Of a stretch of DNA of 62,547 nucleotides, positions 1 through 62,547 are shown piece by piece. The stretch is from a virus (Duplodnaviria; Caudoviricetes): positions 1 to 62,547 of IMG/VR virus record IMGVR_UViG_3300028585_000005; one strand, given 5' to 3'. A program made the translations under genes and the position numbers. The notes under the pieces were generated by a model. That model was given only the letters and a program-made list of their open reading frames with translations. It made no database searches and was not told where the DNA came from. The number at the start of each line of letters is the position of its first letter. The first letter of the stretch is position 1.

Positions 1-127
1 AGTACACACCACATCATGTGTAATCCACTGACGTGTGGGGTGTCCCATCCCACCACATCATGTGTCATCACCTCACACGCCATGTGTCAGCAGTGACCAC
101 TCATCGGCGTGCGTGCACACGTGCGCG
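1..127. repeat. Terminal direct repeat, left copy (identical to 62421-62547)
   Basis: Exact 127-bp match between the two window ends; 127 is a common assembler k-mer, so likely a circularisation overlap. Confidence 0.95.
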
Positions 128-466
128 CGATACCACCACCACGTCACCGTGTCAAGGGTGAGGGAGGGTGACATCCATGCCGGCAACGATCACCCGTTCC
201 TCACCCGTTCTAGGTAGCTCACTTACCCTTGATGTGTGAGAGAGTTACACCTATCAGCAGCACAGAGGCACAGGCCCAGAGGGGCGTGAACGTCGCACGA
301 CAGTCACCCCCTCCCCCGGATCTATCCGCCTCTCCCGCCGCTGATGCTCTCCACGCCCCCGGGTGTGGGCGAGTATGCACAGCCCCCCTGTAAGGGACTG
401 CTCCCGATGTGAGCCGTCCTGGTCGTCGGGCTAGCAGCTTCCCCATCATGTGTCACGGGGTTGCAC

Positions 467-495
467 TTGACAGGTAACGGGCTTACTGCTAAGCT
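467..495 (+). promoter_or_regulatory. Strong SigA-type early promoter
   Basis: TTGACA (467-472), 17-nt spacer, then TG-C-TAAGCT extended -10 (490-495), upstream of the first rightward gene. Confidence 0.8.
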
Positions 496-566
496 CGGTG
501 CAGCAGCACAGAGACACCAGCCACTAAGACGCTCCACCACCACTAACCGCCGGTTGCCCCGGCAGA

Positions 567-1322
567 ATGCGAGTCATCATCATGCTCACGACCAAGACCC
601 TCGTCTCCAAGCTCGTCCGCTCATACGCCACCGACGGCAAGGCGGTCTTCACCCGGGCTCAACTGATCGCCGACAACCTCGGCAGTGAGACGACCGAGGC
701 CGACCTCGCCGCGCTGGTCACCATCGGCCGGGTCGTCAGCGACTTCCCCGAACTGGCAGGCCCGGACGGGCAGCCGACCAGCACTGCTGGTTGGGACGCC
801 GACCACCAGGCCCTGCTCACCGAGCCCGCGTACAAGGTCTCGAAGTCCACCATCGGGTCGCTCGGACGGGCGTACCGACTGCCCGCTGAGATCGGCGGCG
901 TCACCGACAGCGACACGGTCGCCATGGCGTACAAGGTCATCACCCGCTCGGGCACGGCCAACGCGCTGAAGGCGCTCCGGTTCGAGTCCGAGCAGGGCGG
1001 CATCAAGCGCGACAAGTCCGAGACGATGCTGGCGCTCACCGGTGTGCTGAAGGGCTGGCGCATCGCGGTCGCTGAGGCCAAGCCGGTCCGCGACACGGCA
1101 GCCGACGACGTCGCCGACGTCACCGACCAGCGCGACCTGCCCGCCATCGACACGGCCGATGTGCCCGAGTCGGTCGAAGTCACCGTCCGCACGCTGCAGG
1201 GCATCGCCGAACGCCCCTGGTCGCTGGCCGACCTCGAGGTCCTGGCCGCCGCCATCGGCGACCTGAACGCCACGCTGATGGCCCAGTACGACACGCTCGC
1301 CGCAGCCACCGTCACCGCCTAG
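567..1322 (+). CDS. Hypothetical protein, first early gene (alternative start 582)
   Basis: 251-aa ORF with high-GC3 codon usage directly behind the strong promoter; followed by a GC-rich hairpin. Confidence 0.85.
   Translation: MRVIIMLTTKTLVSKLVRSYATDGKAVFTRAQLIADNLGSETTEADLAALVTIGRVVSDFPELAGPDGQPTSTAGWDADHQALLTEPAYKVSKSTIGSLGRAYRLPAEIGGVTDSDTVAMAYKVITRSGTANALKALRFESEQGGIKRDKSETMLALTGVLKGWRIAVAEAKPVRDTAADDVADVTDQRDLPAIDTADVPESVEVTVRTLQGIAERPWSLADLEVLAAAIGDLNATLMAQYDTLAAATVTA
776..792. repeat. 17-bp palindrome copy 1 (GACCAGCACTGCTGGTT), intragenic
   Basis: Read directly; encodes TSTAG in 567-1322. Confidence 0.9.
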
Positions 1323-1478
1323 CTCGCCCGCTCCACCGGCTCCCCCGCCGGGACGTGTCCCCTCACCGTCCCGGTGGGCGGGTTCCGCCGGTCGGGTCAC
1401 CACGTCTCCCCCCCTGCTCCCCCCGGCAGTGACGTGGTGGCTCGTCCAGTGGCACCCGCCACCGCACACACCCCCGCT

Positions 1479-1495
1479 GACCAGCAATGCTGGCC
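1479..1495. repeat. 17-bp palindrome copy 2 (GACCAGCAATGCTGGCC), intergenic
   Basis: Read directly. Confidence 0.85.
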
Positions 1496-1522
1496 GGCTC
1501 CACCCCCTCACCGGAGGTCAGC

Positions 1523-1825
1523 ATGTCCGACGCACCCCTCACCAAGTCCGAGCGCCGCCGCCTCGCGAGCATCATCGCCATCGGCGCCGCGATCACCCTC
1601 ACCGCCGCAGCCGTCACGGGCACCGTGATCCAGCGGGCCCACGACCAGGGCGTCATCGAGCGCCAGGCCGTCGCACTCTCCACCGTCGACCCGGTGCGCA
1701 CGGCACCGGTCATCCCCCGCTGCATCTATGACGACTTCAACGACGGGACTCAGGCGCTCTGCTACACCGTCACCACCGACGGCCGCATCCTGGTGATCGA
1801 CCAGCACGACGAGGTCGTGTCGTGA
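1523..1825 (+). CDS. Membrane protein
   Basis: GGAGG RBS; MSDAPLTK start; one hydrophobic helix (IIAIGAAITLTAAAVTGTVI). Confidence 0.75.
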   Translation: MSDAPLTKSERRRLASIIAIGAAITLTAAAVTGTVIQRAHDQGVIERQAVALSTVDPVRTAPVIPRCIYDDFNDGTQALCYTVTTDGRILVIDQHDEVVS

Positions 1826-2235
1826 CCGCCGACACCCCGACCAGCAATGCTGGTCACCGCGACTCGGCCAGGCAGCGCGAGTACGCCCGCCTCCCCTTCC
1901 ATGCCCACGGCAGCTACGCCCACGACACGGTCAGCGCACACATGGCTGCCGACCTCTGGACCAGCACCGGCACCGAGTACATCGTCAGCGGGGACCAGTC
2001 ACTGCGAGTACACGGCACCCTCGGGATGCGACGAGCCGGTCGCCCCGGGCAGTGGCTCACCACCCAGTCCCGCCGCCGCGACGCCCGTCGCATGATCGCG
2101 GCCGGCCGCCTCCCTCACCCGCTCACCGTCGACGAGCTGACCCGGCTCGGCCTCACCGAGGGTGACAACCAGGCCGAGGTCGACGCCGACGTCACCGACC
2201 ACGAGCAGCACATCCACGACACGAACCCGGAGTAG
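1822..2235 (+). CDS. Hypothetical protein
   Basis: GTGA overlap with the upstream gene; codon bias. Confidence 0.7.
   Translation: MTADTPTSNAGHRDSARQREYARLPFHAHGSYAHDTVSAHMAADLWTSTGTEYIVSGDQSLRVHGTLGMRRAGRPGQWLTTQSRRRDARRMIAAGRLPHPLTVDELTRLGLTEGDNQAEVDADVTDHEQHIHDTNPE
1839..1855. repeat. 17-bp palindrome copy 3, intragenic (TSNAG)
   Basis: GACCAGCAATGCTGGTC. Confidence 0.95.
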
Positions 2236-2239
2236 ACCC

Positions 2240-2758
2240 GTGACTCTCACCCGCCCGACCAGCATTGCTGGTCACGCCGGATACAGCGGCCCGTTCACCG
2301 TCAAGCTCCGGCTCACCACCCATCGGCGTCGAGGCTTCGAGGTTGACATCCCCGAGATCCGCAGGCGGGTGACCGTGGCGCTGATCGGGAAGGGCTTCGG
2401 CCAGGACTCCATCGAGGTCGAGGTCGACCAGGAGTTCGACTACCAGGCACTCCTCACCATCCGGGTGTGGCCCGACACCCTGCCCGCTCACCCCGTCGAC
2501 GCCGCCATCAAGGTGCAGGGCCTGCTGTCCGCAGCCACCAGCCCGAGCGAGTCCATCACCTTCGTCAGCGTCGACCCGCCGCTGCTCCGCTTCCGCGTCA
2601 CCAGGGCAGCGCAGCCCAGCCCCGAGTTCGCCAACTGGTACGTCGTCGGCAGCGAGGACGACTGGTCGGGCGACCCCATCTGGGGGCACTTCACCACCTG
2701 GCAGGAAGCGATGGACTACGCCTGCCAGACGCTCACCCTCAACCTCCTCACCGCCTGA
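2240..2758 (+). CDS. Hypothetical protein
   Basis: GTG start after GGAG; codon bias. Confidence 0.7.
   Translation: MTLTRPTSIAGHAGYSGPFTVKLRLTTHRRRGFEVDIPEIRRRVTVALIGKGFGQDSIEVEVDQEFDYQALLTIRVWPDTLPAHPVDAAIKVQGLLSAATSPSESITFVSVDPPLLRFRVTRAAQPSPEFANWYVVGSEDDWSGDPIWGHFTTWQEAMDYACQTLTLNLLTA
2257..2273. repeat. 17-bp palindrome copy 4, intragenic (TSIAG)
   Basis: GACCAGCATTGCTGGTC. Confidence 0.95.
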
Positions 2759-2773
2759 CCAGCATTGCTGGTC
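2757..2773. repeat. 17-bp palindrome copy 5, overlapping a TGA stop
   Basis: (T)GACCAGCATTGCTGGTC(A). Confidence 0.95.
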
Positions 2774-2798
2774 ACCACCCACCAACCAGGAGCGCATC

Positions 2799-3284
2799 AT
2801 GCCCGAAGCCCCCACCCAGGTCCCCGCCCTCATCGTCAACAACCCGGACCTCACCACCACCGGCCCCGAGGGATACCGCAAGCACGTCGAGAACATCCTC
2901 GCCGCCCACTGGCCGGACGTCGAGGTCACCATCGCACCGACCAGCAATGCTGGTCAGCCCCGCGAGACGCTCACCGAAGCGCAGCTCGAGGTGCTCAACC
3001 ACGGGCGCTGGCTACTCAGCGACCGCGATCTCCCGGAGACGGAGGACTACCGCCGCGGCGTCATCGAGATGCTCGCCGTGCAGATGTTCGGCGACGTCTC
3101 CCTGACCGAGCGGGTCGCCGTCCATCTCGACCCGTGGCCGCCGGTCGACGACGTCACGCTCGCCACCCTCGGGCACCTCGTCGTCAAAACACTGCGAGCA
3201 GCGCCGCTCAACACGCCGCCCATCGAGACGCTCGGCGCCATCCAGCAGGCAGCCCGCGATCTGCAGATCGTCTTCTCGATCTGA
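2799..3284 (+). CDS. Hypothetical protein
   Basis: AGGAG RBS, ATG start, codon bias. Confidence 0.8.
   Translation: MPEAPTQVPALIVNNPDLTTTGPEGYRKHVENILAAHWPDVEVTIAPTSNAGQPRETLTEAQLEVLNHGRWLLSDRDLPETEDYRRGVIEMLAVQMFGDVSLTERVAVHLDPWPPVDDVTLATLGHLVVKTLRAAPLNTPPIETLGAIQQAARDLQIVFSI
2939..2955. repeat. 17-bp palindrome copy 6, intragenic (TSNAG)
   Basis: GACCAGCAATGCTGGTC. Confidence 0.95.
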
Positions 3285-3294
3285 CCCCCACCCC

Positions 3295-3311
3295 GACCAG
3301 CAATGCTGGTC
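3295..3311. repeat. 17-bp palindrome copy 7, intergenic
   Basis: GACCAGCAATGCTGGTC. Confidence 0.95.
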
Positions 3312-3347
3312 ACCAACCACCCAGCCTCACGGCCCCAGGAGCACATC

Positions 3348-3506
3348 ATGGTCTTCTCTCGCACCCCCGCCCCCGCCCACCTCAAGTGCCAGGACTGCGG
3401 CGGCCTCGTCGCCCGTCCTGGCTACGCCCCCGCACCTGGCGTCCCCTCGATGGGTGCCCACGTCGCCGCTCACAAGGCGGCCGAGTCCGAGCGGAGCGCC
3501 GCGTGA
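3348..3506 (+). CDS. Small C2H2-type zinc-finger-like protein
   Basis: AGGAG RBS; CQDC...HVAAH. Confidence 0.65.
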   Translation: MVFSRTPAPAHLKCQDCGGLVARPGYAPAPGVPSMGAHVAAHKAAESERSAA

Positions 3507-3820
3507 CCAGCCCGACCGACGACATCATCGACAGCCTCGCCACCTGGGTCTGCACCGACTGCATGGTGGCCCGGGAGAACGACGAGTGGCCGGAGATGCA
3601 GGACGACGACACGCCCTGGCCCTGGTCGCTGTTCACCGAGGCTGAGTGGGGCGAGCGCGTCACGCCTGGTCCGGTCGTCACCAACTGGATCACCCGCGAC
3701 GACGTGACCAACGAGATCGCCGAGGGTTTCGACGAGTTCTCCCCCGCCCGATGCTCGGGCTGCGGCCAGACTTTGGCCGGCTCCCGCTGGCGCTACGCCG
3801 AGTGGCCTGCCACCTCCTAG
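3503..3820 (+). CDS. Hypothetical zinc-binding protein
   Basis: GTGA overlap; CTDC...CSGC. Confidence 0.7.
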   Translation: MTSPTDDIIDSLATWVCTDCMVARENDEWPEMQDDDTPWPWSLFTEAEWGERVTPGPVVTNWITRDDVTNEIAEGFDEFSPARCSGCGQTLAGSRWRYAEWPATS

Positions 3821-3846
3821 CGGGGAACTGCTGTAGCAACTTGACC

Positions 3847-3863
3847 GACCAGCATTGCTGGTC
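3847..3863. repeat. 17-bp palindrome copy 8, intergenic
   Basis: GACCAGCATTGCTGGTC. Confidence 0.95.
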
Positions 3864-3877
3864 AGAACGGACACACC

Positions 3878-4387
3878 ATGAACACCTCCGACGTCTTCAC
3901 CTACAAGAGCAAGGCCGTCCGCGTCTCCGAGACCACCGGGCGAGAGGCCCGCATCGTCCCGTCCCCCTTCGAGCTGCTGCTCGAGGACGGCAAGGGGGTC
4001 ACCAAGAAGCTGACCTCCGAGCTGACGTTCATCGGCACCATGCCCGCCGGCCTGATCGGCGACGGTGCCTGGTCGGACCAGGAGCACCACCTCTACCAGG
4101 GCATGCTCACCTTCGACGGCCGCACCTTCGTCTCGAACTGGGCGACGGGCATCGGCATCCCTGTGCACGACTCAGACGGTCCGCGCTCGTTCATCGAGGC
4201 TATGGTCCGCGAGTCCACCGAAGATGGGTTCGAGAGCTGGGCTTTCAACTTCGACTCCGACCTCGACTCCCTCACCAGCTACCGCATCTGGGAAGCGTGC
4301 ACCCGGAGTGGTCAGATGATGCGCAAGTTGCTCGGCAACCCATGGCACGCCATCCTGCAGGGCGTCGTCGCCGAGTGGGACGACTGA
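3878..4387 (+). CDS. Hypothetical protein
   Basis: Codon bias; the FESWAFNFDSDLDS segment resembles a recurrent phage early-protein motif (recalled, not searched). Confidence 0.8.
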   Translation: MNTSDVFTYKSKAVRVSETTGREARIVPSPFELLLEDGKGVTKKLTSELTFIGTMPAGLIGDGAWSDQEHHLYQGMLTFDGRTFVSNWATGIGIPVHDSDGPRSFIEAMVRESTEDGFESWAFNFDSDLDSLTSYRIWEACTRSGQMMRKLLGNPWHAILQGVVAEWDD

Positions 4388-4671
4388 TGCAGTACGGCAC
4401 GATGACCGACTACGAGTACGGCGCGGATCACAAGCGGGAGCGCGTCGTCGTCTGGTCGGGCACGTTCCGCGACACCTTCGAGGCTGATGGCCTGTCGCTG
4501 CCCAAGGGTGCGGGCTACATGCTCACCACCTACAACGGCGACAAGGTGCGCGTCGCCTGCCCCTCGCCGCGCGACGAGTCGAACTACCAAGAGGTCGACG
4601 AAGCCATCGACAAGGCCCTCACTGCCCACCACCTCGAGCGAGGCGACAGCCAGCTCATCCCCACCACCTGA
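4387..4671 (+). CDS. Hypothetical protein
   Basis: TGATG overlap; MQYGTMTDY start. Confidence 0.75.
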   Translation: MQYGTMTDYEYGADHKRERVVVWSGTFRDTFEADGLSLPKGAGYMLTTYNGDKVRVACPSPRDESNYQEVDEAIDKALTAHHLERGDSQLIPTT

Positions 4672-4673
4672 GC

Positions 4674-4690
4674 GACCAGCATTGCTGGTC
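4674..4690. repeat. 17-bp palindrome copy 9, intergenic
   Basis: GACCAGCATTGCTGGTC, 2 nt after a stop codon. Confidence 0.95.
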
Positions 4691-4705
4691 AGATCGGAGC
4701 CCGAC

Positions 4706-4948
4706 GTGTCCTTCCGCGTCTCCACCCAGTACAGCAGCCACCCCGTCTCGGGTGCTGGCCGTATCCGAGTCCGCTGGCTCGGTCGCAACCGCCTCGTGCC
4801 CACCGACCTCAAGGCCCGCGACGTCCACGAGGCTGCAATCCGCAGCGTCATCCCGACTGCGACGAAGGTCGTCATGGCCGACAACCAGAAGCGCCGGCCC
4901 GAGCGTGGCTACGTGTACGACGTCACCACCCCGAAGGAGGACAGCTGA
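4706..4948 (+). CDS. Hypothetical protein
   Basis: GGAG RBS and GTG start; codon bias. Confidence 0.65.
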   Translation: MSFRVSTQYSSHPVSGAGRIRVRWLGRNRLVPTDLKARDVHEAAIRSVIPTATKVVMADNQKRRPERGYVYDVTTPKEDS

Positions 4949-5466
4949 TGCACCACACCTTCACCTCCGGCGCCGCTCGTCGGGCCGACATGCAGGCCCG
5001 CTACGTCCACGCCCCGATGATCATCAAGCCGGGGCCGACCGGCGAGCTCGAGTTCCGCACCGAGGTCGACGCCGAGAACGAGACCATGATCGAGCAGGTC
5101 AACGCGCGGCACCACCAGGCAGGCCTGGTCAACCCGATCCTCGACCTGTTCCGGGACCACACCTACCAGGGTGACCCGGACCTCGGCTCGACCCTGAGCG
5201 AGTGGCTGTTCCAGCTCGCCCGGCACTGGTCCGAGTGGCACTCGGCGCGCATCGGCACCTTCCCCCTCGAGTACCGCGACCCGTCGGGCCCGGTCACCAA
5301 GCAGGACTCGCTCGAGACTGGCGAGGACGACGCCTACTGGCAGATCGAGGCGGCGCTCGACGAGGTCGACCCGAGCAACGAGAGGAAGGGCGACGTGCAG
5401 CAGGACCTCATCGTCCACGCCACGGCCGTGCTGTCCCGCCTCTCGAACTTCCACCCCGTCCCCTGA
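4948..5466 (+). CDS. Hypothetical protein
   Basis: AAGGAGG RBS; TGATG overlap. Confidence 0.8.
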   Translation: MHHTFTSGAARRADMQARYVHAPMIIKPGPTGELEFRTEVDAENETMIEQVNARHHQAGLVNPILDLFRDHTYQGDPDLGSTLSEWLFQLARHWSEWHSARIGTFPLEYRDPSGPVTKQDSLETGEDDAYWQIEAALDEVDPSNERKGDVQQDLIVHATAVLSRLSNFHPVP

Positions 5467-5470
5467 ACCT

Positions 5471-5487
5471 GACCAGCACTGCTGGTC
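5471..5487. repeat. 17-bp palindrome copy 10, intergenic
   Basis: GACCAGCACTGCTGGTC. Confidence 0.95.
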
Positions 5488-5530
5488 AGCACACCGCACC
5501 ATCCACCTCCGAACAGGAAGATCACCGACC

Positions 5531-6643
5531 ATGAAGAAGACCATCGCCGTCGCCGGCATCAGCGCGCTGGGCCTCGGCCTCGCGCTGGGAAGCGCATCCC
5601 TGGCCTCGGCAACCGAAGGTCCGCACGTCTACGTGCAGGACTACATCGCAGCCTGCGACCAGCCCGACCGCACCACGCAGTTCATCCTCGACGCGCTCGG
5701 TGCCGAGGGGCCCACCACCTACACGATCAGCGACGGCACGCCGCCCGCCGTCGTCACCGTGGCGGCACACTCGACCGACCGCAGCCCCGTGTTCAGCATC
5801 CCGGCCAGCGGTGCGAGCTACTCGATCACCGCGTCGACCGGCCAGTCCTGGTCGTTCACCGCGGCGGCCGACTGCCCCGTCGTCGGGCCCGTGGTCACGG
5901 ACCCCGCGCCCGAGCCGAGCACCGACCCGGCGCCGGAGCCGAGCACGCCGGCCGACCCCGCGCCGACGGACCCGGCACCCGTCGACCCGCCCGTCGTCGT
6001 CGACCCGCCGGTCACCACGCCGGGTGAGAAGGTCGACGCCACCGTGGCGTGGCTGATGCCCGAGGGTTCGACCGTCGAGCAGGCGTCGTACGATCAGACG
6101 CTGGTCGGCATCACCGACGGTGACCAGCTCGACGCGGTCGCCGAGGCGCTCATCGCCGAGGCGTGCGGCATCTACCAGGTCGACGTGTACCACGGGTACA
6201 TCGGTGACATCGACGCGGTGCTCGCCGACGGCGTGCTCACCGAGGGCGAGGACTCCGCGCTCTACGTCAAGCACCGCTTCGTCGAGGGCACGCACTGCGA
6301 GACCACACCTCCGGTCGTGACGCCGCCCACCACCGAGCCGCCCGTCGTCACCCCGCCGACCACGCCTGAGACGCCGGTCACCCCGGTCGACGAGACGCCG
6401 GTCGACCAGACGCCGGTCACCATCAGCCCGGTGCTCGACGCCGCACCCACCGCGGTCGTCGTCAAGGCGGCCGAGGTCAAGGCGCCCGTCGCCGACGGCC
6501 TGGCCTACACGGGCAGCAACCCGCTGGCCCTGGCCTCCGGGATCGGCATCGCGCTGATCATCATCGTCGGCGGAGCGGCGGTCATCATGGTCGCCAAGAT
6601 CCGCCGCGCCAACCAGATCATCGACGAGTCCGCCGAGATCTAG
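5531..6643 (+). CDS. Secreted Pro/Thr-rich protein with LAXTG cell-wall sorting signal
   Basis: N-terminal signal peptide (MKK, hydrophobic core, ASA); DPAPEPST and TPPT linkers; C-terminal LAYTG, TM helix and KIRR tail. Confidence 0.85.
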   Translation: MKKTIAVAGISALGLGLALGSASLASATEGPHVYVQDYIAACDQPDRTTQFILDALGAEGPTTYTISDGTPPAVVTVAAHSTDRSPVFSIPASGASYSITASTGQSWSFTAAADCPVVGPVVTDPAPEPSTDPAPEPSTPADPAPTDPAPVDPPVVVDPPVTTPGEKVDATVAWLMPEGSTVEQASYDQTLVGITDGDQLDAVAEALIAEACGIYQVDVYHGYIGDIDAVLADGVLTEGEDSALYVKHRFVEGTHCETTPPVVTPPTTEPPVVTPPTTPETPVTPVDETPVDQTPVTISPVLDAAPTAVVVKAAEVKAPVADGLAYTGSNPLALASGIGIALIIIVGGAAVIMVAKIRRANQIIDESAEI

Positions 6644-6689
6644 CACGACCCCGTGCTCACCAGACCTTGCACCTGGTGAGCGCGGCCCC

Positions 6690-6766
6690 GGCCGGTGTAG
6701 CTCAACGGCAGAGCAGTCGTCACAGAAGGCGACGAGACGCGGGTTCGATCCCCGCCCCGGCCACCA
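6690..6766 (+). tRNA. tRNA-like gene with non-canonical 8-nt anticodon loop; isotype undetermined
   Basis: D arm GCTC/GAGC, anticodon stem GTCGT/GCGAC, T arm GCGGG-TTCGATC-CCCGC, acceptor GGCCGG(T)G/CCCGGCC, encoded ACCA end. Confidence 0.7.
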
Positions 6767-6784
6767 CCCCCACCCACCACGACC

Positions 6785-6801
6785 GACCAGCATTGCTGGT
6801 C
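6785..6801. repeat. 17-bp palindrome copy 11, intergenic
   Basis: GACCAGCATTGCTGGTC. Confidence 0.95.
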
Positions 6802-6816
6802 AGGACGGACAGCAGC

Positions 6817-7194
6817 ATGACCGAGAGCGAGCTCACCAAAGACCAGCGCGCAGTCATCGGCCGGGCCCGCCGGTACGGCACGACGCACGCCAGGCAGGAC
6901 CGCGACGAGGACCGGCCGCGCGACCACCGCAAGTGGTCAAAGAGCGCGATGGTCCTGGCGTTGGCTGACCTGCAGCTGCCCTCCGTCAAGGCCAGCTTCG
7001 TGACCCGAGTGCACGATGCCTACGTCGCCAGCTACATCACCCGCTGGCAGCTGGTCGGTGCCTGCGACCACGAGTTCAAGCAGAAGGGCGAGCGCCACTT
7101 CGGCGTGAGCGACGGCGCACGCTGCATCAACTGCGGCGTGTCCGTGATGCACGGCTCCACCCTCGACATCCCCGACCTCACCGAGAAGGACTAG
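6817..7194 (+). CDS. Hypothetical protein (C-terminal C-x-H...CxxC)
   Basis: MTESELTK start; codon bias. Confidence 0.7.
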   Translation: MTESELTKDQRAVIGRARRYGTTHARQDRDEDRPRDHRKWSKSAMVLALADLQLPSVKASFVTRVHDAYVASYITRWQLVGACDHEFKQKGERHFGVSDGARCINCGVSVMHGSTLDIPDLTEKD

Positions 7195-7197
7195 CCC

Positions 7198-7707
7198 ATG
7201 ACCAGCGACGCCATCAATCCGTCCGTCCCCATCACCAAGGAGATGCTGAACGACCTCGACAGCGTGCTCGCCAGTGTGCTGCGCCTCTCTCGCCCCAGCC
7301 TGGGGGCCGTGGCACAGGCGGTCGAGGAGCAGCGGCGGGTGATCCGCACGCTTCGCGACGAGGCCATCGAGAAGGGCCGCCAAGCTGCGGGCAGGGGCGC
7401 CGAGCTCGGCACGCCGCCAGGCACCGAGCACGGCGACCCAGAGATCAGGCTGACCCGCAGCGTCACCCGCTCCATCACGCAGACGCTCGTCGTGCACGCC
7501 AGCGAGATCGGCTACCTCGACTACGGGCTGATGGCCCAGGGGCACGCCCTGCTCGAGCAGCTCGGCGCCCTCGACGCCAACACGCGGGGCGTCATCGAGC
7601 GCATCGAAGAGCGCGTGTTCTTTTCGCCCGAGTTCGAGGACCGCATCGTCGAAGAGACCAACATCCTCACCATCGACGACACCACCAACATCGAGATCAA
7701 GGACTAG
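7198..7707 (+). CDS. Hypothetical protein
   Basis: AAGGA RBS; codon bias. Confidence 0.8.
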   Translation: MTSDAINPSVPITKEMLNDLDSVLASVLRLSRPSLGAVAQAVEEQRRVIRTLRDEAIEKGRQAAGRGAELGTPPGTEHGDPEIRLTRSVTRSITQTLVVHASEIGYLDYGLMAQGHALLEQLGALDANTRGVIERIEERVFFSPEFEDRIVEETNILTIDDTTNIEIKD

Positions 7708-7709
7708 CC

Positions 7710-8084
7710 ATGCCCGCACCCGAGTTCATCCCCTACACCGAAGCCCAGGTCGGCGAGCACCCGAGCCTCGTCGCCGGTCATCACGCAGCCGTCGACCTCG
7801 ACGACGACGGGGGCGCCACGCTGGCGATCGTCGCCGGGTCGTACGACTACGACGGCGAGACCGGCATGACCGCCACCCTCCGCATCTCCACGCTGGCCGC
7901 CGACCGCATCGTCGTCGAGCTGCACGACGGCACGCTCTACGACGGGCCGTCCGAGATGGACGGCATCAGTGCCGCCGCCGTGGCGAGCGCGCTGCGCAAC
8001 GCCATGGACGGCAAGCCCGGCGTCGGCCGCATCATCCTCACCCCTTCCGATATCGACAAGATCCTCACCGACCTGGGTCTCTGA
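7710..8084 (+). CDS. Hypothetical protein
   Basis: AAGGA RBS; codon bias. Confidence 0.8.
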   Translation: MPAPEFIPYTEAQVGEHPSLVAGHHAAVDLDDDGGATLAIVAGSYDYDGETGMTATLRISTLAADRIVVELHDGTLYDGPSEMDGISAAAVASALRNAMDGKPGVGRIILTPSDIDKILTDLGL

Positions 8085-8106
8085 CCCCCACCACCAGGAG
8101 CACATC

Positions 8107-8196
8107 ATGAGCGACGAACGACGCAAGCACCTCGCCTTCCTCGAGGCGAACCACATCGACACGACCAGCATTGCTGGTCAGGAGGACGAGCGATGA
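8107..8196 (+). CDS. 29-aa peptide containing a palindrome copy
   Basis: AGGAG RBS; MSDERRKHLAFLEANHIDTTSIAGQEDER; ATGA overlap with the next gene. Confidence 0.55.
   Translation: MSDERRKHLAFLEANHIDTTSIAGQEDER
8163..8179. repeat. 17-bp palindrome copy 12, intragenic (TSIAG)
   Basis: GACCAGCATTGCTGGTC. Confidence 0.95.
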
Positions 8197-8597
8197 GCAC
8201 GGCCGACGACCTGCTCAAGGAGTACGACGAGGTCACGGAGACCTACCAGAACCTGCCCGAGTCAGAGCAGGAGGGCAAGAACTACGAGGAGTACGAGGAC
8301 GCGCTGCTCAAGATCGTGCACGGCATGGCCGACGAGCTGCGACCGAAGCGTTCAGCCACGCCCGTCGTCAGCGCCGAGGTCGCAAGCCACGTGCTCTGGC
8401 ACCTCAACCCCCACCATCCCGCGGCGCGCGAGCCGGGCAGCTTCACCTCGAGCCTGCTCGACACGTGGGCCAAGGCCGACTCGACCAACAACCGCAAGCT
8501 GGCGTCGGTCTTCCCCGACTACGCCGCCTGCATCGAGGTGGCCCAGTTCGCGGGCGGCATCGAGACGCTCATCCTCCTCGCGAAGAACGGACGCTGA
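8193..8597 (+). CDS. Hypothetical protein
   Basis: GGAGG RBS; codon bias. Confidence 0.8.
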   Translation: MSTADDLLKEYDEVTETYQNLPESEQEGKNYEEYEDALLKIVHGMADELRPKRSATPVVSAEVASHVLWHLNPHHPAAREPGSFTSSLLDTWAKADSTNNRKLASVFPDYAACIEVAQFAGGIETLILLAKNGR

Positions 8598-8599
8598 CC

Positions 8600-9013
8600 A
8601 TGGCCCTCGCCCCCACCAAGAAGCGCCTGCTCGAGATCCTCCCCGACGAGCACGTCAAGGAGCTGGTCAACGTCGTCGACGGGGCCATCGACTACTGGCT
8701 GCTCGGCGACCCAGACCTCGACAAGAGCACACTGCCCGACGACGCCCACTTCGCCGGCCTCGCCATCGAGACGGGCTCCGACACCGAACCGCCCGACAAG
8801 GTGGTCATCACCACCGAGCAGATCCGTGAGGCGTACGGCAAGCTGCTCGACCTCGACCAGGACTTCGTCGGGCCGCGCATCCACGGCTACATCATCGAGT
8901 CGTACCGCGACCGCGACAAGGAGACCCAGCTGATCGAGCTGGTCCACATCGACGGCGACGCCTACGACTGCATCATGCAGATCGCGGCGTTCGGCAAGCT
9001 CGTCTACGGCTGA
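8600..9013 (+). CDS. Hypothetical protein of a recurrent phage family (C-terminal D-x-I-x-Q-x-A-x-FG-x-x-VYG)
   Basis: IDYW...IDGDAYDCIMQIAAFGKLVYG (family recalled, not searched). Confidence 0.8.
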   Translation: MALAPTKKRLLEILPDEHVKELVNVVDGAIDYWLLGDPDLDKSTLPDDAHFAGLAIETGSDTEPPDKVVITTEQIREAYGKLLDLDQDFVGPRIHGYIIESYRDRDKETQLIELVHIDGDAYDCIMQIAAFGKLVYG

Positions 9014-9094
9014 CCGCGTTCCCCACCCGGGGCGGTTCCCTCCACGGTAGGGTGCCGCCCCTCCGTTCACCCCCATCAGAAGGACCTCACGACC

Positions 9095-9502
9095 ATGTCT
9101 CACACCAGCGCCATCGAGCGCATCGACAACCTCTCCGCCTTCGAGATCAGCGAGCTGGTCGAGTGCGGGATGGACAACCGGGAGGCCCTCGCCTTCATCA
9201 ACAACGTCCGCGACGGGCTCGTGAACGAGCTCGGCACCGCGCCGCGCGACCTCGAGGGCGAGGCGTTCGAGGAGGCGCTGCGCTCCCTGGCGAGCGAAGC
9301 GCCGGACGTGATGACCCACACTCGGATGCTCGAGGCGATCGGCACGGGCTGCCACAACGTGTCGTCAGAGCTGACCTCGGGCGAGACCACGATGGTCGAG
9401 CTGGCCGGTTACGTGCTCTACGAGCAGGCCCGCGAGATCCACGACAAGCTGCTCGAGCTCTACAAGGAGGAGCTGCTCGTCGACTCGGAGCCCACCGGCT
9501 GA
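9095..9502 (+). CDS. Acidic helical protein, possibly an Ocr-like DNA mimic
   Basis: Very Glu/Asp-rich; LASEAPDVMTH...VLYEQ pattern loosely like T7 Ocr. Confidence 0.6.
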   Translation: MSHTSAIERIDNLSAFEISELVECGMDNREALAFINNVRDGLVNELGTAPRDLEGEAFEEALRSLASEAPDVMTHTRMLEAIGTGCHNVSSELTSGETTMVELAGYVLYEQAREIHDKLLELYKEELLVDSEPTG

Positions 9503-9517
9503 CCAGCATTGCTGGTC
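9501..9517. repeat. 17-bp palindrome copy 13, overlapping a TGA stop
   Basis: (T)GACCAGCATTGCTGGTC(A). Confidence 0.95.
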
Positions 9518-9566
9518 AGATCACACACACACTTTGTCCCCATCATGGGGTAGATAAGGACACATC

Positions 9567-10205
9567 ATGAGCACGACCACTTCGCTCAACGTCACGCCCG
9601 ACGAGCCGTGGACCACGGAGCAGCTGCGCCTGATCGACCTGCGGGTCAGGGCGTACATCGCTCGGGACACCCCGGACGGCATCGACTTCGACGACATGGA
9701 CACCACGTACACGGTCCAGACCGACTGCCTCTCGCTGCAGTTCGAGACCCGGTGGTCGCCCGACTTCGGACACGTGGCGATCGCCATGAGCGGCGCCTAC
9801 CCCGAGGCCGAGGTGCGCCTCGACGTCGAGTGGGACACGCGCGACGCCGACGAGGCAGGTGCCTACGCCTGGATCTACCGCGCCGGCAAGGCCACCGACC
9901 GCGGCAGCAGCGAGGTCGTGCTCACCGCGGTCGACGACGAGGGGTTCCCGCTCGCGATCAGCGGCCGGCTCGACAGGGTGCCTGGCTTCAAGGACCTGCC
10001 CGCACCGGAGCGTGGAGCACGGCGCGGTCGCGAGACTCTCATCGCCCACACCGGCTGGCCGCAGCACACCGACGACCTCGAGGCGGGGATCGCCGACGTC
10101 GTCAGCGACATGCTCCACTTTGCCGCGAGCGTCGACATCGACGTCGCGGACATCATCGGTCGAGCCATGCAAACGCGGGCCGACGAACTCATCCACCCGA
10201 ACTAA
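9567..10205 (+). CDS. Hypothetical protein
   Basis: AAGGA RBS; codon bias. Confidence 0.8.
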   Translation: MSTTTSLNVTPDEPWTTEQLRLIDLRVRAYIARDTPDGIDFDDMDTTYTVQTDCLSLQFETRWSPDFGHVAIAMSGAYPEAEVRLDVEWDTRDADEAGAYAWIYRAGKATDRGSSEVVLTAVDDEGFPLAISGRLDRVPGFKDLPAPERGARRGRETLIAHTGWPQHTDDLEAGIADVVSDMLHFAASVDIDVADIIGRAMQTRADELIHPN

Positions 10206-10214
10206 GGACTGACC

Positions 10215-10775
10215 ATGACCACGCACATCAAGATCGAGGCCGAAGACTCCGGGCTCGGCATCACCCCCATCTACACCCGCCGCTACGCCGCGGGCGGCGA
10301 GGTCTGCATCGACGACGCCGCGTGCTCCACGCTGCTCGACGCCTGGTCAGACGGCGACACGACCCGCAGCTGGGACACGCTCAGCGCGAGCGACGACGAG
10401 GCGCACATCGTCACCGCCCACCTCAACGTGCACGGCATCCACATCGGCCAGATGCGCCCGGCCGGGGAGAGCAACAGCGACAACGCCCTCTGGTCGGTCG
10501 ACTCGCTGCCGTTCAAGACCAAGGTCACGCCGCTCACTGTCAGCCAGAGCCACGCGCTGATCGAGGAGGGCGGCATGTTCGCAGCCGAGGTCGCCGGCAT
10601 GAACGACGGGTCGGCTGAGTTCGTCGATGGCGACAGCCGCGTCGAGGTGAGCGTCGGCTGGTCGCCGTTCACCCCCGACTACAAGCTCATCCAGATCGAC
10701 GCCACCGGGCCCGTGCGGATCGTGCTCAACGAGAGCGACATCTTCGACGGCGACACCGAGAAGCTCAAGGACTGA
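10215..10775 (+). CDS. Hypothetical protein
   Basis: AAGGA RBS; codon bias. Confidence 0.8.
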   Translation: MTTHIKIEAEDSGLGITPIYTRRYAAGGEVCIDDAACSTLLDAWSDGDTTRSWDTLSASDDEAHIVTAHLNVHGIHIGQMRPAGESNSDNALWSVDSLPFKTKVTPLTVSQSHALIEEGGMFAAEVAGMNDGSAEFVDGDSRVEVSVGWSPFTPDYKLIQIDATGPVRIVLNESDIFDGDTEKLKD

Positions 10776-11095
10776 TGCCGTACCGCCTCGGGCCGACCGG
10801 CCGCCTCCACGACTGGAAGCGGCTGGTCGCCGACGCGCGCAAGGCCGAGGCGAAGCGGCCCGGGAAGTGGTGGCTCGCCCTCCCCGACGAGCCGCAGCGC
10901 GTGGTCACGACCATCCGTCAGCGCAGTCACCCTGACCTCCGTCTCGACGACGGCGTGCTCGAGGCGAGGGCCGACCTCGCGGCGCCCACGAGAGCCGGAC
11001 AACGTAGGGCTAATGTGTACGTGAGGTTCACAACAAACGTACCCATCACACACACACAGTGTGCACTCGATCCAGATCCTGAGAGACCGACATGA
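10775..11095 (+). CDS. Hypothetical basic protein
   Basis: TGATG overlap. Confidence 0.65.
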   Translation: MPYRLGPTGRLHDWKRLVADARKAEAKRPGKWWLALPDEPQRVVTTIRQRSHPDLRLDDGVLEARADLAAPTRAGQRRANVYVRFTTNVPITHTQCALDPDPERPT

Positions 11096-11385
11096 GCGAC
11101 AGCATTCAACGCGACTTCCGCACGACACCGCAATTCAAGGCCAGCATCAAGACGCTGGCGCACGAGAAGGAGAAGACCACCTCGGCCCTGATCCGGGACC
11201 TGCTCGAGGAGTACGCAAGCGGCGAGCCGCAGCCTGTCCAGCAGGAGGCGCCGCCGGAGTACACCCGGGTCCGCGTCGTCGCTGACCCCGTCGTGTGGGA
11301 GCGCGCCCTAGCCCGGTCCAAGGTCGAGAAGATCAGCCTGTCCGAGGCTCTGCGACTGCTGGCCGAGAAGGCTCTCGCCAGCTGA
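11092..11385 (+). CDS. Tandem ribbon-helix-helix-like DNA-binding protein
   Basis: Two strand-helix-helix units: RDFRTT...TTSALIRDLLEEY and TRVRVVAD...ISLSEALRLLAE. Confidence 0.7.
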   Translation: MSDSIQRDFRTTPQFKASIKTLAHEKEKTTSALIRDLLEEYASGEPQPVQQEAPPEYTRVRVVADPVVWERALARSKVEKISLSEALRLLAEKALAS

Positions 11386-11400
11386 CCAGCAATGCTGGTT
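11384..11400. repeat. 17-bp palindrome copy 14, overlapping a TGA stop
   Basis: (T)GACCAGCAATGCTGGTT. Confidence 0.9.
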
Positions 11401-11471
11401 GGCCCCGCACATGGAAGTGGCGGGCAGCCGACCGATCGACTGCCCGCCCTCAACCCGGAAAGGTCTACGTC

Positions 11472-11867
11472 ATGGAGACGCAGGAGCAGCATAGCAACAC
11501 CGAGACCGTCCGCCTCGTCGTCGTCGGCAGCACAGCCTGGCCCCTCGCCACGCCCCAGTTCCTACTGCACCTCGTGCTCGACTGGTGGTCGGCGGCCGGC
11601 GGGCCCGACGTCACGCTCGTCGTCGACGGCAGTCCGATCGGCGAGGCGCTCGCCTCGGTCTGGGACACGGACCGCTTCGCCCTCGAGCGGCACCCCGCAC
11701 CACCAGCCCAGGCCACCCGCGCGGACGCCAAGCGCCGGGCCCGGATGCGCGAGCACGCCTCGCAGCTGATCGTCTACTCGCTGGGCTTCGACCCCGAGAT
11801 GGACCGCTGGCTGTACGAGGCCGAAGAGCAGGGCCTGCCCACCGTCACCATGCGGCTCGACTCGTGA
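11472..11867 (+). CDS. SLOG/YspA (DprA-like) fold protein, divergent
   Basis: VRLVVVGS-x-x-W start and AEEQGLPTV end typical of phage SLOG proteins. Confidence 0.55.
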   Translation: METQEQHSNTETVRLVVVGSTAWPLATPQFLLHLVLDWWSAAGGPDVTLVVDGSPIGEALASVWDTDRFALERHPAPPAQATRADAKRRARMREHASQLIVYSLGFDPEMDRWLYEAEEQGLPTVTMRLDS

Positions 11868-12109
11868 GCGCCGTCGCCGAGCGCACCAAGGAAGAGCAGC
11901 TGCTCGAGTCCTGGCTCGACGGCGAGGTCCCGTGCATGTGGCGCGGGTGCGGCAGCGCCGCGACCTGGCGTCTCATCCCCATCTGCAAGCACCAGGGCAC
12001 CTGCTGCTCCAAGCACCGACGGAAGTTCGAGAGCCCGGGGATCGCCTACCTGTGCACCACGTGCAATGCGATCACCCCGCCGGGCGGCCTGGCCTGGATG
12101 CCACTCTGA
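11864..12109 (+). CDS. Cys-rich zinc-binding hypothetical protein
   Basis: GTGA overlap; CMWRGC, CKH, CCSKH, CTTC. Confidence 0.7.
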   Translation: MSAVAERTKEEQLLESWLDGEVPCMWRGCGSAATWRLIPICKHQGTCCSKHRRKFESPGIAYLCTTCNAITPPGGLAWMPL

Positions 12110-12166
12110 GCCACGACCACAACATCTAGTGGTCGGCCGCCGCGTCGACCACTAGCAGGAAACACG

Positions 12167-12205
12167 AAGCCCCCCGGGAGTTGTGCAACTCGAACCGGGG
12201 GGCTT
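12167..12205. terminator. GC-rich hairpin, probable intrinsic terminator
   Basis: AAGCCCCCCGG...CCGGGGGGCTT with inner GAGTTG/CAACTC; preceded by inverted repeat 12126-12155. Confidence 0.6.
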
Positions 12206-12397
12206 ACGCTGACGCTTGTTCAGGGCCTCGATTGCAGCATAGCTGCAGCGCGGGGTGTGTGTCGACCCTTCATGGGGCACCGACGTACCTAGCCGAGAAC
12301 CGGTTCCGCTCACCCCGGGCCGTCATCTCGTCCGTCAGAGGGACATCGCAGCGGCGCGCCCGAACAGCGTGCGCCCACAACTGAACAGCACGACGAG

Positions 12398-12406
12398 TTA
12401 TCCACA
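12398..12406 (+). promoter_or_regulatory. Perfect DnaA box TTATCCACA in a non-coding gap
   Basis: Exact consensus; near-matches at about 12409 (TTCTCCCCA) and 12660 (TCATCCACA). Confidence 0.45.
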
Positions 12407-12691
12407 GCTTCTCCCCACCTGGGGGGAAGGGGGGCAGGGGACCGGCGCGGAGCGCGCCACCCGCAACCACCCCGATGCTGTCGCGCTTCGCTTGACGCTA
12501 CCGCGCCTCGGCTCCGCCGAGTCTTGCTCTCACCGATCTCACCCGCCAGCCACCCGATGATCACCCGCTGCTCACCCTCCCAGCGTGAGGTGCGGCTGTC
12601 AGTCTGGTCACGGGCATCGAAGGCAAGCGCAGCGGAGCGGAGCGCGGCAGCCCTGATCCTCATCCACAACCACCGACCGAAGGACCCAACC

Positions 12692-13045
12692 ATGAGCGAC
12701 CTCCCCATCACCGCGACCCTCGTCGAGGGCGTGCCCATCTACGACGCCATGAACACGCTGTCCATGCGGCAGAACTGGCTCAGCGGTAGCGCCGAAGAGG
12801 ACGGCCAGACGATCCGCTTCGAGCTGGACTCGGGTGCTGGCCTCGGCTCGCCCCGCCTCGAGCTGAGCGTGACCCTCGGCGACAACGGCAAGACCACCCG
12901 CGAGGTCATCGACGTCCGCGACCTGATGCGCTGGTGGCTGGACGGCCACCTCGAGCGGCGCAAGGCCGACCAGATCAGCATCTTCGGCAGCGCCCGGGCC
13001 CAGGGCCGCGAGCGCACCGACACCCGACCGACCGAGAAGGACTGA
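12692..13045 (+). CDS. Hypothetical protein
   Basis: AAGGA RBS; MSDLPIT start. Confidence 0.75.
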   Translation: MSDLPITATLVEGVPIYDAMNTLSMRQNWLSGSAEEDGQTIRFELDSGAGLGSPRLELSVTLGDNGKTTREVIDVRDLMRWWLDGHLERRKADQISIFGSARAQGRERTDTRPTEKD

Positions 13046-13048
13046 CCC

Positions 13049-13381
13049 ATGACCGACCAGGACCGCAAGCCGACCACTGGACCAGCAGCCCAACGCATGA
13101 TCGACGCCATGGCCTACGCCCATGTCGACCCCTCACCGTACGCGCGGGAGCCGAACTTCCACTACCCGCCGGACGCGGTGCTTCTCGAGATCACCCCGAC
13201 CATGGTCGGCCGGATCGTCGAGGTGCACCTGCCGAAGAGCCAGACTGTCGGTCGCATCGTCGCCTACTACGTGAGCAGCGAAGGCGTGTACCACGTCCAG
13301 TTCGAGACGACTGTCTCGCACGAAGATGGCGACGTGATGCACCTCGCGCCCAACACCTTCGTTGTCGTGATGGTCGGCTGA
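13049..13381 (+). CDS. Hypothetical protein
   Basis: AAGGA RBS. Confidence 0.75.
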   Translation: MTDQDRKPTTGPAAQRMIDAMAYAHVDPSPYAREPNFHYPPDAVLLEITPTMVGRIVEVHLPKSQTVGRIVAYYVSSEGVYHVQFETTVSHEDGDVMHLAPNTFVVVMVG

Positions 13382-13617
13382 TGGCTGCCGTGGGGAATGA
13401 CGACCCGTTCGTCATCATCGCCGAGCAAGCGCAGCGCATCCAGGACATCAAGCAGGACCACGCCGACGACGTCGCCACGCTCGAGAAGAGGATCGAGGAG
13501 CGCGACACCGAGATCGAAGAGCTCAAGGGCACGATCGCCGAGTGGTCCGAGTACGCCTCCCGCGTCTCGAGCGCCATCGACTCGGCGTCGCACGAGGCGG
13601 ACCGCACCAGGCCGTAG
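13381..13617 (+). CDS. Coiled-coil hypothetical protein
   Basis: TGATG overlap; heptad-like pattern. Confidence 0.7.
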   Translation: MAAVGNDDPFVIIAEQAQRIQDIKQDHADDVATLEKRIEERDTEIEELKGTIAEWSEYASRVSSAIDSASHEADRTRP

Positions 13618-13642
13618 CCACCCCGACCACCCACCCCCATCC

Positions 13643-13659
13643 GACCAGCATTGCTGGTC
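13643..13659. repeat. 17-bp palindrome copy 15, intergenic
   Basis: GACCAGCATTGCTGGTC. Confidence 0.95.
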
Positions 13660-13682
13660 AATCACCCCGGAAAGGCAACACC

Positions 13683-14141
13683 ATGACCAAGGCAATCTCC
13701 CAGCTCGTCGACGTTCCCACCTCGACCCAGGCGATCCGCACCCTGCAGGCGAACGACATCTACAAGCGCCTCGACACGAGCGGCTACTCGGGCGCCAAGA
13801 TCATCATCGGCGTCGTCACCAGCGTCCTCTCGAACGGCGACGGCGACCTGGCCGTCGTCGCCATCGAGTTCGTGCAGGGCTACCAGACCACGACCGCCGA
13901 GCAGAAGGTCTTCAAGGCCGACGAGACCGTGGCCCTCTTCCCGATCACGGTCGAGGAGTTCAACATGAACGTCGTCGACCTCCGGCAGGGAGCGCGCGAC
14001 GCCTTGCGCAAGGCCCAGGAGCAGGTCACGAAGCAGGCCGACGTGCTGCAGTTCATCGAGAAGATCGAGTACGGCACCTTCGGCGTGCAGCCGGCCGAGC
14101 AGGGCCCGGTGTACGACGGCGACGCGAACGACGAGGGCTGA
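13683..14141 (+). CDS. Hypothetical protein
   Basis: GAAAGG RBS; MTKAISQ start. Confidence 0.8.
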   Translation: MTKAISQLVDVPTSTQAIRTLQANDIYKRLDTSGYSGAKIIIGVVTSVLSNGDGDLAVVAIEFVQGYQTTTAEQKVFKADETVALFPITVEEFNMNVVDLRQGARDALRKAQEQVTKQADVLQFIEKIEYGTFGVQPAEQGPVYDGDANDEG

Positions 14142-14374
14142 TGTCGGCGCACGTCTGGTGGACCCTGGCGTGCGACTTCCGCCTCACCGAGCGGTGCCTG
14201 ACCCTCCGGGGGACGGCACCGCCCGGTGCCCCCCGGGCCGCTGACCTGCGGGCCCTGGCCCTGACGCTCGACTGGCACTACACCGCCGATGGGCAGGACG
14301 TCTGCCCCGCCTGCTGGCCCGACCGCCCCCGTTACCGCAAGGGTCGTCTGGTCGGCGGCATCCCCATCCCGTAA
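14141..14374 (+). CDS. Small zinc-binding hypothetical protein
   Basis: TGATG overlap; ACD...C...DVCPAC. Confidence 0.65.
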   Translation: MSAHVWWTLACDFRLTERCLTLRGTAPPGAPRAADLRALALTLDWHYTADGQDVCPACWPDRPRYRKGRLVGGIPIP

Positions 14375-14406
14375 GATCCACACCACCTCCCCGGAAAGAG
14401 GACACC

Positions 14407-14967
14407 GTGAGCACGAACACCCCCATCCGCCAGACCATCACCATCGAGCTGAACCTCGCGCCGACGTTCGAGCGCGACGAGGACGGCGACCTGATCCCGT
14501 CCGACCCGACCGACTACGACGGGCAGATCCTCAGCGCGATCGTCGACCGACTGATGAAGCGGTACGACTACGCGGCAGCCACCGACCTGATGAAGAAGGT
14601 CGACGACAAGATCTCGGGCGTCGTCGCCGAGCGCATCAAGGAGATCATCGAGCAGCCGATCCAGCGCCACGAGGGGCACACTCGCTACGGCGAGGAGCCG
14701 AAGCCGGTCGGCCCCCCGTTCGTCCTGGTCGAAGAGGTGAAGCGCTCGGTCGAGAAGCTCGTCGCCGCACCGCCGTCGGACCAGTCGGGCAGCAGCTGGA
14801 ACCGCACCCCTCGGAACATGGGTGACCTGGTCAAGGAGACGGTCGACGAGTTCCTGCGCAAGGAGCTGGCACCGACCATCGCCGCGGCCAAGAAGACGAT
14901 CAACGACGAGGTCATCCGCACCGCTCAGGCCGCCGTCGCCGAGGCTCTCACGCCGAAGGTCAAGTGA
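14407..14967 (+). CDS. Hypothetical protein
   Basis: GAAAGAGG RBS; codon bias. Confidence 0.8.
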   Translation: MSTNTPIRQTITIELNLAPTFERDEDGDLIPSDPTDYDGQILSAIVDRLMKRYDYAAATDLMKKVDDKISGVVAERIKEIIEQPIQRHEGHTRYGEEPKPVGPPFVLVEEVKRSVEKLVAAPPSDQSGSSWNRTPRNMGDLVKETVDEFLRKELAPTIAAAKKTINDEVIRTAQAAVAEALTPKVK

Positions 14968-15629
14968 TGCCGGAGTTCGCCGAGCGCCACACCCTCGGGC
15001 AGTACGACAAGCGATCATTCCCGATCGCCTGGGCCGTGGCTCAGCGCACGCTCTCGAGGCACCGGCAGCGCCGGGGCCTGATCGACAAGTACCCCGCGCT
15101 CGAGTCGAGCAGCTTCGACCGAGACGGGTTCGCCCGGATCGTCCTGCTCAGCGTCCTCTCGGGCGCAGCGCCCGTCGCACCCGCCGTCTTCATCGACCTC
15201 CACGACGCCATCACCGCTGCGCTGCAGCAGAACAGGAGCACCATGACCAAGCCCATGCCCGAGTCCCTCGGCGAGATCGAGCTCGAGCTCGCCAGCATCG
15301 AGAACCGCATGCGGAAGCGGATCGCGACGAACCATCGGCTCGACGCGCGCACTCGCCAGCTGCGAGCGGCAGCCGACAAGCTGCGCTACCCGCAAGAGCC
15401 GCAGGCCCAGACCATCCGGTTCAAGAAGCAGTTCACCTCGGGCGGAAAGATCTACGTCTACGCCGCCCAGCGCACGCCGCACGGTCTCTGGTTCGCCACC
15501 GGCCAGGGGCACCCGTCGAACGGGCGCAGCTGGCGCGGCCTCGTCGACTTCATCCGCGAGGACAACCAGCTGGCCCGACCCGAGCGCGACCTGTTCGAGC
15601 CGCTGCACGCCGAGGCCCTGCCCTTCTGA
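14967..15629 (+). CDS. Hypothetical protein (possible internal start at 15243)
   Basis: TGATG overlap; internal AGGAG plus in-frame ATG. Confidence 0.7.
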   Translation: MPEFAERHTLGQYDKRSFPIAWAVAQRTLSRHRQRRGLIDKYPALESSSFDRDGFARIVLLSVLSGAAPVAPAVFIDLHDAITAALQQNRSTMTKPMPESLGEIELELASIENRMRKRIATNHRLDARTRQLRAAADKLRYPQEPQAQTIRFKKQFTSGGKIYVYAAQRTPHGLWFATGQGHPSNGRSWRGLVDFIREDNQLARPERDLFEPLHAEALPF

Positions 15630-15692
15630 TCCACCCGCGGGGGCGGCACGACGTCGCCCCCGCACCACCCCTACCCCGCACGAGGAGAAGCC

Positions 15693-15917
15693 ATGCCCCA
15701 GCCCGACACCGCCCCCGCCGACGACAGCAGCTTCGAGGTCACGACCGACGTCGAGAACGAGGGGACGATCCTTACGGTCGCGATGACCAGCCCGACCGGA
15801 CCCAGCTACGTCTCGGTCTCGATCGGGATCGCGCACGACCCCGACGTCGTCGACGTCGAGCACGCCACCGACGCCGCGGCGACCGCCATCCTCGGCATCC
15901 GCAAGGAGCTGCGGTGA
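15693..15917 (+). CDS. Hypothetical protein
   Basis: GAGGAG RBS. Confidence 0.75.
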   Translation: MPQPDTAPADDSSFEVTTDVENEGTILTVAMTSPTGPSYVSVSIGIAHDPDVVDVEHATDAAATAILGIRKELR

Positions 15918-16141
15918 GCAACCTGATGCCCGGCCTGTCGGACGTCGACACCGAGCCGGCCGACATCACCCACGAGAGCCGCATCTGTGACACCTGCGGC
16001 TTCGAGAACGAGGTGCAGATCGTGACGTGGGTCGACCGCGCCGGGCTGCACGAGCAGTGGTCCTGCCACCTGGGCCACGCCCACGACGAGACGCTCGAAC
16101 AGGGCGACGATGAGCCCGACCGAGACGGAGACGGATTCTGA
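15914..16141 (+). CDS. Small zinc-binding hypothetical protein
   Basis: AAGGAG RBS; CDTC...CHLGH. Confidence 0.7.
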   Translation: MSNLMPGLSDVDTEPADITHESRICDTCGFENEVQIVTWVDRAGLHEQWSCHLGHAHDETLEQGDDEPDRDGDGF

Positions 16142-16386
16142 TGCACAACCTCGAGATGCGCACGAAGCTCAAGGCCGCGGCCACGATGGACCACCCGTGG
16201 ATACCCGGCTCGACGACGACGCCCCACCCGCTGCTCACCGCGATCGACAGCTTCGTCGACCGGTCGCTGACGATCAACGCCGCGCTGCGTGCGGTGCACG
16301 TCGAGGAGCAGTTCGGCGACTGCGTCGAGGACGGCGACCCCTACCCGTGCCAGACGATCCAGCTGCTCGACGGGATGGACGCCTGA
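16141..16386 (+). CDS. Hypothetical protein
   Basis: TGATG overlap; H...CVED...YPCQT motif common in actinophage small proteins. Confidence 0.7.
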   Translation: MHNLEMRTKLKAAATMDHPWIPGSTTTPHPLLTAIDSFVDRSLTINAALRAVHVEEQFGDCVEDGDPYPCQTIQLLDGMDA

Positions 16387-16841
16387 TGGCCTACGCCGAG
16401 AAGACCGAGGTCACGTCCGAGAAGTCGCGAGCCGAGATCGAGCGCGTTATCCACCGCTACGGCGCCGACAGCTTCGCCTACGCCAGCGAGCCGAAGCGGG
16501 CCATGGTCGGCTTCGTGATGCAGGGCCGCCAGGTGCGCTTCGTGCTCCCCCTCCCCGACCGTGCCGAGCGCCGCTTCACGCACCACACGCGCGGCGTGCG
16601 CACGGCGACGGCGGCCGAGGCTGAGTACGAGCAGGCCGTCCGGCAGAAGTGGCGCGCCCTCACGCTCATGGTGAAGGCAAAGCTCGAGGCCGTCGAGTCG
16701 GGCATCGTCACGTTCGAGCAGGAGTTCTTCGCTCACACCGTGCTGCCCAACGGCAAGACCGTCTACGAGCAGACCGGCGAGGTCGTCGCCCAGTCGATCA
16801 CCTCGGGCGTGGTCAAGCCGCTGCTGCAGCTCGACAGCTGA
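16386..16841 (+). CDS. Conserved phage hypothetical protein
   Basis: AYAEKTEV...SRAEIE...WRAL...KAKLEAVESGIVTFEQEF. Confidence 0.85.
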   Translation: MAYAEKTEVTSEKSRAEIERVIHRYGADSFAYASEPKRAMVGFVMQGRQVRFVLPLPDRAERRFTHHTRGVRTATAAEAEYEQAVRQKWRALTLMVKAKLEAVESGIVTFEQEFFAHTVLPNGKTVYEQTGEVVAQSITSGVVKPLLQLDS

Positions 16842-16993
16842 TGACCGAGAAGCCCAAGCCCCCGACGCTGCAGTTCCGCTACCCGGAGACGACGGCGCCG
16901 GGGGCGTGCCCGACCTGCAATGCCAGCGGCAACGACCCGTGCCTGTCGCGTGGCGGGCGCGACCACGCCGGCCGGCGACGGGCAAGCTCATGA
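16841..16993 (+). CDS. Small zinc-finger protein
   Basis: CPTC-x-A...PC...H-x-x-R. Confidence 0.6.
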   Translation: MTEKPKPPTLQFRYPETTAPGACPTCNASGNDPCLSRGGRDHAGRRRASS

Positions 16994-17034
16994 CCTCTCC
17001 GCGCAGCTATCCTGGCTGCTGACCAGGAGGTTTC

Positions 17035-17904
17035 ATGCCCGACATCAGCTTCGGCTCCGCCGCCAACGTATCGAGCTGGGTCGCGTCCGGCTCCGGCCCC
17101 AGCTGCGCCATCCCGATGCCATCAGGCCGCCAGCTAGCAAGCGGCGACCGCTCGGTGCTGGTGACCGGCCTCGGCTTCTGGGCGTCGGGCCGAGGCGCGA
17201 ACCCTCGAGGCCGGGCCTACCTCGGCGACGGCTACACTGTCGAGCTCGTGCTCCCTGCGTCGAGCCGGGCCGACAACCGAGGCCTGCAGCCGATGGAGCG
17301 GCTTGTGTTCGTGAACGGCGGCACGCAGACCCTGCGCTTGGCGTGGCTGCCGATCTTCTACGCCTGGGGCGGAGGCGTGCCCGGCGGCCCGACGTACGAC
17401 AACTACTCGCTGACCCGGCCGGGCGTCCTGGCTGGATCGCTGCGCTACGAGCAGGCGCCGCAGGGCCCGAGGATGCTCGAGGTCACCTCGTCCGCCGACG
17501 GCCGCACGTCCTACCCCCGCTTCACGATGGAGGGAGACTTCGGCGGCGCACGCATCACGGGCTACCGCATTCAGATCGCGCGCAACCCCGAGATGACGAT
17601 CGGCGTCGAGACCTACGACACCGCGAACGGCCAGCCCACGGTGTCAGGTCGCACCCCGGGCGAGGCCTACTTCTACCGCGCGACGGCGCGCACCACCATG
17701 ACGGACTACGCCGGCCAGCTCGGCGGCGAGTGGTCAGCCGTCGTCGGCCAGAGGCAACCGAACCCGACGTCGAGCTTCGGTCGCATCCGTCGCGACACCA
17801 GCTGGGTCCCGACCGACGGCCGCATCCGCACGGCGTCGGGCACGTGGGTCCCGCTCGACGGCCGCGTCCGGCTCGGAACCGACTGGGTGCCGATCAACGA
17901 GTAG
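17035..17904 (+). CDS. Fibronectin type III-like, probable virion (minor tail) protein
   Basis: AGGAGG RBS; GGARITGYRIQ...TPGEAYFYRATA...GEWS FN3 pattern; C-terminal W repeats (SWV, GTWV, TDWV). Confidence 0.7.
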   Translation: MPDISFGSAANVSSWVASGSGPSCAIPMPSGRQLASGDRSVLVTGLGFWASGRGANPRGRAYLGDGYTVELVLPASSRADNRGLQPMERLVFVNGGTQTLRLAWLPIFYAWGGGVPGGPTYDNYSLTRPGVLAGSLRYEQAPQGPRMLEVTSSADGRTSYPRFTMEGDFGGARITGYRIQIARNPEMTIGVETYDTANGQPTVSGRTPGEAYFYRATARTTMTDYAGQLGGEWSAVVGQRQPNPTSSFGRIRRDTSWVPTDGRIRTASGTWVPLDGRVRLGTDWVPINE

Positions 17905-17915
17905 CCGGGAACGAC

Positions 17916-17954
17916 GAAGGGGCCTCAACCAGCAATGCTGGTTGGGGCCCCTTC
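17916..17954. terminator. Hairpin between convergent genes with palindrome copy 16 (17927-17943) as its core
   Basis: GAAGGGGCCTC-AACCAGCAATGCTGGTT-GGGGCCCCTTC. Confidence 0.75.
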
Positions 17955-17964
17955 TGGTTCGGAG

Positions 17965-18384
17965 CTACGGCGTTGCGTTCTCGTCCTGCTTGCCGGACCA
18001 CGGCGCGTTCGGGATCACACCGACGCCGATCGCCGCGGCGCCTGCGAGCAGCACGACCAGCCAGGACGAGCCGTCGACCTGGCTGAGGTCGCCCGCGTTG
18101 CCGATGACCGGGATGGCGGCCGTCAGTGCTGCCGCCAGGAACGCGGCGATGGTCTTCGCGACGACGCCCGCGAAGAGGTAGACGGGGACCGCCGCGACGA
18201 GCACGACGGCGATCTGCAGCCACTCGATGAGGCTGACGCCGCCCTGCTGTGCGACGACGATGCCGGCCGCCACGGTGGCGAGCAGCATCGAGATGGCCTT
18301 CGACGCCTCAGCGGGCGTCTGGGGGATGAAGCTGACGAGCTCGGCGTAGGCCGGGGTCGTCTCGGCCTCGTGGTCTCCTGCCAT
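17965..18384 (-). CDS. Holin-like multi-pass membrane protein
   Basis: About 4 TM helices with an internal repeat (VSLIEWLQIA / VDGSSWLVVL...GVIPN) typical of actinophage holins. Confidence 0.65.
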   Translation of the reverse strand: MAGDHEAETTPAYAELVSFIPQTPAEASKAISMLLATVAAGIVVAQQGGVSLIEWLQIAVVLVAAVPVYLFAGVVAKTIAAFLAAALTAAIPVIGNAGDLSQVDGSSWLVVLLAGAAAIGVGVIPNAPWSGKQDENATP

Positions 18385-18487
18385 GGGGGATCTCGATTCT
18401 GTGAGGGGGTGAGTAGGCAAGACGATGGTCGCACAGTGGCGGCCGTTGATGTACTGTCTGTAGCACCTCCCCGGAAAGAGGAACACC

Positions 18488-18820
18488 ATGGACATCGACG
18501 CATTCTGGCGTCGCGTCGACACGACTGGCGGGCCCGATGCCTGCTGGCCCTGGCGCGGCGCGATCAACAAGCACGGGTACGGTTCCGTCCGACTGCCCGG
18601 CAACATCTTCGTCCGAGCCCACCGGCACGCCTTCGTGCTGATGGGTGGGACGATCGGCCCCGGGCTTCGGCTCGACCACACCTGCCACAACGACTCGGGC
18701 TGCGAGGGCATCCGCAAGGAGTGCCAGCACCGGCGTTGCTGCAACCCCCGCCATCACGAACCCGTGACGGCACTGATCAACAACCGACGGGGCAACCGTC
18801 ACAAGAGGAAGGCTGCCTGA
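18488..18820 (+). CDS. HNH endonuclease
   Basis: FWRRV...CWPWRG...GYG...AHR...LDHTC...CCNPRH...N. Confidence 0.85.
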   Translation: MDIDAFWRRVDTTGGPDACWPWRGAINKHGYGSVRLPGNIFVRAHRHAFVLMGGTIGPGLRLDHTCHNDSGCEGIRKECQHRRCCNPRHHEPVTALINNRRGNRHKRKAA

Positions 18821-19554
18821 TGGCTGGCGAAGTGATGCAGATGATCGTGGGGAATCTCACGGCCGATCCTGAACTGCGGTACACCCAGGCGGGCGTGGCC
18901 GTGGCGAACATGACAGTGGCTAGCACCCCCCGCACGTTCGACCGGCAGGCAAACGAGTTCAAGGACGGCGAGCCGTTCTTCATGCGCGTCGCCGCGTGGC
19001 GAGAACTAGGCGAGCACGCCGCGCAGTCGCTCGGCAAGGGGATGCGAGTCATCGTCTACGGTGCGCTCAAGCAGGGCAGCTACGAGAAGGACGGAGTCAA
19101 GGTCCCGACCTTGACGCTCGAGGCTGAGCAGATCGGCCCCGACCTCCGGTTCGCCGTGGCGCAGGTGACGAAGGCGACGGGCAACCGCAACCAGGACCAG
19201 CGTCAGGGCCAGTACCAGCAGCAGCAGAACGGCGGCCAGCCGCCTCAACAGCAGGGCTACGGCCAGCCGCCCCAGGGCGGCGGGTACGCCGGTCCCCCGC
19301 AAGGCGGTGGCTACGGTGGTCCGCCCCAGGGTGGCGGCTACCAGCCCCCGCAGCAGCAGGCCGGCCCGCCGCAGGGCCAGCAGCCGCCCGCGCAGCAGCG
19401 AGAGCCCTGGCAGGGGCAGCAGCCCCCCGCGCAGCAGGCCGCGCCCACTGAGGCCCCGCCCTTCCAGCAGCAGCCGCCCGCGCAGGGCGCCGGGAGCACC
19501 GATGTCTGGGGCCAGCCGGTCGCGGGCGCCTACAACGACGAGACGCCGTTCTGA
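18820..19554 (+). CDS. ssb: Single-stranded DNA-binding protein
   Basis: IVGNLTADPELRYT...VASTPRTFDRQ; Q/P/G-rich linker; C-terminal DETPF. Confidence 0.95.
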   Translation: MAGEVMQMIVGNLTADPELRYTQAGVAVANMTVASTPRTFDRQANEFKDGEPFFMRVAAWRELGEHAAQSLGKGMRVIVYGALKQGSYEKDGVKVPTLTLEAEQIGPDLRFAVAQVTKATGNRNQDQRQGQYQQQQNGGQPPQQQGYGQPPQGGGYAGPPQGGGYGGPPQGGGYQPPQQQAGPPQGQQPPAQQREPWQGQQPPAQQAAPTEAPPFQQQPPAQGAGSTDVWGQPVAGAYNDETPF

Positions 19555-19859
19555 TGGGCACGTTCGGCACGGTGCTGCTCGTCATCCTGTTCTTCGTGCT
19601 ATTCATCGGCATCCTCTTCGGTGGCGGCGCGGCGGTCTTCTGGGCCATCGAGAAGTTCAGTCGCCCCTTGTTTCCCGTCGTCGGCATCGTCGTCGCGGGG
19701 CTGCTGGCGTTCGCGATCGCGATCACGGTGGCGATCAACTCGGGTGTCTTCGAGGGCAACAACGCCGAGCACTGCGGGCCCGGCACGCGCTACGTCTCCG
19801 ATTCGTACTACAACCCGGCGACGAAGACGACGATCACCGAGTGGATGTGTGTCGTCTGA
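19554..19859 (+). CDS. Membrane protein
   Basis: Two TM helices. Confidence 0.75.
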   Translation: MGTFGTVLLVILFFVLFIGILFGGGAAVFWAIEKFSRPLFPVVGIVVAGLLAFAIAITVAINSGVFEGNNAEHCGPGTRYVSDSYYNPATKTTITEWMCVV

Positions 19860-20101
19860 TGGGCCAGCAGCTCGCAACGCGACACCTCACGCCGAAGGAG
19901 GTGTACGCGATCGTCAGCCACGTGTCCCGTCACACCTTCGTGATCTTCTTGGTCACGCAGCTGGGGCAGACCAGCCCCGGCTGGGGTGATGACGTCTGGG
20001 TTCGCCACACGGTCAAGGGTGCCGAGAAGAAGGCGAAGCGGGAGGTCGACCGCTACCGCCACAGGTACGGCGGCTTGGCCGCAGATCGGCAGGTCCACTG
20101 A
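19859..20101 (+). CDS. Hypothetical protein
   Basis: TGATG overlaps on both sides. Confidence 0.65.
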   Translation: MGQQLATRHLTPKEVYAIVSHVSRHTFVIFLVTQLGQTSPGWGDDVWVRHTVKGAEKKAKREVDRYRHRYGGLAADRQVH

Positions 20102-20748
20102 TGGCCGCTCGCAAGAAGAAGCCCGTCAAGCCGCACCCGCTGCTCGAGTACGTCGACGAGTACGTCGGCGTGATCGGCGTCGACATGTCGATGACGAAGA
20201 CCGGCATCGCGATCCGCCACTTCGACACCGGCGAGATCGTGACTGGCCGGGTCGGGTCGGGCGGCGCATCCGACGACTCGCACGTCGACCGGTGGCGGCG
20301 GTTCAACACGCTCCACTCCGACTTCCTCAAGCAGATGCCCGACGGCGCCGGCCGTCACGTCTTCGTGATCGAGGAGCCGACCTACACCTCCGGCGGCTCC
20401 GGGTTCGACCGGGCCCACGCCTGGTGGAAGATGGTCGACCACGCCATGCGACAGGGGTGGATCGTGCTCGTCGTCAACAACTCGCACGGGAAGATCTACC
20501 TGGTCGGCCGCGCCTCCGGCAGCGGGGTCAACAAGATCGAGAAGGGCGAGCTGCTCGCCGCGGCGATCAAGACCTACAACTGGGTCGACATCATCGACGA
20601 CAACGTCGCCGACGCGATGGCGATGTGCGCGATCGGCTGCCGCATGGTCGGCCGGCCGATCGAGGAGTTCCTGCCCCAGACCCACCTTCGGGCGATCGAC
20701 GGGGTGGCGAAAGCGAACGGCATCGACGTCGGGAAGATCCCCGTCTGA
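20101..20748 (+). CDS. RuvC-like Holliday junction resolvase
   Basis: VIGVDMSMTKTGIA, VFVIEE and DDNVADA RNase H-fold acidic motifs. Confidence 0.85.
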   Translation: MAARKKKPVKPHPLLEYVDEYVGVIGVDMSMTKTGIAIRHFDTGEIVTGRVGSGGASDDSHVDRWRRFNTLHSDFLKQMPDGAGRHVFVIEEPTYTSGGSGFDRAHAWWKMVDHAMRQGWIVLVVNNSHGKIYLVGRASGSGVNKIEKGELLAAAIKTYNWVDIIDDNVADAMAMCAIGCRMVGRPIEEFLPQTHLRAIDGVAKANGIDVGKIPV

Positions 20749-21065
20749 TGGACGTCGGCTACACGTACGTCACGCCGACCTGGGAGCGCGTAGTGATCTA
20801 CGCGCCCCCGGGCCTGCAGCCCGCCGACGAACTCGAGCTGACCGGCTCCCAGGGTCAGCTCGTCACGGCCACCCGCCTCAGCGATCGCTCGCTGATCTGC
20901 GAGGACGGCACCGTGCAGGAGTTCGACCAGAAGAAGCGCCTGATGCTGGCCGTCACGAAGAAGTGCAAGGACCCCTTCGAGTGTCACAAGCACGTGATCG
21001 GCAAGTGTCACTGCGGCATCCACCCCACGGTGAACGGCCAGCGGCTGCCCGTCGCGCCCGCCTAG
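20748..21065 (+). CDS. Hypothetical protein (Cys/His-rich C-terminus)
   Basis: TGATG overlap. Confidence 0.65.
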   Translation: MDVGYTYVTPTWERVVIYAPPGLQPADELELTGSQGQLVTATRLSDRSLICEDGTVQEFDQKKRLMLAVTKKCKDPFECHKHVIGKCHCGIHPTVNGQRLPVAPA

Positions 21066-21129
21066 GGGAACTGCTACAGTAACTCTTGCACCACCCACCT
21101 CCCCGGAAAGAGGCCCCCATGGAGTACCC

Positions 21130-21639
21130 ATGCGCCTGACCAAGCAGCGCGAAGCCGAGCTACTCGAGCAGCTGCGCGACCCCGCCCGCAAGGACGAGCA
21201 CATCGTCTTCCCGCGCGACGCCTACGAGAAGTCCGGCGACATCCTGATCAGCCGAGACGGGCTGCGCCACTTCCTGCACCGCTACCTCTGGAAGCAGGTG
21301 ATCGACCCCGACCTGCCTCGCGGTCGGTTCCTGCTGGCGGCGTGCACGCCGACTGGCTGCGTCAACCCCTTCCACCGGAAGCTCGAGAGCGCGACCAAGC
21401 CTGGCGAGACCGCGACCGAGCGTGCCTCCCGTGCGCTCGGCGAGGCTCCGCCCGCGCCTGAGGCCAATCGGTTGAAGACGCACTGCCCGCTGGGCCACCC
21501 GTACAGCGCGGGCAACACCTATGTCTGGGTCGACAAGCAGGGGGCCACGCATCGCAAGTGCGTCATTTGCACGAAGGCCCGACGAGCACGACAGACCGAG
21601 CGCGAGAAGCGCGCCCGACAGCTAGGAGCAACCTCATGA
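21130..21639 (+). CDS. HNH endonuclease-like protein
   Basis: LHR...C...CVNPFH and KTHCPLGHPYS-x-x-NTY...RKCVIC. Confidence 0.75.
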   Translation: MRLTKQREAELLEQLRDPARKDEHIVFPRDAYEKSGDILISRDGLRHFLHRYLWKQVIDPDLPRGRFLLAACTPTGCVNPFHRKLESATKPGETATERASRALGEAPPAPEANRLKTHCPLGHPYSAGNTYVWVDKQGATHRKCVICTKARRARQTEREKRARQLGATS

Positions 21640-22418
21640 ACGAGATCGTCCACCCGCAACACGCGCTGCGCCCGCTCACGCCAGTGCAGATCGCCTACCT
21701 GACTAGCGCCCTCGACCGCAATCGAACGGCGACGCGGCGACAGGGCAGCTCGACCCTCACCTACATGGAGGCGTGGGACATCCGCCGCACGCTCAACCGG
21801 GTCTTCGGTTTCGGCGGCTGGTCTGAGGAGATCGTCGAGTCACGGCTGATCAAGGTCGAGACCGACATCCCGAAGAAGGACCGCGACGGCAACGTGACGG
21901 GCGTCACGGCGTTCCGGGTCACGATGCAAACCCGGACCCGGCTGCGCATCCACCAGCTCGGCGCTTCCTACGACGGCGAGGCGATGAGCACGCAAGCCGG
22001 CGCGGTCGTCGGCGACGTCGGCGACTTCGCCCTCAAGACCAGCGCGTCCGACGCGATCAAGCGGGCCGCGATGAACCTCGGCACGCAGTTCGGCCTATCG
22101 CTCTACAACAAGGGCTCGTTCGACGACGTCGTCAACTCGCAGTGGCTGCTCGCCGTCGGCCAGCGCCCGCAGGACGTCGAGGCCGCGGCAATCCAGCAGG
22201 CGCACGACGACATGCTGCAGGCGAAGCTCGTGCAGGAGCAGCGGGCCGAGCTCGACGCCTTCTACGGCGTCAACTCGGGGCCGGGCGTCGCGCCGACGCC
22301 GCAGATCGCCGACGCGCCGGTCGAGCCCGAGGCTGCGCCGCAGGGCGTCGACGGCTACGTCGACCCGCAGGCGCAGCAGGCGGCGCAGGATCAGGTGCGA
22401 GGAGCTTTCGGTGGCTGA
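21636..22418 (+). CDS. Rad52/Sak-like ssDNA annealing protein
   Basis: LTYMEAWDIRRTLNRVFGFGGWS...KTSASDAIKRAAMNLGTQFGLSLY. Confidence 0.85.
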   Translation: MNEIVHPQHALRPLTPVQIAYLTSALDRNRTATRRQGSSTLTYMEAWDIRRTLNRVFGFGGWSEEIVESRLIKVETDIPKKDRDGNVTGVTAFRVTMQTRTRLRIHQLGASYDGEAMSTQAGAVVGDVGDFALKTSASDAIKRAAMNLGTQFGLSLYNKGSFDDVVNSQWLLAVGQRPQDVEAAAIQQAHDDMLQAKLVQEQRAELDAFYGVNSGPGVAPTPQIADAPVEPEAAPQGVDGYVDPQAQQAAQDQVRGAFGG

Positions 22419-23472
22419 CGACGTCGAGCGCCTGCTCGAGACCCCGCCCTTCACCGTCGTCGGCCGCGAAGACCCGCGCCCCCACGAGGAGGGTGGCCGG
22501 ACCCCGCAGGAGTTCGCCGCCCTGCAGGCTCGCGGGCAGCAGCTGGGCCTCGACATCCTCGAGGCCGTGCGCAAGCACCAGCTGGCCGCGCCCCGCACCC
22601 AGCAGTCCGACAAGCGCATCCTCGGCCCATCCGAGCTGGGTGGCTGCCGCGAGTACATCCGAGCCTCGATCGCGGGCGACCCGAAGGAGCCGGCCACGCG
22701 CGTGAAGTGGGCGGCGTTCCTGGGGACCGTGACCGGCGACGCGATCGAGGAGGCCGTGTGCGCGCAGATCCCCGGCGCCGTGACACAGGAGCGCGTGACC
22801 GTGACCCTGCCGAGCGGCACCCGGGCGACCGGCTCCCTCGACATCCGGCTCGGCCGCGAAGGGATCATCGACCTCAAGAGCAAGTCCGGGATCACGGACA
22901 TCATGAGCGAGGGGCCCACGCTCAAGCACCTCATCCAGATCTCGGCCTACCTGGTCGGCGCGCTGCAGGCCGACCTCGTCGAGCCGGACGCCTACGCCTC
23001 GCTGCTCTACTTCGACCGCGCCGGTGACGAGAAGCGGATGTACGCCTTCGTGATCGATGTCGAGGACGCGATGTACTTCCTCGACGTCGCCGACCGGCGG
23101 CTGCTCGACATCGCCGAGGCCATGGCGACCGGCGTCACTCAGTCCTACCTGCGAGACGAGCCCGAGTCGTGGTGCTTCCACACCCAGTGCCCGTTCTACC
23201 AGGCGTGCTGGGGCGGCGAGGACTACAACCCGACCGGCAAGATCACGGACGCGCGCAGCACCGAAGCGATCCGTCGCTACGACAAGCTGCGCTCGATCAA
23301 GAAGACGGCCGAGGCGGGCATCGCCCAGGCCAAGTCTCAGCTCTTCCCGGACCAGACCGACGAGCGCACGAAGGTCGAGGGCGTCACGTCCGACGGCTTG
23401 CAGCTCAAGTGGCGTCTCAAGGAGAACGCCTCCGGCTTCATCAGCTACGTCATCGACGTCCGCCAGAAGTAA
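22411..23472 (+). CDS. Cas4/RecB-like PD-(D/E)xK exonuclease
   Basis: GPSELGGCR, GSLD...IIDLKS, QISAY, C-terminal C-x-x-x-x-CPFYQAC. Confidence 0.85.
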   Translation: MADDVERLLETPPFTVVGREDPRPHEEGGRTPQEFAALQARGQQLGLDILEAVRKHQLAAPRTQQSDKRILGPSELGGCREYIRASIAGDPKEPATRVKWAAFLGTVTGDAIEEAVCAQIPGAVTQERVTVTLPSGTRATGSLDIRLGREGIIDLKSKSGITDIMSEGPTLKHLIQISAYLVGALQADLVEPDAYASLLYFDRAGDEKRMYAFVIDVEDAMYFLDVADRRLLDIAEAMATGVTQSYLRDEPESWCFHTQCPFYQACWGGEDYNPTGKITDARSTEAIRRYDKLRSIKKTAEAGIAQAKSQLFPDQTDERTKVEGVTSDGLQLKWRLKENASGFISYVIDVRQK

Positions 23473-23499
23473 CCACCCACCCCCAACCAGGAGCACATC

Positions 23500-24054
23500 A
23501 TGACCGAACCCACCACCGATCCGACGGCCGTCATCGGTCGTTACGACCGCGACACCGAGAAGTGGGTGGCGCAGAAGTGGGACCACGAGGCGAAGGACTG
23601 GCGCGACGTCGTGCCGGAGCGTGAGGCCAGCGACGACGAGGTCGACGCCGGGCACGACGTGAAGCACCCGGGCTGGGCGACGATCGAACCGAGCGGCACG
23701 AGCGAGCACCACTGGGTGACGTTCGACGACGCCGACGATCCCGAGCGGAGCGCCTACCTGACCCACGTCCGCTTCCACTGCGACGCCCCCGAGGGTGCCA
23801 ACTGCCGGTGGACCTGCCCGGGTGACTGCGAGACGTTCCCGTGCCGGCACGAGCCCAAGCCGTCCGACTGCTGGGCGGCCCCCTGGTTCGAGGGCAACAA
23901 CTCGGAAGACGTGATGAACGACTACGAGCTCGCGACCTACGGGCTGGTCGAGAACGCCGTCGTCGACGTCAACTGGGAGGGCGACTACGCCACACTCTCG
24001 TACCGCATGACCGACAGGGCGCTGTCCGAAGACCAGAAGGTCGTGACCCGATGA
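23500..24054 (+). CDS. Hypothetical protein
   Basis: AGGAG RBS; acidic with a Cys cluster. Confidence 0.75.
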   Translation: MTEPTTDPTAVIGRYDRDTEKWVAQKWDHEAKDWRDVVPEREASDDEVDAGHDVKHPGWATIEPSGTSEHHWVTFDDADDPERSAYLTHVRFHCDAPEGANCRWTCPGDCETFPCRHEPKPSDCWAAPWFEGNNSEDVMNDYELATYGLVENAVVDVNWEGDYATLSYRMTDRALSEDQKVVTR

Positions 24055-24485
24055 TCGGCCTCGGCATCATCCTCGCTCACCTCATCGCAGACTACGTGCT
24101 GCAGAACGACTGGATGGCGCGCGAGAAAACGAAGAGGGGGCTCGTCGCCCTCTGGCACGGCATCGTGCACGGCTTGGTCTACACGGCCATGCTGGCACTG
24201 GCCGGCGCCGGGGCGGGGGCGGACCCCTTCGGCATCATGCTGGCGATCTCGACCATCATCATCACGCACGCGGTGATCGACCGGTTCCGCCTGGCAAAGC
24301 ACCTGATCTGGGGGCTGAACCAGCTGGCCCCGCGAGCCGACCGCTACTCCTGGCGGGAGGCCCGCGAGAACGGCGGGTACGCCGCCGACAAACCAGCGTG
24401 GATGTCGACCTGGCTGATGATCATCGTCGACAACACCCTGCACCTGACCATCAACACCGCAGCCATCGTGCTGCTCGTCCTCTAG
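24051..24485 (+). CDS. DUF3307-like membrane protein
   Basis: AHLIADYVLQNDWMA-x-x-K...H...THAVIDRFR...DNTLH. Confidence 0.8.
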   Translation: MIGLGIILAHLIADYVLQNDWMAREKTKRGLVALWHGIVHGLVYTAMLALAGAGAGADPFGIMLAISTIIITHAVIDRFRLAKHLIWGLNQLAPRADRYSWREARENGGYAADKPAWMSTWLMIIVDNTLHLTINTAAIVLLVL

Positions 24486-24493
24486 GAGACCCC

Positions 24494-24691
24494 ATGCCCC
24501 AACGACACGACCCCCTCGACCACCGCCAGGTGGACGCCGACCTGGCGGCCGAGAAGGTGGCGCACCGACGCCGCCCCTCTCTGCTCGGCCGTATCTTCTC
24601 GAAGGTGGCGATGATCCTGGTCTTCGCGATCATCGTCAGCGCCGGCATCGCCTTGCTCGCGTGGCTCTGGCGAGGGATCATCGGCGCGTGA
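24494..24691 (+). CDS. Membrane protein
   Basis: AGGAG RBS; C-terminal TM helix. Confidence 0.7.
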   Translation: MPQRHDPLDHRQVDADLAAEKVAHRRRPSLLGRIFSKVAMILVFAIIVSAGIALLAWLWRGIIGA

Positions 24692-25020
24692 TCGGTCAGT
24701 TCTACGCCTGGCTGAGCGACGAGCAGCACGCCGAGGCCCGGGGCGGGGCGATCACCCTCGCCCCGGGCGACGCCGGGCTGGTGTGGCTGACCAACCGGCC
24801 GGTCGCGCTAGTGCCTGCCACGCTCGGCCCCGCGCACCGCGGCCCCCACCGGTACCGCGTCGACATCGACCGTGCCAAGATCCATCCCTGGACGCGGTGG
24901 CGCGAGAAGCAGAAGATCGACATCAACGACTACTTCCACCTCGAGGTCGCGGAGCGCGCGCGGCCGGAGTTCTGGTGGATCTCCCCCCTCCCCGTCGTCG
25001 CAACGCACGACCCTCAGTAG
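24688..25020 (+). CDS. Hypothetical protein
   Basis: GTGA overlap. Confidence 0.65.
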   Translation: MIGQFYAWLSDEQHAEARGGAITLAPGDAGLVWLTNRPVALVPATLGPAHRGPHRYRVDIDRAKIHPWTRWREKQKIDINDYFHLEVAERARPEFWWISPLPVVATHDPQ

Positions 25021-25034
25021 AGCAGGAGCAGCAC

Positions 25035-25277
25035 ATGGCACCCAAGATCGCAGACACGGCGACCATCACGATCACCCGAGGCACCCGTCAGGGGCTCCAC
25101 GACGCCCTCTCCGTCGTTGGAGAGGCGATGCAGGCGATGGCTCGCGCGATCGTCGACAGCGTCTCCACGGCGTTCCAGGCCCTCGCGCGGGCCGTTTCCG
25201 CCCCGACGCCCCCCCGCGTGCGCAGCTACCCCGGCGTCGACGCGCAGTTCAGCCACCGTGGCGCGCAGCGCCGCTAG
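25035..25277 (+). CDS. Hypothetical protein
   Basis: AGGAG RBS. Confidence 0.6.
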   Translation: MAPKIADTATITITRGTRQGLHDALSVVGEAMQAMARAIVDSVSTAFQALARAVSAPTPPRVRSYPGVDAQFSHRGAQRR

Positions 25278-25401
25278 TCTCGCGCACGACCTGCGAAGGG
25301 CGCGCGAGATGGCAGAGGCCAGGGGCCTGCGCCCCGACGTCGAGCAAGAGACGATCGAGATCCTCGAGAACGAGTTCGGCTGGGACATCGAGATCATGTG
25401 A
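25258..25401 (+). CDS. Hypothetical protein
   Basis: Last + gene before the terminator; start uncertain. Confidence 0.5.
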   Translation: MARSAASLAHDLRRAREMAEARGLRPDVEQETIEILENEFGWDIEIM

Positions 25402-25407
25402 CACCTC

Positions 25408-25424
25408 GACCAGCAATGCTGGTC
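25408..25424. repeat. 17-bp palindrome copy 17, at the junction of the two arms
   Basis: GACCAGCAATGCTGGTC. Confidence 0.95.
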
Positions 25425-25430
25425 ACGCAG

Positions 25431-25470
25431 AAGACCCCCACCCGGGAGCGACTACGGGTGGGGGTCTTTT
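25431..25470. terminator. Intrinsic terminator between the converging arms
   Basis: AAGACCCCCACCCG...CGGGTGGGGGTCTTTT. Confidence 0.85.
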
Positions 25471-25523
25471 GCATTCCAACCTAAGGACGCTCCACGGTAA
25501 CCAGCCGTGCGAGCGACACCAGA

Positions 25524-25832
25524 CTACACAGACTTGGCCGACAGGACGCCGCTGTTGTCGACGGCCAGCGTGTACTTCGCACCGTTCGGCGCGACGAGCA
25601 GCACGGCGGCCGAGAGGATCAGCGGGTCGGCCGGTGTGCCCGTGCCCGAGATGGTCATGTCGACCGTCGTCGAGTCAGCCACCTTGACCTGGTCGGTCAG
25701 CGGGAACTTCGCCAGGTCGACGGAGACCCGGAACGGGTTCGCCTTGGATCCAACCCCGGTGATCGCGATCGACGTGCCCGCGACGACCGAGCAGCCGCAG
25801 CTCTCGCCAGCGCATCCGCATCCACGTGCCAT
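25524..25832 (-). CDS. Small virion/tail-fibre-like protein (paralogous to the N-terminus of 25835-26581)
   Basis: MARGCGC start; shared G-x-G-x-x-x-x-P and DSTTVDMT repeats. Confidence 0.7.
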   Translation of the reverse strand: MARGCGCAGESCGCSVVAGTSIAITGVGSKANPFRVSVDLAKFPLTDQVKVADSTTVDMTISGTGTPADPLILSAAVLLVAPNGAKYTLAVDNSGVLSAKSV

Positions 25833-25834
25833 GA

Positions 25835-26581
25835 TCAGGAGCCTCTCGGGAAGAACCAGAGGTCCCCGGTCGCGGCGTTCGCAGGCGGCGACGAGGACGT
25901 GGTGGTGGTGGTGATGGTCTTGCCGAGCACCTTGCCCGCGTCGAGCTTGCGCTGCTCCGCGACGGCGATGTCACTCGCGACGTGCGTGTGCGCCGACGGG
26001 GTGAAGGTGGACGGCTTGTTCTGGATGTTGGCCCACAGCGGGCTAGCCGCAGCCGGGAGTGGCGCGGCCCGCAGCGCGTTGTTCGCGTCGACGTAGATCG
26101 GCTGACCGATGGTCGTGTCCGTGCCGAGGCCAGCCAGAGGGCCGGAGCCCCAGGTGCCAGACGTGACGACGCGGATCGGCGCCGCGGCAGCGCCCGTGCC
26201 CGAGATCCCAGCGCCGACGTTGACCGAGCCTGCGGGGGCCGGCGGCAGCGTGTTGAACTCCCAGTGGCCGAGTGGGTAGGTGCCGACGTAGACCGGGGAC
26301 TCACCCGCGAGCGGCACGCCGGTCGGGTCCTGGATGTCGGTCAAGTCGCTCAGTCGCAGCGTCGACGACGCGCGCAGCTCGAACGGGTCCCCCGCGTTGC
26401 CGGAGCCGATGAGCGTCAGATCGACGGTCGGGGTGTCGCGGACGGTCAGGAACGCGCCGATGTCAGTCGACACCGACGTGATCTTGTACGGGTCGACGGT
26501 GGTGCCAGACCCAGTGACTCTGATCCCGGCGCCAGCCTTGATCGGGGTCGGCTCCCCGTCGTCGCAGCATCCTCGTGGCAT
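25835..26581 (-). CDS. Minor tail/fibre-like protein
   Basis: Gly/Thr-rich; WANIQNKPSTFTPSAHTH fibre motif; GDLW C-terminus. Confidence 0.75.
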   Translation of the reverse strand: MPRGCCDDGEPTPIKAGAGIRVTGSGTTVDPYKITSVSTDIGAFLTVRDTPTVDLTLIGSGNAGDPFELRASSTLRLSDLTDIQDPTGVPLAGESPVYVGTYPLGHWEFNTLPPAPAGSVNVGAGISGTGAAAAPIRVVTSGTWGSGPLAGLGTDTTIGQPIYVDANNALRAAPLPAAASPLWANIQNKPSTFTPSAHTHVASDIAVAEQRKLDAGKVLGKTITTTTTSSSPPANAATGDLWFFPRGS

Positions 26582-26607
26582 GGTCGTCCTCTCGTTCGGG
26601 GATCAGG

Positions 26608-27072
26608 CTAGTCGCTGGTGGCCGCGTCACGACGTCGCCGCACTTCGTCGTGCGGCAGCGAAACGCTCAAGTCTGCGAACTCGGGGGCCAGGATCGCCAT
26701 GTCGGTGTCGTTCGGCCAGGGGATCGTGTGGCCGTTCGCGCGGGACCACTCGTGCAGCGTGAAGATCCACCGGCGGACGACGGCCTTGATCGTGTCCGGC
26801 TCCTCCTTGAGCTTGTCGATCTCCGTCCGCATCTCGTCGATGAGGTCGTAGGCGCGCCCCAACTCCTCTTTCAGCCGCTCGTCGATCCGCTTGTCGGTCT
26901 CACTCTTGAGCGATGCGCGCTCCTTGGCGACGGCAAGGCGCTGGGCGTTGTTCTCGGCAGCGATGGCAGCGAGAGCGGCCCGGTTGTCGCTCCGGTTCTT
27001 GCGCAATGTGGCGAATGCGCCGATGAGTCCCGTGATGGCGACGATGTAGGCGACGATCTCTCCGGGGGTCAT
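26608..27072 (-). CDS. Membrane-anchored coiled-coil protein (lysis cassette)
   Basis: N-terminal TM helix then coiled coil; ATGA overlap. Confidence 0.75.
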   Translation of the reverse strand: MTPGEIVAYIVAITGLIGAFATLRKNRSDNRAALAAIAAENNAQRLAVAKERASLKSETDKRIDERLKEELGRAYDLIDEMRTEIDKLKEEPDTIKAVVRRWIFTLHEWSRANGHTIPWPNDTDMAILAPEFADLSVSLPHDEVRRRRDAATSD

Positions 27073-27593
27073 GCTTGCCCTGCCTGCGACTCGACGCGCG
27101 CGAGCATCGCCAGCGCCTCCCGCTTCTGTCGTTCGTTCTTGAGGATCTCGAGGCGCATCACGGCAGGGATGGTCGAGCAGAGGGCGATGCCAGCGATGAG
27201 CGCACGGTTCGGGTCGCCGTCGGCCGCGAGCAGGAAGAGCGCTCCCGCGTAGCCCGTGATCAGACCGAGCAAGAATGACTTGGCCCACGCCTCGACCGTG
27301 GCGAGAGCCGGGAAGGCCAGGCCGAGGCCCGCGACCAGGGCTGCCAAGCCGAGAGCGATGGAGCCGGCGGTCGCCACGCCCTCGGGGAAGATCGTCTCGA
27401 TGACGGGCACCCCGTAGACGATGCCAGCGACCGATGAGGCGATGATGATCACGTCGTAGATCGGGAGCCAGACCCGCTTGATGTTGCGGAAGACCCACTC
27501 GGAAGCCGGGATGGCGTCGTGCGCCCAGATCGTGTGGCGCAGTGCGCGACTCCGACCCGCCCGCTCGAGGAGGCGATGCCGTAGAGAGCTCAT
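27069..27593 (-). CDS. Four-TM membrane protein (holin candidate)
   Basis: Four hydrophobic segments; directly downstream of the endolysin. Confidence 0.75.
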   Translation of the reverse strand: MSSLRHRLLERAGRSRALRHTIWAHDAIPASEWVFRNIKRVWLPIYDVIIIASSVAGIVYGVPVIETIFPEGVATAGSIALGLAALVAGLGLAFPALATVEAWAKSFLLGLITGYAGALFLLAADGDPNRALIAGIALCSTIPAVMRLEILKNERQKREALAMLARVESQAGQA

Positions 27594-27630
27594 CCGGCTC
27601 CCCCCTTCTGTCGGTCCATGATGCCACGCG

Positions 27631-27670
27631 AAAGCCCCCCGACCTGCACTTTCGTGCGGGGCGGGGGGCT
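27631..27670 (-). terminator. Terminator after the endolysin
   Basis: AGCCCCCCG/CGGGGGGCT stem with a short T run on the - strand. Confidence 0.6.
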
Positions 27671-27688
27671 GTCAACTTGCCGGGTGGA

Positions 27689-28762
27689 TCAGGTGACGGG
27701 AGCCGTCCACGCTGCGGCCCACGTGGCGGGACCGATCAGGCGGTCGACGTCGAGGCCCTTCTCGACCTGGAACGCCTCGGCGACGTCGCCCGTCTTGCCG
27801 CCGTAGAGGCCGTCCGCGGTGATCGCCCAGCCGCGGGCCTTCATCTGCGCCTGCCAGCGACGCAGGTCCTCGCGGTGCGAGAAGTAGCCCGAGACGCTCG
27901 CCGCCGGACCCGAGCGCGGGCCGAAGTACGACCCGGCCGGGAGCGGGAACGGCGGGGCGACCGCGGCCGGCGACGGAGCGGGTGCCGTGCCGTGCACGCC
28001 GGAGCGCAGGCGACCGACCGTGATGGGCCCGGCGAGGCCGTCGCGGTCGATGCCCTCGGCGACCTGGAACGCCATCAGCGCGGCGACGGTCTTTGGGCCC
28101 TTGACGCCGTCGGCGCCGGTCGGGCCGAGGTCGTAGCCCCGGGCGATGAGGAGCTGCTGGTACTCCTTGACGGAGGCCGCCTCGACGTACGCGCCGCCGG
28201 TGTTGCCCGCGCCGGTGCTGCCCGAGTAGGCCGGGGCCGCGCCCTTGCCCTGCTTCGCTCGCGCCATGTTGACGAGGCGGTCGAGGTCAAAGCCGCCGGG
28301 GCAGGCCGTGGCGTAGGAGGCGCGGTAGCGCGACCAGAGCTCGCGGTGCCCGATGACAGTGTCACGGTTCAGGTCGATGCCGTAGCGGTTGGCCGCGTCA
28401 GCGAGGACGTCGGACACGCTCTCGTAGGAGGCGTCGCTGATCGGCCACGCGCCGCCGGCCGAGAGGTTGGCGGTCTCGAAGGTGATCGACTGACGGTCCC
28501 AGGCCGCGCCCTTGCCGCCGTCGCTGGACGAGCCGGAGGTCCATGCGCGCTCCTCCTCCGGCACGACGCCGTAGACGGTGCCGTCGCGACCGACGACGTA
28601 GTTGCTCGAGACGGTGCGGCGGCCCGAGACCATCAGGGCGACGACGCCCGCGGCGTCCGTGGTCGCGGCGTGGTGGATGATGAACGACTTGACGCGCTGT
28701 CCGTTGCGCGAGCTCTTCTGGCTCGTGTTGCGGACGACGTCGGTGTGGCCGGAGAACGTCAT
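27689..28762 (-). CDS. Endolysin: N-acetylmuramoyl-L-alanine amidase with two peptidoglycan-binding domains
   Basis: IIHHAA, SSNYVV, RAWTSG, SITFE, VIGHRE, TACPG; ADG-x-x-GP-x-T...FQ...DG-x-x-GP twice. Confidence 0.92.
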   Translation of the reverse strand: MTFSGHTDVVRNTSQKSSRNGQRVKSFIIHHAATTDAAGVVALMVSGRRTVSSNYVVGRDGTVYGVVPEEERAWTSGSSSDGGKGAAWDRQSITFETANLSAGGAWPISDASYESVSDVLADAANRYGIDLNRDTVIGHRELWSRYRASYATACPGGFDLDRLVNMARAKQGKGAAPAYSGSTGAGNTGGAYVEAASVKEYQQLLIARGYDLGPTGADGVKGPKTVAALMAFQVAEGIDRDGLAGPITVGRLRSGVHGTAPAPSPAAVAPPFPLPAGSYFGPRSGPAASVSGYFSHREDLRRWQAQMKARGWAITADGLYGGKTGDVAEAFQVEKGLDVDRLIGPATWAAAWTAPVT

Positions 28763-28899
28763 GCGGGCACGTCGCTCTCGTCGTAGGGCGAGGCGTCCGG
28801 GTTCTCGTCGCCGCGGCCGTCGGTCACCTCAGCCAGGTGCTTCTCGTACTCGGCCTGGTCCTCGGGGGACATGGTCGGGTCGTCGTCGGTGCGTGCCAT
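28759..28899 (-). CDS. Small acidic protein (not in the ORF track)
   Basis: AAGGAG RBS; MARTDDDPTMSPEDQAEYEKHL...; ATGA overlap with the endolysin. Confidence 0.6.
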   Translation of the reverse strand: MARTDDDPTMSPEDQAEYEKHLAEVTDGRGDENPDASPYDESDVPA

Positions 28900-28935
28900 C
28901 GTGGCTCCTTCGTAGAGGGGTGGTTGGGCGCGAGT

Positions 28936-29439
28936 CTACTTCTCGAGCATCCTGGCCGTGAGCCAGTTCGACGGGCCGTTGTTGACCAGCGGGCCCGAGA
29001 CTGTGCCGCCGGCCGCGATGCAGAAGGCGATCACGTCGCCGATGGCACAGCGACGGATGAGCGTCGACCCGTGCGACGTGTTGGCGACGGTCGACGCCGC
29101 GCCACCGGTGGAGATGTCGAAGACGTTGTTGACGCGCCAGACCGTGTTGGCGAACGTGTTGCCCGTGCCGATCATGGCCCGGGCGGTGAACTCCCAGAGG
29201 CCCTCGCGCTGAACCGTGAACACGCCCGCCGCGTAGGAGAGGCCCGTACCGGCGACCGCCGTCCCGTCCACCTCGTTGTCCCAGACCAGGGGGCGCACGG
29301 TGGTGTCCCAGTTGAACGCGGTCTTGCGGGTGAGCTTGACGTAGGGCAGCCGGGCGCGCGTGCCGCCGGCCTGCTTGATCCGCTTCGCCTTCGCGTCCGC
29401 CTTGAGGTAATCGCCCTGCGTCTGGGGCCGCCAGTCCAT
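28936..29439 (-). CDS. Minor tail protein
   Basis: Position; C1q-like beta pattern (GVFTVQREGLWEFTA). Confidence 0.7.
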   Translation of the reverse strand: MDWRPQTQGDYLKADAKAKRIKQAGGTRARLPYVKLTRKTAFNWDTTVRPLVWDNEVDGTAVAGTGLSYAAGVFTVQREGLWEFTARAMIGTGNTFANTVWRVNNVFDISTGGAASTVANTSHGSTLIRRCAIGDVIAFCIAAGGTVSGPLVNNGPSNWLTARMLEK

Positions 29440-30515
29440 CAGGCGTCCTGCGTCGAAGCGGGGTAGAGCGACATCTGCACGGTCTCTCCCTTGTCGGTCT
29501 CGGTGACGGTGAGCTTCTGCAGCTTCTGCAGTTGGTTCACCTCGAAGCTGCCGATCTTGCCGCGCAGCGGGATGTAGATGCCGGGCACCCAGTAGTCCAT
29601 GTTCCCGAGGACGCCCTTCGGGTTGATCGACGAGTTCTCCGGCACCTTGATCGTCATGGGCGTCGGGTTCCGGCCGCGGAGGTTGCGCGCTGCCTGCTCG
29701 GTCAGCTCGGCCAGGGTCGGGCGAACCTCGTCGATCTCCTCGTCGTAGGCCGTGGCGATCAGCTCGACCTCGCCGTAGTAGGGATCGTTCCCGCCCGCCA
29801 TGCCCGCGACGCCCTGGCCGTCAGTGGCGTACGAGTGGGTCGCGAGCTCGGCGCCGTACCGCGCGACCGTCACGTCCGACAGGAAGTCGGCCTGCGTGGC
29901 GATCGGCGTCGTGCCCATCCGGCCGCGCGAGGTGTCCCAGATGTGGAGCGCCCGCCCGATCATGGTGTAGTCGATCCCGGCGCGGGCGGCGAGCGTCTCG
30001 AGGTGGCCGTAGACGGTGGACTGGTAGGGCGCGGTCGTCGTCGTCGTGCGTGCGTCGCCGGTCTGCGTGTAGGCGGTCAGGAAGCTCAGCAGGTTGTAGC
30101 CCATCGCCTCCTTGCGCGCGAGCTCGGCGCGCGCAATGCGCTCGATGCGGCGGGCGACGAACTCGACCGCCGTGCCGGCCGACGAGTAGCCCGCCCGCAT
30201 CGCGGTCCGGTTGTAGTAGTGCAGCGTGTCGTTCGCCGTGATCGAGAACTTGTCGCGCTCCTGCTTCGGGATGTTGCAGGGGCCCTCCCACACCCGCTGC
30301 TCGTTGCGGAAGATCACGAGCTCGTGGCGGCCGGGGTCGATGGACGCGAGGTTGTCGCCCTGGCGGTCGACCTCCTTGATCGGGATGTCGACGCTCGCCT
30401 CGGACATCTCGTCCCGCTCGCGGGTCCACTTGATCTTGCTGACGCCCTTGAGGTCGAACTTCATCTGCTTGCCGCCGCGATCGAAGATCTGCGCGGTGTG
30501 ATTCTCGATCGCCAC
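29439..30515 (-). CDS. Minor tail protein (hub/Tal-like)
   Basis: Second gene after the tape measure; HELVIFRN-x-x-RVWEGP motif. Confidence 0.8.
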   Translation of the reverse strand: MAIENHTAQIFDRGGKQMKFDLKGVSKIKWTRERDEMSEASVDIPIKEVDRQGDNLASIDPGRHELVIFRNEQRVWEGPCNIPKQERDKFSITANDTLHYYNRTAMRAGYSSAGTAVEFVARRIERIARAELARKEAMGYNLLSFLTAYTQTGDARTTTTTAPYQSTVYGHLETLAARAGIDYTMIGRALHIWDTSRGRMGTTPIATQADFLSDVTVARYGAELATHSYATDGQGVAGMAGGNDPYYGEVELIATAYDEEIDEVRPTLAELTEQAARNLRGRNPTPMTIKVPENSSINPKGVLGNMDYWVPGIYIPLRGKIGSFEVNQLQKLQKLTVTETDKGETVQMSLYPASTQDA

Positions 30516-30521
30516 GGGTAG

Positions 30522-33500
30522 CTACTCTTTCCGGGTGAGCTCGACCTGGATGTCGGCGATCCACCCCATGTTCGACTCGCCGCTGCCCTGCGGGAACTCT
30601 GCGGTCACGACGTAGGGTACCCCACACGTCAGCTCGGGCCAGTTGACCGGGCCTCCCGTCGAGGAGATGACGTTCTGGTCCGCGGGGATGGGAGCGTTCG
30701 CCTGGATCTGCGCAGTGGCCGAGCGAGTCACGCCGTCGAGCACGAAGGTCGTGTCCAGGGGGATGTAGGTGATCAGCATCTCCCCGCAGTAGCTCTCGGG
30801 GTCGACGTCCGCCGGGGCGTACCCGAAGGGGTTGGCGTAGAAGCGGAGCCGGAGGTTGCGCACGCTGGCCCCGGTGATCGTCCGCACCGTGACCGTCGGC
30901 ACAGCGAGCGCCCACGTCTCAACCAGGTCGGCAGGGATCTGCGCCCGACCGCGGGTCCAGACCTGCGTCTCAGGGAAGATCGCCCCGACGACCGGCGGCT
31001 TCGGCGGGGTGGGCTGCGCCGGAAGCGTCGGGTCGACCAGGCTCCGTGCTCCGATCTTCGTGCGCTCCGTGCGGACCGACGCCGAGTTGTTGCTCGTGCT
31101 CAGCCAGCTGTAGCTGTAGGTCGGAGTCTCGAGCATCGACCCGTGGAAGAAGTCGGGGTCGGTTGGGAAGGTGCCGCGGGTGAGGAAGAGCGCGGTGTAC
31201 TCGTAGTAGTCACCGGCGGCGGCGCTGGTGGAGGCGGAGCCGAATCGGACGGTTCCAGACAGAACGCCCTGAGAGTTCTGGGTCGTGATCGAGAGCTTCG
31301 TCCACACCCCCTTCTTGACGGTGATGGTGTTCGTGACGTCGGGAAGGATGCCGATGTTGTCTTCGAGCAAAGCGCTGATGAACATCGAGCGATCGGTCGA
31401 GGCGCGCACCCACACGGAGGCGTGAAAACCTGGCACGGTCGTTTCCGTGAACGACGACTGCGCGACCTGATCGTCGCCCGCTGTTGCCGTAGAGCGAGTG
31501 ATCCGGCGCAGCCGGGTGCCGAGCTGGCTGAGGCCCGGGATGCGCAGGTAGACGTCGCTGACGACGGAGCCGACAGAGTTGGCAGGGACGGGGGAGTAGG
31601 TGCTGCTGATGTTGATGGGGTTGGCGGCGTAGTTTCGCGAGACAAGCTGGGGCGAGGCGTAGAGCCCCAGGCCTCGAAGCCACCACCGCTCGTCCATCTC
31701 CGCCTTGATGCGACGACCGAGCATGGCCGGGTTCTCGGCGACGAGCAGCATCGAGAAGCGCACAGCGACGCCGCCACTGACTCGCATCCGCTCGATCTCG
31801 GTGGGCCCCTCGACGACGGAGACGCCGTGGAAGCTGCGCTGGTAGGGGTCGAGCTGCTCGTCCATGGTGATCTCGGTGAGCGGGACCCAGGTGAACTGAG
31901 TCGAAGGCAGGCGGCCCTGGACGGCGCGCAGGAAGGGCCGGGCTCGGCCATCCTCATGCGAGACGTAGAGCCCGCCCTGCCAGGTCGTCTTCGACGGCGA
32001 GGCGTAGGGCGTGCTCGTCCAGCGGGTCGAATACTCCTGCTTGATCCCGAGGTCGGCCGCCAGGTTCAGCAGGTCCGGCCGCGGTGCGATGACCGAGTCG
32101 CCGTCGAAGTAGTCGTAGACCACGGAGGCGTTCTCGACGAGCATCTGATCGAGATCCACCCGGCCTTTCGCGACGACGCGCAGTCGCACGCTGCGGCCGA
32201 ACTGGGTCACGAGCGAGATCCGCTCCCAGACCTCGCCGCCAACGAAGGTGCGCGTGGCGAGCACGGTGCCGTCATCGGTCGAGACCATCGAGGCGGTGAT
32301 CTCGGCGGACTCCCGGGAGCGGACGGCGAGCGAGGCGACCATGGGGCCGTAGACGCCGACGACTGGCGAGACTTCGAGGGTCGACGCCGTGCGCGTGCCG
32401 GAGATGAGCCTGCTCGCGCTGCTCGCATCGCCCAGCAGGTAGAACGCTTCGCCCGTCTGGGTCGCAGTGCTGGCCGTGGCTCCCGAGAAGTACGGCGTGA
32501 GGGCGACCCCGTCGTCCTGCGCGTAGAGCCAGTCGTCGAGGTAGAACCCGTCGGTCACGCCGTCGCGCCCCGCGACGGTCGCCTGCAGGTAGGCGCGCGT
32601 GCTGGCCGTCCCGGCCGGCGCGGTCGCCTGCAAGCTCACGTCGACAGCCGGGGCCACGCCCGTGGGCAGCACGGCGGTCGACGCCATCGAGCCGTCGAAG
32701 TAGTCGCCGGTGTCGCCGACCATGAGGCGTCGCGCGTCGAACGTGTCGCCGACCGCTCGCGCCCCCAAGCCCGTGCCCACATAGACGAGCATGGTCACGG
32801 CCCTGGCGGGTGCCGTGACGCTGACCTGGTGCCGGGTGAAGGTGGCCGCGTTTGTGGCCGCCGTGGTCGTGAACGGGGTGATCGACAGGTAGGTGCCGTC
32901 GCGGTCGTACCAGTACGCGAAGATGCTCATCGGCTGCGCGGTGGAGGAACGCAGTTCGATCGAGAACGGGACGACCTCGCCGGGGAAGACGCGCATCGCC
33001 CACTGCCCGGCCGTAGCGCCGATGACGATGCGCTGAGCGTTCGACCCGACGGTGGCGTCGGTGATCGTGGCGCGTACGAAGTCGGCCCCGAGGCTGACGT
33101 CGGCACGAGAGCCGCCGATCGCCGAGAGGCTCGTGCCGTTGACCGGGTTCGGGGCGCGGTTAACGCGCCGCCCGGCCGAGTCGTCGCGCACCGACGGGGA
33201 GCCGTTGACGGGGCCGAGCCATGCGTAGCGGACACCGCTGATCGGGACGATGGTGTCGCCGTCGAGGTAGGCCCCGAGGACGCCGGCCTCCTCGATCATC
33301 AGGCCGGTCGCCTTGACCACCGTGCCGGCCACACCGGTCATGTAGATGTCCTGCCAGGCCGCCATGTACGCGGCCCCGGCGGGCGCGGTGACCGTGCTGG
33401 CGAGCCGAACCCAGGTGTTCGCACCGAAGACGGGCACGTTGGGCCCGAAGACGTTGTAAATCAGCGCGCCGGACTGGTCGAAGAACGCGACCGTCATCCG

Positions 33501-35684
33501 TCGCGCCCCGCCGTCGCCGCCGTAGTTCACGGGCACGTTCGACCAGAAGTACGACGACAGGGTGAAGACCTGGCCGGGCTTCACCGGCATGCCGCCGTTG
33601 CCGTTGTTCATGTGCGAGAACGCGACGTCGAACAGGTTGCTCGACCCGCCATTGTCGACGACGGTCCAGACCTTCTCGAGGTAGCTCGTCAGGTGCGGGG
33701 TCGGGCCGTCGGACTGTGCGGTGCGCGCGGTGATCGTGCCGTTGTTGTTGCCGCCGCCGAACCACCGGGCCTGGAATCCGCGCAGGGCGGTGCCGATCGA
33801 GGTGAGCAGGGCCCGCGGGTCGGTGGCCAGGTTCGAGCGCTTCGTCTCGCCCTGGTAGCGCTCCGACGTCGACGCGCCAGCAGCGCCCGTCCACCGGTGG
33901 AAGGTGCCGATTGGTGCCGTCTTGACCCTGGTCGAGTAGGCGGTCTCGGTTCCGATCTGCGCCGACGTCGAGTCGAAGAATCGGCACTGCATCTCGTAGG
34001 TGCGAGCGCCGAAGCTCGTCCACGACGGACGCACTCGGGCGCGCTGCTGCCACTTCTGGTCGGGGGCCGCGGGCGACGACGTGCCCGCCGGGCTCGCGTA
34101 GTACGGGCTGAGCGCCGTTGCGTAGTCCTGCTCGACCAGGGCCGCGTCAGCCGTCACGCCGAGTCCCACGCCGGACGCGGGCGACACCTTCGCTCGGTAG
34201 GCGTTGACCGGCATCGGCCCCGCCGGGTTCATGTCGGGGTTGGGGACCGTGTTCGTGACGACCTTGGCGCCCGTCTGTCGGGTCGACGGCGACCCGTTCG
34301 GCGTGCCGGTCCAGGCGTGGATCACCTTGCCCGGGAAGACCCCGTCGTAGGCATCGGAGCCGTCGAAGTAGTCCCCGAGGACCGCGCCGCCCTCGAGCAG
34401 CGCGCCCCCGACCGACATCGACGCGACGGGTGCCGAGATCCGCACGACGTAGCTCTTGCCGACGGAGAGCTGCGCGACGAGCCGGGTGTAGCCCGCGTTC
34501 GCGTCGACAGCCTGTCGGGCGACGGAGGTCTGAGCTCCGAAGTTGTCGGTGACGGTGATCTCAACCTGGGTCGAGCTGCTGGTCGCGACGTAAACCGACA
34601 GCGTCGACAGCATGGGCGCGCCCGACTCGCGCACGGGGCCCTGGGCCGAGAACTCCGCGTAGAGCGGGGCCTCAAAATCGGTGCGGACGAAGCCGCCATA
34701 GGGCAGCCCGATGGGGCCGCCGTCGGCGACGGCCGTGAACCTGCCGTTGGTGCGCCACGGGGACGCGGCCGAGTCGAGGGTGAAGCGCGGATCGGGCACC
34801 CAGTTAGTGCGGACGGACGAGCCATCGGTCGGAGACATCCGGGCGTGCGCGCCACCATCGACACCGAAGGCGGTCTCGCGCGAGAGGGCAGCGGTTCCGG
34901 CGGTCACGCTGACGCCGTTCAGTCCGGCGGTGAAGCTCGGGTTGCTCAGCAGGTTCGTCCGCTGCAGCAGCAGCGGCTTCTCCACCTCCTCGAGGACGTC
35001 GCCCGAGTCGATGTCGAGCAAGCCCCACGACAGCTCGACGCCGTCGCCCTGCCCCGCGTTCACGGCCCACGCGCCACGGATCGGCTGCTCGATGTCACGG
35101 GTAGCGGCGAAGCGGTAGATGAGATCGGCGCCAGGGCTGATGGAGCCGGTGTTGACGGCTTGCGCCTTCGCCCAGTCGATTCGCTTCGAGTAGAGGCTGG
35201 CGCAGACCTCGGGCTTGTCCAGGAAGAAGGTCAGGTCGGACATGCCGCAGGCTTCGTGCATCCCGCACTGGTCGCCCTCCGCGATCTTGCGCAGCCACGA
35301 CAGACCAGCCTCGGCGCCGAGGTCATCCTCGGCCACGACCATGCCGGTGTAGCGCATCTCGCGCGTGGCCGCCCGGCCGTCGCCGACGGTGCCGCCCTCG
35401 ACGATGGACTCGGTAACCTCGGCCGTGCGCGTCGAGTCGCTGACGCCCTTGATGCTGATCGGCAGGATGCCCAGGAACTTGTGGGTCGCAGGGTCGCGCT
35501 CGTCCACCCACGGTGCGTCGTCCAGCAGCGGCGACGTGTAGGGCTCCTCCTCGAGGGCGACGTGCAGCCCGTCGTGCAGCGGGTCCTGGCGCAGGGCGTG
35601 GAAGCCCCGGTTGCGGGCGTAGCTCTGCACCCGGTCCGCGTTGCCGATCTCGATGCCACCGAGGGACAAGAAGCCTTCGTACAA
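30522..35684 (-). CDS. Large minor tail protein (distal-tail-like, with inserted carbohydrate-binding-like modules)
   Basis: Follows the tape measure; repeated RTN-x-x-x-NP, YFDG and W-x-G-x-x-x-x-S-x-S module borders. Confidence 0.85.
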   Translation of the reverse strand: MYEGFLSLGGIEIGNADRVQSYARNRGFHALRQDPLHDGLHVALEEEPYTSPLLDDAPWVDERDPATHKFLGILPISIKGVSDSTRTAEVTESIVEGGTVGDGRAATREMRYTGMVVAEDDLGAEAGLSWLRKIAEGDQCGMHEACGMSDLTFFLDKPEVCASLYSKRIDWAKAQAVNTGSISPGADLIYRFAATRDIEQPIRGAWAVNAGQGDGVELSWGLLDIDSGDVLEEVEKPLLLQRTNLLSNPSFTAGLNGVSVTAGTAALSRETAFGVDGGAHARMSPTDGSSVRTNWVPDPRFTLDSAASPWRTNGRFTAVADGGPIGLPYGGFVRTDFEAPLYAEFSAQGPVRESGAPMLSTLSVYVATSSSTQVEITVTDNFGAQTSVARQAVDANAGYTRLVAQLSVGKSYVVRISAPVASMSVGGALLEGGAVLGDYFDGSDAYDGVFPGKVIHAWTGTPNGSPSTRQTGAKVVTNTVPNPDMNPAGPMPVNAYRAKVSPASGVGLGVTADAALVEQDYATALSPYYASPAGTSSPAAPDQKWQQRARVRPSWTSFGARTYEMQCRFFDSTSAQIGTETAYSTRVKTAPIGTFHRWTGAAGASTSERYQGETKRSNLATDPRALLTSIGTALRGFQARWFGGGNNNGTITARTAQSDGPTPHLTSYLEKVWTVVDNGGSSNLFDVAFSHMNNGNGGMPVKPGQVFTLSSYFWSNVPVNYGGDGGARRMTVAFFDQSGALIYNVFGPNVPVFGANTWVRLASTVTAPAGAAYMAAWQDIYMTGVAGTVVKATGLMIEEAGVLGAYLDGDTIVPISGVRYAWLGPVNGSPSVRDDSAGRRVNRAPNPVNGTSLSAIGGSRADVSLGADFVRATITDATVGSNAQRIVIGATAGQWAMRVFPGEVVPFSIELRSSTAQPMSIFAYWYDRDGTYLSITPFTTTAATNAATFTRHQVSVTAPARAVTMLVYVGTGLGARAVGDTFDARRLMVGDTGDYFDGSMASTAVLPTGVAPAVDVSLQATAPAGTASTRAYLQATVAGRDGVTDGFYLDDWLYAQDDGVALTPYFSGATASTATQTGEAFYLLGDASSASRLISGTRTASTLEVSPVVGVYGPMVASLAVRSRESAEITASMVSTDDGTVLATRTFVGGEVWERISLVTQFGRSVRLRVVAKGRVDLDQMLVENASVVYDYFDGDSVIAPRPDLLNLAADLGIKQEYSTRWTSTPYASPSKTTWQGGLYVSHEDGRARPFLRAVQGRLPSTQFTWVPLTEITMDEQLDPYQRSFHGVSVVEGPTEIERMRVSGGVAVRFSMLLVAENPAMLGRRIKAEMDERWWLRGLGLYASPQLVSRNYAANPINISSTYSPVPANSVGSVVSDVYLRIPGLSQLGTRLRRITRSTATAGDDQVAQSSFTETTVPGFHASVWVRASTDRSMFISALLEDNIGILPDVTNTITVKKGVWTKLSITTQNSQGVLSGTVRFGSASTSAAAGDYYEYTALFLTRGTFPTDPDFFHGSMLETPTYSYSWLSTSNNSASVRTERTKIGARSLVDPTLPAQPTPPKPPVVGAIFPETQVWTRGRAQIPADLVETWALAVPTVTVRTITGASVRNLRLRFYANPFGYAPADVDPESYCGEMLITYIPLDTTFVLDGVTRSATAQIQANAPIPADQNVISSTGGPVNWPELTCGVPYVVTAEFPQGSGESNMGWIADIQVELTRKE

Positions 35685-35693
35685 GGGTGCCTC

Positions 35694-38600
35694 CTAGGGC
35701 AGGTTCGCGACGAGCTCGTCGAGCACCGCCGCACCGACATTACCGGGGTCCTTCGCGACAGTGACGACGCGCACGGCGCCCTCTTCGATGATGACCTGGC
35801 GTTCGATGCGCTGACCGTCGCCCGAACCGCCGCCTGCCAGCCCCTGTGCGTAGGCGCTGAGGTCGCGCACGGCGGGGTCGACCTGCGACAGGGGACGGTT
35901 CAGCGGCACGACCGCCTCGGGCCCGGCCTCGGCGATGATGCGCGCCTGGCCGCCGCCGAAGACGCCACCCACGGCGGTCTGCGGCAGGCCCGTGATCTGA
36001 GGCGCTCGGATCGCAGGGATCGAGGGCAGCTTCACCCGGATGCCGGAGAAGTCGAGCAGGCTCGAGATGACGCCCTTGAGTCCCGACAGGGCGCCGGTGA
36101 TCAAGCCGGGCAGCGCGCGCCACGCCGCGACGATGCCGTCGCGGGCCGCGGATGCGATGCCGATCGCGGGCTGGAAGAACGCACCGATCGTCTGGCCGAT
36201 GCCCGACATGAAGCCGCGGATCGTCGTCGGCGGGTTCGCCCAGATCTGACCGACCTGGGAGGCGATCTGACCGACCGGGCCGGGCACCTGCTGGAAGATC
36301 GCGATCAGGCTCTGACCGACCTGGCCCATGAAACCGCGGATCGTCGTCGGCGGCGTGGCCCAGATCTGGCCGATCTGGTTCGCGACGCCCTGCACCGGGG
36401 CAGGTGCCTGCTGGAACCAACCAGCAATGCTGGTTCCGATCGTGCCGAGGAAGCCGCGGATCGTGTTGGGCGGGTCGGCGAAGAGCTGGCCGAGCGTGCT
36501 CGCGACGGTCTGCACCGGGGCAGGGGCCTGCTCGAACCAGCCCGCGATCTTCGTGCCGATGTCGCCGAGGGACAGCTGCACGCCGGGCGCGACGGTGCCG
36601 AACGAGTTCGTCATGTTGCTGGCCGACGTGTCGGCCGCTTCCTCGCCGGGGGAGAACAGGTCGGTGACGAGCGCGCCGAAGTCGAGGCCGGCGAACCAGT
36701 CCGTGATCCCGGTCCAGAAGTCCTCGAGTGCCTGGTTGACGCCCTCGTTGAGATCGGAGGCCCAGCTGTCGTCGGGCGCGAAGAGGTCCATGAACCACTC
36801 GGACACGTCGTCCGCCCGGTCGGCGAACCAGTCGCCGATGCCCGTCCAGAAGTCCTCGAGCGCCTGGTTGACGGTGTCATTCAGGTCGGAGGACCAGCTG
36901 TCGTCGGGACCGAAGGCGTCGCCGAGCCACGTGCTGATGTCGTCGCCGATGCCAGCGAACCAGTCGCCGACCCCGGACCAGAAGTCCTCGAGGGCCTGAT
37001 TGACCGTGTCGTTCAGGTCGGCGGCCCAGCCGTCGTCGGTCTTGAACAGGTCCTTGAACCAGCTCGAGATGTCCTTCCCTCGCGCGACGAACCAGTCGCC
37101 TACGCTCTTCCAGAAGTCCTCGAGCGCCTGGTTGACCGTGTCGTCGAGGTCGTCTGCCCACTTGCCGGCGTCGCGGCCCCAGTTCTGCATGGCGATGGTC
37201 GCCTTGGCGAGGGCGGTGCCGAGCCAGTCGAAGAAGCCGAAGTTGCTGGTCTTGCCCCAGGCCATCAGCTTGTCCATCCACGTCGAGTCCGACGCGAACA
37301 GCTCGTCCATGTCCTCCCAGTTGGTCGTCAAGAGCTCGATGGCGAGGGCGATGCCGGTGATGCCGTCGGCGACCGCGGGGGTCAGCAGGTCGAGGACGGG
37401 CTTGAGGGCGGGGAGCACGTCTGCCAGCGCGACCGCGATGTCGGCGAGGGCGCCCGCGGCGTCGACCAGCGCGGGCGAGAGCTCGGGCAGCACGTCCTCG
37501 ACGAGGTCGAGGAGCGCCGAGAGCAGCCCGTCAGGACCGATGAGCGCGGGGATTAGGTCGTCGGCAATGGCGTCGACGACGGGTGCCAGGGCGGGCGAGA
37601 GCTTCTCGAACAGGCCCTTGACGTCGCCGAGGGCGCTCTTGAGGTTGCCGTTCAGCGAGGTCGCGAGGTTGTCCAGAGCGGGCTTGAGCGGGGAGAGGAT
37701 GTCGGCGACGGTCTGCAGCGCGGCGACGAACAGGCCGATCGGGTCGAGCTTGCCGATGGTGTCGAGGAAGCCGCCGACCGCGGGCATCAGGTCGGCCAGG
37801 CCCTCGAGGGCGTTGTTGAGCTTCGTGATCGTGTCGGTCGTGACCAGGCCAGCGAGCGTGTCGCCGACGGCGCCGAGCAGGCGCGCGACCTTGGGCCCGA
37901 CGCGCTCTGCCGTGGAGAACCACTGCAGGATGCGCTCGCGCCCCTCCTCGCTCTCCGACCAGCGAGCGAACTCGCCCGTGATGTCCTCGATGTAGCCGAA
38001 GAACTTCTGCGCCGTGGGGATGCCGGTGACGAAGACCGAGCCGATGCCCGCGCCAAGGCTGATGAGGGTGTTGAACAGGCTGTCGAGGATCGGCTCGAAG
38101 CCGGTGAGCAGCCGGTCCATGTCCTCGAGCGCCTTGGGCGTAGTGAGCTTCGTGGCGAGGCTGCGGAAGAAGCGGTTGCCAGCGTCGGCCGCGAGACCGA
38201 ACCCCTTCGAGAGGACGGGCAGCAGCTTGCCCCCGAGGTTCTCGATGTCGGGCGCGAGGTCAGCGAAGAGCCGCCCCTGGATCTCCTTCTTGATCGAGAC
38301 GAAGCCCTTGCCGAGCTCGCGCAGCGCCAGGGCAGCCGGGCGCGCGGCAGGCTCGATGTCCTCGATGGGGCCGGTGATCCCCTTGATGCCCGCGATGAGC
38401 ACGCCGACGCCGGTCACGGCCGCGAGGGCGCCGATGCCGAGCGCGGCCAGCCCGCCTCCGGCCGCCGAGCCGAGCACGGCGATGTCGGTGCCGAGGGCGG
38501 CGATGATCGCGCCGATGAAGATGATGTCCTGCAGCTGGTCCGGCAGCTGGTTGAAGTTGAAGTCGCGCTTGAAGCGCCGGCCGGAGCCGCTGGCCTTGTC

Positions 38601-39290
38601 GACCTTCTTCGACAGCCGGTCCATGCTGTTGCCGACCTCGTCGATGTCGCGGGTCTTGCCGCTGAACGAGTTCAGGAACCGCTCGCCGATCGGCGTCGCG
38701 CCGACCCACGACTGACGGAGGCGGTCGACGAGCGTGCGCGAGGTGCGCAGCCGATCCTCGGACTCGGCCTCGGAACGGAGCCGCCGGTCGAGCGCGAGGT
38801 TCAAGTCGCGCTCAGTCGAGATGCGCTCCTGCACGGCGCGGTTCGCGTCGAGGTTGCCCTTCTCGAAGGCGTCGAGCTGACCGTTGAGGTTGTCGTACAT
38901 CTGCGTGCTCAGGCCGCCGGCCTCGTTGAGCTCGCGCATCTTGTCGCGCAGGTCGCCCAGCGCGGTGTCGGCGTCGCCGGTCTGCTTGACGAAGTTGCTC
39001 AGGCCGTTCGTCTTGCCGAAGATGTCGGCCAGCTCGTCGGCGATGCCCTGCTTGTTGCGGCGGATGACGCCCTGCATGGAGTCGGTGAAGCTGATGCCGG
39101 CCAGCTCGCCGTTCTTCCGCATGTCGTCGCGGAGCTCCTTGGAGAGCGACGTCAGCTCCTTGGAGAAGCCCTCGTTGAACCCCTCGCCAGCGAGTCCGCC
39201 AGCCTCGGCGCCCATCTTGCGCGCCTTGCCCGGAAGGCCACGTCCATCGAAGTCGACGAGGAAGTCGACCTCTCCGATGTTGCGTCCCAC
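35694..39290 (-). CDS. Tape measure protein
   Basis: 1198 aa, Ala/Gly/Leu-rich, periodic W/F repeats (VNQALEDFW x4, TIRGF x3); follows the chaperones. Confidence 0.92.
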   Translation of the reverse strand: MGRNIGEVDFLVDFDGRGLPGKARKMGAEAGGLAGEGFNEGFSKELTSLSKELRDDMRKNGELAGISFTDSMQGVIRRNKQGIADELADIFGKTNGLSNFVKQTGDADTALGDLRDKMRELNEAGGLSTQMYDNLNGQLDAFEKGNLDANRAVQERISTERDLNLALDRRLRSEAESEDRLRTSRTLVDRLRQSWVGATPIGERFLNSFSGKTRDIDEVGNSMDRLSKKVDKASGSGRRFKRDFNFNQLPDQLQDIIFIGAIIAALGTDIAVLGSAAGGGLAALGIGALAAVTGVGVLIAGIKGITGPIEDIEPAARPAALALRELGKGFVSIKKEIQGRLFADLAPDIENLGGKLLPVLSKGFGLAADAGNRFFRSLATKLTTPKALEDMDRLLTGFEPILDSLFNTLISLGAGIGSVFVTGIPTAQKFFGYIEDITGEFARWSESEEGRERILQWFSTAERVGPKVARLLGAVGDTLAGLVTTDTITKLNNALEGLADLMPAVGGFLDTIGKLDPIGLFVAALQTVADILSPLKPALDNLATSLNGNLKSALGDVKGLFEKLSPALAPVVDAIADDLIPALIGPDGLLSALLDLVEDVLPELSPALVDAAGALADIAVALADVLPALKPVLDLLTPAVADGITGIALAIELLTTNWEDMDELFASDSTWMDKLMAWGKTSNFGFFDWLGTALAKATIAMQNWGRDAGKWADDLDDTVNQALEDFWKSVGDWFVARGKDISSWFKDLFKTDDGWAADLNDTVNQALEDFWSGVGDWFAGIGDDISTWLGDAFGPDDSWSSDLNDTVNQALEDFWTGIGDWFADRADDVSEWFMDLFAPDDSWASDLNEGVNQALEDFWTGITDWFAGLDFGALVTDLFSPGEEAADTSASNMTNSFGTVAPGVQLSLGDIGTKIAGWFEQAPAPVQTVASTLGQLFADPPNTIRGFLGTIGTSIAGWFQQAPAPVQGVANQIGQIWATPPTTIRGFMGQVGQSLIAIFQQVPGPVGQIASQVGQIWANPPTTIRGFMSGIGQTIGAFFQPAIGIASAARDGIVAAWRALPGLITGALSGLKGVISSLLDFSGIRVKLPSIPAIRAPQITGLPQTAVGGVFGGGQARIIAEAGPEAVVPLNRPLSQVDPAVRDLSAYAQGLAGGGSGDGQRIERQVIIEEGAVRVVTVAKDPGNVGAAVLDELVANLP
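36419..36435. repeat. 17-bp palindrome copy 18, inside the tape measure gene (TSIAG)
   Basis: AACCAGCAATGCTGGTT. Confidence 0.9.
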
Positions 39291-39308
39291 GTGGCCCTCC
39301 TGGGCTTC

Positions 39309-39604
39309 CTAGCCGGTGGTCTTCTGCTTGAAGGCCATCAGCATTTCCATCTCGGCTTCGATCAGCGCCTTCTCCACCTTGCCCGCCCGGGTGATCCCGG
39401 GGAGGGGGGCGAGGAGGTCCAGCTTCCAGGCGTCGAGCTCTTCGGGCTTGAGTCTCTCAGTCACCCACGCGTGGATCGTGTTGCAGAACCGGCGAGGCGA
39501 CAGGGTCATCGGGCTGGGGAGCCCTTTCAGCGCGAAACTCGCGTCGATCCCCTCCCAGTTGACTGCCGCGATCCAGTAGAGCCGGACCGCGGCTGGGTAG
39601 GGCG
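39309..39604 (-). CDS. Tail assembly chaperone, frameshifted C-terminal part
   Basis: The -1 frame reads PYPAAVRLYWIAAVNWEGIDA...; lies between the chaperone and the tape measure. Confidence 0.6.
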
Positions 39605-39949
39605 CTCGGTCACCTGCTCGCAGAGCCAGCCGACGATCTCCTGCATGTCGTCGATCTCGAGCGGGTCCTTCGGGTCGGCCAGCCGGTGCCGCAGGACGTT
39701 CCAGGAGGTCGTGTCGAGGACGTTGCGGAGGAACTCAGTGAGCCCCTCCATCGTGTCCATGCCCGAGCTGTCGCGGCCCATGGCCGACATCAGCAGGGCG
39801 ACCTGCTCCTGCGTGGGCGGCCCCGGGGCGCGGAAGCTGTCGCCCTTCTTGTTGATGCCCTCGCCGTTGATCTTGAACGTGATCGGCTCGACGACCTCGT
39901 CGTCGCGCTCCTCTCGGATCGCGCTCTCGAAGTTCTTCATCTGTGCCAT
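39527..39949 (-). CDS. Tail assembly chaperone
   Basis: GGAG RBS; MAQMKNF start; RLADPKDPL...ERPT followed by a Ser-rich tail. Confidence 0.8.
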   Translation of the reverse strand: MAQMKNFESAIREERDDEVVEPITFKINGEGINKKGDSFRAPGPPTQEQVALLMSAMGRDSSGMDTMEGLTEFLRNVLDTTSWNVLRHRLADPKDPLEIDDMQEIVGWLCEQVTERPTQPRSGSTGSRQSTGRGSTRVSR

Positions 39950-39975
39950 GGTGACTCCATCCGGGGTGAGGGGAC

Positions 39976-40386
39976 CTAGATCAGGCCCCGCCGCAAGAGT
40001 ACAGCCCGGGCTGCCTCCTCCATCCACGGATTCGCGCGCTGACCAGCAACGCTCTTGACGACGCGGGGGCCGTAGCCGCCGCCGCGCGGGAGGCTCAGGC
40101 GGTCGCCCCGCTTCGGGAGGATCGGACCCGTCGTGCCGCTGTGCACCCAGGAGGCGTGCTCGGCGCTGGCCGAGATCCGGCCCGACGTCCGGTAGCGCCC
40201 GACCTTGAGCACGCCGTTGTTCTTGTGCGACGCCTTGAGACGGCCGGACCGGGCGGGCGCGCGCTCAACGGCTGCGGCGAAGATCTCCCGGTTGAGCGTG
40301 CTGCCGAACCGGCCGACCTCGCCGTAGCGATCGAAGAGGGCGCTGATCTGCTGGTCGTAGACCTTCACCCGGACGAGGCCGGCCAC
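39976..40386 (-). CDS. HK97 gp10-like neck/tail-completion protein
   Basis: APARSGRLKAS...HASWVHSGT...GQRANPWM. Confidence 0.75.
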   Translation of the reverse strand: MAGLVRVKVYDQQISALFDRYGEVGRFGSTLNREIFAAAVERAPARSGRLKASHKNNGVLKVGRYRTSGRISASAEHASWVHSGTTGPILPKRGDRLSLPRGGGYGPRVVKSVAGQRANPWMEEAARAVLLRRGLI

Positions 40387-40389
40387 GAG

Positions 40390-40914
40390 CTACGCCGACT
40401 TGAGGCGCTGCACCGTGACGGTCCACGACCCCGAGGTGATGTCGCCGAGGGTGAGCGTGGCGTACTGGCCGAGGAGGAACTGGCGCTGCGAGAAGCACCG
40501 GCAGATCGCGAGGCGCAGGGCGGTCATGTCGGCCAGCTGCAGGGCCGTCGTCGCCCGCCGCTCCTCAACACTGAGCGGCACGCCGCGGTCGTGGACGAGC
40601 AGCTTGCGCGCGATGCCGAGCTCGATCGTGTAGGCGAGCGACTCGTTCGGGTAGCGCAGCGCGCGCGTGGCGGGCTCGGGAAAGCTGTCGAGCTCGACGT
40701 CGGTCGGGTAGCCCGCGACGAGCCGGGCCCACAGCTTGCCAGGGCAGCCCTCCTCGTCGGGGTCCTCGCAGAAGCCGTCGAAGACTGCCTCTTGGCCGAA
40801 GGCCAGCTCGGGGTGGGCGACCGGGATCTGGCGCTCCTCGAGCACGTCCACGGCACAGTCGAGCAGGTCCTCCATCAGAGGCAGTGCGGTGGTGTCGTCG
40901 ATCATGGGTGCCAT
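40390..40914 (-). CDS. Tail terminator-like protein
   Basis: Position and size; YTIELGIAR motif. Confidence 0.6.
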   Translation of the reverse strand: MAPMIDDTTALPLMEDLLDCAVDVLEERQIPVAHPELAFGQEAVFDGFCEDPDEEGCPGKLWARLVAGYPTDVELDSFPEPATRALRYPNESLAYTIELGIARKLLVHDRGVPLSVEERRATTALQLADMTALRLAICRCFSQRQFLLGQYATLTLGDITSGSWTVTVQRLKSA

Positions 40915-40918
40915 CCTC

Positions 40919-42511
40919 TCAGAACGCTTGCGAGACGTCGCGGACGCCAGCGACTTGCAGCGCCCGGGCGCCCTTTTTGACCGCGCCCTTCGCGTCGTCC
41001 TGCGTCTTCACGATGTGCCCGATGACGCGCTTGCCGGTCGCGCCTCCCGCGATCCGCACCGTCTCGGCCCAGACCGCCTCGGTGGCGTTGAACTCCATGC
41101 CGAGGTAGTCCCACTTCGCCGCCGTCGCGCTGAGCAGCGGCTCCTGCGTGGCGGTCCCGTCCGACTTGAACCCGGTGATCGCCTCCGTGTACGCGTAGCC
41201 CCATGCCTTGCAGCCGATGGCGTGGAACTCGTCGGCGATGGCGGTGCCCGTGTGGTAGAACTTGCCGAGCACCCGCCGCTTGTAGTCGGCGATCTGCTGG
41301 ATGCGCGCGTAGAGCACCTGCCGGTTCGCGGTGCTGAGCAGCTTTGGGTCGAACATCAGCGTGTGCGTGCCCGACCAGCGCTCGATGAACTCGTCGATGC
41401 TCATGTAGCGCGACGTCGTGTAGCGCGGGTCGCCCCGGTTGGGGAGATCCTGCACCAGGCCCTGCACCTGCGACCAGGTCAGGTCCGTCGTCTTCACACC
41501 GGCCGCGACCGACGAGCTCGTCCTCGAGTACGTGCTGTCGTGGATGCCGAACAGCACACCGTCGGACGTGATGCCGACGCTGAACTCGAGCACGTCGAGG
41601 TGGTTGATCGCGCAGTTCAGGTAGCCCTCGGGCGAGTGCTCCTGGTAGTCGGCCGACCCGCCGCGGTGGCCCATCGTCCACACCCGGTTGATCCGGTCGA
41701 GGTCGGGGACGAAGGTGCCGCCGTGCACGAACTCGATCTTGCTCAGCGACACCTCCTTGCCGGCGGAGTCGATCGCCGTCAGGCCGACCGGGACGGCGTT
41801 GCCCTGCTCGTTGACGACCATCGCCGACAGCGGGGTGACCGGCACGACGGTGTCGGGCACGGGCTCGATGACGATCATGATCGACCCGCGGTTGCCCGAC
41901 GAGTTGGCCGTGCCGTCGTCCTTGAGCCACGTCGACACGGCATCGCCAGACGCCCCCGGCGTCGCCATCTCGCGGTGCGCGAGCAGCACCGAGTTGATCG
42001 GGCTGCCCGTGTGGATGTACCAGCCGTCCTTGACGAACGGGGAGGCGACCGAGATCTTGTCGTAGGTCTCGGTCGCGGCCGTCGCCTCGCCCTGGATGCT
42101 GACGACGAGGCTGTTCGGCACGGTCGTCGTGACGCCCGGCGTGTTCTGCACGTTGCCGGTCGAGGTGCGCAGGTACGCGCCGACGGCGCCCGCCTTGCCG
42201 GCCCCGTAGAACAGGTAGCCCATCGCCGTGCCGGTGGTGTTCATCGTGAAGGTGACACTGTTGGCGTCGCCCGTTGCCCGGACGTGCTGGTACACGGCCA
42301 GGTAGCGGGTGCCCATCGCTGCCGGCGCGAGCACGACCGACCACCCCGACGGCGGGTTGGGGATGCTGGTCGCCGAGACGAAGACGATCGCCACGGTCAT
42401 CAGGTCGCCGACGACAGGCGCGGTCGAGTCGGTCGGCACCGCGACGACGAGCGACGACGTGCCGCCGTTGCTCGAACCGAGCTTGCCGCGGATCGTGGGG
42501 ACGGTTGTCAC
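40919..42511 (-). CDS. Virion-associated glycerophosphodiester phosphodiesterase (GDPD) fusion
   Basis: N-terminal beta-rich domain; C-terminal GHRGG...EHS...LEFSV...TSDGV...HD. Confidence 0.8.
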   Translation of the reverse strand: MTTVPTIRGKLGSSNGGTSSLVVAVPTDSTAPVVGDLMTVAIVFVSATSIPNPPSGWSVVLAPAAMGTRYLAVYQHVRATGDANSVTFTMNTTGTAMGYLFYGAGKAGAVGAYLRTSTGNVQNTPGVTTTVPNSLVVSIQGEATAATETYDKISVASPFVKDGWYIHTGSPINSVLLAHREMATPGASGDAVSTWLKDDGTANSSGNRGSIMIVIEPVPDTVVPVTPLSAMVVNEQGNAVPVGLTAIDSAGKEVSLSKIEFVHGGTFVPDLDRINRVWTMGHRGGSADYQEHSPEGYLNCAINHLDVLEFSVGITSDGVLFGIHDSTYSRTSSSVAAGVKTTDLTWSQVQGLVQDLPNRGDPRYTTSRYMSIDEFIERWSGTHTLMFDPKLLSTANRQVLYARIQQIADYKRRVLGKFYHTGTAIADEFHAIGCKAWGYAYTEAITGFKSDGTATQEPLLSATAAKWDYLGMEFNATEAVWAETVRIAGGATGKRVIGHIVKTQDDAKGAVKKGARALQVAGVRDVSQAF

Positions 42512-42825
42512 TGCTGTGCCGGTCGGTAGCCGAGGAGCTGGCCGGGCACGGCGTCAGCCGGAGGCTTGTTGACGCCCGGGTCGAGCAGGCGGAACCCGCC
42601 AGGGGGGCCCTGCGGTCCGGTCGCGCCGGAGTCGCCGGGCTGCAGCGAGGTGTTCGCCTTGGCGAGGGACGCCTGCGACGCCGCCGACAGCGAGAGGGTG
42701 ACGTCGGCCGCGAGGGTGCCACCGCCGGTGAGGCCCGTGCCCGCCGTGATCTTGCGGCCACGGACGGTCTTGAACTCCGTAGCCACCCGCACGAAGCCGC
42801 TGAGCACGGCGGACACGAGGCTCAT
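42508..42825 (-). CDS. Head/neck fibre-like protein with a short collagen-like repeat
   Basis: AGTGLTGGGTL; GDSGATGPQGPPG. Confidence 0.7.
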   Translation of the reverse strand: MSLVSAVLSGFVRVATEFKTVRGRKITAGTGLTGGGTLAADVTLSLSAASQASLAKANTSLQPGDSGATGPQGPPGGFRLLDPGVNKPPADAVPGQLLGYRPAQQ

Positions 42826-43355
42826 GCCAGGGCCGCCTCGAAGGCCGCGACGAAGTCGGTCGTGGTGTCGCCGATGTCACTCTTGCCGTAGACGTCGAGG
42901 TTCTTCTGCCCCTGCGCCTTCTGCCCGGCGGTGAGCGACTGGTCGGCATCGAACCGGAGGCGCACCCCGAGCGCCGTGGTGTTCGCCGCGGTGGCGGAGT
43001 CGTTCTCGCCGTCGGTGTCGCGGACGAACTTGATCACCTCGATCAGGCTGTCGAGGTCGGTCGAGAGGGTGCCGCCGAGCACGTCGGCCTTGACCTGCGC
43101 GCCGACCTCGGCGAGGCGCGACTCCGTCTTGCTCGAGCTGTAGACCTTCGTCGTCGACGAGGCGCTGTCGTCGATCGGCGCACCGCCCGACCCGCCGCTC
43201 GGCTTGGCGTTGACCTCGTTGATCGCGTTCACGATCGAGCTCTTGTCCTGGGTCGTCAGGTTCGCGAGCAGACCGGTGACCGCCTTGACGGCCTTGATCT
43301 CGGTCGCGACCCGGGTGAACCCGTTCTGGATGTTGGTGATCAGTGCGTTAGCCAT
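42822..43355 (-). CDS. Head/neck fibre-like protein
   Basis: LTTQDKSSIVNAINEV and YSSSK fibre motifs; N-terminus paralogous to 42508-42825 (GF-x-RVATE-x-K). Confidence 0.75.
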   Translation of the reverse strand: MANALITNIQNGFTRVATEIKAVKAVTGLLANLTTQDKSSIVNAINEVNAKPSGGSGGAPIDDSASSTTKVYSSSKTESRLAEVGAQVKADVLGGTLSTDLDSLIEVIKFVRDTDGENDSATAANTTALGVRLRFDADQSLTAGQKAQGQKNLDVYGKSDIGDTTTDFVAAFEAALA

Positions 43356-43534
43356 CAGGCAAGTCCGTTCTCGAAGATGAGCGCGAACGACGGGGCGTCG
43401 TCGTAGGCGGAGTGGGGGTTCGGGTCTTCCTCGTGCGGCGTGACCGTCGCAGCCTCGATGGCGCCGACCACGCGCTCGGGCGGCAGGAAGGTGTCCTCGT
43501 TGATCGTGACGAAGATCGGTCGCTGGTCGGCCAT
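43355..43534 (-). CDS. Small structural-region protein
   Basis: TGATG overlaps; HSAYDD...IFENGL. Confidence 0.65.
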   Translation of the reverse strand: MADQRPIFVTINEDTFLPPERVVGAIEAATVTPHEEDPNPHSAYDDAPSFALIFENGLA

Positions 43535-44403
43535 CACGGCTCCAATCGGTAGTAGCCCGCGCCCAGCGCGGTGTCGGGCACGAGGTTACCGGGGTAGCCC
43601 GGCGTCGGAGGCGTCGACCCGCGCGACGACGTGACGACGCGGTCCTGGTCCATGGTGTCGATCGAGAAGACGCGGCTCGGCACCTTGAGGCCGTGCGGAT
43701 TCAGGCGGGCGACGTAAGCGTCGACCTCGACGATGCCCGTGGCCTGGCCGGGGGAGAAGGCCGACTGCGCCATCTCGAACGTGACGCCCTGCCGAGTGAC
43801 GGCGGTGACCTGGGAAGGGAGGACGCATCGCTTCCCCTCGAGCAGGGCGAGGTACTCGCGGGCCAGCTTGCCGGCTGCCCAGTCGGCGAGGTTGTCGGGG
43901 GCGGCGCCGTCGAAGTAGGTGACCATGATCGAGCCGAGAGCGCCAGGCTCGGCGTGCGCGCTCGAGGCGAGCGGCCAGGTCTTCCCGTCGACGCGGACGA
44001 GGATGCTGCCGTTCTCGACCCGGTAGGCGGTCGGGCCGAGCACGACGCCGTCGACCTCGACGGCGATCATCCGGGCGACCGTCCCGGGCAGGCGCAGTTC
44101 GGTGGACAGGTCGCAGCGGCAGCCGCTGCGGTGAACGGCGTTGCGCCACTGGCCGTCGATGCCGAGGTAGGGGTGGAAGGGGCCCTGGGCGCCACCCACG
44201 GGCGCGGTGAAGTAGGTGCCGGGGTCACAGGCCGCACGACCGGGCGAGATCTCGAGGGCGCAGAGCGAGAGACGGTAGCCCGTCAGCGTCTGCAGCGTGG
44301 CCCAGGCGAACTCCTCGGCGAGGTCGCGGCGGGCGAGCTCCTCTTCGGTGGCGTCAGCCCAGCTCTTCGAGCCCCAGTGAGTCGTCGGGGGGTAGCAGTT
44401 CAC
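43534..44403 (-). CDS. Head-to-tail adaptor
   Basis: AGGAG RBS and GTG; C-x-LP-x-x-VT-x-VTRQGV and TGIVEVD-x-x-V-x-x-LNP motifs of cluster-B-like adaptors. Confidence 0.8.
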   Translation of the reverse strand: MNCYPPTTHWGSKSWADATEEELARRDLAEEFAWATLQTLTGYRLSLCALEISPGRAACDPGTYFTAPVGGAQGPFHPYLGIDGQWRNAVHRSGCRCDLSTELRLPGTVARMIAVEVDGVVLGPTAYRVENGSILVRVDGKTWPLASSAHAEPGALGSIMVTYFDGAAPDNLADWAAGKLAREYLALLEGKRCVLPSQVTAVTRQGVTFEMAQSAFSPGQATGIVEVDAYVARLNPHGLKVPSRVFSIDTMDQDRVVTSSRGSTPPTPGYPGNLVPDTALGAGYYRLEP

Positions 44404-44423
44404 GAGATGCTCCTGTCGAGAGT

Positions 44424-44454
44424 GAGGCCCGACCAGCAATGCTGGTCGGGCCTC
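44424..44454. terminator. Perfect hairpin after the major tail gene with palindrome copy 19 (44431-44447) as its core
   Basis: GAGGCCC-GACCAGCAATGCTGGTC-GGGCCTC. Confidence 0.75.
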
Positions 44455-44473
44455 CTCATTCTTGCGGGTCAGG

Positions 44474-45424
44474 TCAGGCGACGGTGACCGTGGTGGTGAC
44501 GATCTTGCCGTTCGTCGACGCCTGGATCACGTAGGTGCCGGTGTCGGCGTACGTGTGCTTCGTGTCGCCGCCGAGCACGTAGTCCCACGTGCCGTCTCCG
44601 AAGTCGTACTCGACGCCGGTGTCGGACGCGGGGTCCGGGAGGGCGACGATCGTGTACTCGGAGGTGCTGCCGATCTTGGTGGCCGTGACCGAGGTCAGGG
44701 CCGCCTCCTGCGGGTTGAGCAGCGGGCGGGTGCCGATGAGCGCCGTAGGGGGCGCGACGTCGGTGACGATGACGCGGAGCGCCGTGGTCGAAGAGACCGC
44801 GTCGACCATGGGGCCGGGGGCCTTCGCGCCCGAGGCGCCGTTCAGCTGCACGTCGTAGGGACCGCGGCCCCAGGCGTTGCCGTCCTTCGTGCTCGCGCCG
44901 GTGAGGACGAAGCTGATGCCGCCGTTCTCGATCGAGAAGTCGCCCAGCACGCCACCCTGCAGGAAGGGGAAGAGGACGTAACCGTACGCGCCCTCGGCCT
45001 CTTCGTCGGAGCAGGCGTCGCCGTTGCTCGGCGCACCCATCCAGACCTCGAGCGCGAAGCCCAGGCCCGTGAGCTGGATCTTCGTGTCGACGTCGAAGCC
45101 GACCACGTTGCCGAACGAGTCCAGGACGACGGGCTGGCCCGTCATCAGGGACAGCATCTCGGGGTCGACGCGGGCGAACGTGAGCTCAGGCGAGAAGCCG
45201 GCGAGCTCGGTGACGCTGGCCTCGTAGAGCAGCGTCTGGCCGGCGGCGCCGGTGACGCGGATCTCGTCGGTCGCGTTCGTGTTCGACGTCACGCTGATGC
45301 TGACGAAGCCCTCGGACGTGGCACGGGCGTTGTCGCCGTAGACCACGCGGCCGCAGGCGTCGAGGCGAGTGACCCGCATCCGCCGGCCCTTGAGGAAGGC
45401 GACTTCCTTGGTGTTGCCCTTCAT
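44474..45424 (-). CDS. Major tail protein with a C-terminal PKD/Ig-like domain
   Basis: RMRVTRLDACG, FALEVW, WGRGPYDV; YDFGDGT...HTYA-x-x-GTY. Confidence 0.9.
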   Translation of the reverse strand: MKGNTKEVAFLKGRRMRVTRLDACGRVVYGDNARATSEGFVSISVTSNTNATDEIRVTGAAGQTLLYEASVTELAGFSPELTFARVDPEMLSLMTGQPVVLDSFGNVVGFDVDTKIQLTGLGFALEVWMGAPSNGDACSDEEAEGAYGYVLFPFLQGGVLGDFSIENGGISFVLTGASTKDGNAWGRGPYDVQLNGASGAKAPGPMVDAVSSTTALRVIVTDVAPPTALIGTRPLLNPQEAALTSVTATKIGSTSEYTIVALPDPASDTGVEYDFGDGTWDYVLGGDTKHTYADTGTYVIQASTNGKIVTTTVTVA

Positions 45425-45459
45425 GTTGTGTCTCCTGTGTCAGGGGTGGGTGATGGGGG

Positions 45460-46269
45460 TCAGGCGTTGTAGCGTTCGCGGAGGTCGTCGCGACCGGTGT
45501 CGTCCGGGCCGTCGAAGCCCTTGGACTTGGCGTACGCGAGCCAGTCTGCCTGGCTGGCGTTGCCTGCGGGCTTCTCGACCTCCGGCGCGTCGCTGGTCTT
45601 CTCGCCGTCGCTGGGGGTCTCGTCGTCCGTGGTCTCGCTGGCGGGAGCCTCGTCGCCCTTGGCGGCGGCGGCGTCCTCGGCGGCACGCTCCTCGGGGCTG
45701 AGCGCCTCACGGCGGGCGACCTCGGCCTTGCGCGCCTCTTCGGCGGCCTCGTCCTGGGCGCGCTGCTCGTCGGCTGCCTTCTTGAGCGCCTCGGCCTCGC
45801 TGTCGACGACGGCCGGCTTGGAGTCCTTCGCGTCGACGGCGGGTGCACCCTCGCCCGCCAGCTCGTGCTTCTCTTCCGTCGTGCGGCGCGTGGGGAGCAC
45901 GTCGACGCGCTCGCCCGCGGCCAGCGAGGTCTCGAAGCCAACGCCGGTCTGCTCGGCCGACGCGCTCACGCTGTCGTCGTAGGAGCTGGGCTCCTGCTCG
46001 TGCGTGGTGTCGAAGGTCAGCGGGGTGTGGTTCGTCTCGATGCGCTGGAAGGACTGGTCCGCGGTCGTGGGGACGACGGCGTCCGTCTCGTCCTCGTTCG
46101 CGATCGCGTCCTGGTACTTCTCGAGGACGTCGGCGGGGACGTCGTAGCCGCCGGTGACGCCGCGGACGGCGGAGGGCGCGAGGCCCAGCTCGTCGGCGAT
46201 GGCGAGCAGCTTGATCGCCTTGGCGGACGAGCGGCCGGGGATGTGGCCGAAGCCTTCGGGGAGGGACAT
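45460..46269 (-). CDS. Acidic low-complexity protein with a C-terminal HeH/Rho-N-like domain
   Basis: KPAGNASQADWLAYA...TGRDDL. Confidence 0.7.
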   Translation of the reverse strand: MSLPEGFGHIPGRSSAKAIKLLAIADELGLAPSAVRGVTGGYDVPADVLEKYQDAIANEDETDAVVPTTADQSFQRIETNHTPLTFDTTHEQEPSSYDDSVSASAEQTGVGFETSLAAGERVDVLPTRRTTEEKHELAGEGAPAVDAKDSKPAVVDSEAEALKKAADEQRAQDEAAEEARKAEVARREALSPEERAAEDAAAAKGDEAPASETTDDETPSDGEKTSDAPEVEKPAGNASQADWLAYAKSKGFDGPDDTGRDDLRERYNA

Positions 46270-46272
46270 GTT

Positions 46273-47073
46273 CTACTCCAAGGTGGTGAGGATGGCGACG
46301 ACCGGGCCGTCGATGGTGACGAGGTACTCACGCAGACCATAGGCCGTGCGCTGGTTGTGCTCGAGATCGTCAGCCGTGTAGGTGCTGACATCCCCTTCGC
46401 GCAGGACGATCTGACCGGTGATGTAGAGCCACGCCTCGTCGGCTGCCGCGACCTTGCCGTCGGGCCCCTCCTTGGCGAAGTAGCCCGCGCCGTTGACGGC
46501 CTTCGCGCCGCCGACGACCGAGGCGTCCTCGGTGTCGAACTTGACGAGCTCGCCGCCGATCAGGCTGACGCCGAGGCGCACACCGAAGTGGACGGTGGGG
46601 ACGAAGTTGTAGACGCGAGCGACGTGCTCGAGGGCGAGGCCGAGGCCCGCCTTCGGCTTCACCGCGACGTCGCCCGGGGTGATGTCGATCGCCTTGGCCG
46701 GGAAGAGCTTCTCCCAGAGCCAGCGCTCGACGGTGATCTCGGAGCCGGTCTCGACGCGGCGCTCGGCCTCGGCGAGGTAGTCCTGCTCGGTCCCGCCGGA
46801 GAGCCAGCACTTGACCGCCGCGTTGACGACGATCGGCTCTTCGGACTCGACGAACTCGAAGCCCTCGGGCTCAGCCGCTGCGGCTTCGACGCAGGTCGCG
46901 AGGTCGGCGTCGATCGACTCGAGCTGGTTGGTGGTCTGCGCGTCGTAGTAGACGCCCATGAGTTCGTGGCCGGAGACCGGCTTGACCTCGGCCGCCTGGA
47001 AGATGCCGCCCTGGGCGGCGGTGAGGGTGGGGGGGTCGACGTGAGTGCGACCCGACGTGGGGAAGAGTGCCAT
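46273..47073 (-). CDS. Second capsid protein (major capsid pentamer-like)
   Basis: Follows the major capsid gene as in cluster-B-like phages; GAGY and WLYITG motifs. Confidence 0.7.
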   Translation of the reverse strand: MALFPTSGRTHVDPPTLTAAQGGIFQAAEVKPVSGHELMGVYYDAQTTNQLESIDADLATCVEAAAAEPEGFEFVESEEPIVVNAAVKCWLSGGTEQDYLAEAERRVETGSEITVERWLWEKLFPAKAIDITPGDVAVKPKAGLGLALEHVARVYNFVPTVHFGVRLGVSLIGGELVKFDTEDASVVGGAKAVNGAGYFAKEGPDGKVAAADEAWLYITGQIVLREGDVSTYTADDLEHNQRTAYGLREYLVTIDGPVVAILTTLE

Positions 47074-47105
47074 GGCCCGTGCCTCTCTGGTGACAGAAGG
47101 GGGAA

Positions 47106-47141
47106 GAGCCGGGGGCGACCGGGCGAGGTCGCCCCCGGCTC
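47106..47141. terminator. Hairpin between the two capsid genes
   Basis: GAGCCGGGGGCGACC/GGTCGCCCCCGGCTC. Confidence 0.7.
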
Positions 47142-47148
47142 AGGAGGG

Positions 47149-48870
47149 TCAGGCGGAGATGGCCGGACGAGCGACGAAGCCGTTCGTCAGGTTGTGCGCG
47201 CCGGTGCGGCCGGCCGGGCGGGCGACCGGGATGCTGACGCGGATGCCGTTGGCCTTCGGGTTGAAGACCATGATGGCCTCCTCGAAGAAGGCCGCCGTGA
47301 AGGTGTTCGCGGCGAGGCTGGCGGTGTCGTGGACGATGTCGAGCGAGATGACGTCCTCGGTGCCAGCGACGAACGCACCGGAGGGCCACAGGTCGACCTC
47401 GACCTCGGTCGGCCACGGCTTCGCGTTGCCGCTCGTGCCGGTCTCGAAGGGGCTGCCGGCCAGGTCCTGCCAGTCGTAGACCCACTGCAGGTAGATGTTG
47501 CGCGCAGCGAGCCAGCCGTTGATCTGGGCGTCGGTCACGTTGTAGTAGCCGATGTCCTCGCGGTAGGCGAAGTCGGAGCGCGCCACCTCGAGCAGCCACA
47601 GCGGAGCCATGCCCTCGATGCGGGCGGTCTCGCCCAGGCGGTACTTGTACCGCAGGCGGGTGGCCTGCAGCGCGAGCGCGTCGAGCATGTCGGACGCGAC
47701 CGAGCCGATGCCGCCGGCCGTGATCGGGCTGCCGGACAGGGCGACGATCCGCTGGATCATCGAGGCGTTCTTCTTGTGCGCGTGCGCGACGAGGGTCTCG
47801 TCGAGGTAGTGACGCACGAGCTCCGGCCACGCCTTGTTCGTCAGGATGCCGGCACGGACGCCGAAGCCGATCGCGTCGAGGCGGACCTCCTCGAAGCCAG
47901 GGCACTCGACGTCGATGAAGTTCTTGAGCACGCCGGCCTCGGCCTGCGCCTCCGTCTGCAGGAAGCCCGCGTCCGCGTAGATCTGCTCGAACGAGGGGCC
48001 CTTGGTGAACGACAGGCCGCCGCGGGGCACGCTGACCTCGGCGAGGTTCAGGATGCCGGACACCGTCGCGAGCTGCGGGATGTCGTAGATCGTCTCGGAC
48101 GGGGCGCACCAGCCACCGGCCGCCACGATGTTGCCGAGGCTGCCGTCTTCGCCGCGCGCGGCGTCGTTGATCTTGTCGAAGTTGCCCTGCTGGTCGCCCG
48201 CGACGAGGGTGAACTCGGGGCGGGTGGCCTTGGCGAACGACGCGACCGGGGTGTGCTGCGACACGAGGCCGGCCAGCTTGCGCTGCGGCATCGAGCGGCT
48301 GCGACCCAGGAACGCCTCGGCGACGGCCTTCATGTCGGGCAGCTCGGCGCCGGAGCCGAAGGCGCTGGACTCGCCGACGGTGTGGATGGTGGCCTTCGGG
48401 CGCTCGGGCTTGGGGGCGACCGGGCGCTTCACGGCGGGGGCCTTCGAGGCGGCGCCACGCACGGCGCTGCGACCCGAGGGAGCGGCCGACGCGACGACGG
48501 CTGCCTCCTGCTCGAGCTCGGCGGCGTCGTTGGGGACGTCGGTCGCGGCGACCTCGGCGTCGATGGCGGCCTGCGCCTCGGCGTCGGTCTCGCCTTCGCC
48601 TTCGCCCTCGCCCTCGCCCTCGGCGGGGGTGGACGCGGCCTTGGCGGCAGCGATGCGAGCGGCGCGCTCTTCGGCGGCGGCGGCGGTGGCCGTCTGCGCC
48701 TCGGTGACGGTGGCGATCGCGGCGGTGATCGTCTCGAGCTCTTCGAGCTGCTCGTCGGTCAGGTCCTCGTCCTTGATCTTGGCGATGTCGCCGTGCGCCT
48801 TGAGGGCGTCGTCGAGGATCTTCTGCAGTTCGTCAGCCTTGAGGCCGTCGAGAGTGGGAAGCGTGAACAC
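47149..48870 (-). CDS. Major capsid protein (hexamer) with an N-terminal scaffold region
   Basis: AGGAG RBS and GTG; VAAGGWCAPSETIYD, CP-x-FEEVRLD, N-x-FTA-x-F-x-EE. Confidence 0.9.
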   Translation of the reverse strand: MFTLPTLDGLKADELQKILDDALKAHGDIAKIKDEDLTDEQLEELETITAAIATVTEAQTATAAAAEERAARIAAAKAASTPAEGEGEGEGEGETDAEAQAAIDAEVAATDVPNDAAELEQEAAVVASAAPSGRSAVRGAASKAPAVKRPVAPKPERPKATIHTVGESSAFGSGAELPDMKAVAEAFLGRSRSMPQRKLAGLVSQHTPVASFAKATRPEFTLVAGDQQGNFDKINDAARGEDGSLGNIVAAGGWCAPSETIYDIPQLATVSGILNLAEVSVPRGGLSFTKGPSFEQIYADAGFLQTEAQAEAGVLKNFIDVECPGFEEVRLDAIGFGVRAGILTNKAWPELVRHYLDETLVAHAHKKNASMIQRIVALSGSPITAGGIGSVASDMLDALALQATRLRYKYRLGETARIEGMAPLWLLEVARSDFAYREDIGYYNVTDAQINGWLAARNIYLQWVYDWQDLAGSPFETGTSGNAKPWPTEVEVDLWPSGAFVAGTEDVISLDIVHDTASLAANTFTAAFFEEAIMVFNPKANGIRVSIPVARPAGRTGAHNLTNGFVARPAISA

Positions 48871-49008
48871 GTCTGTCTCCTGATGGTAGATGGGTGGTCT
48901 GGGACGGTGGAAAGTCTGGGTGCCACCCGCTCTACGACGGGACGTGCAATCTGGGGCTGATCCTGGCACGAAACCCCTGGTCAGAGCAACTCACGCGCCC
49001 GCGACACG

Positions 49009-49047
49009 CCGAAGCCCCCAACCAGCATTGCTGGTCAGGGGCCTCGG
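49009..49047 (-). terminator. Hairpin upstream of the capsid gene with palindrome copy 20 (49020-49036) as its core
   Basis: On the - strand: CCGAGGCCCCT-GACCAGCAATGCTGGTT-GGGGGCTTCGG; all mismatches are G-U pairs. Confidence 0.7.
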
Positions 49048-49108
49048 TGGCGCTGGGTGTCCCGCAAATAACCCCCGGCGCCTGCCAACTGGAAAGGGCG
49101 AGTTCAGT

Positions 49109-49240
49109 CTACGCGGCGGCGTAGGACCCGCCGGTCTTCTGGGCCATGGCCTTCGCCTTGACCTCGCTGGTGACGGGGATCTTGTCGCCGCTCTTCGTGG
49201 TGACGATGAACTTCTTCGAGGCGGAGCAGGAGCAGGCCAT
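49109..49240 (-). CDS. Small basic protein MACSCS... (not in the ORF track)
   Basis: GGAGG RBS, TGATG overlap; similar small genes precede the capsid in related layouts. Confidence 0.7.
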   Translation of the reverse strand: MACSCSASKKFIVTTKSGDKIPVTSEVKAKAMAQKTGGSYAAA

Positions 49241-49512
49241 CAGCTGTCACCTCCGCCCTGGAAGCTGACACTGGCCTCGCCCTCTTCGGGCACTTCGGGC
49301 AATTCGGGCTTCAGCGCCTCCTCGACGGCGATGGCGATGCGCTTCACGGCAGCGTCGAGGCCGCTCATGTTGGGCGAGGCGGACCACCCGAAGGCGGACT
49401 TGTCGAGGGTCCACTCGACGGGGAGATCGAAGGTGGCGACCTCGACGGGTGCGCTACCTCCGATCGACAGGCTCAGCGAGCCCTTGACGCTGGACGGGGT
49501 GATGGAGGCCAT
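49240..49512 (-). CDS. Hypothetical protein
   Basis: TGATG overlaps. Confidence 0.65.
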   Translation of the reverse strand: MASITPSSVKGSLSLSIGGSAPVEVATFDLPVEWTLDKSAFGWSASPNMSGLDAAVKRIAIAVEEALKPELPEVPEEGEASVSFQGGGDS

Positions 49513-52469
49513 CAGGCGGTGCCCTTCTTCTTGGCGTTCTGGATGCGGACGGGACGGACTGCTGCGAGCGCCGCGGTCTTGCGGGCTCGCATGGCGGCAC
49601 GGTGCTCGACGACGTCGGCGACAGCGCTGACGAACTCCATGCTGTAGTCGACGGGCTTCTTCGTGGCGAACTCCTCGTGCTCGACGATGCCGGTCGCGAC
49701 GAGCGACTCCTGCACCATGCCCGACGCAGCGAGGCCCATGCGGGGGATTGGGAAGCCGGGCGTGTTGACGGCGAGCGCGGCCACGAGCTCCTGGCCGCCG
49801 CGGGGCATGGCGCGCCAGTCGCCCGAGAGCGCCGCGGCGCGCAGGTCGCGGCGCTGCTTGTCGGTGACGCCCTCACGCAGCGACCCGGCGACCCAGATCC
49901 CGTGCGCGTCCTCGCCCGCAGCGACGTCGGCGACGGCCGTGCCCGTGTTGTCGTAGTGCTCGAGGGCGGGGCCGGCCTTGGCGAAGAGGTTCGCGTGGCC
50001 GGTGCCCATCGTGATCTGCCCGACCCGGACGTCGCCGTAGGTGGTCTCGACCAGGCCGGTGCGGAAGTAGGCGTAGCCGCTCGGCGACGTCGGTGCGGTC
50101 TGGCAGACGCCCTGGACGCCGATGTGGCAGACGCCCCAGGTGGCGACGTGGCCGTAGACCCGGCCGTCGGGCTCGACGGTGAACGGGGTGGGCTCGGTCA
50201 GCTGGGGGTTCTCGAACCACGCGCCGTCGGGCGTGCCCGCGGGGTGCGGCGGTGCGGCGGCGGCGACGAGGTTGAACGACGGGGCTGGGGCGGCGCCGGA
50301 CGCGACGAGCGCGCGGCTGCCGTTCTCGCGGCCGGGCCAGACGCCGAGCGCCTCCTTGTGCATGTTGGCGCAGGTGCCGGCCAGCCACTCCGGGTTCGCG
50401 ATGTACTTCGCGAGCTGCGAGCGGCAGCGGTTGAAGTCGCCGGGCGCGCCCCAGCGGATCTTGGCCGCGCCCTTGCCGGACACCCAGTAGCGGCGGATGC
50501 GCGAGGTGGCCTTGGGCTCGGTGATCCAGCCGGGGCCGTCCTTCGTGCCGGGCGCGAACTGCGCGCCGGCCACGAGGTTCGCGATCGCCTCGTCGCGGTC
50601 GGGCATGAGCGCCCGCAGCTCGGGGTCCTGCTCGAGGTCGGCGAACAGGTCGGCTGCGATGACAGCGAACTCCTCGTCGGTCATGGCCGGCTCCTCCGGC
50701 GCGACGTCGTCGCGGTCGGGCGCGACCTCGTCGGGGCAGTCGCACGGGCCGAGCGCGATGTACGCCTCCTGGAAGGCCGGGATCTGCACGACGGCGATCG
50801 ACGCGACGCGCGCGGTCTCGACGACGGCGGCCGGGGGGTTCATCATCAGGTCGATGGCGGCCTGCTCATCGAGGGCGCCCAGGGCCTCCATGTCGGGGGC
50901 CTCCATCTTGATCATGTCGATGTCGACAGACACGCCCTTGATCCAGCCCTCCGCGATGCCGCCGACGACCTTGTCGGCCAGCGGCTCGAGGCCGCCCGAC
51001 GCGAAGACGCCGCCGTACTGCAGGAGGTTGCCCTCCCACTTGAACCAGTCGATGCGGCCGACGGTGACCGCGTTGCCGTGCCCGTCCGTCGAGACGTCCT
51101 GGTAGGTGAGCGGCAGCGGGAGGTCGCGCCAGACGAGGGACTCGCCCGCGGCGAACATCCGGTTGTCACCCGACAGCACGCCGGTCGGCACCGCGACGCC
51201 GTGGAAGGGGATCGGCTCGGTGCCCATCTCCTCGAGGTCCATGCTCCCCTCGTGCGAGTCGGCACCCAGCATGACGTCGACCTCCTCCTCGAGGTCCTGC
51301 TGGATCGTCGCCGGGTCGATGGCGGGCGCGGCGGCGGCGGTGAGGTTCTTGCCCATGGGGTACTCCGTGCGGTCGTCGCCCACCCAGAGGGCCAGGCGGT
51401 CGAAGGTGATCTCGGTGCCAGCGTACTCAGCGAGCGCGGGCGTCTCGGGGTAGCCGAGCGTGACATGGGGGAGCCAGGTCGGGAACTGCTCGGTCTCGCT
51501 GTGCACGCGCGCGATCGGCATCTGCTCGTCCTCGGCTTCCTCGGGCAGGCGGCCCGGGGGGATCTCGGCAAACTCGGTGACCATGCCGTTGCGGATCTCG
51601 GCCAGCGACGTCGCGTCGACGAGCACGACGGACGCGCCGTCCTTGCCGAGCGTGGCCGAGCCGGAGACGCCCTCGACGAGCGGGCCCTCGATCTTCCCGG
51701 CCCAGGCCGCGAGGTTCGCCTTGAGCGCCTCGACGTCGACGTTGTGGCCGGGGAGGTCGGCGGCGTCGCCGAGCCAGACGAGCGTCATGTGGGCGAGGTC
51801 TTCGCTCGAGGCGGCGACGACGGGGTCGTCGGCGGCCGGCAGTGCGACGATGACGACGCCGGTCCGCTCCTCGAAGGTCTCGGCCTCCTCGTCGGGGACC
51901 TCGATGGGCTCCGCGTCGGTGGCGAATGCGGTCATGCTGAACGTCCTTCCGGTGCCGACGTGCTGCACGAGGCAGCGGCAGTTGATGAAGAGGGAGGGGT
52001 CGCCGACAGGCTCGCCCGGGTAGCGCATCTTCTGGCCGCCCACGGTGAACGAGTCCGCGATGCCGACAGTCTGACCGGCCGCGGCGCGGTGCGTGTCGCG
52101 CACGTCGGCGTCGCCCGCGGTGACCCAGCGCTTCTGGGCGAAGCCGTTCGACCGGGCGCCGTAGTAGGTCGCGTCGTTGATCGCGTAGGTGCCGAGCCAC
52201 ATCGTGACCCGGGCGGCCTGGCCGGCGTCGCGCGTCGTCGACGTCCGCTTGAGCGCCTCGAGCAGCTCGTTCTGGAAGCGCTTGAGGATGGCGACGTAGG
52301 TCGCGCCAGGGCTGGTCTCCTCGAAGGTCTCGGCCCAGAGCACGCTGGCCGCCTCGACGAGGTTCGCCCAGTCGCGGCTCGGCAGATAGCGCTCGACGAG
52401 CGGGCCCAGCTCCTTGTCGAAGGTGGCGAGCCGCTCGTCCCGCTTGGCCGCGAACTCCTCGACGTCCAT
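49512..52469 (-). CDS. Fusion: MuF-like domain, 2H phosphoesterase, capsid maturation protease and C-terminal domains
   Basis: KRWVT...VRDTH...YPGEP...INCRC (MuF); HMTL and PHVTL (2H); H...VGRID...GVSVD...IPAF (prohead protease). Confidence 0.85.
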   Translation of the reverse strand: MDVEEFAAKRDERLATFDKELGPLVERYLPSRDWANLVEAASVLWAETFEETSPGATYVAILKRFQNELLEALKRTSTTRDAGQAARVTMWLGTYAINDATYYGARSNGFAQKRWVTAGDADVRDTHRAAAGQTVGIADSFTVGGQKMRYPGEPVGDPSLFINCRCLVQHVGTGRTFSMTAFATDAEPIEVPDEEAETFEERTGVVIVALPAADDPVVAASSEDLAHMTLVWLGDAADLPGHNVDVEALKANLAAWAGKIEGPLVEGVSGSATLGKDGASVVLVDATSLAEIRNGMVTEFAEIPPGRLPEEAEDEQMPIARVHSETEQFPTWLPHVTLGYPETPALAEYAGTEITFDRLALWVGDDRTEYPMGKNLTAAAAPAIDPATIQQDLEEEVDVMLGADSHEGSMDLEEMGTEPIPFHGVAVPTGVLSGDNRMFAAGESLVWRDLPLPLTYQDVSTDGHGNAVTVGRIDWFKWEGNLLQYGGVFASGGLEPLADKVVGGIAEGWIKGVSVDIDMIKMEAPDMEALGALDEQAAIDLMMNPPAAVVETARVASIAVVQIPAFQEAYIALGPCDCPDEVAPDRDDVAPEEPAMTDEEFAVIAADLFADLEQDPELRALMPDRDEAIANLVAGAQFAPGTKDGPGWITEPKATSRIRRYWVSGKGAAKIRWGAPGDFNRCRSQLAKYIANPEWLAGTCANMHKEALGVWPGRENGSRALVASGAAPAPSFNLVAAAAPPHPAGTPDGAWFENPQLTEPTPFTVEPDGRVYGHVATWGVCHIGVQGVCQTAPTSPSGYAYFRTGLVETTYGDVRVGQITMGTGHANLFAKAGPALEHYDNTGTAVADVAAGEDAHGIWVAGSLREGVTDKQRRDLRAAALSGDWRAMPRGGQELVAALAVNTPGFPIPRMGLAASGMVQESLVATGIVEHEEFATKKPVDYSMEFVSAVADVVEHRAAMRARKTAALAAVRPVRIQNAKKKGTA

Positions 52470-54250
52470 CAGCGGACGCCCCGGAGGTGAAGGGCGAGCA
52501 TCTTCCGGTCGACATCGCGCTGCGAGGTGAGCACGACGCGCGTGTAGCGGTCGAGCGCGGCGGACCACTTGTCGGCGTCGACGCCGAACTGATCGGCGTA
52601 GCGATCACACGTGGACCAGGCGTCCGTGAGCAGGTCGTCGAGCTCGTCTTCCATCACGCCGACGTGGCGGTAGGTGGCGAAGGCGCTGACCCCGGGGAGC
52701 TTGCGGCCCATCTGCGAGCGGAGCCGGTTGCCGGCACGCTCGATGGCGCGGTCGACGATGATGACCGACGACGCCGTGAGGTTGTCGTTCTCCTCCGAGA
52801 CGCTCGGCGCACCGCGGTCCGGGTGCTCCTCGAGTGAGGGGATCGGTCGCGCCTCGTGCACCTCGGGCCGGTCGTCGGGCGCGTCCGTGACGGGCGTGCC
52901 TGTGATCGGCACGCCGAGCGCCCGCAGCGCCTCCGCGACAATGTCGGGGGTGGTCTGGCCGGCAGCGACCTTGCGCAGGAACCAGAGGGTGCGCTCGGTG
53001 TCGTCCATGAGGTCGTTCTCGGCGTCGAAGCCGTTCTCGCGCAGCAGCGCCTTGACGCCCAGCAGGCCGCGGTCGAACAGCTCCATGGCCTCTTCGGAGC
53101 GGTTCGGGCGGACGCGCATCGCCGAGGTGTCCGCGCCGATGGCGAAGGTCTCGGCCTCCTCGCGCGACATGCCCTCGGAGAGCAGGTACGGGATGAGGTA
53201 GCCGTCAGTGAGCGCGGAGGTGATGATCGCGAGCAGCGGCTCGGTGTGCGACTTGATCGCCGCCTCCTCGACCTGCCACGACGACCAGTGGTTCAGGTCG
53301 GCCTGCCCCTCGAGCACCTCGGGCGGCATGTCCATGCCGAGGGCGAGACGACGGATGGCCTCGTTGCGCAGCTCGATCGCGTGCTCGTCGAGGTCGGTCC
53401 AGAACTTGACGTGCTTGACCTTGTCGACGTGCTCGCCTGCGACCTGCAGGACGATGGGGACCAGGGCCGACGGGTCGGCGCGGTTGTGGATCGCCGTCGC
53501 CATCGTCTTCATCAGCTCGTAGACGATCTTGTCGGCGGCGGACTGATCGCTGGCCGAGACGACACCCTCCTCGCCCTCCGTCGGGGCGGCCGAGAAGCTG
53601 ATCTCGCTCGGCAGGAGAAGGACTCCGGCGCCCGCCAGGCGGCTGTCGATCTGAGCGGCGACGTGCTGCGTGAGGCCGTTGAGCTCGGAGAGCACGGGCA
53701 GCACGGCGCGGGCCGGCGAGTTCGAGTAGAGGCGGCGGCGCGGGTGCGCACGCCAGAGGCGGACGGCGAGCGGCGACTCGAAGCGCTCCTGGTCGACGTG
53801 CACGACGCCGTTCGCGTCGAAGCGGACCTCGCTCGCCGCGGCTACGAACATGTCGTTGCTGCCGTCGTCGGCCTCGGAGCCGATGACGTACGCCTCGCCC
53901 GCGACGGTGAAGTGGATGCCGAGCTGGCGCAGCGCCTCCTGGCGTCCGGCCGGGCTGTTGAACAGCGACTCGAGCGCGTAGACCGCGCGGGCGTCCGTCG
54001 TCTCCTTGCCGTCCTGGGAGACGGTGAGGATGGCCTTCGACAAGACGTTGCCGACCCAGTCGCACGAGTAGCGGAACTCGCTGATCGTGTCGTACCAGAC
54101 CCACGCCTGGGCCTGCCAGGACTCGACCTTCATCTTGGAGCGCTGCTCCATCGACGGCATCGACAGGTTCGCGGCCGACGCGACGTAGCCGCGCGTCTGC
54201 GGCAGTGACACGACCTGGGACTTGAGCTGAGTCTTCTGGGGGCGGGGCAT
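52469..54250 (-). CDS. Portal protein
   Basis: WQAQAW-x-WYD, SRLAGAGVL, AIRRLALGMDMPPEVL...NHWSSW; follows the terminase. Confidence 0.9.
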   Translation of the reverse strand: MPRPQKTQLKSQVVSLPQTRGYVASAANLSMPSMEQRSKMKVESWQAQAWVWYDTISEFRYSCDWVGNVLSKAILTVSQDGKETTDARAVYALESLFNSPAGRQEALRQLGIHFTVAGEAYVIGSEADDGSNDMFVAAASEVRFDANGVVHVDQERFESPLAVRLWRAHPRRRLYSNSPARAVLPVLSELNGLTQHVAAQIDSRLAGAGVLLLPSEISFSAAPTEGEEGVVSASDQSAADKIVYELMKTMATAIHNRADPSALVPIVLQVAGEHVDKVKHVKFWTDLDEHAIELRNEAIRRLALGMDMPPEVLEGQADLNHWSSWQVEEAAIKSHTEPLLAIITSALTDGYLIPYLLSEGMSREEAETFAIGADTSAMRVRPNRSEEAMELFDRGLLGVKALLRENGFDAENDLMDDTERTLWFLRKVAAGQTTPDIVAEALRALGVPITGTPVTDAPDDRPEVHEARPIPSLEEHPDRGAPSVSEENDNLTASSVIIVDRAIERAGNRLRSQMGRKLPGVSAFATYRHVGVMEDELDDLLTDAWSTCDRYADQFGVDADKWSAALDRYTRVVLTSQRDVDRKMLALHLRGVR

Positions 54251-54321
54251 CCGCTACCTCCCTCTCGTACGAGGGGCTCCCCTCGCGGATGATGTTACTG
54301 GTCTGGGCGGTGTCGGCCTGG

Positions 54322-54672
54322 CTACTCGGCAGGCTCGTCGCGCACGATGACCATGCTGGTCGCGTACGACAGGGCGAGCCAGCCCCAGAAGATCCACCAG
54401 GCCGTGAGGACCCAGCCGCCCGCGAGCATGAACCAGACGATCGCGACGAGCATCAGCCACGGCGTGAAGCACCAGGGGCAGGTGAGCAGCTTCGCCCAGC
54501 CCTGGAAGCGGGTGCCCATGAGGGCCAGGGTCCAGGTGTCGCGGAGCCAGGCCGCGGGGGGAAAGGCGTCGTAGGTCACGACGCGCGCGAGCCGGCCGAC
54601 GCCGAGGATGACGACGACGACGGCGAGCAGCAGCAGCAGGGGGTTGTTGAGGAGGTGGGTGACGTTCGTCAT
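54322..54672 (-). CDS. DUF1360-like membrane protein
   Basis: RLARVVTYD...LLTCPWC. Confidence 0.75.
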   Translation of the reverse strand: MTNVTHLLNNPLLLLLAVVVVILGVGRLARVVTYDAFPPAAWLRDTWTLALMGTRFQGWAKLLTCPWCFTPWLMLVAIVWFMLAGGWVLTAWWIFWGWLALSYATSMVIVRDEPAE

Positions 54673-56150
54673 GCGCGGGTGAAGCTCCTTCGTGCGAAGC
54701 CGGGGGGCAGGTGTAGCCCTCCCGGACTGCGGCGGATGACCTCGGGCGGAACGCCCTGGGCCGGGATGGACGGGGCGTGGTCGGCGGGGCTCGAGATCGA
54801 CGAGTCGCTCGTGACGCCCATGAGGTCGGTGAGGGCCCAGACTAGGGCGTCGATCCGGTTGGGCGAGTCGCCCTTCCCGGGCACCCACGTGACCATCTCC
54901 TCCTCGAGCTTGTGCAGCGCGCCGACGTGCAGCACGCGCGTCTGCTCGTAGAGACCGACGATTGGCTCGGCGCGCAGCTGCTTCGATCGCATGGCGGTCT
55001 TCACGATGATGCGCGGGCACGGGGTGTTCATGTCCTTGGCCGTCGACTCGATGGTCGTCTTGACCATGTCGCCGCCGTAGTTCTTCTCGACGACGATCGC
55101 GTCGGCCTTGAGGCGCTCGTAGGTCTGGATCGCGCGCTTCGCCCAGCCAGTCGGGCTGTACTTGTCCGAGTGGTCCTCGAGCACGTAGCCGAAGCCGGCC
55201 GCCTTGCCGACGGCGACGATGCCGGTCTCGTCCGAGCGCCGGTTGTTCGTGCCCGCGGGGTCGATCGAGATGACGATGCGCGCCAGCTCGGGCGTCGAGT
55301 CGAGCCGGTGGATGATGCCGTCCTGCCAGAGGGCGCCGAGCACGTCGCTGAGGATCTCGCCGTGCAGCTCCTGGCGGCCGAGCCGCGTGCCCTCGTACTT
55401 CGACAGCACGGTCTGGGCGAAGTTCGGCGCGAGGTTCGCGAGGTTCGCGTAGGTCGACACCTTCGACGACTTCGTGCCGGGGTCAGCCAGGCGCGCCTTC
55501 ATCCACTTCGTCGGCAGTGGTGTCGTCGTGATGACGGAGTGCGGGCGGTCGCCGAGACGGAGGCCGAAGAGCATCTGGTCCCAGACCTCGTCGATGGCCG
55601 AGATGTGGGCGGGCTCGTCGAGCCAGACCAGGCCGTGCTGCGGGCCACGGAGACGGTCGGGCTCCTCGCCCGAGAACAGCGTGCCCCGGCCGCCGTTCGG
55701 GAACGTGATGCGCTTCTTCGACGGCTCGTAGTGCACGGTCTCGCCCGCGCGCTCGAAGACGCGGATGAGGCCGGACTCGCCCTCGATCATGGTGTCTCGG
55801 GCGGCGGCCGACGTCGGCGCGATCATGCTGATGCGCTCGACGAAGTTCGACATCTTGCGGACGTATTCGGACCCTGACCTGGTCTTTCCTGATCCGCGCC
55901 CCCCGACCAGGGCCCACGTCGTCCAGTCCTTCCCGGCGGGCGGCCACTGGTCGGCGCGGGCGTGCTGGTAGGGCGCGCCGTCGTGTGGCTCGCCGTCGCA
56001 GTGCCGACCCCGCTTGCAGTACCAGACCTGCTGCGTCTTGCCGGTGCGCGCCTTGACCTCCGCCATGGCGCGCGCCTTGGACTCCGGGTCCCAGTGCCGC
56101 GTGAGCTGCTGGACCTCGGCCGGGCTGAGGGCGGGGAGCGTGCCGCTCAC
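54669..56150 (-). CDS. terL: Terminase large subunit
   Basis: Walker A GGRGSGKT, LRGPQ, Walker B WLDE, TTTP, nuclease SIDPA...DETG...SPNRIDA. Confidence 0.95.
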   Translation of the reverse strand: MSGTLPALSPAEVQQLTRHWDPESKARAMAEVKARTGKTQQVWYCKRGRHCDGEPHDGAPYQHARADQWPPAGKDWTTWALVGGRGSGKTRSGSEYVRKMSNFVERISMIAPTSAAARDTMIEGESGLIRVFERAGETVHYEPSKKRITFPNGGRGTLFSGEEPDRLRGPQHGLVWLDEPAHISAIDEVWDQMLFGLRLGDRPHSVITTTPLPTKWMKARLADPGTKSSKVSTYANLANLAPNFAQTVLSKYEGTRLGRQELHGEILSDVLGALWQDGIIHRLDSTPELARIVISIDPAGTNNRRSDETGIVAVGKAAGFGYVLEDHSDKYSPTGWAKRAIQTYERLKADAIVVEKNYGGDMVKTTIESTAKDMNTPCPRIIVKTAMRSKQLRAEPIVGLYEQTRVLHVGALHKLEEEMVTWVPGKGDSPNRIDALVWALTDLMGVTSDSSISSPADHAPSIPAQGVPPEVIRRSPGGLHLPPGFARRSFTRA

Positions 56151-56485
56151 GGCAGCGAGCCGATCTTCCACGAGCCGTAGCCGCGGCCGGCGCCCTCGTT
56201 CGCGCGTGCGCCCGGCTCGGCCACGCCATAGGGCTGGACGGGCTTCTCGTCGGCCATGACCTCGTCCCAGTCCAGGTCGAGGTCGTGCACCGCGAAGGCG
56301 ACGGCGGCGCGGCGGGCGAAGCCGGCCATCGAGATCCCGCGTTCACGCGCTGCGTTCTGCACGAGCTCGTAGAGGTCGGTCGGGAAGTTCAGGCCGATCG
56401 ACCGGCGGCGCGACGCGGTCTCGACCTCACGGGCGTCGACCTGGTCCATCAGCTTCTCGCGCCAATCCTGCTTCTGATCAGGCAT
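56147..56485 (-). CDS. Ribbon-helix-helix-like DNA-binding protein
   Basis: IGLNFPTDLYELVQNAARERGISMAGFARRA. Confidence 0.65.
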   Translation of the reverse strand: MPDQKQDWREKLMDQVDAREVETASRRRSIGLNFPTDLYELVQNAARERGISMAGFARRAAVAFAVHDLDLDWDEVMADEKPVQPYGVAEPGARANEGAGRGYGSWKIGSLP

Positions 56486-57107
56486 TTTCCTGGCCCTTTG
56501 GCACGAAGACGCCCTCGGCGTCCTCCTCGAACTCCTGCGTGTCGTCGGCGAAGATGTCGCCCTCGCCGTCGGCCGCCGACCCGGCCTGCGCGACCAGTGC
56601 GGCGGTGACGCGCTCGAACTCGGCCTGCGCCGGGGTCTGCATCTTGATCACCTGGGGTGCGTTGAGACCGTGAAGCACGCCGATCCGGTCGAGGGTGTTG
56701 CGGTACTCGCGGGCGTACGTGATGTGCTCCTCATTGTCGACCAGCTTGGTCGCCTGCGGGTCCTTCGACTCCTCGTCCTTGACTCGGAGCTTCGAGTTGA
56801 GCGCCTTCGGGGCCAGCGACTTGAGCAGCCCCTCGTATCGGGCGGACAGCAGGCGGCGCATGGCCTCGTAGTCCGTCGTCGGGTCGTAGGCACCCGCGAG
56901 TTCGGCCTCGTATGCCCGTCGTGCAGCGGTCGGAGACACAAACCGCAGCTGATCAGCGATTTCCTTGTCAGTCGCGCCCGCGAGGGCCATCGCGACGGCC
57001 GCTTTCGACCGCGTGCGGGTATCGCGAGAGACGCGCGCGAGCGACTTCTCGTCCGGCTCGACCTCCTGGCCGTGCTCGTCGTAGAACGGACGCTCATCGT
57101 CGCTCAT
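56478..57107 (-). CDS. HTH protein, terminase small subunit candidate
   Basis: AMALAGATDKEIADQL HTH; LHGLNAP; upstream of terL. Confidence 0.65.
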   Translation of the reverse strand: MSDDERPFYDEHGQEVEPDEKSLARVSRDTRTRSKAAVAMALAGATDKEIADQLRFVSPTAARRAYEAELAGAYDPTTDYEAMRRLLSARYEGLLKSLAPKALNSKLRVKDEESKDPQATKLVDNEEHITYAREYRNTLDRIGVLHGLNAPQVIKMQTPAQAEFERVTAALVAQAGSAADGEGDIFADDTQEFEEDAEGVFVPKGQENA

Positions 57108-57790
57108 CTGCGCCTCTCCCAGCTCGGAACGTTCATGCGTGCCAGCTCATTGTCGCTCAGGGGGTCCTGACCCAGGGCCTTGAGCAGCATGTTGAAGTCG
57201 TTCGGCCCGATCGAGCGACCGTTCCGCTTCGAGATGGTCAGGCTGTACGCCTTGCCGTCCTCCGACGTCGTCGGGACCACCTCGTACTTGAGATCGTTGA
57301 CCGATTTCCGGGTCTGATCAGCACTTTCCGCGTCATCCTCGTCAGCCGTGGCGAAGTCCTCGGGGGTCAGCGGGTCGTTGATCATCGCGACCAGGTCCTG
57401 CATGTCGTGCGCGCTGTAGCCGGTGCCCTGCAGGGCGAGGTCGGTCTCGAACAAGCCCTCGAGGAGGTCGGCCAGCTGTGCCTCGTCCTCCCAGCCGAGC
57501 TTCGCGGTGCGGTTGTCGACGAGCATGATGCGCTTCGCGGTCTCGTCGTCGACGTCGCGCCACACGACGGGCACCTCGGCGAGCCCCAGCCGGATGGCTG
57601 CGGCGTAGCGGTGGTTCCCGGCGAGGATGTGGCGGGTCGAGGTCTGCACGACGATCGGCTGGTACAGCCCATTCGTTCGGATCGACTCGACGATGGCCTC
57701 GATGTCGCCGTTGTTCGGGTTCAGCGGGTGCTGCTCGAGGGTGAAGACGCTCACCTGCTCGACGCGCACCGGCGTCTGGTCGGCCTTCAC
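57104..57790 (-). CDS. ParB/Srx N-terminal domain protein
   Basis: HPLNPN...SI-x-x-NG-x-x-QPIVV...ILAGNHR...DNR. Confidence 0.85.
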
Positions 57791-58263
57791 AGCTTGACGA
57801 GGATGCCGATCGCGATGATCTGGGCAACCAGGCCCGCGACGGCGATGCCCGCGACCAGCCAGAACGGCCAGGTGTCCTGGCCCTGGTGCACGCTGATCTC
57901 GACGGGTCGAACGGCGCCGTCGAGCGCCGGCTCGTCGCCCAGGGTGTAGGTCTTCTCGAAGATGTCGGGCTTGCAGGGGTAGAACTCGCCGTTGACGCCT
58001 TCGATGACGACGTCGCCGACGTCGCCGACCATGCGACCCTCGAGCGTGACGATCTCGAGGTGGGCCGGCACGACCTCGCGCACCTCGTCCGAGCCGTCGA
58101 CGCGCTCGAGGACGGGCGGGTGGTACTCGATCTCGGTGCCGCGCTCGCGGGCGTAGATCATGATGGCCTTGGCGGTGGCATGGGTGCCGTCGAAGACGGC
58201 GTGCTGCACCGTGACGGTGCGCTTCGTGGCGGGGGCGAACTGCCCGGCGGTGGTCTCGATCAT
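57787..58263 (-). CDS. Conserved phage protein with an added C-terminal TM helix
   Basis: TLEG...GD[22 protein letters not shown], then a hydrophobic tail. Confidence 0.8.
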
Positions 58264-58265
58264 GG

Positions 58266-58442
58266 TCAGCGTCCTGTCTTCGTGGTCCGTCGCACGTCCG
58301 CGACGATGAGGTTGCGCAGGTAGGCCGACACAGGCGTAGACCCCCGCGCAGAGTCGAGAAGCCTCTTCTGCGCGGGGGTCATCTTGAAGGAGACGGTGAC
58401 CGTACGGGCTACCTTTCCCTCGGGCTTGCGTCCTCCTGGCAT
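58266..58442 (-). CDS. 58-aa ribbon-helix-helix protein (not in the ORF track), probably leaderless
   Basis: [50 protein letters not shown]...; CATAAT 6 nt upstream of the ATG. Confidence 0.75.
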
Positions 58443-58462
58443 GAGCCCATTATGTATTACCG

Positions 58463-58479
58463 AACCAGCATTGCTGGTC
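58463..58479. repeat. 17-bp palindrome copy 21, overlapping a TGA stop and the predicted -35 position of the RHH promoter
   Basis: AACCAGCATTGCTGGTC. Confidence 0.9.
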
Positions 58480-58825
58480 AGTCCGTGATGTCGCGTCGGC
58501 CGGAGCCCTTCATCGCGAGCCGCAGCGCGTACCCCTCGTGGTTGCCTGCGCCGTGGAAGCGACGGTCGATGTCGGCCTCGAACTGCTCGAAGCGACGGTC
58601 GATGTTCGCCTCGCGCGCACGGCGACGGCGCTCGTACTTGCCGTCGGGGTAGGGCAGCGAGCGGGAGGCGCGCACCGTAGAGCGCGACGCCCGGGACCGG
58701 ATCTTGCTGGGCTGGGGCAGGGGCTGGACCAGGAGGCTGATCGGGACACCCAGACCCTCGGACATGCGCCGCCGGAGCTCGCTCTTCTTCACGGTGGGGA
58801 CGACGGTCAGGTTCGGGTGGGACAT
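58478..58825 (-). CDS. Hypothetical basic protein
   Basis: GAGGAG RBS; internal (N/D)IDRRF repeat. Confidence 0.7.
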   Translation of the reverse strand: MSHPNLTVVPTVKKSELRRRMSEGLGVPISLLVQPLPQPSKIRSRASRSTVRASRSLPYPDGKYERRRRAREANIDRRFEQFEADIDRRFHGAGNHEGYALRLAMKGSGRRDITD

Positions 58826-59190
58826 CAGCTCTCCTCGGGGTGGTCGGCGAGCCACTTGGCGCGCACTCGTTGCAGGGCGTTCATCGTGTCGGGCCCGTTC
58901 GGCTCGACCATGGCCTCGGTGCGCTCGGCGTGCGCTTCCCGCATCCGCTCGGCGAAGCGCTCGAGGTTGGGGGCGAGGCGCTTCTGCAGCTGGCGGGCGA
59001 GGCGTGCGAACCGGCGCTCGACCCGGACCAGCTTGTAGCGCTCGTCGGGCGCGGTCGGCGGCCAGGCCAGCTGGCCCTCTGCGTGGCGCACGGCGGCCTC
59101 CGGCATCGGCAGGGCGCCGCCCGTGAGCAAGGCGAGAGTCTCAGCCTCGACCTGGGCGATCACGGTCGTCGAGCGGTAGCGCCGGGTCAC
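58825..59190 (-). CDS. Hypothetical protein
   Basis: Overlapping start/stop codons. Confidence 0.7.
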   Translation of the reverse strand: MTRRYRSTTVIAQVEAETLALLTGGALPMPEAAVRHAEGQLAWPPTAPDERYKLVRVERRFARLARQLQKRLAPNLERFAERMREAHAERTEAMVEPNGPDTMNALQRVRAKWLADHPEES

Positions 59191-59585
59191 TCGGTCACGT
59201 CCTCGAAGTGGTCGACGACCTGGCGCGCGATCGTGCGCTGAGGCACGAGGGGAGACAGCCTGACACGGCTCTGCAGAGTGAGCCCTTCCAGGCCGGCGTT
59301 GGCACTCGGCAGCAGCTCCTCGACCAGGATGCCGCGCTCTTCACCGGTCGCTTCGATATGGCGAGCCAGGCGGAAGATTGCATCCTGCTCGTCTCGCATG
59401 TGATCCGAGACTTGCTTCTCGATCAACTTGCCGACTCGTGCGCGAGCGAGCGACTCTGCCGGCAGCTCGCGCGGCTCGAACGCGCCGGGGTTCCAGCCAC
59501 TGATCGCGTGCTGGACGCCCGGCAGCCGGCCGCGGTCGCGCGCCTTCTGGACTTCGACGCGCAGCGTCTCGATGTCGGCGATCAC
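59187..59585 (-). CDS. Hypothetical protein
   Basis: GTGA overlaps. Confidence 0.65.
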   Translation of the reverse strand: MIADIETLRVEVQKARDRGRLPGVQHAISGWNPGAFEPRELPAESLARARVGKLIEKQVSDHMRDEQDAIFRLARHIEATGEERGILVEELLPSANAGLEGLTLQSRVRLSPLVPQRTIARQVVDHFEDVTE

Positions 59586-60304
59586 TCGGCGACCTCCGGC
59601 TCGAAGTCCCAGTTGGCGAGGCGGTCGTGCACGGTGTCACGGGAGAGCGGCGAGACGGCCCACGCGACGCTGACCTTGGCGGGCTGCAGGCGGAGCATCG
59701 TGCGGCGCACGTCCGGCGCGGGCTCGTGCTCGGCCGTAAAGACCAGGCGGGGGCGGACCGAGCGGAGGCGGGAGAGCCAGCCGATGAGCATCTCGTCGCG
59801 GGGCCCGTTCATCTCGCGGCCATCCTTGCTGACCTCGAGGGGTGAGACGCGGCGCTTGCGGACGCGGGGCTTCTCAGCGGCGGAGTTCGGGTCGACCTGC
59901 TCGGTGATTTCGATGGTGTTGTCGAACTCGTGGAAGCCGTCGACGACGAGGTCGTCGTAGTCCATGCCGCGCCACGCCGGGCCGAAGCGGACCTCGCCGA
60001 TCGCGTTCGGGCCGGTGATCTCGACGCGCTGCTGAGACGGGCGCGCCTTGTAGGTGACGCCCTCGCGGTCGAGCAAGCGGCAAAGGTGGTCGAGCGACTG
60101 GCGCTCGCGACCCATGCCCGGGGCGCGGAAGAGGACGACGCGGCCCTCGGCTGCCTGGGACGCGGACCACGAGAGGGCGGCGGCGGTCTTGCCGGCACCG
60201 CGGCCACCGAGCATCCACCACGCCTGCCAGTCGCCCTCGGGCGGGATCTGGTGCGGGAAGAGGGTCTGGGAGATCGGAAGGGGGGAGTGGTTGGGGAGTG
60301 TCAT
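59582..60304 (-). CDS. Stand-alone terminase-like ATPase domain (second, truncated TerL paralogue)
   Basis: PHQIPPEGDWQAWWMLGGRGAGKT parallels terL DQWPPAGKDWTTWALVGGRGSGKT; no nuclease domain. Confidence 0.75.
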   Translation of the reverse strand: MTLPNHSPLPISQTLFPHQIPPEGDWQAWWMLGGRGAGKTAAALSWSASQAAEGRVVLFRAPGMGRERQSLDHLCRLLDREGVTYKARPSQQRVEITGPNAIGEVRFGPAWRGMDYDDLVVDGFHEFDNTIEITEQVDPNSAAEKPRVRKRRVSPLEVSKDGREMNGPRDEMLIGWLSRLRSVRPRLVFTAEHEPAPDVRRTMLRLQPAKVSVAWAVSPLSRDTVHDRLANWDFEPEVAE

Positions 60305-60314
60305 GGTCGAGATC

Positions 60315-60539
60315 CTAGGTCGTGGTGGTCAGCGGGGGGACCCAGCCGTACAGGTTGCAGTCGGGGCAGCGTCTGCTGTGCCAGCCCTTGCGCGTCCGGG
60401 CGCCCGCGGCCTCGAAGGCGTCGGTGTAGCCGCTCGGCAGGGGGTGGTCGTGCAGCGCGTTCGGGCACTCGTCGCGCGGGCCCGGCTCTTCGCTGCCGCC
60501 GCACAGGAAGAGCGGCCCGGGCTGCTGCGGCTCAGGCAC
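60315..60539 (-). CDS. Small zinc-binding protein
   Basis: CPN...H...P-x-GY...RCPDCNLY. Confidence 0.65.
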   Translation of the reverse strand: MPEPQQPGPLFLCGGSEEPGPRDECPNALHDHPLPSGYTDAFEAAGARTRKGWHSRRCPDCNLYGWVPPLTTTT

Positions 60540-60942
60540 GGAGCGCCCTCTCGCACAGCTCACGCACGAGGTTGACGTTGAGGTTCACGCTTCGAGCGCG
60601 CGGCCGGAGGTCGAGCATCTTGAGCGCCGCCATCGACGAGGTCTGCAGCGGCGTCGGCTCGGCCGGGCGCGGGGCCTCGACGTCGAGCAGCTCGCCGAAG
60701 CTGGGGAAGATGTGGCCCTCGCCGACCGTCTCGCCGGGGCCGAGCTCGAGGACAGCAGCCCCGCCCTGGACGATGCCCGCGCGGTACGCCAGCTCCATCG
60801 CCGCGGCCACGCGGACCGCGGTCGAGTCGTCGAGCGTGGCGAGCAGCGGGTCGATCCAGTTGTCCTGAGCGTCGAGGGCCTGCAGCTGGACCTCGGTCGG
60901 CATCACCTCGAGCATGACCGGGTCCAGGCGCATCCGCTTCAC
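60532..60942 (-). CDS. Hypothetical protein
   Basis: GTGA overlap; codon bias. Confidence 0.7.
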   Translation of the reverse strand: MKRMRLDPVMLEVMPTEVQLQALDAQDNWIDPLLATLDDSTAVRVAAAMELAYRAGIVQGGAAVLELGPGETVGEGHIFPSFGELLDVEAPRPAEPTPLQTSSMAALKMLDLRPRARSVNLNVNLVRELCERALRA

Positions 60943-61253
60943 GAGGGGTCCTGCACGGCCTGGTCGCCCTGGCCGGCCTCGGCGATGGCAGCGCGGGTCT
61001 GCTCGCCGGGCTCGAAGGGCTCGGACGCCGAGATGAACAGTGCGACCTGCGTGCCGTCGGGCTGGGCGAGGAGGCCGGTCAGGCTGCCGCCGTGGTGATC
61101 GCGGACGAGCTGGGCGACGGCGTGCAGCACCTGGTTCGTCATGTCGATCTTGTCGGTGAAGCGATTGCCGTCCTCGGAGAGCTGGCCGACGTGGATCGCG
61201 GGCGCGAGGCGGGAGGACTTGATGCCGAGACGGATGGTGGCGGTCTGCTTCAT
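60939..61253 (-). CDS. Hypothetical protein
   Basis: AAGGA RBS. Confidence 0.75.
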   Translation of the reverse strand: MKQTATIRLGIKSSRLAPAIHVGQLSEDGNRFTDKIDMTNQVLHAVAQLVRDHHGGSLTGLLAQPDGTQVALFISASEPFEPGEQTRAAIAEAGQGDQAVQDPS

Positions 61254-61660
61254 GATGGGGTTCCTTCGGTGGTGGGGTTAGGGATGTGGATCAGGGTGGC
61301 GGGGAGCTGGTCGTCGAGCAGCGAGACGCTGATCTCGGACGCGAAGACGTACCAGGAGCTCCACTCTGCAGAGTCGCTCCGTTCCATGCACTCGCCGCCG
61401 GCCGTGACGATCACGGCGCCCTCGGGCAGGGCCTCGGCCTCCTTGATGGTCGTGATCACGCGCGGCGCCGACTGGCTCTCTCTGTCGCGAAGCGACTCGA
61501 TTTCGTCAGCCTGGTCGATGACCGAGTTGGTCAGCACCCGCAGGGTCCGGGTCGGCACCCTCAGCTGGGCGGCAGACGTCACGGTCAGCACGCGCTTGAG
61601 CATCCGGGCGTCGGTCAGGGCGATCTGGCGGCGTCGGTCGGCGTCGGCCCAGTCGCTCAC
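61250..61660 (-). CDS. Hypothetical protein
   Basis: GTGA overlap; RVITTIKEAEALPEGAVI motif common in actinophages. Confidence 0.7.
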   Translation of the reverse strand: MSDWADADRRRQIALTDARMLKRVLTVTSAAQLRVPTRTLRVLTNSVIDQADEIESLRDRESQSAPRVITTIKEAEALPEGAVIVTAGGECMERSDSAEWSSWYVFASEISVSLLDDQLPATLIHIPNPTTEGTPS

Positions 61661-62208
61661 GGCTGCACCGCCTCGGGCTCGGCCGGGACGATGCGCTTCA
61701 CGAGCAGGCCCTGCTTGTCGAGGAGGTCGATGGCCTGCTTGCGCTCGACCGGGTCGCCTCGCCACACGATGCGGGGGTCGAGGTACAGCTCGCGGTGCCC
61801 GACCTCGATGGCGAAGCCCTGGGCCTTGAGCGAGCGGAGCGCCCGGGATACGGCGTTCGGGCTGCCGGCCACCTGCACGGCGAGCTCGCCGGTCGAGTAG
61901 CGGAAGGGCCCGTTGAACGCCATGTCGTCGATGAGCGCGATGAAGGTGCGCAGCTCCATGCCGGTCAGGGTGAACAGCCGGGGCAGGTGCTCGTCGTAGA
62001 GGATCGCGAACTCGGACTGGGTGATCTGCCCTGCGGAGCGGCCTCGACGCTTGATCACCTCCTCCTTGTGCCAGACCCGGACCTCGCCGGTGTCGGGGTC
62101 GTGCAGCTGCATCTCCACGATGCGGGTCAGGGGGGTACGTCGTGTGCGTGTCACGGGTGTCGGCTGCCCCTCGGTGGGGTGGGCCGTTCCCTCTCTTTTG
62201 TCTACCAT
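61657..62208 (-). CDS. RepL-like winged-HTH protein (candidate replication initiator)
   Basis: LTGMELR...ELA...SPNAVSRALRSLKAQGF...LYLDPRIVWRG matches the RepL-type Y-x-x-(N/D)P-x-x-x-W-x-G pattern. Confidence 0.65.
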   Translation of the reverse strand: MVDKREGTAHPTEGQPTPVTRTRRTPLTRIVEMQLHDPDTGEVRVWHKEEVIKRRGRSAGQITQSEFAILYDEHLPRLFTLTGMELRTFIALIDDMAFNGPFRYSTGELAVQVAGSPNAVSRALRSLKAQGFAIEVGHRELYLDPRIVWRGDPVERKQAIDLLDKQGLLVKRIVPAEPEAVQP

Positions 62209-62215
62209 GTGGGAT

Positions 62216-62245
62216 AGTCTATCTACCGAACTGGTCAATTGGCAA
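62216..62245 (-). promoter_or_regulatory. Leftward SigA-type promoter, likely leaderless, for the RepL-like gene
   Basis: TTGCCA-N18-TAGACT-N7-ATG on the - strand. Confidence 0.7.
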
Positions 62246-62420
62246 GGGGGGCCCATTCGGGGTCTGACCTGGGCTTTTCCCGTCCTGGGCTCAGATTCTC
62301 TCTATCTATCCCCGGTAGTTCTCCCCCGGAGGGGGTCTCTCCCTGGGTCAGATCGGGGTCAGTTCGGTAATACGGAACTCATCTCTGGACCCCGTGAGCA
62401 TGGCATGACGGTGAGCGTGC

Positions 62421-62547
62421 AGTACACACCACATCATGTGTAATCCACTGACGTGTGGGGTGTCCCATCCCACCACATCATGTGTCATCACCTCACACGC
62501 CATGTGTCAGCAGTGACCACTCATCGGCGTGCGTGCACACGTGCGCG
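62421..62547. repeat. Terminal direct repeat, right copy
   Basis: Identical to 1-127. Confidence 0.95.

Follow-up and report, generated by a model that had tools for sequence, protein, structure and literature searches.

Why would a phage write a perfect palindrome into the middle of its tape measure gene, at the expense of its own codon preferences, and what could read such a site? The question arises from the window analyzed here, the whole 62,547-nucleotide stretch of the viral record, which constitutes a complete phage genome (62.5 kb) of high GC content and actinobacterial type. The phage reads as lytic, and no integrase or repressor families were found among its 94 proteins with Pfam and PHROGs, or among the 59 of these that were scanned with NCBIfam. 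Within the tape measure gene, assigned by PHROG matches, positions 36419-36435 read AACCAGCAATGCTGGTT.

This site is one member of a genome-wide set. The core of the palindrome, ACCAGCA-N-TGCTGGT, is 15 bp long and invariant, and lies inside a looser 19-bp palindrome of the form Y-G-core-C-R. Across the whole genome, ACCAGCNNNGCTGGT was found in 20 exact copies and 1 copy with a single mismatch (Table 1); 100 shuffles gave a mean of 0.26 copies and a maximum of 2, and the reversed pattern, used as a control, gave 0 matches. There was no intermediate class, as the only other matches were 3 chance 17-mers at 4 mismatches. The first 13.7 kb of the early arm, a stretch of small non-structural genes, hold 15 of the 21 copies. 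Outside this genome, the exact 17-mer was found at 15 loci in viral_contigs and at 68 loci in bacterial and archaeal genome_contigs, in a single copy each; the latter number compares with an estimated 69 or so expected by chance, so no host regulon uses the palindrome. Among metagenome_contigs, at least 114 loci carried it, with one exact match apiece among those listed, and 3 loci that had a second site with 2 mismatches were unrelated DNA of 57% GC. Megablast searches against cultured phages returned no match for the region of 30-40 kb, and nothing more than a 73-bp patch for 1-10 kb.

Table 1. Copies of the palindrome and other features of the phage genome referred to in the text.
Position	Strand	Feature	Context
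467..495	+	Putative early promoter	TTGACA-17 nt-TAAGCT; spotted by eye, not flagged by the consensus scan
777..791		Copy, intragenic	Codons 71-75 (TSTAG) of 251-codon ORF 567..1322 (+), the first early gene
1480..1494		Copy, intergenic	One mismatch (last base C); start 1523 lies 28 nt downstream
1840..1854		Copy, intragenic	Codons 7-11 (TSNAG) of 137-codon gene 1822..2235 (+); preceding stop 14 nt upstream
2258..2272		Copy, intragenic	Codons 7-11 (TSIAG) of 172-codon gene 2240..2758 (+)
2758..2772		Copy, intergenic	Left-flank TGA is the stop of gene 2240..2758
2940..2954		Copy, intragenic	Codons 48-52 (TSNAG) of 161-codon gene 2799..3284 (+)
3296..3310		Copy, intergenic	
3848..3862		Copy, intergenic	Start 3878 lies 15 nt downstream
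4675..4689		Copy, intergenic	Stop 3 nt upstream, start 4706 16 nt downstream
5472..5486		Copy, intergenic	
6786..6800		Copy, intergenic	tRNA-like gene 20 nt upstream, start 6817 16 nt downstream
8164..8178		Copy, intragenic	Codon 20 (TSIAG) of 29-codon ORF 8107..8196 (prediction only); start 8193 14 nt downstream
9502..9516		Copy, intergenic	Flank TGA is the stop of gene 9095..9502
11092..11385	+	Candidate binder 1	97-aa ribbon-helix-helix-like protein
11385..11399		Copy, intergenic	Flank TGA is the stop of ribbon-helix-helix-like gene 11092..11385
13644..13658		Copy, intergenic	Start 13683 lies 24 nt downstream
17928..17942		Copy	Tip of ~18-bp hairpin, between convergent genes
25409..25423		Copy	Junction where both genome arms converge
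35694..39290	minus	Tape measure gene	1198 codons
36417..36437	minus	Repeat unit 2	Codons 952-958, GGA ACC AGC ATT GCT GGT TGG (GTSIAGW)
36420..36434		Copy, intragenic	Codons 953-957 (TSIAG) of tape measure gene (minus); 17-bp form 36419-36435
36537..36557	minus	Sister unit 1	Codons 912-918, GGC ACG AAG ATC GCG GGC TGG (GTKIAGW), normal codons; coordinates derived by hand from gene start
44432..44446		Copy	Tip of 14-bp hairpin, past major tail gene, ahead of gene 43534..44403
49021..49035		Copy	Tip of ~18-bp hairpin (G-U pairs included), upstream of major capsid gene
57104..57790		ParB N-domain protein	Aligns over residues 9-114 only; AGNHRY for AGERRY; no HTH detected
58464..58478		Copy, intergenic	Flank gives TGA stop of gene 58478..58825 (minus)
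61657..62118	minus	Candidate binder 2	153-aa RepL-like winged-helix protein, first gene of minus-strand arm

The copies were placed relative to gene calls made in this analysis, which were trained on GC3 and codon usage. The upstream GTG starts that place copies 1840 and 2258 inside genes are backed by high GC3 downstream and by the lack of any later in-frame start for at least 88 nt. By these gene calls, the distance to a start codon was 14-16 nt for 4 of the 21 copies and 14-28 nt for 7, and the remaining copies lay 37-72 nt from a start, within ORFs, or at operon ends. Scans for sigma-70-like promoter consensus sequences detected none near any copy, making an operator of the classical, promoter-bound kind less likely. 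The initial annotation favored a roadblock, loading or structural role over a simple operator; the data fit a roadblock on double-stranded DNA, an RNA hairpin or another DNA role alike. The copies do not fit intrinsic terminators either, as there was no T-run on the transcribed strand; only copy 44432 was flagged as being followed by a T-run, on the plus strand, which is antisense to the local genes. The leftmost contig from RNA libraries begins at 512, downstream of the putative early promoter, and parts of the early arm had no RNA-library cover.

The tape measure gene provides an internal control for the cost of writing the site. It contains 4 tandem units of ~40 aa near its C-terminus, and the unit carrying the palindrome differs from sister unit 1 by 5 synonymous codon changes and a K>S replacement, with no indel. 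The contrast drawn earlier between GGA, ATT, GCT and GGT in one unit and GGC, ATC, GCG and GGC in the other was thereby confirmed. In the training genes, ATT accounts for 1.4% of Ile codons, GCT for 5.6% of Ala codons, and GGT and GGA for 8.1% and 4.2% of Gly codons, respectively; the product of the training-gene shares of its codons gives the string ACC AGC ATT GCT GGT a probability of ~1e-5 given the peptide TSIAG. Codons ending in A or T make up 71 of the 1198 codons of the gene, against 4 of the 7 codons 952-958 (binomial P = 3.7e-4). Rare codons were present at every intragenic copy, and all 5 TS.AG pentapeptides in proteins of at least 60 aa are encoded by the palindrome, where amino-acid composition predicts 0.84. 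A single tape measure orthologue was found, which is 68% identical and has GTTIASY at the site without an indel, suggesting that the tape-measure copy was created by point substitutions or, less simply, was lost in the relative. This favors substitution over insertion for this copy, which is not an old, conserved feature. As the one orthologue found lacks it, that lineage at least can do without the copy. Searches with the tape measure protein returned no relative in viral_contigs or metagenome_contigs, and homologues in the fetched loci were too distant for their codons to be compared.

All 6 intragenic copies are framed ACC AGC ANT GCT GGT and read T-S-x-A-G, as initially annotated. The pattern itself therefore held in our own gene calls, but the need for a special reason behind it did not, as opportunity counts and the TGA described below make it mostly ordinary. 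We counted where in the proteome the core would fit if up to 1 or up to 2 residues were replaced. TSxAG had 9 and 165 such positions, PAxLV had 4 and 126, and QxCW had 0 and 5, suggesting that the frame requiring Cys and Trp is practically closed at the protein level. Relative to PAxLV, finding 6 of 6 copies in TSxAG has a probability of about 0.03-0.1, which is marginal. When the extended palindrome has T at position -9, its PAxLV frame contains a TGA, and 4 genes stop exactly there. Two rules were rejected: a pure codon model for the frame, under which QxCW is as probable as TSxAG, and a universal preference for the symmetric frame, which is contradicted by the 20 intragenic copies of phage Corndog, split 11, 6, and 3 over the frames.

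Relatives of the early genes offered a second view of what is being conserved. In the DNA relatives X3 and X4 of genes 1822 and 2240, the N-terminal copies keep both arms of the palindrome, while flanking codons differ, one codon is lost, and the free center base flips, exchanging Asn and Ile; copy 1840 was kept in X3 and copy 2258 in both X3 and X4, with the center base flipped. The preservation of the arms amid changing flanks and centers supports, at the level of these sequences, selection on the DNA rather than on the peptide. Together with the rare codons and the comparison of sister units, this upholds the earlier proposal that the site is selected as nucleic acid. At the peptide level, TSTAG of gene 567..1322 was present in 4 of 5 orthologues and TSNAG of gene 2799..3284 in 2 of 2; the orthologues that keep them (P0004-P0007 and P0010-P0011) are known as proteins, and a search of viral_contigs with P0010 gave no match. 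In the most divergent orthologue of gene 567, the peptide is missing and the protein is shorter by 5 aa at this place. Structure models of the 2 proteins put TSTAG and TSNAG in coil, to which we attach little weight, as the mean pLDDT is 57 and 50, respectively. Three joints in the relatives' contigs (1828>6782, 2157>3288, and 2276>2755) were considered as recombination at the motif and rejected, as their short sides are 23-26 letters; we read them as a relative's own copy that was aligned onto another copy.

Short sites repeated in many copies have several precedents. Stoperators of Cluster A mycobacteriophages are many near-identical sites spread genome-wide, some of them intragenic, whose target is the elongating polymerase and not the promoter; they are asymmetric, oriented with transcription, and recognized by the immunity repressor that a temperate phage encodes. 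This asymmetry was not found here, as the core is a perfect palindrome whose center base (9 A, 10 T, 2 C) shows no strand preference, and neither repressor nor integrase was found among the 94 proteins. REP elements are short GC-rich palindromes located after stops within operons, which can stabilize upstream mRNA, but they lie outside genes, are imperfect, and go together with RAYT transposases, whereas the copies described here are exact, 6 of them are intragenic, and no RAYT was found.

The closer match is with the lineage-specific multi-copy inverted repeats of lytic actinophages, a class to which the element belongs. In Cluster EG (Hyperion, Squash, and OneinaGillian), an 18-bp inverted repeat, GATCAACCNNGGTTGATC, has been described in 8-10 copies at the right genome end, located 14-22 bp upstream of start codons, with exceptions at site #9 of Hyperion and at an additional OneinaGillian site (PMC7302621). 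These phages resemble the present one in being lytic, in having genomes of ~62 kb with a short terminal repeat, a MuF/protease-type fusion gene, and a major tail gene that precedes the connector genes, and in carrying many copies of an invariant palindrome among small early-end genes, here in part in short gaps before their starts. They differ in the sequence of the repeat and in its center (2 nt, against 1 nt here); moreover, the Cluster EG copies are reported as start-associated, whereas of the 21 copies here 6 lie in ORFs, 4 supply stops, and 3 form the tips of long hairpins. With the capsids of Cluster EG and Kithara, the capsid protein shares 40-47% identity (~40% for Cluster EG). For Cluster O (Corndog), 34 invariant 17-bp repeats with dyad symmetry, TGTTCGGNNNCCGAACA, have been described, about one-third of them coding; they are not linked to promoters, and the authors predicted that a dimeric protein binds them; stoperators are mentioned there as well (PMC4351075). 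Corndog is likewise lytic, has a protein with a ParB-like domain, and has copies that become denser toward the early end, but neither the phage nor its repeat is related to those described here, the repeat has a 3-nt center, and its intragenic copies use all 3 frames, where only one is used here. In Curtobacterium phage Kithara, the closest cultured relative (syntenic over the structural arm, with proteins 31-59% identical; tblastn matches at 31-54% identity run from terminase to minor tail genes), we found a 16-bp palindrome, GTTCAGTGCACTGAAC, in 13 exact and 2 near copies. The right-arm copies abut ribosome-binding sites, and 4 copies of the palindrome lie inside annotated genes, 3 of these reading F-S-A-L-N and 1 another frame (determined by hand from the annotation); the sequence is different and its length is even. 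Ten loci of metagenomic relatives each carried a palindrome of their own, in at least 4 copies.

What these phages share is the layout. The gap between copies widens with distance from the early end in this phage (Spearman rho 0.93, P 4e-9), most steeply in Kithara (rho 0.97, P 1e-8), and also in Corndog (rho 0.77, P 1e-7) and in Hyperion (rho 0.72, P 0.02), for the right 31.8 kb only, in which we counted 11 copies of the EG repeat. Gaps in the late arm are more even than random (CV 0.34, P = 0.007, in a test picked post hoc). The tape-measure copy halves a site-free gap that would otherwise measure 19 kb, and the region of 25.4-44.4 kb holds several intergenic gaps able to house a site; lack of room thus fails to explain the placement of this copy in coding DNA.

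Our main reading, to which we assign a probability of about 0.5, is that the palindrome is a phage-specific cis-acting site, likely read by a phage-encoded, dimeric, sequence-specific binder that acts after transcription initiation and not at promoters. Binding, the identity of the binder, and the effect of binding are what we infer from the pattern. Sites in the early arm lie at module boundaries, just past stops and just before ribosome-binding sites, and split this arm of ~25 kb into blocks of 1, 1, 1, 1, 1, 2, 2, 2, 1, 3, 3, 3, 5, 9, and 15 genes; binding there would halt or partition transcription as at a stoperator, but symmetrically. The few, widely spaced copies of the late arm would have the same action. 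Where non-coding space went unused, point substitutions would have written the site into coding DNA, with rare codons as the price, and such sites may succeed only in the frame that gives the small, easily reached peptide T-S-x-A-G, in loops or termini. The symmetry counts against this reading, in that a symmetric site cannot act directionally like the stoperators of Cluster A, and so does the failure to find a repressor or integrase. Two phage proteins are candidates. The ribbon-helix-helix-like protein matched Pfam RHH_1 with E = 0.0024, below the curated cut-off, and grouped in the Atlas with RHH/ParG/CopG-like clusters on both features (0.93) and structure (TM 0.7-0.8). The second candidate, the RepL-like winged-helix protein, is an orthologue of Kithara gp1, annotated as 'HTH DNA binding protein'. 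Both are put forward on sub-threshold or feature-based matches, and sequence searches of the PDB returned nothing usable for either.

The element could instead work as an RNA signal, which we consider possible but doubtful: a hairpin with a 7-8-bp stem and a 3-nt loop that punctuates polycistronic transcripts as a processing site, decay barrier, or translational control element, read by a phage RNA-binding protein or nuclease, with the copies at operon ends capping terminator or stabilizer hairpins. Copies lie 3-27 nt past stop codons, those 14-28 nt before starts abut the ribosome-binding site, and the palindromes of Kithara and Cluster EG likewise abut ribosome-binding sites or starts. The region is present in RNA libraries, and the motif hairpin was intact in most of the 21 folded contexts, although 11385, 25409, and 36420 folded otherwise or partly. 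At 17928, 44432, and 49021, 3 of the 6 copies from 17928 onward, the stems reach 14-18 bp at operon ends, where chance would give an estimated ~0.06 such sites among 21; these look like RNA or cruciform structures, which a plain double-stranded DNA site does not need. The one-mismatch copy 1480 is compensated by 3 additional outer pairs, and the flanks at ±8, in transcript sense, form 15 G-C, 2 A-T (both double changes), 4 G-T (G-U), and 0 A-C pairs. At ±9, however, the commonest combination, C...A (10 of 21), is unpaired in sense RNA, so the asymmetry between G-U and A-C, suggestive at ±8 and contradicted at ±9, was rejected as proof of RNA pairing. The 7 core pairs show zero compensatory changes across the 21 copies, which is the signature of sequence recognition and not of structure alone. 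RNA-library contigs, which carry no end or abundance information, cross copies 777 and 2258 (records 13, 21; 16, 23), suggesting that these are not obligatory points of cleavage or termination. The rarity of T-runs also speaks against an RNA signal, Rfam matched no family at any copy, and it is hard to see what purpose a hairpin would serve midway through the tape measure ORF.

A role at the DNA level outside transcription, in which the scattered copies would serve replication, recombination, condensation, or the protection of ends, seems unlikely. Examples would be binding by a RepL-like initiator, loading of a ParB-like protein, or a Chi-like attenuation of an exonuclease that enters at the early end. 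The drop in copy density from the physical genome end, roughly geometric in 4 phages with unrelated palindromes, and the even spacing of late-arm copies (4.3-11 kb) would suit such a role, as would the genes available: the phage encodes RepL-like winged-helix, ParB N-terminal-domain, Rad52-like, and Cas4-like exonuclease proteins, and Corndog likewise encodes a ParB-like protein. But the density gradient tracks the direction of early transcription equally well, so that the 2 readings are confounded, and this model does not account for how closely the copies are tied to stop codons and ribosome-binding sites. The ParB-like protein, moreover, aligned only over its N-terminal domain, with AGNHRY in place of the AGERRY of Spo0J. 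A host nuclease signal is also unlikely, since the motif differs among phages of related hosts; the arm GCTGGT resembles the E. coli Chi sequence, and as the palindrome differs by phage lineage, this likeness was dismissed as coincidence. Least probable of all, and by our estimate very improbable, is that the repeat is selfish or neutral, having multiplied through insertion or gene conversion without a function for the phage. The extreme uniformity of the copies and the absence of degenerate ones would fit, as would 2 HNH genes and a recombination module in the phage, and the shortened distant orthologue of gene 567. Such a repeat is nonetheless hard to reconcile with the tape-measure copy, which aligns without an indel to both its sister units and the orthologue, with copies that persist at orthologous places despite the divergence of their flanks, and with an ordered placement relative to genes; neither RAYT nor any other transposase was found among the 94 proteins.

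For more than a decade, such repeats have been reported from several clusters of actinophages without an assigned function. It is conceivable, though we hold this only tentatively, that several unrelated lytic actinophage lineages share a control system in which a single factor of the phage recognizes an invariant palindrome of its own, set out at geometrically widening spacing from the early genome end and forced into coding DNA where needed. If so, the layout would encode a polar program, such as a stepwise timer or insulator of the early operon, at the level of DNA or of a nascent RNA hairpin, or else the protection or processing of the first-entering DNA end, and the palindrome of this phage would be its clearest example, with its exact copies, shared stops, hairpin-capped operon ends, and recent tape-measure copy. 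This genome contributes a codon-level demonstration of selection on nucleic acid, by a paralogous control within one gene and by residue flips in relatives; a simple rule for writing the site into proteins, in which amino-acid accessibility and stop-codon content set the frame; and a widening of spacing from the early end that is common to 4 phages whose palindromes differ and that suggests a polar process. As Kithara and the Cluster EG phages are cultured and engineerable, the function is directly testable. The copies also bear on annotation, as gene callers may extend ORFs across such sites, of which the N-terminal extension of P0011 is an example.

The palindrome that occupies 36419-36435, within the tape measure gene, as AACCAGCAATGCTGGTT has a core, ACCAGCNNNGCTGGT, with 20 exact copies in the window and one further copy with a single mismatch; 100 shuffles gave a mean of 0.26 and a maximum of 2, and the pattern read backwards, used as a control, does not occur in the window. 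An alignment of the 21 copies in transcript orientation, each named here by its first core base, shows no variation at -7 to -1 and +1 to +6 and a single exception at +7, while the center base varies (9 A, 10 T, 2 C). Outside the core, -8 is nearly always G (19 of the 21), +8 is either C (15) or T (6), and ±9 and ±10 are looser, giving an overall consensus of Y-G-core-C-R. No degenerate copies were seen: relaxing the 17-mer search to 4 mismatches added just 3 chance sites, all of them at that limit. The exact 17-mer gave single, chance-level matches only in viral and bacterial collections and, among the matches listed, in metagenomic ones, and no relatives sharing the motif were found at the DNA level in the searchable sequence collections (for metagenomic data, among the matches listed). 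The palindrome is thus apparently private to the present phage.

The complete virus record measures 62,547 bp, has a GC content of 67-72%, and carries a direct terminal repeat of 126 bp (1-126 identical to 62422-62547). Genes, called from GC3 together with a codon model trained on the genome itself, fall into two arms (see table). The DNA-metabolism genes of the plus-strand arm encode an SSB, a RuvC-like resolvase, a Rad52-like protein, and a Cas4-like exonuclease, along with two HNH genes; further along the minus-strand arm lie genes for the major tail protein, the tape measure, a 1720-aa tail protein, and an endolysin. Family searches of the window's proteins found no integrase or repressor. 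By capsid protein, the nearest cultured relatives are the Curtobacterium phages Kithara and Sunfish (44-47% identity) and the Cluster EG Microbacterium phages (approximately 40%), and the structural arm is syntenic with that of Kithara over its entire length.

Intragenic palindrome copies, stop codons supplied by palindrome flanks, and the two arms of the genome
Feature	Position	Strand	Codon or content
Intragenic copy	777		codon 71 of 251
Intragenic copy	1840		codon 7 of 137
Intragenic copy	2258		codon 7 of 172
Intragenic copy	2940		codon 48 of 161
Intragenic copy	8164		codon 20 of a predicted 29-codon ORF
Intragenic copy	36420		codon 953 of 1198
Stop codon from flank of copy 2758	2756-2758		
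Stop codon from flank of copy 9502	9500-9502		
Stop codon from flank of copy 11385	11383-11385		
Stop codon from flank of copy 58464	58478-58480	-	
Plus-strand arm	567..25401	+	small genes, mostly of unknown function, and DNA-metabolism genes
Minus-strand arm	62118..25524	-	ParB-N-domain protein, large terminase, portal, MuF/protease-type fusion, major capsid protein

Six copies lie within called ORFs, and every one is framed ACC AGC ANT GCT GGT, so that independent gene calls reproduce the single TSxAG frame noted in the initial annotation in 6 of 6 cases. Copies 1840 and 2258 are truly translated, since GC3 stays high past the motif in this frame, the next in-frame start is at least 88 nt away, and GAGG/GGAG boxes lie 7-9 nt ahead of the GTG starts. 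The short predicted ORF around copy 8164 is preceded by a good ribosome-binding site and overlaps the following gene at an ATGA. At another four copies (2758, 9502, 11385, and 58464, the last on the minus strand), all among the seven with T at -9, the flank reads T-G-A, at which the upstream gene stops. Together, the 10 overlaps between genes and motif comprise 6 read through as TSxAG and 4 in the PAxLV frame that end at the motif edge; the third, DQxCWS frame has none.

A plain codon-frequency model was rejected as an explanation of this preference, as it makes the core equally probable in the xAC CAG CAN TGC TGG and TSxAG frames. Instead, the proteome was searched for sites that could take the core after at most one or at most two residue changes. 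Besides the 5 real sites, the TSxAG frame has 9 and 165 such positions, respectively, compared with 4 and 126 for PAxLV and 0 and 5 for QxCW. Amino-acid accessibility therefore explains most of the single-frame use, and the Cys-Trp frame is effectively closed. Relative to PAxLV, which runs into TGA whenever -9 is T, our own arithmetic on these counts gives a probability of approximately 0.03-0.1 for 6 of 6. The exclusive frame is thus largely the expected result of an affordable peptide. Low-confidence structure models (mean pLDDT 57 and 50) place TSTAG and TSNAG in coil, with which orthologue indels at both places agree. A general one-frame rule was rejected: in Corndog, a Cluster O mycobacteriophage with its own palindrome, annotated genes hold 20 of the 34 copies, distributed 11, 6, and 3 over the three frames. 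In Kithara, a hand count put three of four intragenic copies, which fall in genes 23, 32, 44, and 54, in one frame.

The codons themselves are costly. Among the training genes, ATT accounts for 1.4% of Ile, GCT for 5.6% of Ala, and GGT and GGA for 8.1% and 4.2% of Gly, and the product of these shares gives a probability of approximately 1e-5 for ACC AGC ATT GCT GGT given TSIAG. The tape measure contains four tandem units of approximately 40 aa; unit 1 reads GGC ACG AAG ATC GCG GGC TGG where unit 2, without a gap, reads GGA ACC AGC ATT GCT GGT TGG. Base differences between the two number 7 of 21 within the palindrome segment and 24 of 99 in the remainder, indicating that the units are old and that the change is special in its direction rather than its amount: codons ending in A or T make up 4 of 7 in the unit 2 segment and 71 of 1198 across the gene (P = 3.7e-4). 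The proposal that the palindrome was written here against codon bias is thereby borne out. In proteins of at least 60 aa, TS.AG peptides occur 5 times, all encoded by the motif, against 0.84 predicted from composition. The one tape measure orthologue found in the protein database, P0002, is 68% identical overall and 78% in the repeat region. It aligns ungapped at the site, with G-T-T-I-A-S-Y for G-T-S-I-A-G-W (its unit 1 has G-T-A-I-A-G-Y), and TS.AG was not found anywhere in it. As G-T-T-I-A-S-Y cannot encode the palindrome, the copy was either gained here or lost in the other lineage; the ungapped alignment with both unit 1 and P0002 indicates that either change took place by substitution at variable unit positions rather than by insertion.

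Early-gene copies could be followed in more relatives. Five orthologues of gene 567 were found in the protein database: four (P0004-P0007, 83-92% identity) keep P-T-S-T-A-G-W, and the fifth, 67% identical, has H-S-V-G-G-W and is 5 aa shorter at the same spot. Both orthologues of gene 2799 (P0010 and P0011, 60-69% identity) keep P-T-S-N-A-G-Q, in P0011 directly after a 1-aa gap. The database ORF of P0011 has 64 aa extra upstream, which pass through the adjacent intergenic palindrome and read it in the TSxAG frame as S-T-S-I-A-G-H-H; this extension, possible because that frame holds no stop codon, is either a genuine fusion or a gene-caller artefact. Two public DNA runs, X3 and X4, contain mosaic relatives of the early arm. 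An X3 contig matches the window up to 1828, followed by 4 added letters and 23 letters fitting another motif copy, and contigs from both runs match up to 2157, followed by 25 added letters and 26 motif letters. Hand reading of these short contig ends, on which the evidence from these runs for a conserved palindrome rests, gave V-T-G-S-P-T-S-I-A-G-Q (X3) for V-T-A-D-T-P-T-S-N-A-G-H in the gene with copy 1840, and V-T-T-T-T-P-T-S-N-A-G-H (X3 and X4) for V-T-L-T-R-P-T-S-I-A-G-H in that with copy 2258. In both genes the arms are intact, while the codons around them differ, the length has changed by one codon, and the altered center base switches the middle residue between Asn and Ile. As the arms are kept while flanks, length, and middle residue vary, the conserved entity looks like a DNA or RNA palindrome rather than a peptide. 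Along with the rare codons, this supports the suggested selection at the nucleic-acid level, and we consider a functionless repeat very improbable.

The window's element is a new example of a known, functionally unexplained class of actinophage repeats. According to excerpts of the Cluster EG report, an 18-bp inverted repeat is present in these phages in 8-10 copies, located ahead of right-end genes at 14-22 bp from their start codons; the authors describe its function as not known and compare it with the Cluster O repeats (PMC7302621). The latter, in excerpts of their description, are 34 invariant 17-bp repeats that are denser at the right end, lie in coding regions in a third of cases, and are not promoter-linked, with a dimeric protein predicted as binder (PMC4351075). 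A limited literature search found no functional studies of the Cluster EG, Cluster O, or phiC31 repeats. Kithara has a 16-bp palindrome of its own (13 exact and 2 near copies). Among 175 collected loci, a scan of those of at least 3 kb identified 10 (L018/L019, L020, L097, L099, L113, L116, L125, L129, and L152) from metagenomic relatives found through capsid or terminase genes, each with a palindrome of its own that has arms of 6-7 bp and is repeated 4-7 times over 7-22 kb.

The layout along the genome is also shared. In the early arm, where genes overlap or are tightly packed in blocks, copies sit at the block borders; block size increases from 1 gene to 15 as one moves away from a putative early promoter (467-495), and gaps between copies widen from 0.2-0.7 kb to 11 kb (Spearman rho 0.93). 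The same gradient is found in Kithara (0.97), Corndog (0.77), and the right arm of the Cluster EG phage Hyperion (0.72), so that spacing widens steadily from the early genome end in four phages with unrelated palindromes. The seven gaps from 13.6 kb on measure 4.3-11.0 kb (CV 0.34), more even than random in a post hoc test (P = 0.007); without the tape-measure copy, 19 kb would separate copies 25409 and 44432. Promoter scans predicted no sigma-70-like promoter near any copy.

We give about even odds (roughly 0.5) to a phage-encoded dimer that would bind the palindrome as a duplex and act after transcription initiation. Two encoded proteins resemble DNA binders and are putative candidates: a ribbon-helix-helix-like protein whose stop codon lies within copy 11385, and a RepL-like winged-helix protein orthologous to Kithara gp1, which is also present in two other relatives and has a different putative recognition helix in each. 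A role of the DNA outside transcription seems improbable to us, more so than one as a hairpin in RNA, itself a doubtful alternative. For an RNA or extruded hairpin speak the predicted folds: across the 21 contexts most keep the motif hairpin whole, with the arms paired elsewhere or only partly at 11385, 25409, and 36420, and hairpins of 14-18 bp are capped by copies 17928 (between convergent genes), 44432 (past the major tail gene), and 49021 (ahead of the capsid gene). The ±8 pair speaks for it as well, being in transcript sense G-C in 15 copies, A-T in 2, G-T in 4, and A-C in none. However, none of the seven core pairs shows covariation, and ±9 is mostly a non-pairing C...A (10 of 21 copies). 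In addition, contigs from two metatranscriptome libraries, X5 and X8, run unbroken through copies 777 and 2258, although such contigs show neither transcript ends nor levels, and the libraries may contain DNA.

The X5 and X8 contigs match the first early genes (512-1331 and 1864-2361) at 99-100% identity; the leftmost begins at 512, approximately 17 nt past the putative -10 box, and contigs terminate at 914 and 918, positions without a motif. A tRNA-like gene at 6690-6766 (+) lies in the 142-nt gap ahead of copy 6786; ARAGORN assigned it a four-base anticodon (caga) and named no amino acid, and it scored 35.9 bits against the Rfam tRNA family (gathering score 29). A second short repeat, CATCATGTGT, occurs at 12-21, 56-65, and 444-453, and at 62432-62441 and 62476-62485 in the terminal repeat, with two copies within the 126-bp repeat and one ahead of the putative early promoter, 14 nt from its -35 box. 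With at most one mismatch it has 6 matches against 1.55 expected, a number reached in 1 of 100 shuffles. Finally, the X3 and X4 relatives differ from the window's early arm by whole-gene indels and replacements (16383-16842, 4939-4945, 477-520, and others), including the clean loss of gene 16386..16841 and an insertion of 184 letters at the 4945/4948 gene junction.
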